Shown here piece by piece: positions 1-64,000 of a stretch of 64,000 nt of DNA. Both the position numbers and the translations under genes were made by a program. The notes beneath the pieces were generated by a model that made no database searches, was not told where the DNA came from, and saw only the letters and a list, made by a program, of their open reading frames with translations. Numbering within the stretch: the first letter of the stretch is position 1; each line of letters begins with the position of its first letter. Source of the DNA: Phoronis australis (lineage: Eukaryota; Animalia; Phoronida); NCBI GenBank assembly GCA_002633005.1, contig NMRA01000951.1, forward strand, positions 25,947 through 89,946, in the 5' to 3' direction.

Positions 1-3000
1 ACCACTGAAGTGATTGGTCTGCAAGACTGGAATGTTAAATTATGCAATTGTGACATCATTGGCAGAAATGATGGAAACATGGCCTTGTGACTAGCTTTAT
101 ACATAACCTCCATTTAACGAGGGGTGTCTTGAATATTTTGGCTGATGAGTCAAGATGAAATCTATTCTTGTTGAAAGTAGGCAGTTTTGAAGACAAAAAT
201 TACATGGAATAATCTAGTGGTTTAGTGTCATTTTCAGACTAAATTTGTCATGTTTCGGAAACTTATGAACTTTATTTAAGTGGGTTGTGACGTGATAAAG
301 TGTTCAACTATGTCCAGTAATTTGTGTTCTCTATTTTATTTTGATATATCTTAACCAGTTCACTAGTGTAATGTAACACTAGCTAGCAAGGACATTGTTT
401 GTAAGACTTTGAATGTCCAGTTTTCAAGCAATAACATTCAGACTGACGCACCGGGCATGCCATCAACTAGTCAAACTACGTTACAACACCTTGGTTGTTT
501 GCTCACTTATGCTGTTGCTTTCCACTAGCCAACTGCTCTCCAAGTTGACCCATGAATTGTCAATGTAAACTTGGTTAATTAAAGGTGTTTAGAAAATAGC
601 CGAAAGGTTTGTTGTGATGTGGTTCATCTGTACAAGAGTGAGGCATGAAGTTGTGCTACTGGAGAAATCTGCTGTTAGAACGGGTAGTGGTGTATGGATC
701 TCTGTAATATTAACTGGAAATGTGGACGTTAACAAAAGACGTGTATTAAACAAATGGTTATGAAAAATGATTGTTAATGTGTTGTTAATATATTTTGAAT
801 AAAACAGTGATGCCAAGTTGATGTTTTAACATGTGTTAAACAGAAATTGATTAAACTCGCATAAGCTGAAGTTAACCAGACTGATCAGTTTTATCAGAGT
901 ATGGTGAAAGGCCGAGCACGTGAACTTTAATAATTCCCACATCCAGGATTGAACTTTCCCCTTTAGTAGAGGTACAAAAACCCATTGCATAAGTGACCTA
1001 GTTTTCGAAAGATGTATCCGTGAACACACTTCTAAGCTGACTTGGACAAGTGAAGAACGATTTATCACACCTGGATCAGCTTTTCATTCTATGTCTGCAT
1101 TTAACTTGCTATGTAACATCAAGAAAAACGTGGAACACTAAAAGAAAAACATGGAACACTAACCTTAATGTATAATAACGATAAAAAACAAGAATCCAAC
1201 TGTGTGGCTATTACCACACAAGAACAGCATTGTGGGTAATACTAGAGAATCGCAAAGGGTGTGGGGGGGTATTCCTGTAAGTGACTATTTTACTGAAGAA
1301 CTTAAGTCTTCACTTGTGTAGTTGTATTGCTGTCACTATGTACAAAACTCAGCCAGTGGTGACACCTGTTGGGTTAGGTCATCGCAACAATGCACAGGTG
1401 CCACATGTCATCAACATTTTAAATTACATGTATGATATTCTCGCATGGTATAATTCAATCAAACCATTTATCACCAGTCTGGATACAGTAATCTTTCAGT
1501 TCAAGCGACCCTTCAATTTCATGGTTAATATAAAAGGAACAGATTATCGAATGTTTTATTTATGTTAAATACAACTTTACAGTAACATTTGCTACAGAAC
1601 AATGCAAAGCCAAAAGCAAAAATATGTACATACAGCAACCAATAATTTTCAATTACTAGCACTTAATGTTAATTAATATGATAGTTATAATATTCTCTGC
1701 ACCCTTGAACTGTCACTGGTCAGAACAACGCATCAACCCAACTCGTAGAAATAGCAACATCAAAGTACATTATAATGTAGTTGGTTGTTGCTAAATGACA
1801 CTCCTGATTTTGTGACCAGCTAGTTCTAACCAATACTTCATACCCACTCAGCACCTGCCAACTACTACAACATCATTATCACACGATTTTTGAAAACATC
1901 CCATTCCAAAAAATAAAACAAATCCCCTGACCAAAACTAAAACGGGATTCTCTTAACATTAAACAAACAAAACAAGTCCTATACAATTGTATCATTATGT
2001 CTTAGAGAAGATCTCGCATTACTGCCCGAGGTCACTAGTCAATGCACAAGTGAACATTCCTTAAAGATGTATTTGTATGCTCTTAACTATGTTAATGTAT
2101 ACAAGGAACTAAATGGCAATGCTACTTTAACATATTTACGCTTAACAAAGTGCAGCTGTATTCATTGACAACTTGTAAAGGTGAAAACAAAAAATTTACA
2201 AAGCTATATATTGTTTCTAACAAATTTGGCCAAGCAATCACAAAGATAAGGAACTAAGTCTACAAGTTCCACTTTAAAGCCTATCTTGAATGGTAACACT
2301 TGAAAATTTGGTTACTACAGTATGTTAAGAGCCTCGCCCTGAGCCCACCAGTGCCACTAATTGCCAAATATAATGAACTGTTAGGCTCTCTGGCTTGCTT
2401 TTGTCTACATCACCCATGAATCAACCTCAAAAAGCTGTGAATAACACCTGCAAGCAAAGGTGTTCTATTCAAACCCCTAGTCAATACAACTGTTATCAGC
2501 CTTTTGTTGTTTGTGCTGGGATCTTGCAGTGACGCAGTATGGCACGAAAAGACAACTTCACCAATCATTTGACAGGCCTATATTTTAGTGATTAAAATGG
2601 TGTTTTCTTATTTTGCTAAAACTTTGCTAGGATTACCTGGCTAGCCTAATACATTTATAATAACAAATTCTGTTGAAGTTAGGCTCTAAACTTTTATACA
2701 TCATACATCAGCAGCTCACTACTAACAGTGGTCCAGGGCTGACGTCCAAGTGAACATTCTTTAAAGTTCAATAAACCATAAGTGGTCCCTGACCAGAGGC
2801 TGTATGTGATAAACAAGTGAACGATTTTCTTATATCAACAACATTAACGTTGTTAGTTATTTTGCCATATTTTAAAGATAGGAAAACCAGTAAACAACAA
2901 AACAACATACTTTTTGATCAGCGAAAGCACTTACGGCAACACTACAGCCGTCCCTTCTTAATGCACAAGTTTTGTATGTTCATGAAAGTCATGACAACTG

Positions 3001-4011
3001 TGAATGGACCCTTAGCACCTCACTGGCTTTGCTCTTGACTTTGCCAGACAAACGCATATTTCTAAGCGAGATATGCACCGCACGACACTTGGAAGTTCTC
3101 AAACAGGCTGAGTATCAATGAATAAGCCAACTGACTAAGATGTAACTGCTGTAACACATTCCATACACTTGCATTCAATAACAAAACCAGCACTTTTACC
3201 AATGGTACTTTTCTAGAATTTTCTGACTTACTATCAATAGATATCAACACCGTGAATTTGGCTGGCAATGGTTGACATTGCTGCACCTCACAGTTAACCT
3301 GTTGATTAGACACTATAACGCAGGTTTTAGTACAGCACATCACAGCTAACTAGTGGTGTGCAGCACTACTTCAGTAGCAGTATGTAGATCAAACCATTCA
3401 TTTCATAGTATCTCTACCACAAGTCAAATACCTCATTTGAAGACTTTCACAAGATAAATACAACTTTGTACCAACTTCTTCACATAAAGCAGTAGTTTCC
3501 TTACAGCTTCATAGAAAGAACTGAGTCAAAACAAGTTATACAACATATCCCACACCAAAATATTGAGCTAATGCTTACCTCAACTCCAAGAAACACTGCC
3601 TGCTTCCTGACCATGTACTGCACCAGACAAATAATAAGACACATTAACTATAGCATGTAACAAGACAGTGCATGCCTCAGCAGTTGGAGGACACGCCTAG
3701 CTCACTAGTGAAGAATACACCTAGTTATACAGTAAAAGTTTGTCAGTCAAGTAAGAAAGGCAGACATGAATTGGCCAAGTGTCAAATCACTTGTTGATTA
3801 CGGTATATAATAAATAAATAAAGTCATTCAGTGACAGAAAGAGAGTTATTAATAATTAACTAAACGGCCCATTCCAAGTCTGTACACTCCTCATTTCCAA
3901 TTAAGAAATTTGGCTTCAAGATGGATCAACAAGATTAACTTTCCTCATACACAGATGACGTTTTTCACTACTGTACAGTACTAATGTCAAGTGTACCACC
4001 ACATGTTCTAG

Positions 4012-4172
4012 TAGACAGCCAGCCAGCCCGTACATTCTCACATCAGGTGGTGCTAGTTGACAGCCAGCTTGTACATTCTCACAATAGGTGGTGCTGATTG
4101 ATAGCCAGTCTGTACATTCTCACAACAGGTGGCACTAGTTCACAGCCAGCCAATACATTCTCACAACAGGTG
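4012..4172. repeat. Minisatellite, ~4 copies of a ~39-bp unit, in the inferred AGFG1 3' UTR
   Basis: Recurring acagccagc..gtacattctcacaacaggtgg units. Confidence 0.8.
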
Positions 4173-4463
4173 GTAATGACAGTGCAAGAGAGAAACATAC
4201 ATCTACGCAACAGTCAAGTCACTATACATCTAAAATCTTTAGTTAATCATGAAAATAATATTCCTTGACAGTACAGCCAACTGCACACAATGCAGCTTAG
4301 TAATTTCTTGGGCCCAATGACCTGTCAGTGCAAGTAACCATCAGACTTGAACGCATGACATCACTCCAGTGAATGTATATTCACATCAGTCTATAATCTC
4401 AAATGGACATGCTCACTGAACCTCTGTGCATCTGACCTTTGAACAGATATACCAACTGGCAGA

Positions 4464-7400
4464 CTAGAGAAAGGGGTTTGTAGAGCTGTTGCTAGGTGGC
4501 GCTGTCTGTTGTGGTGCAACATTCTGAAAAATAAACAAATTTTATTGCTTAAATAACACTACAAATTCCCTAACATTGCCCTTGTTGTTGCTACGTTTAC
4601 ACATCAACATATAGACAAAAATATGCATCTGAACACAAAACGCAGGGTAGGATACTGGTCGGGACATCCCTATTGTTATGTCACCAAAAGTCATCCCTAA
4701 TGAATGTCTCCAACATGTAATTCCATACATATGTCACCAACAGGACATCCTTATGCCTGCATATCATCACTTTTTTTTTGGTTTTAATCAGACTGTGTTC
4801 TCTGAATAACTTGTCGGCAATAACTCGAACATTGAATTGTGGACTGCAATACAGCCTCATACCACAGACTGGAACAAAATAATCCAAATTACAGATGCTT
4901 TGTCTCTATATGATAATTTGGACAGAATGAGTTCACTAAAATCAAATGACATGTTTGAGATCAGAAGATAGCTAACACAGGAAACGAGTTATTCATTATG
5001 ACCAAAGGAAGTGTACACAGGCCAAGAATGCAAATGACTAATCACACCGTTTGTGATTAAAACATACACCTGGTTGAACTCAGCCCATGTTCTGCTCAGA
5101 TACCATCTAACTACACAGACAAGAGCGCTCGGAGGAGCGACACTTGGCGAAATTAATCGAAAAGACGACGATGGGGAGGACGACGACGACGATCATGACG
5201 ATGAAGGCAGCAATTATGAACAACACGATAACATTCATGGGACTAGCGAAGAAATCAGTAAGAAATAGGCTGCAGTCTTGTTCAATAGCCGGTAATTTAG
5301 TGACAACAGTGCGAGAGCGCTCGGAGGAGCGACACCTGGCAAAATTAATTGAATAGACGACGACGGGGAGGACGACAACAATGACGACGATCATGATGAT
5401 GAAGGCGGCAATTATGAACAACATGATAACATTCAAGGGACTAGTGAAGAAATCAGTAAGAAATAGGCTGCAGTCTTGTTCAATAGCCGGTAATTTAGTG
5501 ACAACAGTGTGAGAGCGTTCGGAGGAGCGACACTTGGCGAAATTAAACAAAAAGAAGACGATGGGGAGAACAACGACGATGACGATGAAGGCGGCAATTA
5601 TGAACAACACAATAACATTCATGTGACTAGCAAAGAAATCAGTAAGCAATAGGCTGCAGTCTTGTTCAATAGAAGCTAAACCAACGTCAATGCAGCAAGA
5701 GCGCTCAACAAGGGAACAGTGAAATCAGAAAATCTCAAATAATTCGAAAAGTAGATGTCCTAGCGAAAACCAGAAAACATCATCTGAAAGCCCGTTCAAA
5801 GCTCTATCTAAATTGATAGTAACACACAATTCCGTAAACTTTTCGAAAAAATTGAAATTTTGTGTTATTTTGAAATTCAAAGTCAAATAACTCGAAAACG
5901 GTAAGTCTGAGAGAAACGTTATCGCAGAACTTTTGAAAGAGCATACTTCAAAAAATCCACAACCAAAAATTCATGTCATTTGCTGTTCCCGTTAAAAATG
6001 CAACCGCAGAACGATTGAAAATGGGTGAGCCAGAGCCGCCATCTTGAAAGTGATTTCCGGTTAAACAAACTTTTATAATAGTCACACAAACGAAACAAAG
6101 AGGTGACGAGATTGAAAGTGATTGGTTCACCAATGCGCCTTCTACTGGAGAAAACGTTTTCAGCCAGATATCGAGTTGCGCATGCGCCATGGCCAATATT
6201 TCCGCCATCTTTGACCGGAAGTTAACAATTTACCGCGCAGTTGTAGTACTCATGTCCTGTAATAATCATACCAAGTTTCAGCTCTGTACCTTGAAAAATG
6301 CAGCCTCTATGAGCATTTTAATCTGAAACCGTAATCAAAATGGCCGCCACGTCCGCCATTTTAAATCCGATCATGACCAGAAACAATAGGCTTCCAGTAC
6401 TTCCCGATGTACACGTCGTGTGCAAATTTCGTGTGAATCGGACGAAAATTGCGACCTGTAGAGAGCGAACAAACAAAAAAAAATTGATGTCAGACCAACA
6501 TACTTGTCAGAATTGGAAGAATTCCACCAAGTAATAACAGCAAATCACCATCATTGTTCACATTTTACTGAAATAAAAATAGCCACCAAAATACAGTGTT
6601 AAAGAAGTCTTCAATGGTGTTCAACAGATATTTACCATAAAAGGATTCACACTCTGTGAAGGCTGTCCCCATGATGCAAACTGTTGCTGTCCTCCAAAGC
6701 CACTGTTCACACCCATCTGCTGCGGCGGTGGTGCCCCAAATCCTCCTTGTTGTGGCACTCCAAACATGCCAGCACTGCCAAACCCTCCTTGGCTGGCCTT
6801 CCCCATCATTTGTCCACCAGCGCCTCCTACTGGCTGCTGGCCAAACAGTCCCATTTGGTTGTGAGGCTGAGCTTGACCCCAGCTGCCATTTTGCATTCCT
6901 GCTGTGGAGAGTGAAGGATTAGATGCAACAGGCAAGCTGGTGAAGCCAGATGATGCCATTGGTTGATTGAAGGATGACTGTTGGGGAAATCCACTGGCCA
7001 CACCCCCTGGCACACTGCCTGATGACAGAAACGGGTTGACTGAGCTCCCAGGCTGGTTAAGGGGGTTTGATCCACCCAATGGAACAGCCTGGCTGCTTGG
7101 AGCTAGTCCACCAAATGGATTTGCAGCTGGAACATAAAAATAATAGCTTGAAGTGCATCAGCTACCAACATGTTTCAAAAAACTCAAGACAAGTGCTTAA
7201 CAAAACATCGATAAAGTTTCATCACCTCCAAAAGTTACAACTTAAAATGTCCAAGCTGTCTTTGGCAGTAGTCTCACAGAATCCTGAATTTTGAGAACCA
7301 GAAAGATGCTCGTTATTCAGTAGAGAAAAAAATAATTCTCAAAATGTTAGACCTTTAGTTAATGATTCTTCAGTGTGTCCACTGAGAGACTTTCTAACAA

Positions 7401-10400
7401 AGTCCAAGCACATAATAAATAACAGAGAGCATACTGACTCATACATTCACAACTGGCTTTACTTTTGTCCGATACCTTTAAAAGCATGGAGGTTGACAAA
7501 AAAACAAAATAATATAAATAGAAAGAGTAACTAATCCTTTCCAACACCTGACATGCAATTCCAGAGAACGCAAAGTCCGAAGTTAGTCTTCTAGCACAAA
7601 CAATATACTACCAATTACTAGCACCAAAACATTTCAATCAACGAAACCAAAATCCCTTTTGGCGTGTAACAAATAATTGTCTAGTCAATCCTATTTGTTC
7701 AAGCTCACCGTTAACCAAACAAATGCCCATCACAACCTTTGAAACACCTGAAGCCTGAAGGTCTTTCATTGACACAGTCAATACAGTAACAGTTGAAAGC
7801 TAACTACATGACATCATCACCATGTACTGCAGCCTGTGAAATAATACTAGAACTGCCATCTGTAAGCTTTCAGGCAACATCAAGCTCCAATATGGATTCA
7901 AAACCATTTCAAACCACTTAACGAGAAAAGGTCAGTGGATAAGCACTCACACAGGGAAGATGATACAAAGGTGATTCAGCGTAGTAAGTCAGACATTTGG
8001 AAACCAACCTCTGTTGTACACTTAGCTCCCTTAACAACATGCAATCAAATAGAGTCAGAATTCTGTTAATGTCAATGTAAACAAATGGCATGTGACGGCA
8101 CAAGGAAGTTCAACACATAACAGAGACCATATGAACCCATGCAATACCTGCAGTTTGGACAAATGGATTAGTTGGATCCCAGCTCTGACTGACCCCTGTT
8201 GGTGAAACATGTATTGACCATCAGTTCTAAATAACTCTACTTAAGACATTTATACAATTAATTGTGTTTATATACAAAGTCTTTCATCTCCAAACTTCAA
8301 CTTGGAGTCAAGTAACCAAAGCACAAGCTGGAGAAAACATGGATTATGTCTGTCTAAATGGCTCTCATCAGTTTTCTCCAACTGCTTAGTTCATCATGTC
8401 TGTGCAACTGCCTCTGATCAAGTCTGTCCTACTGCTTCTCTAACAGTGACGACTCCACCAACCAAACGACACATCCACGTATACATGAAGATAAATACTC
8501 AGTCAGAAGGCTGAATGCCAGTATCCCAAGAGTTCATTTTCGTTCTGAGTTTTGATTTCAAGTTTCAAACACTAGATAGTAGCGTATATGCTAAATCTAA
8601 AAACCAAAATTACCAACAATTCCATCATGATGGCTGGACGTAAATCCAACTCTCAGCAGTAGCCAACCACCATGACGAGGAATGAAAAGAAATTGACAGG
8701 AAAGTTAGCTTAGCGGAATTTCTATCTTTAGTTAGAATTTTGCTACAATGATTTGTCGCAGCAATTTTGCTGTTAATGGAATTAAAAATCTTGATGAGGG
8801 TATTTGTGCTTTTACATTTAACAGATTGAAATTCAAAATTTTAGTCCCTTTGTGTGTATTTGTAACTCATCTTTTAGATAGCCAGCCATTAAATTCTTTC
8901 CTTGCAACATGGAGCTTAAAAATGGTTAAAATTTTTGCATTTAATTTTGCTGACAACATAGCACAAGACGGCTACCTTCCATACGCAGGCCAATCTCTTG
9001 CAAGTTTGTGCGATAGTTGACCACATGACACAGCCTGGGTTTACATTTCATGCAGATTCACAGCACTGTTGATTCATGGTATTGTCTTTTCTCATTACAT
9101 AAATCTTAATTCTTCTTTTAGGATTATTTTGTTGGCACATTTCTACACAAGATCATAATGTGATTTTGCGGTTAAACCAGCAAACCTGAAATACAATACT
9201 TTAAAACACCAGTACCCCACTGCCGTCTACAGAGTTACATTTATGCACAACAGGAGGAGTAGACTAAGTGCCCATAACCCACCTGTGTTAGGCTGACCTC
9301 CAAAGGGTGTGTTAACTTGCTGACCACCAAACATGGCCGAATTTGATGAAGGGCCCATAGCTGTACTGAGGGACGTTCCGCCAGAACCAAAGAGAGAACC
9401 TGAAATGGAAAGCACATTATTGTGAAACAAAGGTCACCTTTTTCAAATATTTTTTGCAACACCATCAATAATTGTACCATCCCGTTTTGAGTCAAATCTA
9501 TTCCCATGGAAAATCTAAATAAGTAAAGCACTTATAACAAACAACACGTAGTGCAAATCTTACAAAAAGAATGAAAACAAATGGCTTAAGTTGGAGTAGC
9601 AATTCAAGCTGTCACCTTCTGTTGAAAAACTAACCTTCAATTCAGAATCCTTATCATTTTGAAATTGGTCTCAATTCATTCTTTACTTAAATTAGAAAGC
9701 GGCATATGACCCTTCATAAAATGAACCTCTCGTTTATAGCAGCTTTAACATTTGTTACCTACTCATTTTCAATTATTTTTAAAATGCTTTGTCTGGAACA
9801 TGGATGTCAAATTTGTACTCACCAGAGGGCGTGGTCGTGTTGCCCCCTTGCCAGTTGATTCCTCCCGCACCACCATCCCAGTTCACTGTGGACACGGGTT
9901 CAGGGACTGGACTGGAGAACAGGTCAGCAAGGTTGGTGTACTTGTTGCTATCACCAATAGTGGGCGCCGTTGAAGTAGTATTAGATGCCTGTGGTGAGGC
10001 AAAGTTGGCAAACAGGTCTGTGGTTGGGTTGGACTGAGGTTGGGGAAAACCTGGAGAAAGGCACAGGACAACACATCAATATATGAGTTCAGCAAAATAT
10101 AGTAGAAGACACGATCACCATCATGGAGTCGGCAAGTAAACTGAGAAGCCGTTTCACGGCAACACACAAGCCCAGGGCTTCGAATGAACCATGAGAAAAA
10201 AGAGGAAATTTTTTGGGACCTAAATACACATTTCAATCTAAACCATACCTCAATAGATTGAAAGTAAACATTAGTATCACAAAATGCCTCAGTACTGTGT
10301 CGTGTTGGCAAAACGCACTCATCTTAAGCAGTACTTGACATCTATTTCAGCAACAACAATGAAGGCAATTAGATGCAACAAAATATTTTTCAAAATTAAA

Positions 10401-13400
10401 ATAATAAAGATAATGATGAAAAATTTGCAGTGTGAGTGGAAGAAGCTTATTCTTGATTTGCTGCAGGGAGACATATTAAATTATTTTCAATTCTTATAAT
10501 TACGATACAAATTAAATTACAAAAAAAATTGAAAATCGATCCATAGATTACCTAGAAAGCCTGAAATACAAGCACATTTAATTCCAACAAACAATTTAAT
10601 TCCAATGCAAATGGAAAAACGTCAAGACGAAAACCTGTGGCTCATACCCCAACTGTTAGCATGGAAAAATGAAAGTCAAAAATAACATACTTTAAACTAT
10701 AGAATGCATCAATCACAACCCTAAGTTGGCCAAACTTTTCAGTTTCAAACAGTAATTACAGGAGTTAATTGTTCATACGCCACGCTGGTGTAGAAGAAAC
10801 TATGTGACAAGAAACAACTACCAGGACACTGAAAATAGGCTGGCAGAATTTGTAAGCAATGGCTTAGACCAATCAGATCATTCAGAATCTGTCACATGAT
10901 CACTTCTCTCGAACTGCAAAACTCGAGTCACAAAATAGAACACAAAAAATGTCAAAATAAATCAAAATACCTAAAAGGCAATTTAAAACACATTTGCAGT
11001 AACGACAATAGCGCTTTGTATCCCGTTTCGGCGGCAGGTAGAAAATCGCACTCAGCACTAGCAGCCAACGGCAACGGGCGTTCATGCGGGATCAAACAAA
11101 AGAATTTCATACATCACTCACATCCCACAATTCCAATCCAACGAATGACCGGTTACGGTTGAATTTTCTTTCAGGAAGTGTTGTTATTTCTAGTGTTTCA
11201 TTGTTTTCAGTCGGTCCTCCGACTCCAAGTTAGTCCAACTCCAAGGCGACTCGGCCACGCACTCCGTAATTGTTCCTCTCTCAAAGTTTACAGAGCACAA
11301 ACCTTGGTTTGTGAAGACAATGACATTTTCTTTTATCCCCTTTTTCCACGAAATATTCATTCTACTCCACACTCCACACATTTTTGACCACAGAATCGCA
11401 CTATGTCACCGCGATTTTATACCAAATGGAGACGCCACTGATGATCCACGCTATGCCAGGCAGAGGCACTTGAATTTATCTATTCCTCGATTGCCACTGA
11501 CGTCACTCACTACTAAGAAAACATGTTTCTTAAATATTCTTACGAGTCATCGTCAACTTCGAGCGCCTGTGATCCGCAATTACAATTTTCGTTCCTCCGA
11601 AACATAAAGAGCAGTTTCTGCTTTTCGAGTTGTCAGCAACGCCACGGTGAGAAACCAATTTACCGCGATAATTTTATGGCAAATACAATTTTTACGCGGA
11701 AATATAACAAAATATGCAGATCGAATAAAAAAAGCAGAAATCCACGTTTCCGCGGACAATTCCAAGCCTTGCAAGCCTTAGGTCGCCAAAGTTGCAGCAA
11801 ACTGAATATCCAGTGTCACTTCCAAACACTGCCTGGTCCAGGTGCACAAAGGAACAGATTGCCTATAAACAGTGGTCTCAATATGCCACAAGACATCACT
11901 TAGATAAAGCTAATGTCATGCATTAAGGGATCCAAAACTTTTGAAACTGTTTACCTACAAGTAGTTAAAGATCGGCCAATAAAATGGAGTACCATGCTAG
12001 TAAGTATTTGTAGTGTTCCAGAACACATTACATGCTCCCCAATAGCTGAATTAATGAGTACCATTTCACCTTACCTGCTGACCTAGTTGGTTGAGCAGTG
12101 AATGAGCTGGACGCCTGCGTCTGGCCAAATGAACCAAAGTCAGCAAACCCTCCACCAGGTGGAGCTGTAATACAACAGTTTTTGCTTTATGTGACGATTT
12201 TTATGGTTACCTAAAGGTAAGATCAACTGAGAGAAACATGAATGAGATTTCATGAGTGAAGACAACTAAAACCACGACCGGAATCAAATTCAAAGACTAC
12301 AGACTTCAAGTACACAAACCGCAGTCAATGTGAGGTAAGGGTTAACAACAGAGTCTTTGAAAATGCACATTTTGAATTAATATCCCTAACCAAACGTTTT
12401 GAAAAAAGAAAGATATGCCAGCAATAGAAAAGGGATTTTAAACCTTGTAACAATACGCACACACACAAACACACACATCCAAGGTTCCTTACAGGCCCAC
12501 ACATCCATGGCTCCTTACAGACACTAACACACAAACAAACACACACATATATAGCTCCTAACAGAGACTAGCACACACATACATATACACCCATGGCTCC
12601 TTACAGAGACAAACACACACGCACACATACATCCATGGCTCCTCGCAGACACACACATCCATGGCTCCCTACAATGAATTAACAAGACCCGAGAGGTCAA
12701 CAAAAGAACTACAATATCACATCTTCACGTTTGCCTACCCACACCCAGGTACAATTGGAGGACAGAGCGCATAAACCAATGACACTGACTGTTAAAGTTA
12801 CTGTTTTTTACCTGTAGTGGGTGCAGCGAATGGATCACCACCCAGATCTCCTAACAAGTCCATTGTTCCTGATGTCTTGGCTGGCTGGCTGCTTGGAACT
12901 TGTTGGCTTGCCTGTGCGAGGGGAGTGGCCACTGCCCCTGCAGGGGGTCGGACAGTGGGAGGGGTGGACGTAGTGGGGGGCTAAAAATGTAATCATGGTC
13001 AGTGGAATGTTTAGGTGGGTGTGCCATCTAGCTGTAAACAGTAACAGTGAATGGCAGTCAACCAACATGTGTCACTCACCATCAAGCCTTCTTCGCACAT
13101 ACCCTAGCGTAGAGTAGAACAACACGTCCACTGCTCTGCATAAGCAGGGTTGTAACTGCACAAGTCATCATTTTACACAAACACATGTAGAAAAACGGAA
13201 ATGATAGTTTTGGCGATTATAACTGTTCACACTTAAAAAAGCTTTCCAAAGCTGTTATGATAATACTTAACAAATGTTGCAAACTTTTATTTGCGGAATG
13301 TAAACTAGAAACAGCTGGATCCCGTTGACAGATGGCAAGAGATAAGATCATGAGATCAACAAACAGATGGCAGAATTGATATTATTTACGCAAGACAACC

Positions 13401-16400
13401 AAAAGATGGCAGGGCAAAGTATGGATCTCAAACATATACGGTAATTGACACAAGAGAACCAAGATGGCAGAGCAAAGTTGGGATCATTGACATAGGACCA
13501 CCAACAGATGGCAAAGTTGCACTGGTCATTCACAATGAATGACTCACCTGTTGACTATTGACGACTAACTTAGACAGAGAAGTGCCCCCTATGGACCGCA
13601 GTGGCTTTGTGTCTGTTGTTTTCTTCACAGAGTTCATCTGTTTTGCCTCTTCTGCCATACTTTCTGTAGGTGCTACATACCACCGCTTCTTTTCGTATTT
13701 ATTTGCCAGAAAGTCTTTTAGTTTCTGTTCGTCACGAGAGTCCAGGGTAGGCTGTGACCGTGCATCGTACAGGCCGAGCCAAACTTGTCTACAATACTAG
13801 AAACGAAACAAAATGCTGGCTCTTCTAGAAGACAACTGTCACAAGTGGATTAACTGTCTCAAACTAAACTAAGGAGTGAATAATGAAACTTGTTACCAAC
13901 CTATAAATAGGTTCATCCCAAGGTAGCCACATGGGCCTTTGTTAAAAATTATCTAACTATTATTAATCAATTTTTACCACATGTCCATTTTCTGGAAATT
14001 CTAATGTAATTGGAAGCATATGTTCATCTGATTGGCAATGTCACAACTGAATAACGAGTAGGCTAACACTGTAATCAGCTCAACTGGAGCTCAGTGCCAT
14101 CTCAATCATTTGATGAGCTTGAATAACACTTAAGATACATGTGAAATAATTATTATAATGAACGGAAAACTTAGAAACAAAACTTAACACATCACCAGTC
14201 ATGTAACCAGTCTTAAAAGGTTGAAGTAGCACCCCTTCACAACAGTGTATCAAAAACCGTTCATATCTTAACACATGTGAACTGCAGCTGGATTCCGTTT
14301 CAACCACAATCAAAGGGGGAAAACCCTGGAGTAGCACACTCAAAGGGGCAAAATGCAGTTTGATTAGCACCATTAAATGGCAAAATGACCCTGCATTAGC
14401 CAAGCTTGCTTGTACACTTTAAAACAAGATGCACAATTAAAGATCTCGTTTCAAACCTGCGAAAAGTCTAACTTCTTTTTGCTTCAATTCCAAAAGTTAA
14501 ATGCAAATTCAAGTAATGATTTAAATTTTGAGCTTACATCATTCACACCATTTCATTATAATTTCCGGTCATGCACTCAAAACACAACACAGTCAATCAC
14601 TGCTTACCATTATGTTACTGGCTGTCTGTTACCAACAACCAATGGTTGTGGCAGTCCCTTTTGTACATAGAGGCCCATATCTATTTTTAAAGAAATAAGT
14701 ACTAAAATATTGCACCATCATATCACCATAACCTGTTTACCTCATTTCCACGCATCACTAGGAAGTCCATTTCTTCAGCACTAAAACTGGTCATTGATAT
14801 ACTTTTCACTCTATGTGGTGGATTTAAACCACGCCTACAAAGAGAAAAAGAGTCGTAAAGTAGATTTAAACCATGCTTACAAACAGAAACAAGAGCCATA
14901 AGGTAGATTTAAGCCATGCCTACAATCATAAACAAGACCAGGTTATTCCATAATTAAAACAAGGGTGTAATTAGACATACTTGACAAGTGTGAACCAATT
15001 CGTGATGTAACAACAATGCTCTTCAGCCCTGCACATAAATAACATGCAGACATGACTAAACAGGTTTAGTATATCAATAAGCATTCGTTCAATTAAAATG
15101 AGCATTTGTCTCAAGACTAACAGATCACTCCACAAATTTTCTTATATCTTTCAATGCCAGATGCAGTCATTGGCCAGTTGGGTACTCGGTAATTTTCGAG
15201 AAGTAAACTTCTCGTGGCACAGAATGAAAGTCTGTGGCTGACTATGGTCTTTGTAGGAATCCAACACAACTGTACTGCGACCTGAGCCTGGATGAACACC
15301 TTTTAGAGACTTTGCAACGTCACCAATTTGGATGCCGAACGGGAAAAGCATCTCAAAGTTATTTAAGCAATACATCGTTCTAACCGTCGCAAAGCAGTGG
15401 GGGCGACAACTCAGCAACAGGAAAGCTCAGCTCACCTGATTTCCCTTTTGACCATGATAAAGTATACTAAACATTGTCAGGAAACAATTACATAAAAAAC
15501 TGGGTACATACATTGACCATGTTGTGACATGCATAAGAACTACATGACTGACAATGGGTATAATTTAGTCATGTGACCAAATGAGTTACATTGGTAATAG
15601 AATTGGGTTACTTAAAGTTAAGCAAAAGTGTTTAAGAACACAAAAACACCAAAGTTAATTGATAGGTAAGTCTGAATTTATTAGGCTTTCTGGTTTACAG
15701 TATACCTTCCCTCAAAAGTCATCACCAGCTCCCAGTGATAACTGATATCCACCAAGGCTGCTCAATACAGGGATTGTAGACAACTAAAAGTTATCAAATT
15801 TAGTGCCTGCCTTTGAAAGCATGCCCTTACCATTTTAAAAGTTCATAAACTGAAACAAAATTATTTCAAACGATGTACCAAGGTGCTTGATATACCAAGA
15901 CTAATTTCCAAGTAAATCCTTAGAGGTACCGAAGTCACCATTTCGTTGGAGATTCTGCGAGGACATGCAACAACTAGACAAAGTTGTCTGCTCACCATGG
16001 TAACAAGAATACCCGGAGATGTTGCTGATCATCATAGGAATCAAAACAGTGTTCAAGTTAGACAGTGACCACCTATAGGAGTTTTTCCGAGGCATTCAGT
16101 TGCAACGCGGATTTAGTGAAGCAGTCATTTTTAAAAGTGCGACACCTTTCGGCAGGATTGATAACTAACGGTTAACCTAGAGTGAAGTTGGTTCGATGCA
16201 GAATGTATTTCTGTGTTCGCGTATTTTAGCCTGCCAGTGATATTAGTTATCTTATTACCTAATTCCACTTGATTGAAACAGTTTTTGTCTCTGAGACGAC
16301 ACATGTCCACCATAATGACATAACACGAGCCAAAATCATTACCGTGAGATGTCACGTGTTTTCCAGGACAATATTTGTCCACGAGAACATGCACTCTCAT

Positions 16401-17042
16401 GATTTTTCTAAAGAAGAAGTTTTGAAGAGTCAATCCTTTATAAAAGACTACTACTGTTTTTTTTACTCAGTTTCTTTAATGTGCCACGTGGTATCTTCAA
16501 TATACTAGCCAATTTTGGGGTCTTTTGACACACGCGTGATCATTATAATTACCATTCCTGCCGAGAGATGTCCCAGTTTTATAATGGCGGTCACTAGATA
16601 TCGGCTGCCGCAAATGAACACCTCGTAAAAACAGTGAATGCATAAATAAGAAGAGCCTAATAATGGGTACGAGTAATGCGTTTTTGGAATCACCATGATC
16701 ACCAAGGCGAGAGGATTAAAAAAACATTAATACCAAGTATGTACGTTAATGGAGTCGGATTATAAACAATAACCCCATTCTCCACTGAGAGTGTGTTCCT
16801 AAACCCGGAATACGGAAGTCCCCACACACAGACACGCACAGATCACGGATTTCCTGTTTAAATCCATAAATTACTTACAAAGCACCACTACACGAAGTAC
16901 AAACATATGACCCCAAAGTCACGTTAACGTATGTTGGTCCCCTTTGGCCACAATCAAAACACTGTTTGTTGTGAGCCAAGGACACCATTTCACGCAACAT
17001 TTTAAGGTGTTTTTCATCTTGCTTGCGCTTGTTGGTGGCCAT
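4464..17042 (-). CDS. AGFG1: Arf-GAP domain and FG repeat-containing protein (AGFG1/HRB/drongo-like), 10 coding exons, ~569 aa
   Basis: Phase-consistent GT-AG exons: 17042-16879, 14834-14741, 13796-13548, 12980-12812, 12164-12075, 10050-9823, 9399-9283, 8195-8148, 7126-6636, 4523-4464. N-terminus MATNKRKQDEKHLKMLREM; ArfGAP zinc finger CFDCGQRGPTYVNVTLGSYVCTSCSG; LRGLNPPHRVKSISM; KYEKKRWY; DLLGDLGGDPF; FG and NPF motifs; C-terminus STNPFL* as in AGFG1. Confidence 0.95.
5119..6537 (+). mobile_element. Helentron/DINE-1(HINE)-like non-autonomous element with an internal ~190-bp tandem array
   Basis: Starts acaagagcgctc. The 5' subterminal cacttggcgaaatt is matched by a 3' stem-loop tacttg..aatt/aatt..caagta (6501-6532). 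Ends aagtaataa. Tandem units begin at 5122, 5314, 5512 and (partial) 5698. Family assignment is from structure only. Confidence 0.6.
10173..11771. mobile_element. Non-autonomous hAT-like DNA transposon in an AGFG1 intron
   Basis: Imperfect TIRs cagggcttcgaat / attccaagccttg (11 of 13 match), flanked on both sides by caagcc. No intact transposase. Confidence 0.55.
12456..12670. repeat. CA-rich degenerate tandem repeat
   Basis: Recurring acacatccatggctccttacag units with (CA)n spacers. Confidence 0.7.
13312..13530. repeat. Degenerate minisatellite next to the AGFG1 exon 3 donor
   Basis: Repeated agatggcag..caaagt units. Confidence 0.6.
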
Positions 17043-17370
17043 CTTGAATATGTTGACCGTAAATAACCGAAAGTTATCGAGTTCATCCACTGCGCGCCAG
17101 CTTCTTCCCAGTGCTGTTATCCAACATTTTACGAAATTGAGAAGCCCATGTCAACTCATTCATCACATTATTTACACTTTGTCAACCTATTAGTGTCTAC
17201 AAATGAGTTAGTTCCAAATAGTTCTCAGAAATACAATCTCCATGTTTGATCGGGTATCACCGTAAATGTCCGACCATTTCCCCGCAACTGACATAAACTT
17301 CCGGTGTCTCTGGAGTGTGGAACAGTGTAGAAAACAGGCAAAAGTTGAGAGGTTGCATGTGTGTTTAGCT
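17043..17370. promoter_or_regulatory. Bidirectional promoter between AGFG1 and the C6orf163-like gene
   Basis: Divergent start codons are separated by 328 bp; ETS/GABP-type ACTTCCGG at 17297-17304. Confidence 0.6.
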
Positions 17371-20300
17371 ATGTCCAAGCGACGGATACGTTATGCACGA
17401 GATCCCCTCGAGCTCTTAGAAAGGATTCTCAACAAAACAACGTTGACTACTCAAAAATTAAGACACACTCAAATTCAAGGTATTCTACATCGACCTCCGA
17501 GTCCATACTGTACATACAGCATCAATGATTGTCAGTCTGTTAAAAGTACAGTCTCGGTTTGTCAGTGACAGTAATTTTTTACAATTAATCTTTGCTTTTG
17601 ACTCCTGTAACAAACTGTAATATAAATCAAGGCCACAGCATCCTTTGGTGTGATAAACCTGACTTGGCAATGACTCAAGCCAGTAAAGGGGAGTTCGATC
17701 GACAACCTCATTTCCAAATACATCTATTTCAATTTCTCTAATTCAGTGCAGGGCCACTTTAGACAGTAGTAGTGCTAAAAATCCAATAGAATATTTTCAC
17801 TGTTGCCAACTTGATTTGTTCTATTTCAAAGCTTAGTTTGAGCTAATTAGACTGCCATGGCTGAGGTGTTCAATTTGTGGAGTTGAGGCATTTCATTTCG
17901 ACTGTACGTTCTTGTGACTCAGTTTTTCAATCCTTGTTGGGAGCTGTGCTTCATACAAAATATCTATATTTGATGCAAATATATGTTTATTTACTTACAG
18001 TCATTTTGCACACCCAAGTGTAAGTACTTATGACATTTTATTGAAAACATGTCAGCAATCCTATGATGTATTGATTGACATGTGTTTTTACAATCAATAC
18101 ATAATTGTTATTGTTTATATGTTAATTGATCTCTTTGATTATTTTTGTGTCTTTTTGTATTTGTTTGATTAAGCTTGAGTTAACTCAGACAATATTTCAC
18201 TGTATGAGAGCCTACAATTACAGAGTCTTTATAGTGTGGCATGGTGACTGGCAGGTCTCACTTTCTGTTGATGTGGTGAAGTGACAGGCACTAATCTGTT
18301 GTTGTTTAATTTAATTGTGATGTGCCTAATGGATAATAAGAAAAGAATTCAATCTCAGTATTTTGTAAATGTTGAAAGGGTTTTAAGAAGTGAGTATAGA
18401 ATGCTTTATTTTTTTATTGACTTGAAGGAATGGGTTATAAGATTTGTTGAATTTTCAACATGCTCAAATATTTACTTCAAATCTCTTTAGTCTGTTTGTT
18501 AGTTATAAACCTTAGTAAAGTTCTGATTGTTTAAGCTTATAGAAGTAGGATGTTTGAGTTCTTGCATACATAATATGAGTAGGGGCTGTGGTGTAACAAA
18601 AAAGCTTGGCATGACCTAATTAAATTGGCATTAGTTTCAATACTCAGTATAGCTGTTCTTAATGGAAAAGCAACAAATTCTCCTGTTCTAAATCTTGTAA
18701 CTGGCCTTCACATGTGTGTTTGGGTGCATAACTCATGCTTTAGGTCAATAGTTCATTTTTTTCTAGGCAGGTGACTCTAGTAGATTTGTTTTGGGTGAGT
18801 GACCCATGACTGAAGTGGGGGATACCAAAGGTTGTGACTCCTGATCCTTCCCTTTGCTTAAAGATGCTTTTTACCCAGCTTTATCTCATCAGTTTCTTCT
18901 GCATAAGGAATTGAAAATTGTATTAAATTACTTGTAGGAGATGATAAGTGACATCACTGAAGTTTGTTGTTCAACAAATACAATGAGTGGGCTGTTGCCA
19001 TCACGAATGTAGAATCTTGGCGTGACATGTAAGATATCATGACCATGACTCACCAGCACTGAGCGGAAAACTAGATCTACCAATCATTAACACCACCACG
19101 ATCTCCATGACTTTGATCAGTCTAGGGTGAACCTGAACCTGTCTTTGATCTGTGTGTGGGAGAACCTGAACCTGTCTTTCCTTTGGGTCCAACCTCTCTA
19201 ACATCTGATTTCAGAGCATGGAGACCATGCTTTGGTGCAGATCCATCAAAGTCACCAAGATGAGAAGGAGCAGCTTGTCCGTGAAGCAGTTCAGCAGGTC
19301 GAAGATCGCGCGACAAGGGAGTTAACAGCAGCTCTGAAACGACTCAGAGGTCAACTGGATGAAGAGAAGCGGAGAGCATTAGAACGGCAGAAAAATGTGA
19401 GGACACCTATTGTGTAATAAGCGAATTGTTTTGGTCTTTGCCTCTTGTGAGCATGTTTCATAATTGATTCAGTAATCTGTTTGACTTATTTTCTTTTCAC
19501 AACTATTTGATGTTATACAGAAGTCAAAGCACACACACACACACACACTTGCTACAGTAAAATCTCAACAATTTAGGGCACAATAAGACAGACAAGTGAA
19601 ATTTTATTTTGTGGCTGTGTTTATTTCTGTAGTTGATTATATAAACTAATACATGGCTTTGTTACTGTTCATTTAAAGTTAATATTGAAATTGATTTTTG
19701 ACCAAAACCTGCTTGCTTTGGATATTATAATTGTGGAGACTTGCTCTGTTACATTTGGCCCCACGTTGGGCGCCAAATGTAACAGAGCAAGTCTCCACTG
19801 AACCTCAAAATATGTATTTTCTCTCATCAGGCATTCGTTTCAGTTCAATTTGCACATGATAACGATCAACTTTCTATGAAAGCAAAAGAAGGAAACACCC
19901 TTTTCCTAAGCCTGTCGCTAGCGAAGTGCCCGACACATACAGTCGCGCCCACATGCCCACGTAACAAAGACGCACTGAGACGCAACAAAGACATTAGCAT
20001 AAGAATAACTGAACATTTGCAACTAAATAAGAATAACAATAAGCGTAAAGTTACGAACGTCCCGTCACAGTTTGTATTTTACAGATGACTGTAACTGTTT
20101 GCTGTGCCAGCTGGCATATTATTTATCATTATCACTTTTTGACCTGGTCTTGCACTGTCCTTTGTTTCATACATTGCCTTGTTACATTTGATTGGTTGTT
20201 TCCATTCAGCAATATGAAAGTTTAGCCAAAAGGGTAGCAGAGCAACGGGACCGGCTGGAAAGTGAACGGATGCGACTTTTAACAAAAAAATTACAGAAAG

Positions 20301-23300
20301 AAAAAGAAGAAGCACTAGAAGAACAGTGGAAGGAAGCTGAGAGGTTTGAATTTTTGTGAAATTACCAATCCACCTCATCTCTCTGTCCACAAACACAGCA
20401 TCATGGGATCTCACTCGCAGCAATCCCACTCATCATTCTGTTCTCAATCACTGTNNNNNNNNNNNNNNNNNNNNNNNNNNNNNNNNNNNNNNNNNNNNNN
20501 NNNNNNNNNNNNNNNNNNNNNNNNNNNNNNNNNNNNNNNNNNNNNNNNNNNNNNNNNNNNNNNNNNNNNNNNNNNNNNNNNNNNNNNNNNNNNNNNNNNN
20601 NNNNNNNNNNNNNNNNNNNNNNNNNNNNNNNNNNNNNNNNNNNNNNNNNNNNNNNNNNNNNNNNNNNNNNNNNNNNNNNNNNNNNNNNNNNNNNNNNNNN
20701 NNNNNNNNNNNNNNNNNNNNNNNNNNNNNNNNNNNNNNNNNNNNNNNNNNNNNNNNNNNNNNNNNNNNNNNNNNNNNNNNNNNNNNNNNNNNNNNNNNNN
20801 NNNNNNNNNNNNNNNNNNNNNNNNNNNNNNNNNNNNNNNNNNNNNNNNNNNNNNNNNNNNNNNNNNNNNNNNNNNNNNNNNNNNNNNNNNNNNNNNNNNN
20901 NNNNNNNNNNNNNNNNNNNNNNNNNNNNNNNNNNNNNNNNNNNNNNNNNNNNNNNNNNNNNNNNNNTTTGTTTTCAGGATAAAAGAAATCGCCATACAAG
21001 CAGCCTGCGATGCATTGAGAATAGAGCTGAGAAAGCAATTCATTCTAGAAAAGGAAAAGGCAATAGCAGAAGCTCTTGCACTGGCAAGGGTAATAATTCC
21101 TTCAATTTTTATGTCCCCGTGAATATATGGGTACATATTGCCATCATCTGTCCAGTGTCCATTTGGCATCTCCTACGCTAACATTTCCGGTTTTGTTAAC
21201 CAAACACCTAAGCAAGACTGTGACTGAGCTGTACGAATTGATTCATAAATTAATTCTTGTGGCTTAGCCGCAATGTTGAAGAAAACCTATTTGCTAATTT
21301 TTCTTATAATGCATCCATTTTAAAAATTCTAAGATGGCCACTGTTTATTTTTCAATTTTAAAAGCAGTCGTGTTGGTCATTTGCTTTATTTGTTGTTCGT
21401 TTTTTACTTTGAAACTCGTACAGTAAACAGGCGCGTTGATTAACACTGCAGTTATCTCATCGGATACACATTCAGCCCAGCCCATGAATAGCGACTAGCT
21501 CACTTCAATCTTTGACAGCGCTATCAAGCCTTTGATATGCTGAGGAATTTGCTTGATACTCTTGGGTAAACAGTACACGCTTTCTCATCCTCTTGTATGC
21601 AAATCCTGTTAGCCCAAGATTTGCTTAATGATCTGCTAATCCCTGGCAGGATCTTTGTGAAATTTGGCAAGTGTATTCCTACTAATGTTACAACAGATAT
21701 TTATTTTGTGATGTATCCAACTACTGCTGTGCCCCCTAGTGGCAATTCCATTTTTTGCATTTGCCTTTGTATCAGGTTTTCATGGAACTTGGCAGTTGGC
21801 AAATATTAGGTTTTATTCAGACAGATTTATTTTGGACAGATTCAACTTATTCTGTAAAACCTAGTGCCCATTTTTCTTACCTTTTAGTCTTGTTTAGGTG
21901 GTATCCTTTTAAATATGCCAAACTACTCGAATGATTATAATAGAATTTGGCAGATATGTTTTCAGTGAGAGCACAGCTGGCATTGATTTCCACACAAATT
22001 TGAGTACTGTTACAGTAGCATTTTTCTTTTCCCTCTACCTCAATATCAAGCAAGGTTTTGATTTTCATGAAATTTGGTTATATTCGTTCCCATTGATGAG
22101 AGCACAGCTGACGCTGATTTTGGTAAGAGTATGCAACTACTGTGGCATTCCCTAGTGGCAGTAGATGATGGCACCTCCTCTGGAGAATTTCTCATTTACA
22201 CTGGTCACTCCTGAGATTCCCTTTGCCCTCAGACAACTTTTATAATGCCTATTCAGCTCGCCCTTTGTATTCAAGCTTGTGAAGCAGAAAGGTAATCACT
22301 AGCACTACTCTATGTGGTGGTTGTTATTATACCAAAATAATGGAAATGTCGAAAGTACGGGTTTGATTACATTTTAGATACCGGTATTAAAAAATAACTA
22401 AAAATGGTATATAACCTTGGGTTTATCTTGACAAGGGCCATTTTCCAATCGATCATTGGTTTTGAATATGTATACCATTTTCGTCATTTTATTTTTAATA
22501 CTTCAGTCTACTTTAAATGTTTTGTTTCCTGTCGGGTTGCTATCTTTTGATTTTATGTTTAAACTTTAAGTGCCAAAACAGTGGCAGATTTTGATCGCCA
22601 GTGAAACTTAGAAGCCAGCTCTCGCCCACCAACCCACATCATCTATTGCTTGGCTTTTCTCATTGACTTTGAAGCTAGCCATAGTTAAAGTTTTCATGAC
22701 ACGTGTTTCCTGGCCAGCTGATTGTCAAGTATCACAGTTTTCTGGTTAGCGTGCTACTCCTTGAGTAAAGAAGTTCGACATGACTGGGCAATAGGCGCTG
22801 TCTTAAAAGCAATTGACGTCTAATTTGGTGTCGGTATGTTGTTTCTATTTGTCGTAGTTTAGTTGTACAATAAAAGAATAAACCTAAAATTCACCAGTAT
22901 GTATAGGCAGAGATGTTTACTGCAGTTTATGTCCGGCTGATTACACTTAATTGGGTCTTGCTGGCACTGGACAATGTGGTCATCACAACTGAGTCCAACT
23001 CTGGCACCTTTGTGGAAAATTGTTATTGCATCTGAGCACCCTTTGTATCTTTGTGATTCACACCGTGGGCACATATCAACACTCTGCGTTGCTTTTGTTC
23101 GAATCTCTGGCAAGCTGTTTCATTTCTAAATACTGGTATTATATGGTTTCTTATTGAATACATTGAATGAATGCACTTACATGCATTTGCATGGAACACA
23201 GGTATTTAACTTAACCAAATATTTTTTACCAAACTTTAGCTTGCAGTTAGTTGACTAATATGTTTCCAGTCGTATACAAGGATTTTCTCTAAGTCAGTAC

Positions 23301-25731
23301 TTTTTGTAAAAAAATACTATCAGCCAAAATCTGTGGTGCCAAAGGGTGACCTATCTAATAACATTGCATACCAATTTGTAACCGAATTTTGTGTACTTTC
23401 TTTGTTTTGCTCATGGTCTGTTGATTTTACACATCACGTTGTTTTTTTGTTGTTTACATAGGAGAAGTTCCGTATTCGTGAGCTGGAGACAATAAAGCGA
23501 GTGAGAGAAGAATGTGAACAGCGAGCTGCAGAGGAGGCAGCTAGAGTGGCAGAGTTGCACAAGATTGAGCTGGAGAAACAGAGACAACGGTGAGCATGTC
23601 TATAACTTGTGTTGATTGACTGGAATCACCAGTGGAACATGGTATGCACTGTTCAACAGCGAGCATGTCTGTAATTTGTGTTGGTTGACTGGCATCAACA
23701 GAGCAGTGGTATACAGTGTTCATAAGTGACCTTAGTTTAGTGTGCAACTTTGTTAACTCTTCTGAGAACAAGGAAAGTGTGACTAGATTGTTAACTTGTA
23801 TGAAACTTAGACCTAAGGTACATGTGACGTAATAGCTCTATTTCGTTTAAGCAGACATCTTTTATTAGTTATCATAAGATGGAAATTATTTCAAATCTGT
23901 CGTGCTGAAGTCCACTCAATGGTGACAGTTAGTCAATCTCATTTTTCAGATACTCCATCCTTCATCAGAAATTTCAGAAAGAAATTGCCCATAAACAAAG
24001 AGTAGAGAAAGATTTCATGGTGAGTGTCATTACTTGAACCATGTGTAAACTAACTGAGGTCTTCTGTTGATCCATGCTGAAGTTCTACCAAGAAGAAATC
24101 TTTCTACAATGGAAGCAAAGAGTACTGAGGGTGCTTACGAAACGTTTACAATGAAGACTGCCTTCTATAATGGTTTTACCTGACTAAGGCACAACAAATG
24201 ACTACATATAAGCTTGAGATTTCAGTTCTGTTGTGTGCCAAAACTCCATCAAGCTTAAGTGAGAAGAGTAGCTGTCTAGGTAAATGAATGTCTTGGATTC
24301 AGAACTTTAATGGTGCATGTAAATTCGGAAGATATTTTTACACTTTTTTCACATTCTTTGCTTGCTACCGCAACAGAAGGCTAGTTTATAGTGAATCTGA
24401 AACTTATATCTCAGCTGTCCAGGTTGCTATCATTATAGTTTGGATGTTTAAATCAGGGACCAGGTAAATGCAGGGTTTCCATTTGGACACCACTTTAATT
24501 ATTAAGTCCTTTCTATGAGCAGCGGTGGTGTGTCGTATGTACAGTGTTTTTATTTAACATGATGCCCAGTGGATAGTCCAGACAAAGAGTTCAGCCATGC
24601 ACAACATACTTGGTGTTACTAGAGTCCCACAAGCACAAGTCAAATATGGTGGAAGTTCCCTGCATACATACTGCAACAACAGATTGTTTTTGATGTTTTT
24701 CCCGATAAACCACACAATCACAAATGGCCCTGTAAAAGAATAAATTATTAAATTAACTGTTTCACTTAATGGTATCCACAATTTCAAGTGTCTGAGATTA
24801 TTAACAAATTCATGTCAATTGAGCTTCAGTCACCTATCAGATCAATTCAAACAGCCAGGTACTGTGGTTGCCACTGCCCACAATTAGGTGTGCTGATACG
24901 CTATTCCACAGCACAACTTACAATGAGGAACAACTGTCTTTACATAATTAGACAGTGTAGTTTTATTGGTGGCCACTAATAGTCTGGTTGTGGAACGTTG
25001 TTGGAAAGGTTGCATTTTTCTTTAAGTCACTTTGTGCTCACTCACTTAATAATATGTTCTACTTGACAATGTTCAATTGTTAATTTTTATTCACATTCAG
25101 GTACAGGTAAAGAAAAAACATTTGCGAAATGTTATGAAGGTGAACGCATTTTCCTTTGGGTTTTGTTTATTCTGGCATATATTCCCAGTCAAATATTCAG
25201 ATGATCGCGAGGTTTACCATGTGATTTTTCCCGCAAGCACTTTTCATTGTCCGATCTCCGTAAATTATTGAACCGCTCTGTAAGTGTCCCAAGCTCATCT
25301 AAAACCATCCAGCTTTTTCGTTGGCAAATAATGTTTGTCACACAAAGATGGAGGAAGATGGCAGTGTTTACATTTTTCGAGCACCCTGATTGGGTGTAAT
25401 TAATAGCTTGATTGACATATTAGAATTGTCCAGACTTTGGTTTCTGATTTGTTCATTTACCATGTCCATCATGCCAATGTATTGGTTGTTCTTGCTGTAG
25501 GAATTACAAGAAGACTACAGGCGCTTCATGGACTACACAGACGGCCAGTATCACTCTGACTTCATGATGATGTTACGTAATTATGGACTCCAGCTCGCAC
25601 ACAAACGGGTCAGCGAGGTTTCGTATAAAGACATAGAGGGCGCCACTAAAGAAGAGCCAGCGAAGTCACCACGAAAACCAATCATAAATCTCAACATTCC
25701 AACGAAATTAGACAATACTCTGAAGACATGA
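17371..25731 (+). CDS. Coiled-coil protein, probably C6orf163-like, 7 exons, ~321 aa
   Basis: Phase-consistent exons: 17371-17479, 19215-19396, 20210-20343, 20978-21089, 23462-23589, 23950-24019, 25501-25731. E/K/R-rich heptad helices. The C-terminal ELQEDYRRFMDYTDGQYHSDF resembles, from memory, C6orf163 ELQET..AFQKYINYTF...HADF. The exon 1 donor (gtattc) is weak. Confidence 0.75.
19530..19548. repeat. (CA)n microsatellite
   Basis: cacacacac run. Confidence 0.85.
19758..20069 (-). mobile_element. LTR (~292 bp, TG...CA) with an adjacent tRNA-Lys(CUU) primer-binding site
   Basis: On the minus strand TGTGAC...TGTTACA (20069-19778) is followed by TT and then TGGCGCCCAACGTGGGGC (19775-19758), the classical tRNA-Lys1,2 PBS. 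No gag/pol follows. Confidence 0.8.
20455..20966. other. Assembly gap (512 N)
   Basis: Run of N. The flanking exons (ending 20343, starting 20978) join in phase, so no coding exon is required in the gap. Confidence 0.99.
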
Positions 25732-26748
25732 AATTTCTTGAACTGAACTGTAAATTTAAAAGGAGACGCACAGAGAGACCCGAACAATCTAAATTGGCTG
25801 GCCAGTGCCAGTTCAATGATGCTAGATGTTTACAAGTGAAGGCAAGTGAGGTCACATGCTTATATCGTAATGCGTGGTGATACCATGTCAAGAATTATAT
25901 GACTTTACTAAACCCACCTTATGGAGCACAGTCCTGTTAACTAGACACGGACTTGTGGTGTAAAATTCAACTTCCGAAGTGCAACCCTGTTAAATAGGCA
26001 ATGACTCATTGTGATGTAAAGTTCAACTCAAGAAGTCATTAGATGGGATCGTAGAGTGCTGAAATTTATTTACTGATAGTCATCACACTAGTTACTGAAG
26101 CCATGACAAAATAAACATATTTACTTTATGACCCTTGTCCTCATGGTCTTGGGGGGGTGATCTTCTGGTTTACTGGCCGACCTCATATTGGGCACCTCGT
26201 AGTAAACAAATCAAGCCAGAGATTGTATACAATATAAGGGCACTCATATAACCACTTAAGCTTGTGAAAAACTTGGTGTTCTTGGCTCTAAAAAGTATGA
26301 ATCACTCCATACTCACAATTAAGTTAATGGTCTCCTGCTAACATGTCTGTATTGGAAACTCTGTGATTGCACACGGGGAAGAACACTCAACTTGCAAATC
26401 TCAACTTTTAGACAAACAAGACTAAAATGTTAGTAAAGTTGTTAAGTTCACTTCTGCAACCAAATTCATACATCCCTGGTGAGACAAGTAGTTTTGTCTC
26501 AGCGCTTAAACTTGTCTTCCATCCATGTTCCCAAGGTGCACAAAGAATCACAGACTGTTACATCACTCATTGTCTGTAGTGCAACAAAGAGACTGCACTG
26601 GCAACACCACCTGATCTGACACTGATCAATAACAGATTATCAACTTCTGAACAAGCAGCCATGGAACTCAACACACTCTTGTTCAGTGAAACCCCTCTAG
26701 TACACGAGCACCACAAACAGAAATTATTCTATTCAGATTTTAAATTAA

Positions 26749-28824
26749 TCAGCTCACTTCAGTATTTTTGATGAGTTCAGTTTTAGTCTTACTATCAGTC
26801 CATCTGATATCACATTGAAAGTGTTCAGCGAACGCATCCACAAATGGTTGTATTGCATCCTCAACAGTCACTATGACGCCGGCTTCTTGGCTTAATGATG
26901 TCACACCTTTATCAGGTATACCGCAAGGTGTGATGTGCTGGTACCATGTGAGATCTGTGTTACAGTTGAGGGCTACTCCATGACTTGTGATGAAGCGCCG
27001 GGCGTGCACACCTGTAGTTCAAACAAGATATAAATCCGGTACAGGGACACGCTAGTGTCAGTACGCTAAATATAAAACTGGTACTGGGACAAGCTAGTGT
27101 CAGTAACCTAACTATAAATAAACTGCTACTGGGACAAGCCAGTGCCAGTAATCTAAGTATAAAACTGGTACTGAGACGAGCTAGTGTCAGCAGCCTAAAT
27201 ATAAATAAACTGGCACTGGTAAAAGCTAGTGTCAGTAACCAAAGTATTGCATAAAAAATTCTAAAATGAGTGTTAAGAAATGGACTCACTGCATGCATGT
27301 TGGAGTATGAAACTTTTTCAAATGATCTAGAGTCGGAGGAGTAATCTGAAAAAAATGAATGTACTTCATATTACCTATAGCTGCCAGTTTACGATCGTCG
27401 ACCCAGACTCCTGTGTCTTCCGTGGTCGTAGCCTCAACACCAAAGTGTACACACGCACTGATTAAGGTCTTCTCCAGGCTGGATATATACCATTTCATAC
27501 CTGTATAGACAAGTTATACCTATACAGACAAAGCCAGTTTATTTCTAAATGAATGAGTTTTACACAAAGCTTTAGACTTATTTTGTACTGTCCAAGTTGA
27601 AGATAAACCACTCATTTAAACATCACAATTAAATGCCTTCTAACAGCTGGTTCAGAATGATTTTGCCACAGATAAAGGGACATTTAAACTTTACAAATTT
27701 TGATTAATAAGTTTTTACAAAATTTGCAATTTTTATCAGAAGTTTATAGTATCAAAAATATGTGACCTACAGCAAGTGCGGTTATTTTACTTTATATTAA
27801 GCACTAAGAGAAGTTGCAGTAGTAAAGAAACAGTTTGAAACTACTACTGTGACATGATGCCTAAAACAACAGCTTTTACCAGTATTATTAACTTTCTGCT
27901 ATAACACTGAAGGTAAATCCAATTTTTAAATTTAGCATGAAAACATCCAAACAAAGAGCAACTACAATACTTTTTCTTAACACCAAAATGTGTACGAGTG
28001 CCTACAAGTGTCACTTCACAGTTTCTTGACAACATCCAACTCGGATCAACTCGGCCTATTTTCTTAGGCTTCTCAAATTGTTACTCAGCAGTGTTTCACA
28101 CCTGCGCATGTGCCATCTTCAATCCTTACAGCAAGTCATGTGACTTTCAAAATGGAGAATGCTGTTGAATGTGCCAGGATATCCCCATGAGAACAAGCTT
28201 AAAGAAGAATTAACAGAACATCCAAAGGTAGAATTGAGAATGACCGCCGCGAATGACTTTTACGATCTGCTGGGTTAAAGCAATGATTTCAGAGGTATCT
28301 TGACCACATTACGTAATGATTGAACTTACATGTGTGCAGATGTGAAACACAGCATTATGAGGTGTTCCAGATGTGACAAAGCAGTCCATTATCTCTAAGG
28401 TCTACCCAGGACAATGTTTCTACTTTTCAACGACTTCAGTGTTAGGAGTTTTATTTGGCCACAAACGATATATTATCTCTAATAAGCAACCTTTGACAAA
28501 GTGCGCCAGGTTAAGTACAGGATATGCCACCAGCTGGCCGGGTCCATGAAACGTGATCAAGCCCCCTCTTTGGGTGCTGTAGAACTCTGCCCCTAGTCCC
28601 TTCAGTCTCCTCTCCTCCTCGCCACTGTACTGCCCCCGTCTCTTCCCCACTGTGTACACAGCAGGGTGCTCCACCAACACCAGTATGTTGCCAGGGCGAT
28701 GAGTGACATGATCAGACAGCCAGTCCAAGTGCTGGCGTGCTAACCTCTCTTGGATGTGCAGTGATGGTAGATATCCCAGTCGGCCAAGGTGTACAACCGA
28801 CACCAAAGGTTTGGTCGAGACCAT
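26749..28824 (-). CDS. LIPT2: Octanoyltransferase / lipoyltransferase 2, mitochondrial (LipB family), 3 coding exons, ~240 aa
   Basis: Exons 28824-28491, 27500-27375, 27011-26749. Motifs EHPAVYTVG, RGGLITFHGPGQLVAYP, GVWV..RKLAAIGV, TSHGVALN, ITPCGIPDKGVTSL. An acceptor just upstream (exon starts 28832) implies a 5' UTR exon further upstream. Confidence 0.96.
27025..27245. repeat. ~45-bp minisatellite next to the LIPT2 last-exon acceptor
   Basis: About 5 copies of ataaactggtactgggacaagctagtgtcagta. Confidence 0.8.
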
Positions 28825-30739
28825 TGGTAAATCTGAAATAATGAGCAAAACACTGATACAATTTTTGACTACTTCAAACATTCTTTCCTATACCTAACAC
28901 AATCATAAGTATACAGTGTAACACTCGATCCTACACTTGAAAATGAATTCATAACTGTGCCTTTTCATCTCAAGCCACAGCAACAAATTCTTCAGCCAGT
29001 GGAGGTTTAGAGTAAAACCTGTGTGAAAATTAAAGACTTCACCAGTGACCTGTACATGAAGCTTATTTGTATACAAGCTGTTTTGGGGTTAAGATTTCTT
29101 GAGCAGTTTATATGACAAAACTCATTAAACCTTTCTAGATGAAATCAAAAGACTCGCACCATTCAACCAAAGACAGATGATAAAATATCATTCTTGATAG
29201 CTTCAATTTAGTCAGAAAATTTGCTATTCGACTGAAAAGTTCAGCTTGATCATCTGAGCTACAAGTACATGTAGTGCATCACAGCATATCAGAAAGTTGC
29301 CGGTTTGTCGCGTAAAATCACGACGTCGATAACGCCGTCCATCCGTAATTCATCGGTAATTTCCTTACCGTCCTTGACCTCTAACCAACACAGTTAGAAG
29401 TGTGTTTGGGCTTTTTGGGAACATTTTTGTGCTTTGACAGCGAATTTCTTGCGAACTCGCTGGAGCAGACACCGTGAATGGTATTATAAGAAAGAACAAT
29501 TTCTCATGGCTTGTTGAACCCCTGTTTTGTGTAAATTTATTTAGTTATGTGTTTGCTATGGACGGCTGAAGTGAAGCACCCGTGGAATTTCTAGTCCCGA
29601 GTGTCATACCTTGTAGTATTATATGTAGTGTATTGGGGACGATCAGCTGAGGGCGTCTGTGGCTGGCACAGGCTACCGGAGTACTGCTGTATTGGGCAAG
29701 TGCAGAAAAACGATCTGATTATACGAATAATGCAAAACATGTACATATATTAAACCTAAGCATAATGTGGCAAAAATTCAGTGAGCACCTCACTGTCTAA
29801 TACTACAGGATGAAAAAAAACAGCACAGAAGCCAGACAAAACTCGTACCCTGCAGCTCACATCTCCATATTGAAATTTTAGCATAGCGCCATCTGGAGAT
29901 CCACTGCTTCACAGCACGCGGGATAAGCAGAGCGGTATGCTCGTAGGCTACCGCAAAACTACTAGAATACAACATTCGTACGTAGGTTTACGTCACAGCT
30001 AGACTATACGGCGTTCAGTTTGACGGTCCCGTTTCAGCTGCGCCAGGTGCAACCAAAGAAACCTAGTGATGGACGAAAACTAGCCAGTTCACCTCAAGCT
30101 CAGATCAGCTCTAGGCCCACTACCCGTGAGAGCGCGGAACATTTCGGAGATCAGTAGCCAATATAACCATGACCACACCAGTGTCTACATCAACACACAT
30201 GCACTGCTCAGTGTGTGTGAACTTGGAATCTTGCTAAATCTCAAGATCGCGACTGCGTGCACTGAATTGTTCCCGTGCACCCAAATACGTCATTCGCTTA
30301 GGGCAACGTTTCACTTTTTTTTTGTCAGATGTTTTTCAAACGTCGAGTTAAGTTGCAAAATTTGGGTTGCAAACAAAAAGTGGAGAGAATTTGCACTCCG
30401 AGTTAGTTTGGATCTTTAACGACTTTGATGACAGCCAGTAGCAGGTCAGACCTAGGAAAATCATGAATACTTTTTCAACGGGCATTTTCTCAATTTTCAC
30501 ATCACAAACGTAGCTACTCGAATGCACGTGTCAGTTAGGGAGCACTGATTCAACTTTCACGTCGGCAACTTGCCTTGCGCTTTAGGGCCTTTCAAAGGCG
30601 GTCCTGAAGAATAGTAATATCGGACCTGCATGAACGAACTCACTTTTGCGATCTGAAATTTGTCAGTATTTAACACTGCAGGTAAGAGCATAATCTAAAC
30701 ATTTTCTCGGTGATCTCAAAAATCAATTTTGGAGCGTAG

Positions 30740-30824
30740 AAATGGCTGGATTTTGAAAATGCGACCTGGGATTTTGGCTAGGTCGCAAAATGCGACCTGG
30801 CGATTTGAATAGCGTCGAGCCCTG
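30740..30824. mobile_element. One end of a hAT-like element with GCGACCTGG subterminal repeats
   Basis: Repeated gcgacctgg ending in gtcgagccctg. Related aaatcccaggtcgc repeats occur at 58997-59078. The other end was not found. Confidence 0.4.
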
Positions 30825-31097
30825 AATATGACAAAGAATGATGGCGATCTACAAAACAAATAAAACATCTGTGACTTATGAGTAGATCTACGCTAGCTAA
30901 AGACTGTAATAAACTAATGACAAACTGAACTGTGTGCTTAAACTAACAGCATACATGAATCTAATGTACCTATATAGAACTAGAAGTGTTCACAGGCACT
31001 GTGGGCTGGAGGCTGCCATATTGAGAGCAGCCAGCGCCATCTATAGGGGAACATAGTGAGCCCTCTAGTGGCAGTACCAATATTGTCTACACGTCAG

Positions 31098-31495
31098 GGC
31101 CCGGTCGCTAATCTTTGTACTCGAAACGAACTCGAAACTATTTTTGGCAATGTCTCTGCTCCTTTTGTGCGAACTTAAGATAATTGGTTATCAGACTGTG
31201 CTCGAATACATTATAGTTTATGTTTAGGAGTTTCTAGTTCAAGATTGCCCTTGAAGACCCTTATATCATTCGTGCTACAAACTCGAGTAAAAACTCGAAA
31301 TTTCGAGTTCAAACTCGAACTTATTGCTTTAATATTGGGTTTACAAACTGTGAACTAAGAGCAATAAATTATCTACGTAAGTTATTGTGTACTCGAGCAT
31401 AGAATAATAGACACTTATCTTGAGTTCGCCCAAAAGTAGAGTAGAAAATGCCAAACCTAATTTCGAGTTCCATTTCGAGTATTGGAGATCGGCCC
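31098..31495. mobile_element. PIF/Harbinger-like MITE
   Basis: CAG TSD on both sides; imperfect TIRs ggcccggtc..tactcgaaa / tttcgagta..gatcggccc; internal ctcga repeats. Confidence 0.65.
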
Positions 31496-33570
31496 CAGGT
31501 TTACGTTGATAAAAATTTGCTCTAACTTGATCAAATTACATGTACCAATCCTTTTTAGAGTGGGTATCTTGTTCACCAAACAATAATTGATTAAACGGCA
31601 CATAGGCCTATTACTCCGATTCTTTGACACAATTTAATCTAAACCGGGAGAAGGTGATCATCTGAGGCTAATAATTATAAAAATTCTTTACACTGAATAA
31701 AAAAATTCACCTCAGTAATTGTTGGAATATTCAGTTTCAAGTTCACACATACGCGATCTTGAGCTTAAGCAGGATTCCACGTACGTTCACGCATAGCAGC
31801 ACCGGCCTCTGCCGGCCGGTCCCGGCGATCCAAATGACAGTCGAGAAAGCCGGACACGGACTGAACGGGTAAAACAAAACTTTATTTGAAATCGGTATGG
31901 TGAAACATTAGAATAAGCTAATGAACTATAAACGGCAAATTAGACTGAAAAACTACAAAGTTAGACCACTCAGGTTTGTGAATTATACGAAAGCAATAGT
32001 CTTCAGTTGATCTGTGTAAAATATTGGTACCCTATGCATACTTTTTCCAAATAATTAATTCCAAGAACAGCATTTCTTTTAATTCAGTTATTAGGAAAGC
32101 ATTATTGATGAAAAGAGAACCTCCGTGTGTCGGGCTACCAGGAGCATGATTTTGGTGACTATGTTACACCATAGCTGATACTATAGTCTATGGTTTCACA
32201 TTTCTAACAGATTAAGATGCTCAAGCACTGGCACTCAAACACAAAAATTTTCACCGCATTTATGCACGCCCTTAAAATAACTGTGATTTGAGGTGATCTG
32301 GAACTATTTTTTTAATGTTTTTTCATGGGAGTCGGACGAGGGATGTGCAGACCCACATTTTCCAAAAAGGTTCGTAACTTTCCCTAGAATTCATAAACAA
32401 TCGTTGATACGGAATGCTGTTACAAAGTACTCTAAGGATATTAATTTAACATCTTGACACCCAGTTTAATGAAGTAAAGAGTGAGGGCTTTCTCTTCATC
32501 AAGTCGTGGAAACAGTCCATCGTCAGACGCGCCTCTAAATTCCAGCTTCGATCACCTAAACTGCTGTCTTGGACTAACAAACACCAAACTCTCGGAGCAA
32601 ATTCAACGCACATGCACCGAAACTACTCGATCTGTGCCCGTCACGGTGATTAAACTCCATATACTCATGTCCTCAAGCGTAGGTGCGCCTGTTGTCTGTA
32701 GTGGCGTAGATATGGAATTTGAACCTACGTAGATATATTGTTTGCTGGTCCGGAACCGGGGTTTAGGGAATCGTAGCTGGAATTTAGGGGCGGTCCATGG
32801 AATCATTTGCACCTCCAGAATAATAGAAAACAAGACATAGATATACTTTGCGACAGACTGAACATAACAGAAAACAAAATAAACTTATGCACGATATTAT
32901 TAATATTAAAATTACAAACTACCTCATCAACAAAGGTGAAATAATTTCTTCCGACCAGAACAAGTTGGGACAGTGCCAAGGAAGTTGGATTATTTTGGAC
33001 CGTCTCGCAACCTGCCTCCATCACAATCTGGTGAACTATTCGAAAACAAGCCAATTTGGTAAAACATTCTCCCCGTACGATTTGATGCTTATTTCAACTA
33101 TTCAAAGTGTAATTTTTGAGACAGACAGTGCTGTTACTGCCGCAACCGTGACACTCGCACCACTGAGTGTTGGCCTGGACACCGCGCCTCCACCTGGACA
33201 TATCGGGTGGCTGGTATTTCATTAATTGTAAACACTCTCTCGCCACTTATGAGAGGGATTGAACTGATGCTTCTGGGCCATTGTTTCCCCATTGTGCTTG
33301 GCTTTTCCTTTTCGGGTAAGTGTATCCGCCAACTATGCAAGACATCGGGTGCAGGCATTGGAACAGGCCAGCCACTGAGGTGCATGGGCGGCACGTACAG
33401 TACTGAAAAAGTNCGCCTATATACCATGTGCGAGGTAGCATTGAAAAAAGTGGGAGGCTGTAGGCCCCCCCAGCCCCCTATGGTCGGCGTCGCCGGCTTG
33501 AGGTGTCCATGCAGTTCCTCCTCGATTACTTGTGGACGGTTTAGTACTCACCAGGTTACTCCACACCAAA

Positions 33571-33972
33571 GGCCAGTTATTTAATCTTTGTACTAGGCGA
33601 AATAGTACTCAAAAATATTTGCGGCATTTTCTGTTCTACTGCAACACGACTCTGGATAACATCCGAGTCTAATAATGTGTGTTCGAGTAAATTAAGGTTT
33701 ACGCAGATGGGTGTCCACTCCAAGTTTTCACTTGATGACGCCCCCTCCCCCTTTTTAGCTACAAAATCGAGTAAAGTCTCGAGATTTCGGGCAAGTTAGA
33801 CATCCAGTCCAAACTCGAACTTATATGTTTAGTGCTAGGGTCAGAGCAAGCTAGAATTAGGCAGTTATCCAAGTAAACAATAATGCGCCCGAGCACATTG
33901 TCGATATCTTGAGTTTCCAAGCAGTGCCTACAAAAGCAGTAAAGTTAGATTATGGAGATTACATAGCGAGCC
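33571..33972. mobile_element. Diverged copy of the 31098-31495 MITE family
   Basis: Colinear similarity (taatctttgtact, ctcgagatttcg, caaactcgaacttat, tatcttgagtt) and an end cgagcc-caggtt. Confidence 0.55.
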
Positions 33973-34836
33973 CAGGTTAGAAAAGTCAGAGGTACACACA
34001 TGTAAGGAACACCGCAGACGGTGAGTAATTACGAGCTCACTTGACTTGTGCCTCAAATGAAATAAAACTTAGCTGAGCTCGACACAGGCGTAAAGACCTA
34101 AAAACTGCAGGCTAGTTCATTTGATTGTTCTTAAACCTTTTCGTAATTTGTCGAAACGTCGTTACTATAATTGTTAATCACTTGACCTAGAATCAGTCGA
34201 GATGTGTCGCATGTGACCATCTAAATCAACACGGTCAAAAATGCTCCTCTTAAGATTTAACAGAATACGCAATACGTTGAATGATTAAATAACACCAGAA
34301 AAAGATTTGAATTGTCACTATTTTCTGTTTTCACTGTCTAAACATTTCCGCCAACGAGTAAATATGTTAGGGTCCCTTTGACGCCGCGGGTCCCTACTGG
34401 GCCTCAGAAATGGTAAATCCAAGCACATACAACTTTTCATAAGTCCATTTTGGCTAGAGTAAAAAAATACTTACGTCTATAATAATTAATTATAAAATAT
34501 CCGTGCCACAAATTATGATCCACGACAACCTTATCAACCTGACAGTTGTTTTTTCAACACCCTCATCTCGCCAGTGATCATGCAGTGATAGATTAAGTAA
34601 GAGGTAGACAGTTTTATCCAAAAGCTTGTTTTCGTGCTTACTAATAACCTTGCCTTCATACTTTGAGACGCTTAAATTATAGCGAGTGTTAATTTTGTTC
34701 TTATTGAGAATATTTCGATACATTATATTGTAATGTAACAGCTGCTTCGGGAACACCGGCTTTATTTCTTGGTCATTCGATACAAAATATCAACTAGTAC
34801 GTTATTGCTGCTTGCAGATATTAGATGGACGCTGAT

Positions 34837-34890
34837 TAGATGAACGTTCATTAGATGAACGTTCATTAGATGAACGTTCATTAGATTAAC
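34837..34890. repeat. 15-bp tandem repeat, ~3.5 copies
   Basis: (ttagatgaacgttca)n. Confidence 0.85.
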
Positions 34891-35064
34891 GCCATGATCT
34901 TAATTCATCAGAATTGTTTCAAAACACTGTACAACTTGTACGTTTTTCATCTGCCAAGTCACTGTCGTTGTACAACAAACAGCTTCTCATACTACTGATA
35001 TTAAATGTTGACGACATCCTATTGATAAAAGCACTTTTCTTACTATATGCACAATTACCCTTTT

Positions 35065-38000
35065 TTAGTTTCTGTGAAATGTCTGCATCGATAACCTTCC
35101 TAACATTTTCTGCCAATCTAGTTTGTATTTTTCACTCAGTACAGTATCCCCTTTTTGTTTGTATGCGTCGCTTAATTGAAGTAGCATCGTCGCATTTTCA
35201 TCGTTGTCAGTGATGCAACCCATTCTTGTTTTCATTTCGAAAGCTTCTGTGTAATGCCGAAGCGCCACATCTAAGTTATTTTCATTGAGGTAAAGTGCAC
35301 CAATTGTCCTTAAGGTGTCAGCAGTGTACGGATGATCACGTCCTTTGTCTAATCTTCTCCGCATGCTCAACGCTTCCTCACAGTGGGTGAGTGCCATGTT
35401 GCCATTACCTTTCTCTTGGTAACACAAACCCAGGTTGGTCAAAGATAGTGCAGTACACTCGTGGACACCAGAATTTAATCTCTTATTCATTTCAAGTGAA
35501 TCCTCAGCCATGTGTAACCCCAGATCAAAATCCTTCCCACGTTTACAATGTAAAAGTCCAAGATTTCCCAACGTTTCTGCTTTACTTGGATGGTCCTTCT
35601 CACCAACTATCCTCTCGATCATGCTCAAAGACTTGGAGCAGTAACTAAACGCCTCATCTATTTCTCCGATCTTGAGATAAACTTCTCCAATGTTGTTCAT
35701 TGCGTTCGCAACACCTAGATCGTCTTTGTCGCGAAAGAACACTTTCATCAATTTCAGGTATTCAGAATTGTGCATCAAAGCCTTTTGATACAACCCCATG
35801 TTTTTACACAACCAACCCAGATCACAGTAAGCACTGGCAACAAAAGGATGAGAACTGTAAACGTCTTTTATGATTTTCAAGGAATCTGTCTTAAATTGTA
35901 GTGCCAAATCTAGCTTACCCATTTCGTTATAAACATCTCCAATGTCACTCATGATTGTTCCCAGGGCAGGGTGGTCAGCATCTCCACAGACCTTTTTCCA
36001 CACACTCAAGGAATCCTGATAGTACCGTAGTGCTAACTCAGTCTTTCCCAATTTACTGTACACCTTACCTATATCGTGCAACGTGGATGCTATCTGTGGA
36101 TGCTTTCTATTCTCGTAGAAACGCTCCCATGTGCTTAGCGCCTCTTGGTGGTGTAGCAACGCTACCTCGTACTTACCGAGTTTACTGTATAAAATTGCAA
36201 TGTTATTCAAACTTGCAGCTATATCAGGGTGACTTCTGTGACCATGAATCTTCTTCTTCATAGAGACGGATTCTTGATAGTATTCTAGCGCAAGCTCGTG
36301 CCTAGTCATGTTGTCATATACATTCCCAATGTTATTCAAGCACGATGCAATGTCAGGATGGTTGATATTTCGATGGATTTTCTTCATCATATTCAGCGAT
36401 TCTTGATAGTATTGCAAAGCTAACTCATTTTCTTTCAAATCATCATAGACACTTCCTATGTTACTCAGACACAATGCAATGTCATGGTGGTCTTGATAAC
36501 CATGTATTTTCCTCCACAATCCTAGCGCGTCCTGAAAATATCGTAGCGCCTTTCCTGGCCTTTCAGCTTGGACGTACAAGCTACCAATATTATGCAAACC
36601 CGACGCAACATCTTGGTGATCTACATTTCCGTAAATTGCTTTAGTCATAGAAAGCGAACCTTCAAGATGTTTCAAAGCCAAGTCGTACTCTTCCATATCA
36701 CCATAAACATTTCCAATATTATTCAAGCTTGACGAAATATCAAGATGATTTGCATCACCATACAGTCTTTTCTGCATAGCCAAAGAGGTTTGATAATACT
36801 GTAAGGCGGACTTCAGCTCTCCCATTTCATAATAAACATTCCCGATATTCGTCATACAAGACGCAATTTCATAATGATCCACGTCTCCATGAATTCTTTT
36901 TCTCATACCCAATAACCTCAGATGGTATTTTAAGGCTACGTCAATCTTGCCCACTTTGTTGCACAAAAAGCCAATATTGTTCAAGCTTGAAGCCATCTTT
37001 GGATGATCTTTATCAAAATAGATTCGCTCTCTCATACAGAAGGCCTGTTCATAGAATTCAAATGCCAGCTGGTATTTACATGTAACATTGTACACACTTC
37101 CGAGATTGTTCAGGCACGAGGCTATTTCAGGATGATCTTCTTTACCATGAACTCTTTGCCTTAGTTCCAACGCCTCTCGGTAGTATCGCAATGCTTCGAC
37201 ATAGTTACCCATATTGTGACAAGCAACCCCCTTACTGTTCAAGCATGTGGCGATGCCAGGATGATCCTCGTCACCAAAGATCCTCTTGTGCATGTCCAAA
37301 GATGACTGATAGTAACTCAGAGCTATCTTTTGTTGGGTCAAACTATCGTACACATTTCCGACATTAATAAGGCACAGCACAATATCGGGATGATCACTGT
37401 TACAATAGATTCTCTTCCTCATATTCAAACAGTCAAGATAGTACTGCAGTGCTAATTGGTGTTTACTCATTCCAAGATAAGCACTTCCGCAATAATTCAA
37501 GCATGCTGCGATGTCCCGATGGTCCTTGTCTCCATGTAATTTCTTCACCATACGCAATGAGTCTTCATGGTACTTTAGGGCGGAGACGTAATTACCCAAC
37601 TCCTGATATGCCGAGCCGATCAGATTAAGGATATAAGCTACATCACTATGCTCGTCACCACGCTCATTTTTCACCACATCAAGTGATTCTTTAAAGTAAA
37701 TAAGCCCGAGCTTGGGTTTTCCTAAACGTGTGTTTGCTTTTCCAATATCTGCTTTACGTTTCGCGACAGACATTAGATTTTCAGATTCAAACTCCGCCTT
37801 CGTTACGTCAGCGACATCTGCAATTCCAATGGAGAGCGACTTGCTAATCTGTTCACTAATCAAACTATCGATGATTTCAGAAGACACGTCATCACCAGTG
37901 TTGCATCGCCATTTTCCTATACTTAAGGAGTGTGTGAAGTACTTCAGCGCCTCCGTGTATTGCTCCTCCAACATATATGTCTTCCCTATCAAAGTCAAGC

Positions 38001-41000
38001 AACGAGCAACCTCTGAGTTGGTGTGGTCGCATAAAATTGTTCTGCCTTTATAAGGAATTAGAATGTCCTCCGGATGCTTCGTAGCCGGGCTGGGTTTACT
38101 CCGCCAAGTTGTTTCTATATGAGCGAACAACTTGTCTCGAGCATTTTGAAGTTGGAAGCAACAGAAATCGATGCAACCTTCATAGAAATCGTTAGTGTCA
38201 AAAAATATCGAGTCTATTCTTTTAACAACCAAAACATCCACTGGACTTAATTCACGTAAAAAATCAACAAATGGGTAAATTGAGTAATAATATCGTACAA
38301 TTACATGCTTATAGCCTCTGTACCGTGAAACTTTGTCCGAGGAACCGGTTTCTTCTGTTGTAATTCCTGTCGGTAATAAGCTCAGCAGTTCGTTTTGCTG
38401 TGACTTACTGCAATACATGACTAGTCTCAAAAGTGTGACAATTGAAATCATAACTTGTAAATTGCACGCGCCTTCCTCCGTTAAGATACCCCTGGAATTC
38501 ATTTCACCAAGGATGTCCCAAGTGTTGTTACTGTCCAAACCGTAAAGTGTTTTGAATAGGCTAATCACGACACTTGGTAATCTGAACATTTCCCTCTTAA
38601 TATCGTGCACTTTTCCTGTGCCCGTATGGAAACTAAGTTCCGGAAAAATGTCATTCAAAAGTTCGTGAATTTCAGTTAGTGTTTTCATCTTTATTTTTTC
38701 TTCAGCTTTGTGCTCTGCTCTAAGCAGTGTGAACTCTTTGAAAAGGTCGTCAGCATTTGCGCTACACCATAGTTTCACTGTTGTGGTCAGGACACGGTCA
38801 AATATATATCTATCGTTCTTGGCGGTCTCATATTGGCAAATCTTGGCCAGGTTTTGAGGAGTCCTTATTAGCTCTATCCCCGGTCTTCCTGGCTTGTCCG
38901 GTCGTCCTAATGGTGTCTTGCAAGCGAACGGGAGAGCACTGTCGAACTCAAACCCGCGAGCTACTACGTCATCTACGAACCAATTTCCACCTTCAGTGTC
39001 GCAATCATTGAGAGATTTAATGCTCATGGTCCGCAGATAGGTTTCACCAATATTTAGGACAAACAAATGCACAAGCCTAACTAGGTTCCTGAAATACTCA
39101 AGATCTGCGGTGTCATCTTCCACAAGGATTGCCCATTCCAAGTCTGAATACGGTGTTGCTTCTCCCCTAGATAAAGACCCCATAGCTATGGCTACGTATT
39201 CTTGTGGAGGTGGTCCAAGGATTTCCTGTCCCTTCGTAATGAGGTATTGATCCAGTGATATCATCCCAGTGCAAACGTCTTTAAAAATACTTCGCGTTTC
39301 TTCAACGAAAACCTTTTCCAGTTCTTTCCGCTCATATTCCGGAGCCTTTAAATTAAGATCGCGGCCAAAATTCTGCAATAGTTCAACCGCACGCAGCGAA
39401 ATTCTGCTTCTGATGTTTTCTAATTTTTCTTTAACTTCCACCTTATAATGTATCGGTAGTTTGTTTACAGGCAACGACAGTACTTCACAGAATGCAATTT
39501 CATTTTCTTTTAATAGTGCTTCCAGCTTTTCTCTGTAAGAGCTACTCTTTGTCCTCAGTAACGCTGCATTGTAGAGTGCTGACGCAGTAACAAAGTGCTG
39601 AGTGTAGTTTGTTAACAAACCTCGTCTTTTGTAAACATCACCCATTTGTTGGAATATTTCACTGGCTGACATTGATCCACCATCCTTGTTGATGAGAGCT
39701 TTAAGTGATGATGCAAGGCTGGCTTCTGTCGATTCCAGTTGTAATAATTCTGTAAATGTTAAGCGAACAATGTACTTTACAAAATAACCATTCTTTGTAA
39801 GCAGTAGTGGGGTAACAATGGAGTTTCGTTACAGTCCGTGGGGCATGTCAAGCTTGGAGCAAAATATTCATTTCTTCATTATTCGAAATATTTATAATTA
39901 GCTTAACTTGAGGAGTTCTCAAGATACCTGTCCTTCTCCGACTATAGAAAGATTCCAAAGTTTGACATGCATGACTAACTTGTATTTGGTGCAAGCTCAT
40001 GACTATGGTTGGGTACAGACGGCCAAGAGTCATGACTATGGTTGGGTACAGACGGCCAAGAGTCATGACTATGGTTGGGTACAGACGGCCAAGAGTCATG
40101 ACTATGGTTGGGTACAGACGGCCAAGAAAAGTTTTGACTGATCTCAACAGACTGTTTTGTATTTTAAAAATTGCTGCCTTGAGGTGTTCAGATTTTTAAG
40201 GGAACTCGTAGGTCTGTTGAATGTAGAAAATCTCAGTAGTAAACCGGAACCACTGCATAAGTAGATAAATGAATCGATTTGCGTTTCAATTCTAAAACTG
40301 GTGTACCGATTTCACCCGAAATGAAACTAGCAACACTAAAGAAGTACACTATACAAAAAAATAACTCCCCCATCAATCGGCGCGGGGCCGTGGATATAAC
40401 CTCAGTTCGCGGTCGGGGTCACCAACGACCTGATAGAAACCCGGCAGGTAATGTGCGCGTGATTTTTAATATTCTCACTACTTCCTTTCCAAACTCCTTC
40501 AAGATCTCCTTTGTTAGTAAACATCTTTAAAGGTATCATAGAAATTTGCAACGCCCTTTTTAAACACACAGATATATTTTCCTCCATAGAAACTGAGAAA
40601 TATATCAATCTAAGCTAATCAAAACGGCTTGTCGCGAATATTCTCCGCGTCAACTTTTTCTCCAAGCTACATAGCCTTTAAAAAGACCGCATTAAACATT
40701 TTAAATTGTCCGACTGGATGTTACGTTTGCCGTTCAAAAAGGTGACTTCTTCAAGACCAGCTACCCCACGAAATGGTGCCTTTTTTCTAAGGTTCTCTAC
40801 AAGAGGGTGTCTTTTACGATTTAGTTCCCAATAAAGAGTTTACTTTGGGAGTTAGAAACTCCAATAAAGGTTCTTTAATGTTTTTATAACTTTGATTAAA
40901 AAGACGTCTCTTCATTCACTGTTTCAGACTCAAAAAGAATAAAAAATTCAGCTGTCCCAGAATCCATACGAAAGGGTGACCTTTTTCACGGGAGCGCCCA

Positions 41001-41440
41001 AGAAATGGGTCCACTCTCTAAATGTGCGAGTTGCTCGTCCATCAAAATGTAGTCGAGTGCCTTCTTATAAATAATTCACATCGGAATGCGACACATAACA
41101 ATCTATGCATGGTAATAGCGGATGAAGTCTAGAGGCCGACATTTTTCGCATTACGGCAAAATGATGAATATGGTATTACAACCAGGGGCAAGTGGCTTAA
41201 AAGTTTCGCGCTGAGTAACAACAACGACACCACATTATCGCTCGTCACGTACGTTGCCATCCTTGAACAATGCCTATTGTAGACAATGTCAAAATCAACC
41301 TCATCCAATGCAATGCACAGAAAAGCTGTAACAACTGAAGATGCGATATATTTTGAATAGTTGGTGTTAACAAGGGTTCTCTTACCTATTGACATATCTC
41401 CGGTTGTGGCAACACGTTTTCTGTCTGTATCGTCACTCAT
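35065..41440 (-). CDS. GlnD/GlnE/DUF294-like nucleotidyltransferase plus helical substrate-binding domain plus ~20 x 43-aa TPR repeats, ~1579 aa
   Basis: Stop-free 1535-aa ORF (39672-35065) that extends in frame to an acceptor at 39749. It joins in phase 1 to a small ATG exon 41440-41386 (donor G|GTAAGA). NTase motif GSLSRGEATPYSDLE at 39180-39136; DIKREMFRLP...LLRL helical domain; HPxIAxxLNNIGxVY...ALxYYxxSLxMxKxI(H/Y)G repeats. The large exon is secure; the 5' exon is inferred. Confidence 0.9.
39997..40127. repeat. 33-bp near-perfect tandem repeat, 4 copies
   Basis: (tcatgactatggttgggtacagacggccaagag) x4; reads (TLGRLYPTIVM)n on the minus strand. Confidence 0.95.
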
Positions 41441-43833
41441 TGTTCTGGTCGATGAACGACACCTGAAAAGTTGCTACCAGTTGTTAGTATCGCTTGGCAT
41501 TCATAAGTATGAGGACTTCGTTCTAGTAAAACAAAAACAGAAAGGTTGCAATAGTCCTTGCCTGAACGCAAAGCGAAGACTCGGACAAACAACTTGAAGT
41601 CGTGCATTGTATAAGACTGAAGCCCACAGACGTAATAGGACCGTTTTCACGTAGGAGGGGTGTGAAATATGTGATGAGTAGTTAGCATTTAGCTTTGCCC
41701 TGGGGTCAATGACGATTTTTGTTCTTCCCCAGCCTTAAATGCTTTTTAGTCTCAGAGAGAAGCAACTGTATTAGACCACTTTCATGGGGATAAGTGGCCC
41801 AAATCAAAAGTTTTTTTTGATAAAAGGTGGTCTTACAACAGATTTAAAAGGACACTGCACCTTTTGTTTTGGCAACTCCTTCACCCAAATTAAGCCTAAC
41901 TGGTTCTGATCACATGTAATTATAAAGTTGCTGCATCGTTTAAAGCATAAATTATACAGTTTTGTGTACTTTAAAGCATAATTTACAGTTATTTCACCTA
42001 AAACAATTCCTCACTGTGTCACAACTAATGTGTGACCCTGTGGCAAGAATACCATCTTTGCTCATAAAACTTCTTCCAAACTACGGTTGGCGAGATTCAC
42101 AGAGTTGTTTCAAAGATTTATGGGGTCTAGGCAGCCACTTAAGTTAAGCTAAAACAGGGTTCACATTGTACTTTTGAAAAATGCATCTTCCATTTAAATT
42201 ATCCGATGTATGACACCGAGGAACATTGACTTCGTGAGGTCACTAAATTGAACACAAATTAAATAGAAGAAAGGCGTTGAGTGTAAATGAGTGACTTTTA
42301 AACAAGTTTCAAACGTTGTTCATAACTAAGTCAAGATACCGAAACCGAAAGCAAAATTCGTCGTAAACCGACCCTTTTCCAAGGGTTGATAACCTTATCG
42401 GTGTAGTGAAGGTGATATAGCTTACGAACCGTGTCTGCGCGTGCTAAGTAACTGAGTACTTGGTTTTGCGCCCTTCACAAATTTGGTCGAAATTCGACAA
42501 GTTCTGCTCCCAAGTCACGTTATGCAGCCCCGAGTGCTGACTTGATCGACGTCATTCCGTGGTGAAAGTCAAAGCTATAGGTTCTTTTGTCCCCGTCTCG
42601 GCGATGTTGTTCACAAATTACATGTCATGATACCCACTTAGCACTATGAAAACATAGCCATGCATTAACACAAGTTAAAGAATAAAAACATGTCTTTGAA
42701 TACAGTATATACATGCACTCTTTCAATCCTGTTCAGCTGCAGGTAAACTTATGGCGTTCCGGAAACGGCAATGTTAACCTGCTTGAGCCTTCAGAGGGGT
42801 ATTTACTCAATATCACCATTCTCCCGAAAGATGGCACTCTGAAAGAGTGTCGATTTTTGTATTTTTATTCGAAACTGTCGGTGGTTTTGCTGTTCGTCAG
42901 TTTATTAACGCAGGAAGAGGGCGGGATTATCTGTATCTCCAAAGGTACACCTGATAAAAGCATAGAAACCTAGGCATTTATACCGTTCTATGACAAAGGT
43001 AATCATCGAGACCTGGCCGGCCTACTATACCTTGCTAAGTGACGTTTTAATTTGCAGTGGGTGATAATTTAAAATCTGCATTGGAAAAAATACCGGACAA
43101 AGATCATTTTAAGAAGAAATGTTAACCATATCCGCGAGTGCAACTGGAAGGAATCCTACGAATTACATCAAAGAAAAAAGGCCTACCGGCACAAATTGGC
43201 GCAACTTGAGGATGGCGACACGTTGTGCAGCACGGACAATTTGGGGTCTTCTGAAACTATATGGTTTGAAAGTAAAATCGGCAGTTAGGAATTGATTCCT
43301 TTGGTTTTGACAAAAAATGTAGGATTCTAGACATATGTCCAAATTTGGCCAACGTCGGAACGTCATATTTTAGGCCGGAAATGACTGTTCGGCGAGATTC
43401 ACTTGAAAACAGAGGCGATAGTTCATAACATCAAACGATTGTACAAAAAGCTGGAATTATTCTTGGAATGTCCCACTGTGTATGAGAGTTCATCAAACTG
43501 GAATTGAGGATTTTTATAAAACGGAAACGAAATGATATTTTAGAAAACTGTAACAACATTTTTTTCATCGAAATATAGTCATGTTGATATCGTGGTTTTG
43601 TTATAGACGTACCTTTCTTGCTAAATTTCACTGAAAGACATGGTCAATTTATGTCAGATTGCTAAAAAGTCAAAAATAGAATTCCAACTGAAATTTATGC
43701 ATTTACTGAGTAATCTATAGTTTTGTAGATATTTTTCTAACAGTTTGTCGGTAAGGTCCTATCTAACCTCAAGATTTTGAGAGAACTTTTAAAAATACAG
43801 AGTTAGATAACATGAAACTCTATACTCTCCAGA

Positions 43834-44258
43834 CATACATGCCCCGGCCGGCTGCGCAATGATAGAAATTGAACGGGTTGCCGCGGCGGCCTGAGGACTG
43901 GCTAGATCAAGCCCGTTCAAATAAGTTAACATTCATGGTATGTTTTCAGTGTCTCCTATCTCGAAAGCCACGTGTCTTACGGTGTCCATGGTTTTTGAGC
44001 CGGACGATCTTCATGCGTGCACCCACCCTAAAAACTAAAAAAACAGGGGTGCTCGAATGTGGACCTTTTACTAAGATTCACGGGGTACGATGATAAGAGC
44101 TGTGAATTGTGCATTCGCCAAATTTTGATAATTCCTTCCTTTTTAGTGGACTTTTGTCTCGTTTTCTATTTTTTTTTCGGAATTTCCGTTTCTCTTTTTG
44201 CCAACTTCGCCAAATAGGGGAGCTCGTTCGAGCCCCCCACCCCCTGGGTGCGCGTATG
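43834..44258. mobile_element. MITE with CATAC...GTATG termini
   Basis: The right end ctgggtgcgcgtatg matches the termini of the 46365-46501 element; the left end catacatgccc is degenerate. Confidence 0.4.
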
Positions 44259-45885
44259 ATCTTCAACGCCAACATCATCGCTTATCGATAATTCACATTA
44301 GCAAGACGTATTTGGGACCAAGATAGTGTTTAACACGAAAAAATGTTATAAGAAAAGACTTAATTCTTAAACATTGGGTTCAATAGTAGGTAATAGTTGG
44401 AAGCAAAAACATTTTGGAAAAACAAGATAAAATGATAGGTCCTGGTGTCATACTAGTGTCATCACGGGATAGCCGAGTTGACAGTAGAGTATAATGCTGC
44501 TATTTCTGTTCTAAAAAGCCTATTTCAAGCAAATTTACGTCGTAACATTTGTAAATTTGAAACTATCAGAGACAAAAGAAAACGTTTCGGTGTTTATAAG
44601 GGTTGGCCACCGCTAAAATTGGCTATTCGAGAACGGCACATGAATACCGGCTAGAGTTGACAGCGGAAATGGAATCCTATCGATCCGATTTTATGAGAGT
44701 AAAAAAACCCAATTCACTTTTTAACCAGCTAAATAAGGCAAAATACAGCTTTACGTCTTAACGGACATTTCACCGCACGCTGTTTAGGCGTTATGTTTGA
44801 ATTCTCAACCGAAGCGCGTTGAGGTTTTAAAACATTACCACACTCCCCAGATTCTGAAATGTTGCCGAATGAGCCGGTAATTCGAGTCAGACGGACAATA
44901 AGTATATGCGCCAATTTCGAATTCGTAATTTTATAGTTGGCCGACGCCAACTTTTTAAGCATTTTGCTGAGTCGCTGACGGTTTTGACGTTCTTATTGGT
45001 ATCGGAAATCAAGACTCAATAAGTGTAAGGAATATCACGAGACTGGATTTTATGAGCTTAAGTGGCTTAATTCATTTTCCTTCTTTATGGCAACTAAATA
45101 CCGAGGAAATGCAGCTTTAACAATATTAATGAATGTATTTTCAGAAAGTGTAAACCCGTCATGAGTTACTCAAGGAGACAGGTTTAACTCCATTTGAAAA
45201 AATATTCATTGCTTTATTTACCGTAATCGATTTTGCCCAGGGTACGCCACGAGCTATGTTGCAGAGTAAAACAAGATGAGGATTGCGAATAATGTCATTT
45301 ATCATGACGTAAATAGAAAGAACTGAACAAGACAACGCAAGATGGGCATGGAAAAACGCCACCAGCGTGTACAATGAATAGCTCTGAAAGATGGAACCAA
45401 AACAAAAGAATTGCCCGGCTGAAGGGCCTAAAGAAAAAGCACAGAACATAAACGCAAAACTTAAAAATACCTAACTAAACAAGACTGCAATATGGGCATG
45501 GAAAAAAGCCATAATGGCAGTATGGGAATACTGACACATAAAAACTTAAGAAAGTAACAACCTTTCTGGGAAACGATAGAATTGCATTCGATGAGTCAAG
45601 AGTGGTCTTGTGCTCCTATTACGAGCGCATCTGAGTACGTGTGTTCTCATTGTTTTGTGCGCTGCGAATAAAAAATCTTAATCAATTTTATAGAACTGAA
45701 CATTATAGATTCTTTTGTTAACTTGTTAACGGTTACTGCTGCGCACAGTAGAAATCGGTTCCATAATATTCAGAGAGACAGCTGGCAAGCTGTGTGCTAC
45801 TAAATCTAAACTTAGGACAAATGAAGCTGCGTGGAGTGTAAGAATAGATTTCATAGCTGCTCGACGAGCAGGCAGCAAACATCTG

Positions 45886-46098
45886 AGCTGGGTTGCATAA
45901 AACTTCAAAATTATCCACTGGATAAGTTTGATTGTTATATGACCGCCAGCATGGGCGGCGCAGCACTGAAAAAAGTGGGGGCTACAGCACCTTATGGTGC
46001 GCCGCCCATGTGACGTCAGGTGCGTTGTTCAACAATAACAACGTGACGCATGATAATGGGACGTCATTGTTGCTACCTAACTTTTATGCAACTGGGCC
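45886..46098. mobile_element. Harbinger-like MITE (CTG TSD) containing a nested 61-bp mini-element (45950-46010)
   Basis: Outer TIRs ..gttgcataaaa / ttttatgcaac.. with ctg on both flanks. Inner perfect 13-bp TIR catgggcggcgca / tgcgccgcccatg with a degenerate ~9-bp TSD. Related sequence at 33383-33500. Confidence 0.7.
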
Positions 46099-46290
46099 CT
46101 GATCAATTATCGCGAGCTTGTAAACGCACTGCTACGTTGTTTGTGGTATAAGCTGGAAAACAGAAAACCATCATGTTTGTAATGACAGGATTGAGGACGA
46201 AATTCATTTCATGCTCAACTTTTCTTTTTACGAAAATTAAAACATACTAATTTTAGTTTTTAAAAAGTTATGGAAATTCTGAGACGGAAG

Positions 46291-46566
46291 AAGTGGCGGA
46301 TTTAGGGGGGGNAAATTCTCCCAGATACCATTATTGGCAGTTCGGGGTGTGAATTGCTCACTAGCATATGCGTGCACCCAGGGGGCTCGGGGGGCGAATG
46401 CACAATGCATAGGCCTTGAACAAACTCTACCTTATTAAGGTCCCCAAACACAAAAATTTGAGACCCTTGCATCCCTACATTTTAGGCTGGGCGCGCGTAT
46501 GTGGCGAAATTCTGGTTATTCCTGTGCCCTGCCCCCCCCAACTCAAAAATCCTAGATCCGCCCCTG
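46291..46566. mobile_element. MITE with a nested MITE (46365-46501)
   Basis: Outer TIRs agtggcggatttagg / cctagatccgcccctg; inner catatgcgtgcacccag / ctgggcgcgcgtatg. Confidence 0.6.
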
Positions 46567-47948
46567 GGGAGATATAGGGATCATACCCAGGTAACTTTTC
46601 CTTTGTATGTAGCTTAATGAGTTACTTGTAAAAGTGCTCTTTACCGATAATGTACAGGGATTGTATTTATTATTTTCATTTAGTTTCTTTGAAGTTTACC
46701 CACCAATACAGATAAAAGAGTAGAGTCAATCCCTCCTGAATACGTGTTTGTATTATTACTATAATTCTTTTGATACCATAACGTCCAAATTGCAAAATTT
46801 TTTGGTCAGATTCTTTTATAGTAGAGATAATATAATCAGACAAGACAGGCAGACCATTTAAAAATTAATAAAGTTTATGTAAAGTTGATTTACAAACAAG
46901 AGGATATACAAAACAAATATGACGAAATACAAGGTCAAAACATCAGAGACAGTTAATGAACGATTAATGAAATATTAAAATACACTTCTGGGATACACCA
47001 GCAAAGCAATGGATACAGACAGTTGCACACAATGTGCTCCATCACCAAATGATGTTAAAAAGTGGAACAAAACACTTAACATGCAAATCCAATTTTGCAC
47101 ATTTATTTTAAATTTCATACACCTCAACTAAGAATGGAGTCGACACTGTGTTCATGGTATGGAAGTGAGTATGAACAGCTACTGCATGGTATTCACTGTT
47201 TGTTTGGTAAAACTAGTCGCATTTCTCAGTACATGGAACTGACCCACCTTTTGAAAATTTGTGGTGTACACAAACATTTGTTCTATTTAAATTAACTACT
47301 ATACGTGGTTCGTCATTCATGTTCCAAGCCCTTTAACCCAAGGGGCAATGATAATTTTTAGGGTAGTGGTGTCACTGGGCTTCCAAATCTGGGCTAGTGA
47401 AAAAGATACTAGTATTCATACCATGCACACCAAAATTTATCTTCCAAGCACTAAAAGTAACCTCCAATCCCATTTTTCTAGATGCTCAGAGTCTCTGGTC
47501 CCAAGTTTGGCAAATGTGGCGGCTAAAATGCAAAGAAAATCAACTTGATCCAGGTACAAAAATCCTCATAGCAACGAGTCCTTACATTTTCTAACAATAA
47601 TCGTGGATCAGACTTTTTGGGTGCATATGCTGATTGATTTTTTTTGTGATTATTGTTAGAGAATTCAATAAAATTAAGCTTTCAAGATTTTTGTACCTAT
47701 ATCACAGGTCATCATTGGGTTTAATTTGATTTTTAACAACTTTAGTCCCCAAACTTGGGGCACCGTAACTTGTAAGTGAATTAGAAAATTAAAACTGGCA
47801 CCTGATCTCAGCGGCACTTCCCCACTCTGCCCATTATATTGACTTCCCCCAAGATTATTAAGAAGACCACCAACTCAGCTTGACACACTGTGACGCCACA
47901 GCCATGAAACCAAGAATTCCATCAACAGTCATTAAGTAGATAAACAAG

Positions 47949-50900
47949 TTAATCTTTGGTGAACTTAGGAAATCCTTTCTTCATATACCACTGGTGTGTG
48001 ATTGGTTGAAAATTGAACACATCTGGGTGACCAAGATGAGGAAGATGAGCAAAGTCCGATGTGCTCCACTGGAAAGGAGGCTGCTGATCAGTGGTGGGAC
48101 CGGCTACGGCACGGAACTGTAGACTTTTGAATAATAATGAACTGGTGAGCTGGAACAAGGGAAATGCGCCAAGATGAAGGCAAGGTAAAATGTCCATCCA
48201 AACACAAACTCATGTCCTTGCTCGATTGTATGGATGGCCAAATGTGCAAAAAACATCAGGATAAAATAAACAAAACAGCATTCAATTCACAATATGGAAT
48301 CAACGAGTTTGGATTGAATTGATGATGTCATATCATTGAATGCCCAAGATAGAATTGAATGGTCGTATGATTGGCATTGACTTTATTAAATACAATTGAA
48401 TATACAATTGATTTTTTTTGCACAAAAGGCAGCCTTTACGATTGCTTCATCTTTTCTTACAGTATATTAAACTCGATACAAAGATGTGCATTGGTCATTG
48501 AGTGTATAATAAATATCACTGCATCAACCATAGCACAAAGAACCTAAAGAACAGGCATTTAATGTTAAGTTTTGAAGGGTGATACCATTTTGTGACCAAA
48601 GCAACCATACCAAATGATCAACTGTTTATTTGTAACACAAGCTGCCATTGTCTGGTAATACCTTTACTCATTGTCAAGTCATGTTTACTGTATTAATAAT
48701 GACATGGGAGACAATCACTAATCCATCATCACTCATCACTTCATGCACTATGCATGTATCTGTGGCACTAAAACTTAAACTTAATTTCTATTATTCTCAC
48801 TTTTGATAATGACGATGTGGTTATATATACACACCCAATCAACAATAAATGGTGTTCACAGACACCTTGTAAGGTGTTTGAAAGTTGTTTTAATCCATGC
48901 AAAGCCATCTACACCATTTCGTAAATAACTTTTGGTATGCTCAGCCGAAAAATGGTATACAACTTTGTACATCCAGAGAAACACCTGTCTACACTGTCTG
49001 ATTAGTCATAAATGTCAGTCATCCATGGAGTTATACGGAATAATTATTGATGGAGTCATAATAAAAACCAGAGTGTGTAGGCTTAACTAGACTCTACCTT
49101 CATATCTGTCCCACCATGTTCTCGATGACCCAAGGCGTGGATTGGATACGTGCCAGTGGCTGGATTGAGATCACAGCGTGCCGAGATACCATTCTCAGCG
49201 CTGAATGGAGGTGTACAGTTACATCGTGCTAATGGATCATTCTTGAAATCATTGTACCTGAGAGGTTCAAAAAACTTTGGATTAAAACAAATACTGGGAA
49301 ATGTTTCATTACAACAGAGGGCAGTAGCAGCACTTTCATTAATATGAACACATGAAGCAGGCCATGAGCAGTTCTAGAAAATTATTTTAGGTGGTGAAAA
49401 GTTTATCTGGGTTTAACAAGACATTTCATCACTGGAAAAAAGACGATTTTGGCAAAAAGTGACATGACAAAGTCAATGTCTAACACTGCAAGCTGATTTG
49501 ACCTCTTGAGGACTATCCGTATATTAAGGCATACTAGGAGGGGAGATGTGGTGTGGAGATGAAAACAGGGAAGCAGGGTGTTCAAGGTCTGGTGATGTCA
49601 TTAATTGTTATAAATAGCGGACAGATGAAGTTGAAGAACACAAATTGTATGAGGACAATAGAATATGTATGTTTAGAGAACATGGCCCAGTCTCCAATCT
49701 CCGTACTCAGACTCGATTCATACTCAAACTCAAACTTCATACTCAACTCGAGTACAGACTCAGCTTTGGTGTATTCAATGTCATACTCGAAAAATCTGTT
49801 CTCAAAATTTCGAGCACATACTCAATTTTCGAGTATACTTGAACTGAAGTGTATCCCATCTATATTTCGAGTACGATTTTGAGTAAAATTCCAAGTATAT
49901 GCTCCAAATTTCAAGTTTGGTCTGGCAGTGTGCTTGAAATCATACTCGAAAATAAATACGAGCGAGAGAACAAAATATCGAAAGGCCACCGAGCAACACA
50001 GCAAATCTAAAAAGAGGTAATAGTTTTTGTTTTAAATCTTCTTATTCTTCACCTTATTAACCCACCATATCACTGCATGACTGCCAATTTATAAACTCCT
50101 TCTTACACTACGATTCCTGGCAACAGGCGCATTCTAATCCCTTGTCGGCGAGTCATTACAAGTGTCGAAAGCAGTTGAGGGGAAAGTCGTGTGAGAAGTT
50201 TGTGCTGCCCTTATTTCACTAGGTGTGCCTACGGTGTATAGGGTTTCCAAAAGAAGAAGAGGCGAGGAAAGTTAAAAACACTTTGCTTCCCTGTCAGGTA
50301 CATTTCACATCATAGTTTAGTCATCTATACTTCCTCAATCCCCGAATGGTGTTTGCCGATTTCTAAGTAGACGTCTCGTCCCGTTCACTGGTGAACTCTG
50401 AATGCCTGCACAGGTATTGTGTTTTAACTCACACGCCAAATATCAACTAACTTGAAACATGCCGATAAAATACAAATATACAGTATCAAAGTTTTGACAT
50501 CGGTGTAGGCCTACACAGCAATGGTTCTATGTCAAGACTAAATTAGCAAGAGAGAACAGAGGTTCTTTCTAAGACATTCTCGGGAGATGAGGAATTCAAG
50601 AAGTAAAGCTTAACAATTGTCAAATGTATCAAAGAAATGGTATAAGAATATTGTATTGAAACTGAAAAAATGAATAATAGTAACAGAACACTCAGAATTC
50701 CACGTTATACTCTTGTAGTTGTAGCGACAGCAGACGATAACGTAGTTGCTGGGTTGGTCTATGCCAATAGGGAGCGATGAATGATCAGCACGACTTTGCG
50801 TGGTTTTGCATTTCACATCACAAAGAGTTCCATAGCAACTTGAGTATGAGTGTCAGATTTGAGCACGTTTGGAGTCTACTCAAAATGCGACATTAGATAC

Positions 50901-53900
50901 GCTTTTTTGAGTACGACTCCAGTGAGCACGATTTTAAGCATGAAATTTCGAGTATGAGTATGAGTCTGAGTACGGAGATTGGAGACCGAGCCCAGGTTAT
51001 AGATTAATGTACATAATAATTATGATCAATTATGAAACTGCCGAGGAACGGTCAGCTGCGATAACATAATCAGCAGTTGGGTGGGATGAAAAGTGACAAA
51101 TTTGGATGATGTAATAGGTGAACAGTCCCTTGCCAACGTAATTCAAATTTAGACAAGAGAATCCAGTGCCCAAGGCTTCACAGGAATAGAAAATGTGTAA
51201 TCTCAAGAAAATTGTGGGGACCACCATCAGCAGAAAACGAAATTACACATTACTCCAAGGAATAACTATTTAGCATTAACAAGACTATCTTTCAGGAATC
51301 ACGAAAAGTTTTAATAAGTTTCCCCTGGGGTTGGTACAGTATCCATACTTTGCACTTATTTTATTACAAAACATCCTGACAATGTCACAAAAATCGAACT
51401 TTGAGTATATGTATCATTTGCATTTTCTTGTCTCAAGCCAGAGATCAAAAGACATACCGCATCAACTTTGTCATGGAATCTAGATCGTGGACTTTTCCTT
51501 GATCTCTGAGGAAGATCTTAGCTCTTGGTGAATTACTGTAGGAAAAGAAGTCTCCATATTTTTCCACCATCTTCGGGGCCCAGCTTATCTCTTGTATATC
51601 TTTGAAGAACCTGGAAACATTGCAATTAGGTTAGTGATTTCCATGCATCATTAACAAAATGATGACATCTCAGGAACATCTAGTTAATAATATTTATTTA
51701 TCATTTACCCAATGAAGTTGATTACTGTTTGTCAAATAACATGGGTGACACCTAAAAATTTGTCACTTGAAAATTTGAAAATAATAGAAAATCAAGACTG
51801 GTAAAAAGTATACTAACAAACCAGGGTGGCCACGGCTGATCTCTGAACTCGAACACCCAATCGTTCTTGACATTTCCTGTTAACTCAAGACAGAACATGA
51901 AAGTGTCCATCAATCTCTGCTTGTCAGTACATTATGGTTTACATGAATAAATGTAATCCTAGTTTACCCTTGATAATCTCAGTATTGATTAAAACCCTTC
52001 AAGTTTGAGGCTGAACTTGAAATTGGACCAACAAGGGCAGATTTGAACAAGAAATTATCCGACGTGTAAACAATAGTACTCGTCAATTTTAGTAGTTTTG
52101 AACATTGATTTCTCTTCAGTACCAGAGAAAATTTGAGCTCAATCTAATGTCAGCAAGGGAATATTGTCCAAGATTTTTGATTTTCCTTCACTCAATGGAG
52201 TTGTCAGGTGTCAAAAATGAAGATTTGTGACATTGTTTTAAAAAGTTATTGAATGCTGGTATCTTTCTAGTTTGATGGTAAATGGAAAATCTGAGCAAAG
52301 GTTCCCCCGCATCTTGACAGCAGGAATATATAGTATAAACATGGGCAGAAGATGGAAAGTTAAAAAATGATTAATTTGAAAAAATTTCGTGAAGTTAATA
52401 CTCACGCCAGATTGTAACTTGGCCAGTACATTGTGGAGGTCAAGTGGCTGGTCATATCCTCAGCTTTCATGACTCCACTGAAACAGTAAAGGTTAACTGC
52501 AGCTGTGCTTGAACCTCCGTCCAAACCAGGACAACCAGAGCCAGGAGGAAATCCACCATTGTTCAACATGGGCTGTTTGTGACCTCTTATGATAGCCCAA
52601 TTATGTCATAAACTATGTGGTTCTCGGATGCTATCATACAGATCTGACTATAAGCATCGTTATACTATACATAACAGCGCTGCAAGCAAAAAATAAGTGT
52701 AGTAGAACTTTGAATTTTTTCTTAATATATCACATAAAAGTTTTATGAAAGTTGTGTAAGATCATTGTGTAACAATCATTACCTAGAGAGCTTGATGACC
52801 TTTTCTTAAATAATGCTGTAACATCAGCAGGTGTTCTACTCTGTTGAGATAATTCAAAGTTCCACTTCAGTTCACATATTTCATTGTTTTTTGGCAACGA
52901 ATTTCACCAGAAAATATCACAGCCATCATGAGTAAAGGTTGACTGCAGCCGTGGTTTGACGCATTTGGTGCAAGCAATCTTCCAACAATAGAATTATCTA
53001 CGAGACACCCAGTTTGGCAAAATAAAATGCCCAACCCCAGCTTTTCTATATTTTTTGTATTAAAAACCCTCATGCTCATTTAACCCTCACCTTCTGGTTT
53101 CGAAGTTTCTCAATTTAAACATTAGGCTTTAATCCATTACAAATGAATTTGGAATATACTTACGGCATCTGCTCAACAACCCACAGAAGATCTGAAGTGG
53201 GTTGTTTACCAGGAACAAACTGTTTGTAATCTACAATCATCCACTGGTTGTTGTAACTGAAACAATGATGCAGAAACAGTGTTAATGATTGATCTGTGTA
53301 TTTCTCTGTCTCATATAATACAGTACTGCATGGACTAGATGTAAAATCTTGTCAAAATAATAAGACTGTACAGGTAAGTTATTAAATTAACATAGCTTTA
53401 ACAAATGCACAGACAAAAGTTATTCAAAATAAACTTAAAAGTACAATACGTACGTGCCACTGTTATATTTTGAGAACAAATCCACCCAGCTGTGCCCATC
53501 CACAGCCAGCCGATTGGCTACAATGACACGTATATTCTCGAGCACAGAGTCGACGGGGTATACTTTCTTGTTCAAATTGGGGTTGTTGTTCTCTATAGTA
53601 GTTTCCAATGAGACCTGAACGTAAGAAACGGGAAAATATTGAAACAACATCTTGATTGAAAACAGAACCCTTCATGACTTGCCTGCCTCTCGTGTCACTA
53701 ATTTTTTTACATCACGTTTATCAAGGTGAATATACATAATACTTAAAAGTACAGACATTGTCAGCAGGATCTGTTGTCATGGTTACTATCAACTGCTGTC
53801 ATCTGTGCGCACTCATTTTTTGTCAAAAGAATAAAAAATTCTTTAGTCAGATTGCAAATAAAGTCTTAAGCTGGGTAAATAAAATGCTTAGTTAGAGACA

Positions 53901-56900
53901 TATGTAAAGTCTCGCCAACTTAGGGCACAGCATGGCGGACACATGCAATTAATACTTCTTTCATATAAGTATCATTATATAATTAGGCAGCAGTGCCTCT
54001 CTGGTGCAGAGTTTGTTCAAGACCATTAATTCACAGGCTACAGTGAAGCACTGTGTGTGTGTAGTCTGTATTCAATTAAACCCTGATGCTGTGCCCACTG
54101 GCCAGCTATTGCCCAATTGACATTATAGGCTCTGTTTGATCACCTGCTATGCCAAGTACCCTGTTGCCATGTTGTGAATGGCTTGCTGTCATGACCTTTA
54201 CAATGTCTCACTAGTCATTGAGGTCTCATTTTATTTCTTGCCTTCAATGAATGTAGTATATATTCGAAGTACTGTGGTTTAATATAATTTTTAAAACAAT
54301 TTTCTATCGTTTGTTCCTTTAACGTCGCTCGAGGAGCTAAAACACAGAAGCGATTCACACACAATGAGCATTGTTAGACAATACGACAAACGGATGAAGA
54401 AGTAATCATTGTCCTATCGTTTTCAAAGATAAATATCATTAAATAAATGATTGTCGATTTAAAGTTCTATATCATTACTGTTACCATCAGACAATGTTTT
54501 GAGAAATTTTGGGCATACACAACAATGCTAGAAACTTTAAATTTGAAAAATGAAAACAGTGACCTTAGTAATTATTTTGTTTGAAATTCATAAGACTGTA
54601 AAATAAAGTCAGTCAGAAAATTGAAAACAACTATAGTTTTACTTTAGGCCTCAAAAGCCACCTTCATCAACAATGAGTTTATAACAAGGATATGAGGGCA
54701 AGAGACAGGCAAGGAGCCTGGCAGCCTTGAGCATTGTAGAGCACCACCTTACGGTGTGATTGTGACTACTCTGTGTTGGCTCTTATTCAGTTAGGACTAC
54801 GTGTACAGCCCTTCTCTGCCACGGTCACTAGCACTGTTACATGAAGCTGTTACAGGGTTGTATGTACTCACCAATCCAGATGACAGCAAGTAGAAATCAT
54901 CTCCAGACAACATGACGCCAGGATAAGAGGAGAATGTCATCACTTGGCCGGGAATGAGAGGCTGAGATGGACCTGGACATGAAGAAGAACATTAAGGGAG
55001 TGTCTTCACTTGGCAAGGAATGGCTAGCTAAGACAGACTTGGACATGAAGAAAGAGCATTAAAAGCATGCCATCACTCGGCCAGGAATCAGAAAGAGACA
55101 GAGATGAACACGGAGAAAGAACATCAAGAGAATGCCACTGATTTAACACGTGTCATGTAGAAACAGTCAAGGGGTACATCTTGCATGAAACTGGAAAACA
55201 TTCAGAACTTGAAAGCTTTTCGAAAACCCAGCACACTTGTTAATATTCTGTCTACATATTCAAATGCATGAGTCCAACGTTTCGATGACGTTCAAGTCAT
55301 CATCCTCAAGGAATATATGAAACTACAACAAAAAGTTTCAGAAGAAACAAAATTAATTGTTGAACCAAAACTCACTTGTAAAGCAGTCACATGCAAAGGT
55401 CAAGGCTATTCGTAAAGAGTGAGCTCTACCGACCCCAGGTTGCCATTCAGCAAAGCCCTAGCCATTAGATCAACAATGGCAAGGCTCTCCTTAATAGCCA
55501 GTCTGAATCTATTTACATCATTGTGAAGAATTGTAGGATCAGTATAATCAATTACATGGCCTGTTACCATAGAATGAATCCAGAGGGCACTTCTATCACT
55601 TATAGAATGTTCTTTAACTCTTTGACCTAATCTCCTAGTTGTCATACTAACATAAAACTTGCCATGCTGGCAGTAAGCCTGTATACAACATTAGACCTCT
55701 GCAGTACTGACAAAGAATGTCTAATATGTAAATACAGAATATTAATAACAATTGTTCTGTTTTCTACTACTCATATGACCCAAAACCAATATAGTCAAAG
55801 CTATTTGAATGGTCTACATTGGACAATTAAATTACGTGGAGCAGCTGACCAAGTAAGAATTCACACACCAACCTAGCCAGAAAGCTACCTGTATGAAAAA
55901 TAGAGGCATCAAAATGTAGGTATGGAGTGATACACGTAAATTTTAGAATATAGACTTGAAAATTTTTTAACTGCCCAAGTAGTTTAGCTCCTCAGAGGAG
56001 GCAGTGTGGCTTTCTTTACTCAAGGTCATGGGTTAAGAGTCCTCATGCCATGCGCTGGTGCCATTTTCTAATTTTTATGACATCTTTAGTAAAATGATGA
56101 TAAATTTGGAGAAGCAAAATTTGCACAGAAGTCAGATTTGCTGGTAATAAAACACTAAAAACTCATAAAGTGAAACTTGTAATGAACTGTGTACAGGTCT
56201 TGTGGAAAAACAGATGAATGAAGATTTCAGCAAAAAAGAAGGAATTTGGATAATATATGACACTCTATTTCATGGATCTGAAAGCACATCCATATTATCC
56301 CTGAACAGCAGAATAGTGTATAGATTAGCACCTGTAACCTACTTGCTTTACTCCAGTCAGAGTTAAGTTTTTGATGACATTAACTTTATGCGAGATGTCA
56401 TTTCTCCAGCTTCTTAACCACATGATTTAAAGCTGTATATTTGTATAGTTTTAAGCCCAGATTATGACCTACCTGGACCAACATGGAAGGCAAAGTCATA
56501 CTTCTTGAGTATTTTCAACATAGACTGATATGTGCTCCAAGTGTCATGTGCCACATATAGATCTGTGTAACCACTCAACAGCTTAATAAGAGCTGAGCAG
56601 CTTCCAGAGCCAAGATCCCGCTCTCTAGCATGGTAAATGTCATACAATGTGTCCATGTCACCATCAATTTGAAGTAATCTGAAAATGATATTAATTAGTC
56701 AGAGATAAAATACTGAGAAGGACCCAGATTTATGTTCTGAAACAAAATAATCCCAGCATCCCTGACTTTTAAAGTTTAGCTGCACATTTTTCCTCTCTGA
56801 AGTAACATTGAAACAGAGGAATCATTTAATATATTACAGCTCAGCATGTATTTGCATTCATTTCACTGGTTTTCATTTTAAGTTAATCATTCATATAATA

Positions 56901-58695
56901 AATAATAATTACAGGAGGTCTGATACATGTTGTACCAGACGTGCGGAAGCCGCTGAAACTTTTTATACGCTTTATTAATATACAGTCAAGCTAAGGAGCT
57001 AGAGACCTGACTCAAGGGACTAGCAGTGCGCCCTAGTGGGACTAAAACCCATGACCTTGAGTAAAGGAATCGGACACTTATCCCACTAGGCCACACTGCC
57101 CCTCTTTAGAGACATTCATCCTCACTGGCCATTTTGAGAAGCACTACCTAGCTAGATGTTAAATGAAAAATCCTCTCTTTAGATGTTCATTCTGAAAACA
57201 ACAGTGTCATGTAAGCACAACATTGGTGTCATGTAAACACAATATGAGAACAAATCTTACAACAAAATTGGTTTTATGATGTTTCAGCTAAAATAGTACA
57301 TATATCAAAAACCAGTGGCAATTTATGCTACTTTCCACAGGGCAATGAAGAACTGTATCTATACTGTTGAAATAAAATGTAAAAACTTGTAACTACCACA
57401 AAAAGCAAGAATAACGAGTTGACTTACAGTAAGCCAAATGGGTTGATGTGCGGTAATATTGAAGGAATGACGAAGTGTTGTGAGAAGTTATAGTAAGACG
57501 CCTCTAAACCTCGCAGTTGAGCTTGGAACAGGCTTATCTGAAAATAATTAATACTATTAAGATTTAATAACTTTACCATGAAAGATACAATCAAACACAA
57601 AACCAAAAGTCGCCCAGGCACCACCACTCTTGTCTCATCATCAGTTTTGACCACCTCACATCCCTGTAACCACCACTATCATATCCCAGACATTTGACCC
57701 CCTCATATGCTTGGAGCCAACAATACCATATCCTTGACATTTGATCCCTCACATCACTGGAACCACCACTTATCCTAAACATTTGATCCCCCAAGAAACA
57801 CCACTTTTAGAACCTAGATATTTGATCTCCTCACATCCCTGAAAACACCATTTCCATATCCAACAAATTTGACTTTCTTTTATCCCTGAAACCCCCACTT
57901 ACATATCCTAGACAATAACTGGACTAATTCCCAATACCTACCAAAGCCGATGCCACTAACTAAAGCCAAATACTTATCAAAGATGCTGAGGTGACACCTG
58001 ATGCAAAATGACTAAGCAAACAGGTAGTCAGTCCTTACCACACATTTTGATGAATTGTCCTGTCCACTTAGGGTACAATGAAATTACTTGATAATGGGAT
58101 GGAGACAACTAAATTTAAAAACAGAAAATTCAACAAACTGCTTGGATTACTCAGTTACAATGGAAACAGTCAATTCAGCCATGAAGAACAAAGAGTATTA
58201 AACATACAGATAACAGAAACAAAATAACCTGGTGCCAATAAGCGTCGGTTTTGTTTCCGGAGAAAAATATCCAGTTGAAATTGATGTCAATTAATGCCTT
58301 CAGCTTTTGACACAACTGTGAGGAACTGTCAGGAACACAAGGGTCCCCTACAATGGTGTTCTGCCAATGCATGTAGATCATGTCACGAGTCAGTTGTGCC
58401 TCCAGGTAACCAGCTGCATACGATTGGACACTGTCGTCAAAGTTTTCATTGGTTGTTATCTCCAAGTAGGACCACCTGGAAAGCAAAACACAAAACTAAT
58501 AATTTTTAAAAGGAAATGCTAAAGAATTTGTTTTTTTTTTGATGGTTTATATGCAGATCTGTTTACCAATTGTCTTGAACACAAATTCTAGTGTTTGACG
58601 GATTAAAAGCATTTTCCATTCTGAAAAAGCAGGATTTCAAAGCCAAAAAGGCACCAAGAGTGTGAACTGATGGGGCTACCCTTGTTGTAAATATT

Positions 58696-58756
<61 letters not shown>

Positions 58757-59812
58757 GTAAGGCCAAACTGGCACTGAACATAGGACCTTTATACAAATAT
58801 TTGACGACTCCAACTGCTGCAATTTAAAAGAATAGAAGCTTGTGAAGTTTTTTTAAACTTGAAAAAGGGAAATTCCATCAAGTTAAGGCAATAAGGTGAA
58901 GTTCATCTGAAACGGCAAAATTCTCCCCATTTGATAACCTGCTTCTGCTAGGGCGAGGGTAACTTTGCCACAAAACTGGTGAATTTTGGCAATGCAAAAA
59001 TCCCAGGTCCCCAAACGAAATCTGAGGTCACCAAAACTGGAAATCCCAGGTCGCCAAAATGAAATCTGAGGTTGCCCACATGGACGCACCATGCCCCATT
59101 TTCAGAATCTTAGTCGTACCTCCAATCTACATTCAATGTACATTCATTCTGTAACTCAGTTCCTCTCACCAGTGAATGAAAACAGAACGCAGACGATCAC
59201 ATACACTGCCACTAGTGGCGCCTAGCTATTTCACCAATCTTGTCCGATTTTTGCCGAACAATTCCTGACTACGCACGCCAGGGGATATGACGTCATACCA
59301 CCTGCCGCCCGCTGTGTTAAAAATGGCCAGTTATCGATTTTGAGAACTAAACGAAGGACTGCTCAAAGAAAAAGTTTGAAAACGAGAGTATTTGTTGGAG
59401 TTGGAACGTAAAAAATTAAAGATATCTACGGCCTCCTAAGGTATTCCTCAAAGAGCAAAAGGTATTTATAACAACGAGACCTTGATTTTTTAGTCGGTGT
59501 GAGACATAATTCGTGAAAAAGCATCGGGCGTATGAGGCGCCTATAGGACCTACATCGTCTCTATTAAGCTAGCTAGAGACGGTGGTCATTCATTGTCAAC
59601 GACAGTGACCGCCGAGAAACAGAAACATACCCTGTTTCATTAGTAGCTTGCGTAAAATTTCCTGTTGCAACTGTCATGTTTGAAAGCACTAAAGAATCCA
59701 CGAAAGTATACTGCTTTGAAGCAACATCGTAAACAATTGACCCCAACTTCTGAGACACGGAAAAATACAAAACGCTAAGAAAAACACCGAGCCCGTATAG
59801 CACGGTAGCCAT
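47949..59812 (-). CDS. PLBD2: Phospholipase B-like 2 (lysosomal Ntn-hydrolase), 11 coding exons, ~561 aa
   Basis: Exons 59812-59631, 58475-58229, 57537-57428, 56678-56473, 54972-54872, 53614-53454, 53256-53164, 52477-52406, 51610-51458, 49257-49098, 48149-47949. Signal peptide; GSGSCSALIK nucleophile; FSSYPG..SGDDFY; NSGTYNNQWMIVDY; YWPSYN; SARCDLNPA; GPT.DQ.PPFQWSTS. Confidence 0.95.
49684..50992. mobile_element. Harbinger-like non-autonomous element (~1.3 kb) in a PLBD2 intron
   Basis: ~40-bp TIRs ggcccagtctccaatctccgtactcagactc / gagtctgagtacggagattggagaccgagcc. The termini resemble those of the 31098 family. Confidence 0.8.
55273..55710 (-). mobile_element. Penelope-like retroelement 3' fragment (GIY-YIG endonuclease) with a hammerhead-like motif
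   Basis: SNVVY..(frameshift)..FYVSMTTRRLGQRVKEH..SALWIH...GHVID...IL......RLAIKESLAI....LN is the PLE GIY-YIG C-terminal pattern. Downstream lies TTGAGGAT-GATGAC/GTCATC-GAAAC. Confidence 0.8.
56000..56062 (+). mobile_element. Truncated tRNA-derived SINE head
   Basis: ggcagtgtggc..tttactcaaggtcatgggtt is shared with the inverted copy at 57025-57101. Confidence 0.5.
57025..57101 (-). mobile_element. tRNA-derived SINE head
   Basis: Minus strand gggcagtgtggcctagtgggataag...aggtcatgggttttagtccca carries A-box- and B-box-like motifs. Confidence 0.55.
57645..57912. repeat. Degenerate minisatellite
   Basis: Repeated cacatccctg.aaccaccact..atatcc..gacatttga units. Confidence 0.65.
58701..58756. repeat. 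(AAT)n microsatellite
   Basis: About 18 AAT units. Confidence 0.95.
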
Positions 59813-60008
59813 TTTTAAAATCACATGACCAGTCACATGATTAGAAGTATTTTATTGATTTTGAACATGAAAATACTTTATAGTTTTAATAGCAATACAC
59901 ATTAAGAATGAAAATTCTAGATGAATATGGCTGAAAAACTCAAGTTAAGAAAAATAAAATTAATGTAAAAACAATTAGAAGTCAGAAAACGATCAGAGAT
60001 TATTCAAG
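59813..60008. promoter_or_regulatory. Bidirectional promoter between PLBD2 and ALG9 with tandem TCACATGA (M-box/CLEAR-like) sites
   Basis: Divergent ATGs are separated by 196 bp; tcacatgaccagtcacatga at 59821-59840. Confidence 0.65.
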
Positions 60009-63000
60009 ATGTCTGCCTCCATAAGGAGCAGAAACAGAAATGTAAAAAATTCAAATGAAAATGTTGACCTTCAGAACAGGTTCGTTATACTGATCACCGT
60101 TTCTGAATTGAAATTTTTAATTGAATTGGACACTGACTGGATATATCGGTCCCTGATTTTAGAGAACCAGTTCGAATATCGGACCAGTTATTCACTTGAG
60201 TCTTCAGACTTCACCGCTCAGTGATTGCCTTGCAAACCAGCCAGCTAGCTGTATGAAGACTGTCGTCAAAATACAGCTAGGTACCACTCTGTGTATTTCT
60301 TCCGTAGACCCCAAAACTGCACACAGCCAGGGTAGTTCTGCTCGTCACCTCGCCGTGAAACTTGTATCAACATGTAAAGCTAAAGACCGGGGGTGCATGC
60401 AAAATCTGGGAGTCAACCAATACTCACCTTGCCCGTTACAGCCGTTTAAGTGAAAAACAATGCGATAAACGTCATTTTCTTGCAGAACTCTCCACTTTTT
60501 CTAACAATGAAAAGTATGTCGTCGTCTTGAAAACGGTACGCTCGTGTCGTGTCACACGCAAGCGCCATTTCCTAAATTTTTGCGATATTTCTTGGGAGAT
60601 GGTGAAACTTTAGTTGGCAGCAGCAAAATTTCTTCTGAAATTGTTTTTTTCAGTATCAAAATTCTAAAAACTTATAATGAAGTGAAACCAGTTACGATAA
60701 TTTGTTGTGACGTGTACGCAACCTGGCAACCTGGTGAAAGAACAACAGTTGGTTGAAGAATCGGCAAAAAAAGAAACTAGCCAATAGGTGACGCAATATT
60801 TCATGGCACCGAAAGCTGTTGCTAAAGATCGCTCCACAACTTTAGCAGCAGAATAAGGGTAGAACGCCATTTTTTACAACACCGTTAAATAATTTAGTTT
60901 ACTCAAGGAAGACTGTAGTTTTAATGTCACTAATTTTGTGTCAGATTTTATCTTACCACTTTTTACCCACATCGGTGCAAAGCTGTATATTTAGTATACA
61001 GCTTTAAACCAAGGCTACCTTGTTGCCAATGCTAGCTACTCTCGAGGTCCAAATAGTTGTAGAGATAGCAATTACAGTGTAGACCAGAAGTTTTCACGAT
61101 TTCTAATCATAGTAAAGACGGTATAATTGTGCAAATCAGCTACTTCAGGGGAATAATGGTATAGACGGCAAATTTGTAGAAATTTAAAACTATTATAAAT
61201 TGAAATTTATAATAATATTGATTACAAATTTGTGTAAAATTTAACAATGGTAGAAATGGGATTAACAGTACAGAGCATCAAATTCTGTCTTACTCAGCAC
61301 CGTTATAAGTAATTGTTTAAAAAAAACAACTTTAAAATGAACATTGGCATAGTTGAATTATTGATTCGTTGTTCAGTTATTGTAATAGTCATAAGTATTC
61401 CCACTCAACTTATTTACAATGACACTTCTAGAAACATTGTTTCTTAAAATAATTTTGTCAACAGATTTTATAACTTCTCAAAATATGTGTACGTCATATA
61501 GCATTTTTCATGAATATTGTTCATGTTTGGGTTTGAGAATCAGCTTGTTTTCATTTTTCTCCAAGTTCACACTAAAGAGTTTGATAAAAAATAATGAATA
61601 TTCATTTATATGTTTTACTTTTGTAATTCGAGTATTAGTATTAAAAATAAGTGACTAGTTCTGAGTGGAAATACATTTAAGGCCCTTAAAGTGCCATTTT
61701 GGCCACAGTAAGATTAAAAACCAGACGATCGCTGCACAAATGAAGAAGTTCATGACCATTCAGAACCAGCATGCTACTGATTCTCTTAACAACATGCAGA
61801 GCTCAGTGACCCTGCAACTATGGTGATGACCAGCTATTGACTACTCTGTATCTCTCACTTCACTTCATGGATGTCACCTGAGATGTATGTTGGCACTTGT
61901 TGTCCTATGTAAATATCCCGATGATGTATAAAGAATAGACGAAACATTGCTTAATCATGAACTTCTTCATTTGTGCGGCGATCGTCCGGTTTTTAACATT
62001 TTGGAGGACAAATTCAAATGGAAATATAAATCAAGTTGAAAATCTACTCAACAACAACTCCTCAACTCTATTTGGTTCCCAGAACAATGAGTTGTATAAG
62101 GTTTCGAATGTTAGCTTGCTTTATTAAAAAAACTCTTAAAAGATCCCACCTAGTTAAGCCAAATATAACAATTTTCAATCATGCTATCCCAAATGTTTAT
62201 TAGTTCAACAGGAAATTGAGTGAGACCATTTTATTCTTACATACTGCTGGTGCCATTAGTGACGGAGACGTACAACTGACATGGCTCATGCCTGACTCAA
62301 CTGACAAGCCTTACAACACCAGTCTGACTTAAACTTTTCATTGTGCAACAAGGTTTACGTACAGTACGTTTGTTGGTATTATTGGAAGTCCGATTATTTA
62401 AGGTTTGAAATGTACATTTGTATAACTTGGCGAATAAAATCTTTTTAATGTGTATGTTATGACACGTGATTTCTGTGTGTGGAATCGTATTTAGCCTTAC
62501 TAAATTGCAGTTCTGAAGCGAGTGTCCCGGGGTTTAGAGTTATGGACGGAGTATTCTTAATCTTGCAACCAGGGTTCGATACATGGTGTCACCATTAAAG
62601 TTATCGTGTTAATGAAATAAAATTATGAAATAGCCTACTGTTAATTTTAGCTGTCTCAGTGAGTAAATGTTTTAAAGAAAATAGTTCTTTGCACTTTATT
62701 GATTGGCCTTCTGTCTGTTTGACATCCTATTGTGTCTCTCTGTCTCTTTCCTGGTTCTGTTGATGGTATGATATGGCCCCAGCTTTGGCCGTTGTTCATT
62801 TTCTCCCAACATTGGTAGAGATCCCTGTGTGTTGAATGTTCTGAGTCATGTTGTTCATCAAGCAATGCTCAAAAGGCCCCTGGCTACTTCTACAAGCTAA
62901 TTAATTTCATACTTGTTAATCTTTAAACTAAAAAGAGGATATGATAAAGTCAATGGACCGCTGATGTACAAACACATCCCAATTGAGAACGAGGCGTGGG

Positions 63001-64000
63001 AGGAATGTGTTTCTACCTGTAAACATTACAATTACATTTAAAGCGTATGAGTAACTAAGTCCACTTTGTCATTCAGGTCCAAAGACAACTCAGACTTCTT
63101 ACAGTCATGGACGCCTTCCGCCTACACAGCTTTCAAGGCCCTGATGTCTGCCAGACTGTGCTCAGCAATATGGATGCACATTAGTGATTGTGATGAAACC
63201 TTTAATTACTGGGAGCCGGTATGTTGTTTAGGTTAACCTTGGCTGGTAGTGAGTATGATGTGTGTTTAGGTTAACCTGAGATGGTAGTGAGTATGGTGTG
63301 TGTTTAGGTTAACCTGGGATGGTAGTGAGTATGATGTGTGTTAAGGTTAACCTGGGATGGTAGTGAGTATGATGTGTGTTTAGGTTAACCTGGGAAGGTA
63401 GTGGGTATGATGTGTGTTTAGGTTAACCTGGGATGGTAGTGAGTATGATGTGTGTTAAGGTTAACCTGAGATGGTAGTGAGTATGATGTGTGTTTAGGTT
63501 AACCTGGGATGGTAGTGAGTATGTTGTGTGTTTAGGTTAACCTGGATGGTAGTGGCTATTGTGTGTGTTTAGGTTAAGCTGGATGGTAATGGGTATGATA
63601 TGTGTTTAGGTTAACCTGACTGGAAGTGGATATGCTGTGTGTTTAGATTAACATGGCTGATAGTGTGTATATGTTCAGGTTAACATGCATTTCATGCGTG
63701 CTTCCTTCTTCATTCTAATGTTGTTATAGTCTGGTACAAACTCTGGTAATGCACATGTCAGTACATGAAATATTAATGTCATATGTCGTACTCTGTTTTT
63801 TCTTCTGTCACAGGGTTTTACCGGTTTCAGCCTGAATGGATTTTGTAATTATGTCAAAGTTTTTTTAGAAACCATCATTTCTTGTTTAATTTTGCCCGTT
63901 TATACTCTGTATCCATTTCAGGCCCATTTTCTGATGTACGGTAAAGGGTTCCAGACATGGGAATACTCGCCTGTGTATGCTATCCGTTCCTATGCATATC
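60009..64000 (+). CDS. ALG9: Alpha-1,2-mannosyltransferase ALG9, 5' part (continues past the window end)
   Basis: Exons 60009-60079, 63077-63218 and 63922 onward join in phase: ...WTPSAYTAFKALMSARLCSAIWMHISDCDETFNYWEP|AHFLMYGKGFQTWEYSPVYAIRSYAY, the ALG9/GT22 signature. Exons 2 and 3 are absent from the ORF track. Confidence 0.93.
61714..61996. mobile_element. MITE with 42-bp inverted repeats in ALG9 intron 1
   Basis: ttaaaaaccagacgatcgctgcacaaatgaagaagttcatga (61714-61755) and its reverse complement at 61955-61996, with 2 mismatches. Confidence 0.8.
63219..63685. repeat. ~38-bp minisatellite, ~12 copies, starting at the ALG9 exon 2 donor
   Basis: (gtgtgtttaggttaacctgggatggtagtgagtatgat)n, with an internal palindrome aggttaacct. 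Confidence 0.95.

What the first reader, a model, noticed from the sequence alone, without database searches (positions are those of the whole stretch)
35065..39749. Animal GlnD/GlnE-type nucleotidyltransferase fused to a ~20-unit TPR solenoid: candidate sensor-effector system
Seen (ORF numbering): an intact Pol-beta-superfamily motif G165-S-L-S-R-G-E-A-T-P-Y-S-D177-L-E179, a possible third acidic residue at D244 (GFEFD), a helical segment at aa ~355-420 (DIKREMFRLP..YGL..NTWDIL.EM...GIL...A.NL....I...LRL), then about 20 tandem 43-aa TPRs. Established: GS/GG-x-x-R-x-E-x4-SD-x-D/E followed by that helical domain is the layout of bacterial protein nucleotidyltransferases (GlnD uridylyltransferase, GlnE adenylyltransferase, DUF294/DUF294_C). 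Animals lack PII/GlnD signalling, so the substrate must be something else. Enzyme-plus-superstructure-repeat fusions are the typical design of innate immune receptors and effectors. Inference: the TPR array binds a ligand or protein target and gates AMPylation/UMPylation or nucleotide second-messenger synthesis, functionally parallel to but distinct from cGAS/OAS. From memory, similar domain annotations exist in amphioxus and in intracellular bacteria, but I know of no functional study.
Basis: partly seen in the sequence, partly recalled or inferred. Interest (0 to 1): 0.88.

Follow-up and report, generated by a model that had tools for sequence, protein, structure and literature searches.

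The report
Animal DrrA-like AMP-transferase with TPR array
This transcribed gene, lying among ordinary intron-containing genes, encodes an intact enzyme domain shaped most like the Legionella enzyme DrrA joined to about 20 protein-binding repeats, and it likely attaches AMP to other proteins, an enzyme class not described in animals in the papers searched.

Summary
Observation confirmed. The minus-strand ORF 35065-39672 (1535 aa) has G165-S166...D177-x-E179, D244, a HEPN-like helical domain and 19 regular plus 2 degenerate 43-aa TPRs. It is transcribed on the right strand at low depth and lies between intron-containing housekeeping genes. The interpretation needs one correction: the closest characterised enzyme is the Legionella Rab1 AMPylase DrrA/SidM (Z 24.0 over 326 residues; family profile E 4e-9), ahead of GlnE (Z 18.7); GlnD matches only weakly. 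Catalytic residues are intact in 146 of 151 relatives. The family is large: 1642 clusters, expanded in amphioxus, present in Owenia and multi-copy in intracellular bacteria (Neochlamydia NEX2, Holosporaceae, Midichloriaceae). Best reading (0.55): a protein AMPylase whose TPR solenoid selects or gates the target. DrrA's Rab-binding site and fourth acid are not kept, so the substrate is open. An immune role is plausible but indirect; second-messenger synthesis has no support. The family is database-annotated (DUF294), I found no paper on its animal members, and this scan has reported it before on other DNA (an annelid and a sea squirt). Verdict: new variant of a known kind, interest 0.62.

The parts
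35065..39749 (-). Main coding exon: uninterrupted frame from the candidate splice acceptor (AG at 39751-39750) to the stop codon; contains the ATG at 39672 used for residue numbering
   Evidence: stranded RNA reads across it
41386..41462 (-). Predicted upstream exon with ATG at 41440 and a phase-1 donor that fits the phase of the 39749 acceptor; would give a 1579-aa protein (inferred, no junction read seen)
   Evidence: only strong-consensus donor on the minus strand in 39750-46890; stranded reads in bin 41115-41615 and none in 40113-41114
39451..39738 (-). N-terminal TPR-like helical hairpins, shared with amphioxus and chlamydial relatives
   Evidence: model residues 1-96 match TPR/MIT structures at Z about 9; conserved columns
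38704..39450 (-). Pol-beta-superfamily nucleotidyltransferase core with its leading helices (aa ~75-323)
39136..39180 (-). Catalytic motif G165-S166-x10-D177-x-E179
   Evidence: same spacing as DrrA G98...D110-x-D112 (PMC7815794; alignment)
38941..38943 (-). D244, predicted third metal-binding acid
   Evidence: D in 168 of 169 relatives; only invariant column of the 110-row alignment
38233..38703 (-). HEPN-like helical substrate-binding domain (aa ~324-480) with K359, R364, R416, Y420; no RNase R-x4-H motif
   Evidence: model 346-502 aligns to DrrA 210-343 at Z 12.4 and to a HEPN toxin at Z 8.9
35221..37650 (-). 19 regular 43-aa TPR units (aa 675-1484); two degenerate units precede them from aa 552 (window 38019)
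   Evidence: mean pairwise identity 32%, maximum 66%
34761..34766 (-). Candidate polyadenylation signal about 300 bases after the stop
   Evidence: read depth falls in bin 34602-35102 and is 0-0.4 in the next bin

Best explanation
The gene encodes an intact DrrA-like nucleotidyltransferase fused to a TPR solenoid, which likely transfers AMP from ATP onto a hydroxyl side chain of a protein target that the TPR array is predicted to select or to gate access to. Shown: fold, intact active-site residues, transcription, family and its distribution. Inferred: D177/E179/D244 bind Mg-ATP, with K252, K359 and R364 lining the site as K241/R246 do in DrrA; the substrate is a protein, because the only two structures that match both domains (DrrA, GlnE) modify proteins; the nucleotide is ATP. 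More weakly inferred: the family was exchanged between animals and intracellular bacteria that use it as host-directed effectors, and in animals serves host-microbe conflict or defence, with paralogs varying TPR number and surface to reach different targets. The target is probably not Rab1 engaged in the DrrA manner.
For: Model pLDDT 91.1, pTM 0.92. Among 48,161 PDB representatives the top matches are DrrA 6yx5_B (Z 24.0, rmsd 4.0, 326 aligned), GlnE 1v4a (Z 18.7, 3.7, 320) and 3k7d (Z 18.0, 3.5, 301); the best chain of any other protein is Z 9.7. Foldseek agrees with both models. A 32-row family profile hits DrrA at E 4.1e-9 in both domains and no GlnE chain at E<=1. G165/S166/D177/E179/D244 intact in 146 of 151 relatives; K359 in 162 and R364 in 157 of 169. 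114 of 120 listed relatives carry 3 or more C-terminal TPRs, range 0-20. Bacterial relatives lie in intracellular lineages at 6-18 matches per genome in 5 of 5 genomes searched; Neochlamydia members were proposed as host-directed effectors (PMC4209131). Stranded RNA reads cover the ORF in 3 of 3 raw-read runs.
Against: No activity data. Identity to DrrA is only 14% and a shared fold does not fix the substrate: the same two-domain layout also serves kanamycin nucleotidyltransferase and a possible adenylyl cyclase (PMC3710099). The position of DrrA D249, a metal ligand according to PMC8097203, is S367 here and D in only 25 of 169 relatives; DrrA's allosteric Rab-binding R70/Q71/K74 align with I138/S139/Q142. 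This copy is divergent: 34 of 40 conserved columns kept, with only 8 of 152 rows lower, and a long branch. Immune-type fusions are rare (CARD in 2, IRF in 1, Roc-COR in 1 of 120 listed) and may be gene-model fusions. The repeats are old and diverged (maximum 69% nucleotide identity), not a recently shuffled array. Expression is about ten times below the neighbouring gene.
Confidence: 0.55

Rival explanations
1. It makes a small nucleotide product (cyclic or linear second messenger) or nucleotidylates a small molecule, with the TPR array as ligand sensor, parallel to cGAS/OAS.
For: DUF294-type and aminoglycoside nucleotidyltransferases share the two-domain layout (PMC3710099); kanamycin nucleotidyltransferase matches at Z 8.2; nearest Atlas clusters are DUF294/DUF294_C proteins; sensor-plus-enzyme architecture.
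Against: Both full-length structural matches are protein-modifying enzymes, at Z 18-24 against 8; no cGAS, OAS or adenylyl cyclase among the 50 best rows (inconclusive by itself).
Confidence: 0.15
2. It runs the reverse reaction, removing AMP that bacterial effectors put on host proteins (as the N-terminal domain of GlnE removes AMP from glutamine synthetase).
For: The GlnE N-terminal domain 1v4a matches as well as the adenylylating domain (Z 18.7 against 18.0, tied); that domain deAMPylates (PMC12409994).
Against: DrrA, a forward enzyme, is clearly closer (Z 24.0; only sequence-level match over both domains); the multi-copy relatives in intracellular bacteria look like effectors.
Confidence: 0.1
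3. This copy is a weak or inactive relic and works, if at all, as a TPR scaffold.
For: Long branch, 6 of 40 conserved columns changed, including G to S next to D244; low expression; single copy in the window.
Against: All predicted catalytic residues are kept while overall identity to any relative is 36% or less, and a 4.7-kb frame is free of stops; decay would not spare these columns.
Confidence: 0.1
4. It adds nucleotides to RNA (for example tRNA ends) or uses UTP/CTP/GTP rather than ATP on proteins.
For: Pol-beta superfamily membership; weak GlnD profile hits (E 0.002-0.05); HEPN-derived domain.
Against: No RNA nucleotidyltransferase among the 50 best structural rows; GlnD scores are 12-16 bits against cut-offs above 500; HEPN RNase motif in 1 of 169 relatives.
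Confidence: 0.08
5. The ORF is DNA of an intracellular bacterium assembled into the host scaffold.
For: Nearly intronless long ORF; relatives in endosymbionts; a tree with the query on the bacterial side is not rejected (p-AU 0.37).
Against: No assembly gap between it and spliced phospholipase B and lipoyltransferase genes except single N bases; no gene-dense bacterial flank; GC 41% in a 36-43% region; stranded RNA with a splice-like boundary; groups with animal proteins in the best tree, and a clade with Neochlamydia is rejected (p-AU 0.025).
Confidence: 0.02

Closest known systems
DrrA/SidM N-terminal AMPylase domain (Legionella pneumophila effector; PDB 6yx5, 3nku, 3l0i; Pfam SidM_N PF20879)
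   Same: Whole two-domain module superposes (Z 24.0, 326 residues); G-S-L-x9-D-x-D/E motif with identical spacing; K241 and R246 equivalents; only solved protein that the family profile matches in both domains.
   Different: 14% identity; host-encoded; TPR arrays instead of GEF and PI4P-binding domains; D249 and the allosteric Rab site not kept; SidM_N score 16.6 below the cut-off of 27.
GlnE glutamine synthetase adenylyltransferase / adenylyl-removase domains (PDB 3k7d, 1v4a)
   Same: Same fold over about 300-320 residues (Z 18.0-18.7); three-acid active site.
   Different: No sequence-level match; single module rather than the duplicated AR-R-AT layout; TPR fusion.
GlnD PII uridylyltransferase / Pfam DUF294 + DUF294_C
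   Same: DUF294 passes its cut-off; databases label relatives 'Protein-PII uridylyltransferase N-terminal domain-containing'.
   Different: GlnD family models score far below cut-off and only over the first motif; no HD or ACT domains; DUF294_C not hit.
Neochlamydia NEX2 family (F-box, OTU, DUF294, TPR; Domman et al. 2014, PMC4209131)
   Same: Same module over 92% of the query at 28% identity, 11 places on one plasmid; same 42-43-aa TPR tail.
   Different: Bacterial putative effectors with F-box/OTU; function untested; a clade of the window protein with them is rejected.
Metazoan AMPylases FICD and SelO
   Same: Predicted reaction; FICD also pairs an AMPylase with TPRs (PMC12409994).
   Different: Unrelated folds; the 2021 review PMC8097203 lists only these two classes in metazoans.

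Membership tests
Pol-beta nucleotidyltransferase superfamily | G-[GS]-x9-13-D-x-[DE] motif plus a third acid | tested here: met
   G165 S166 D177 E179 D244; conserved in 146 of 151. Spatial position of D244 not read from coordinates.
Pol-beta nucleotidyltransferase superfamily | Fold | tested here: met
Pfam DUF294 (PF03445) | Score above gathering threshold 21 | tested here: met
   27.3 and 28.1 bits
Pfam DUF294_C (PF10335) | Score above gathering threshold | tested here: not met
   not listed at E<=0.1; two relatives with two modules each do pass (P0163, P0235); the fold does match
DrrA/SidM AMPylase | NTase plus HEPN-like domain with the DrrA fold | tested here: met
   Z 24.0, rmsd 4.0, 326 aligned; profile E 4.1e-9
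DrrA/SidM AMPylase | Pfam SidM_N above cut-off 27 | tested here: not met
   16.6 bits; three relatives with two modules each reach 35.8-52.3 summed
DrrA/SidM AMPylase | Fourth acid D249 and allosteric Rab site R70/Q71/K74 | tested here: not met
   S367; I138/S139/Q142, read from the profile alignment
DrrA/SidM AMPylase | GEF and PI4P-binding domains | tested here: not met
   rest of the protein is TPR
DrrA/SidM AMPylase | AMPylation of Rab1 Tyr77 | not testable with these tools
   needs an assay
GlnD (PII uridylyltransferase) | NCBIfam equivalog cut-offs; HD and ACT domains | tested here: not met
   12-16 bits against 519-1299; no HD/ACT
GlnE (GS adenylyltransferase) | Duplicated AR and AT modules, sequence match to GlnE | tested here: not met
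   one module; no GlnE model or chain hit
cGAS/OAS-type second-messenger synthases | Structural match to cGAS/OAS/CD-NTase | tested here: inconclusive
   not among the 50 listed rows; absence from a list does not exclude
Active HEPN RNases (MNT-HEPN) | R-x4-6-H motif in the HEPN domain | tested here: not met
   none in the window protein; 1 of 169 relatives
Neochlamydia NEX2 | DUF294 followed by C-terminal TPRs | tested here: met
Neochlamydia NEX2 | N-terminal F-box, chlamydial origin | tested here: not met
   no F-box; clade with Neochlamydia rejected at p-AU 0.025

The most novel reading that the evidence does not exclude
Marine invertebrates carry a third, DrrA-type class of protein AMPylases, shared with or captured from the effector arsenals of intracellular bacteria and expanded into large TPR-diversified repertoires that act as innate sensor-effectors: the TPR solenoid binds a microbial or host protein and the enzyme AMPylates it or a downstream switch.
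Probability: 0.3. Interest if true: 0.85.

Novelty: new variant of a known kind. Interest (0 to 1): 0.62.

Why it matters
A 2021 review lists only FICD and SelO as metazoan AMPylases and treats DrrA as a stand-alone bacterial class (PMC8097203). A host-encoded DrrA-like family with over a hundred amphioxus members and intact active sites would add a third class, give DrrA an evolutionary context, and suggest a function for the unstudied chlamydial NEX2 effectors. It is testable with one mutant pair and a standard labelling assay. Interest is tempered because the domain is already annotated as DUF294 in databases, the function is inferred from structure only, and this copy is one divergent member of a family that the scan has met before.

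Tried and rejected
No whole genome is held for the window, so paralogs in this species could not be counted; the window holds one copy. Single-sequence PDB searches gave nothing useful (one search returned only ankyrin proteins). Viral contigs: 0 relatives among 8 and 54 pattern matches; no viral structure at E<=0.001. PADLOC: only weak matches to the first motif. A second word-based protein search with the family alignment returned only 5 proteins. A search with a phospholipase B exon to place the organism's broad lineage found nothing, so 'animal' rests on spliced neighbours and on the tree, and the phylum is not known. No upstream exon was found by homology; it is predicted from splice signals alone. 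No junction read for the predicted intron is among the 15 of 48 joints shown, and a closer read lay was not obtained. No RNA holder was listed by the index; the runs used came by species label. No cGAS/OAS appeared among listed structural matches. Literature: nine searches found no paper on the animal family; passages of PMC8195603 and PMC3482391 (first 300,000 characters) did not mention it; the one supplement held for PMC3710099 (4,325 characters) had no hit, and supplements not held may list such proteins. Rejected: GlnD or GlnE orthology, active HEPN RNase, recent transfer from Neochlamydia, Rab1 as an established substrate.
Full report
Observation. The window holds one long frame, 35065-39672 on the minus strand, 1535 aa from the first ATG and open up to 39828. 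Pfam gives DUF294 at 27.3 bits (cut-off 21), a weak SidM_N match (15-16.6 bits, cut-off 27) and strong TPR_10/TPR_12 matches; DUF294_C is not hit. A profile built from six of its own repeats finds 21 units, 19 regular (aa 675-1484, spacing 43 except one 41) and 2 degenerate; mean pairwise identity is 32% and the maximum nucleotide identity 69%, so the array is old.

Gene and setting. Upstream lie four exons with Phospholipase B matches between 49.1 and 58.5 kb and downstream an exon with a lipoyl-ligase match at 28.4-28.9 kb (5 of the 9 frames scanned had these matches), all on the minus strand, so the host is a eukaryote with introns. The only long N run is at 20455-20966. Three raw RNA runs carrying the same species label, each read to 18-19%, cover the nine 500-base bins inside the ORF at mean depths of about 3.4, 2.4 and 0.6 on the strand expected for a minus-strand RNA and 0-0.15 on the other; run X3 has no reads in the last of these bins. 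The neighbour's 3' region reaches 24-50, and bins 40113-41114 are empty in all runs. Reads were accepted from 90% identity, so paralogs could contribute. Homology to relatives starts at about 39738, just after a candidate acceptor at 39750/39749. The only strong-consensus donor on the minus strand in 39750-46890 is at 41386; it is in phase 1, as the acceptor needs, and follows an ATG at 41440 in a 77-base exon, giving a 1579-aa protein. Reads lie in that bin (0.05-1.1), but no junction read was shown, so this model is inferred. By inspection the predicted N-terminus has no hydrophobic leader, so a cytosolic location is inferred.

Family. A word-based search with aa 1-520 gave 137 proteins at E<=1e-5; of the 120 listed, 119 are Branchiostoma at about 30% identity and one is unnamed. 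A full HMMER search of 1.84 billion representatives gave 1642 clusters at E<=1e-3, 1124 at 1e-10 and 214 at 1e-30. Of 30 representatives looked up, 5 are Owenia fusiformis, 2 Branchiostoma belcheri, 1 a Holosporaceae bacterium, 2 have a name without organism and 20 have none. In prokaryote genomes one exact peptide pattern gave 19 relatives among 32 matches, in 18 loci: 7 chlamydial, 1 Holosporaceae, 1 Midichloriaceae, 6 Gammaproteobacteria MAG loci, 3 unclassified; recall of that scan is limited. Five of these genomes, searched whole, each have 6-18 matches, which are not copy numbers. A Neochlamydia plasmid has 11 places; these proteins fit the NEX2 family (F-box, OTU, DUF294, TPR) proposed as host-directed effectors (PMC4209131, passages). 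No viral relative was found. Of the 120 listed relatives 114 have 3 or more C-terminal TPRs, range 0-20; among all 254 with a scored module, many of them fragments, 173 do. Ten amphioxus proteins picked for their extra domains or length show an N-terminal CARD in 2, IRF in 1 and Roc-COR with a conflict-type glycosyltransferase in 1; such fusions are rare among the 120 and may be gene-model artefacts.

Active site. In 125 modules from the first search G165, S166, D244 and K252 are invariant and D177 and E179 are kept in 124. In 151 more diverse relatives 146 keep all five catalytic positions; the window protein keeps 34 of 40 conserved columns, lower than all but 8 of 152 rows. With bacterial loci added (169 rows) D177 and E179 are each kept in 166 and exchanged for the other acid in 3, D244 in 168, K359 in 162, R364 in 157; an R-x4-H RNase motif occurs in 1.

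Structure. A first model (50 amphioxus-rich rows, pLDDT 80.5) left the D244 region unresolved; a second with 81 diverse rows reached pLDDT 91.1 and pTM 0.92. Against 48,161 PDB representatives it matches DrrA 6yx5_B at Z 24.0 (rmsd 4.0, 326 aligned, 14% identity), GlnE 1v4a at 18.7 and 3k7d at 18.0; the helical domain alone matches DrrA 210-343 at 12.4 and a HEPN toxin at 8.9; kanamycin nucleotidyltransferase scores 8.2. Foldseek ranks the same four chains at E<=0.001 for both models. Independently of the model, a 32-row domain profile hits DrrA at E 4.1e-9 in both domains and no GlnE chain at E<=1. DrrA's catalytic residues are D110, D112 and D150 in a G98-S99-L100 motif, and it has an allosteric Rab site including R70/Q71/K74 (PMC7815794, passages); a review adds D249 (PMC8097203, passages). 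From the profile alignment, D110/D112 match D177/E179 and K241/R246 match K359/R364, but D249 falls on S367 (D in 25 of 169) and the Rab site on I138/S139/Q142. The match of D244 to D150 is inferred from conservation, not read from coordinates. GlnD models score 12-16 bits against cut-offs above 500. The GlnD/GlnE/DUF294_C helical domain is an inactive HEPN, and DrrA is placed in that group (PMC3710099, passages), where it is listed as bacterial only.

Origin. A 39-row maximum-likelihood tree of organism-labelled rows (20 bacterial-locus rows, 13 Branchiostoma, 5 Owenia, the query; all unnamed representatives and most amphioxus paralogs left out) puts the 19 animal-labelled rows on one side of a branch (bootstrap 86, SH-aLRT 96, not starred) and the query with four Owenia proteins (87/89), on a long branch. 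A clade with Neochlamydia is rejected (p-AU 0.025), but a tree with the query on the bacterial side of the other animals is not (p-AU 0.37). There is no root, so direction and number of transfers are open; patchy occurrence in intracellular bacteria and marine invertebrates makes transfer the likely link (inference). In the larger FastTree of 152 rows unnamed sequences interleave with bacterial and animal ones.

Mechanism. The most likely reading (0.55) is a Mg-dependent transfer of AMP from ATP to a Tyr, Ser or Thr of a protein, with the TPR solenoid binding the target or gating the site. Shown: fold, residues, conservation, transcription. Inferred: protein substrate, ATP, role of the TPRs. 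A role in defence or host-microbe conflict is about even given that, resting on lineage-specific expansion, variable repeat number, effector-like bacterial relatives and rare CARD/IRF fusions. Rivals: small-nucleotide product 0.15, AMP removal 0.10, relic or scaffold 0.10, RNA or other-NTP transfer 0.08, contamination 0.02.

Novelty. The domain is database-annotated and the bacterial NEX2 members are described but untested. Nine full-text searches found no paper on the animal members; subscription papers and most supplements were not visible. Reviews name FICD and SelO as the metazoan AMPylases (PMC8097203; PMC12409994, passages). The scan's own index holds two earlier reports of the same family in an annelid and a sea squirt, seen after my structural result and not counted as evidence; a sequence look-up there found nothing. 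The protein works like DrrA by prediction but is not a member of DrrA, GlnD or GlnE. Verdict: real gene, new variant of a known kind, interest 0.62.

Noticed in passing
window 46900-59851 (-): Multi-exon phospholipase B-like gene; four exons with PF04916 matches, 3' region expressed at depth 24-50.
   Followed up: partly
window 26749-28887 (-): Lipoyl/octanoyltransferase-like gene; PF21948 match at 28420-28887, further likely exons at 27286-27513 and 26749-27018 judged by eye.
   Followed up: partly
window 39997-40127: Four perfect copies of a 33-base unit inside the predicted intron; a 15-base unit repeats 4.8 times at 34820-34891 in the predicted 3' UTR.
   Followed up: no
window 43119-46625: RNA reads on both strands with many loose ends and joints: dispersed multi-copy repeats.
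   Followed up: no
window 42117-43118: Low stranded RNA depth (0-1.2) on the same strand as the gene; may be 5' untranslated exons or read-through from the phospholipase B gene.
   Followed up: no
window 55406-55690 (-): 94-aa frame that looks, from recall, like the end of a GIY-YIG retroelement; no Pfam match.
   Followed up: no
window 5122-5672 and 20455-20966: 198-base tandem repeat (2.9 copies) over a 205-aa frame, and a 512-base assembly gap.
   Followed up: no
proteins P0002-P0121: Most amphioxus members have T at position 169 and L at 171 (120 and 122 of 125) where the window protein has R and E and 17 of 18 bacterial rows have R: a possible change of nucleotide or substrate preference in the amphioxus expansion.
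   Followed up: partly
P0148 (Owenia): An animal member with an OTU protease domain before two DUF294 modules, recalling the OTU-DUF294-TPR layout of Neochlamydia NEX2.
   Followed up: partly
G005:C17:14549-42146 and G001:C1: Tandem arrays of family members in a Midichloriaceae MAG (at least 7 matches on one contig) and 18 matches in a Gammaproteobacteria MAG.
   Followed up: no
P0233, P0242, P0231, P0219, P0254 and kin: A 12-member clade; the five members looked up are unnamed, four of them on ENA contigs of 330-700 kb; host unknown.
   Followed up: partly
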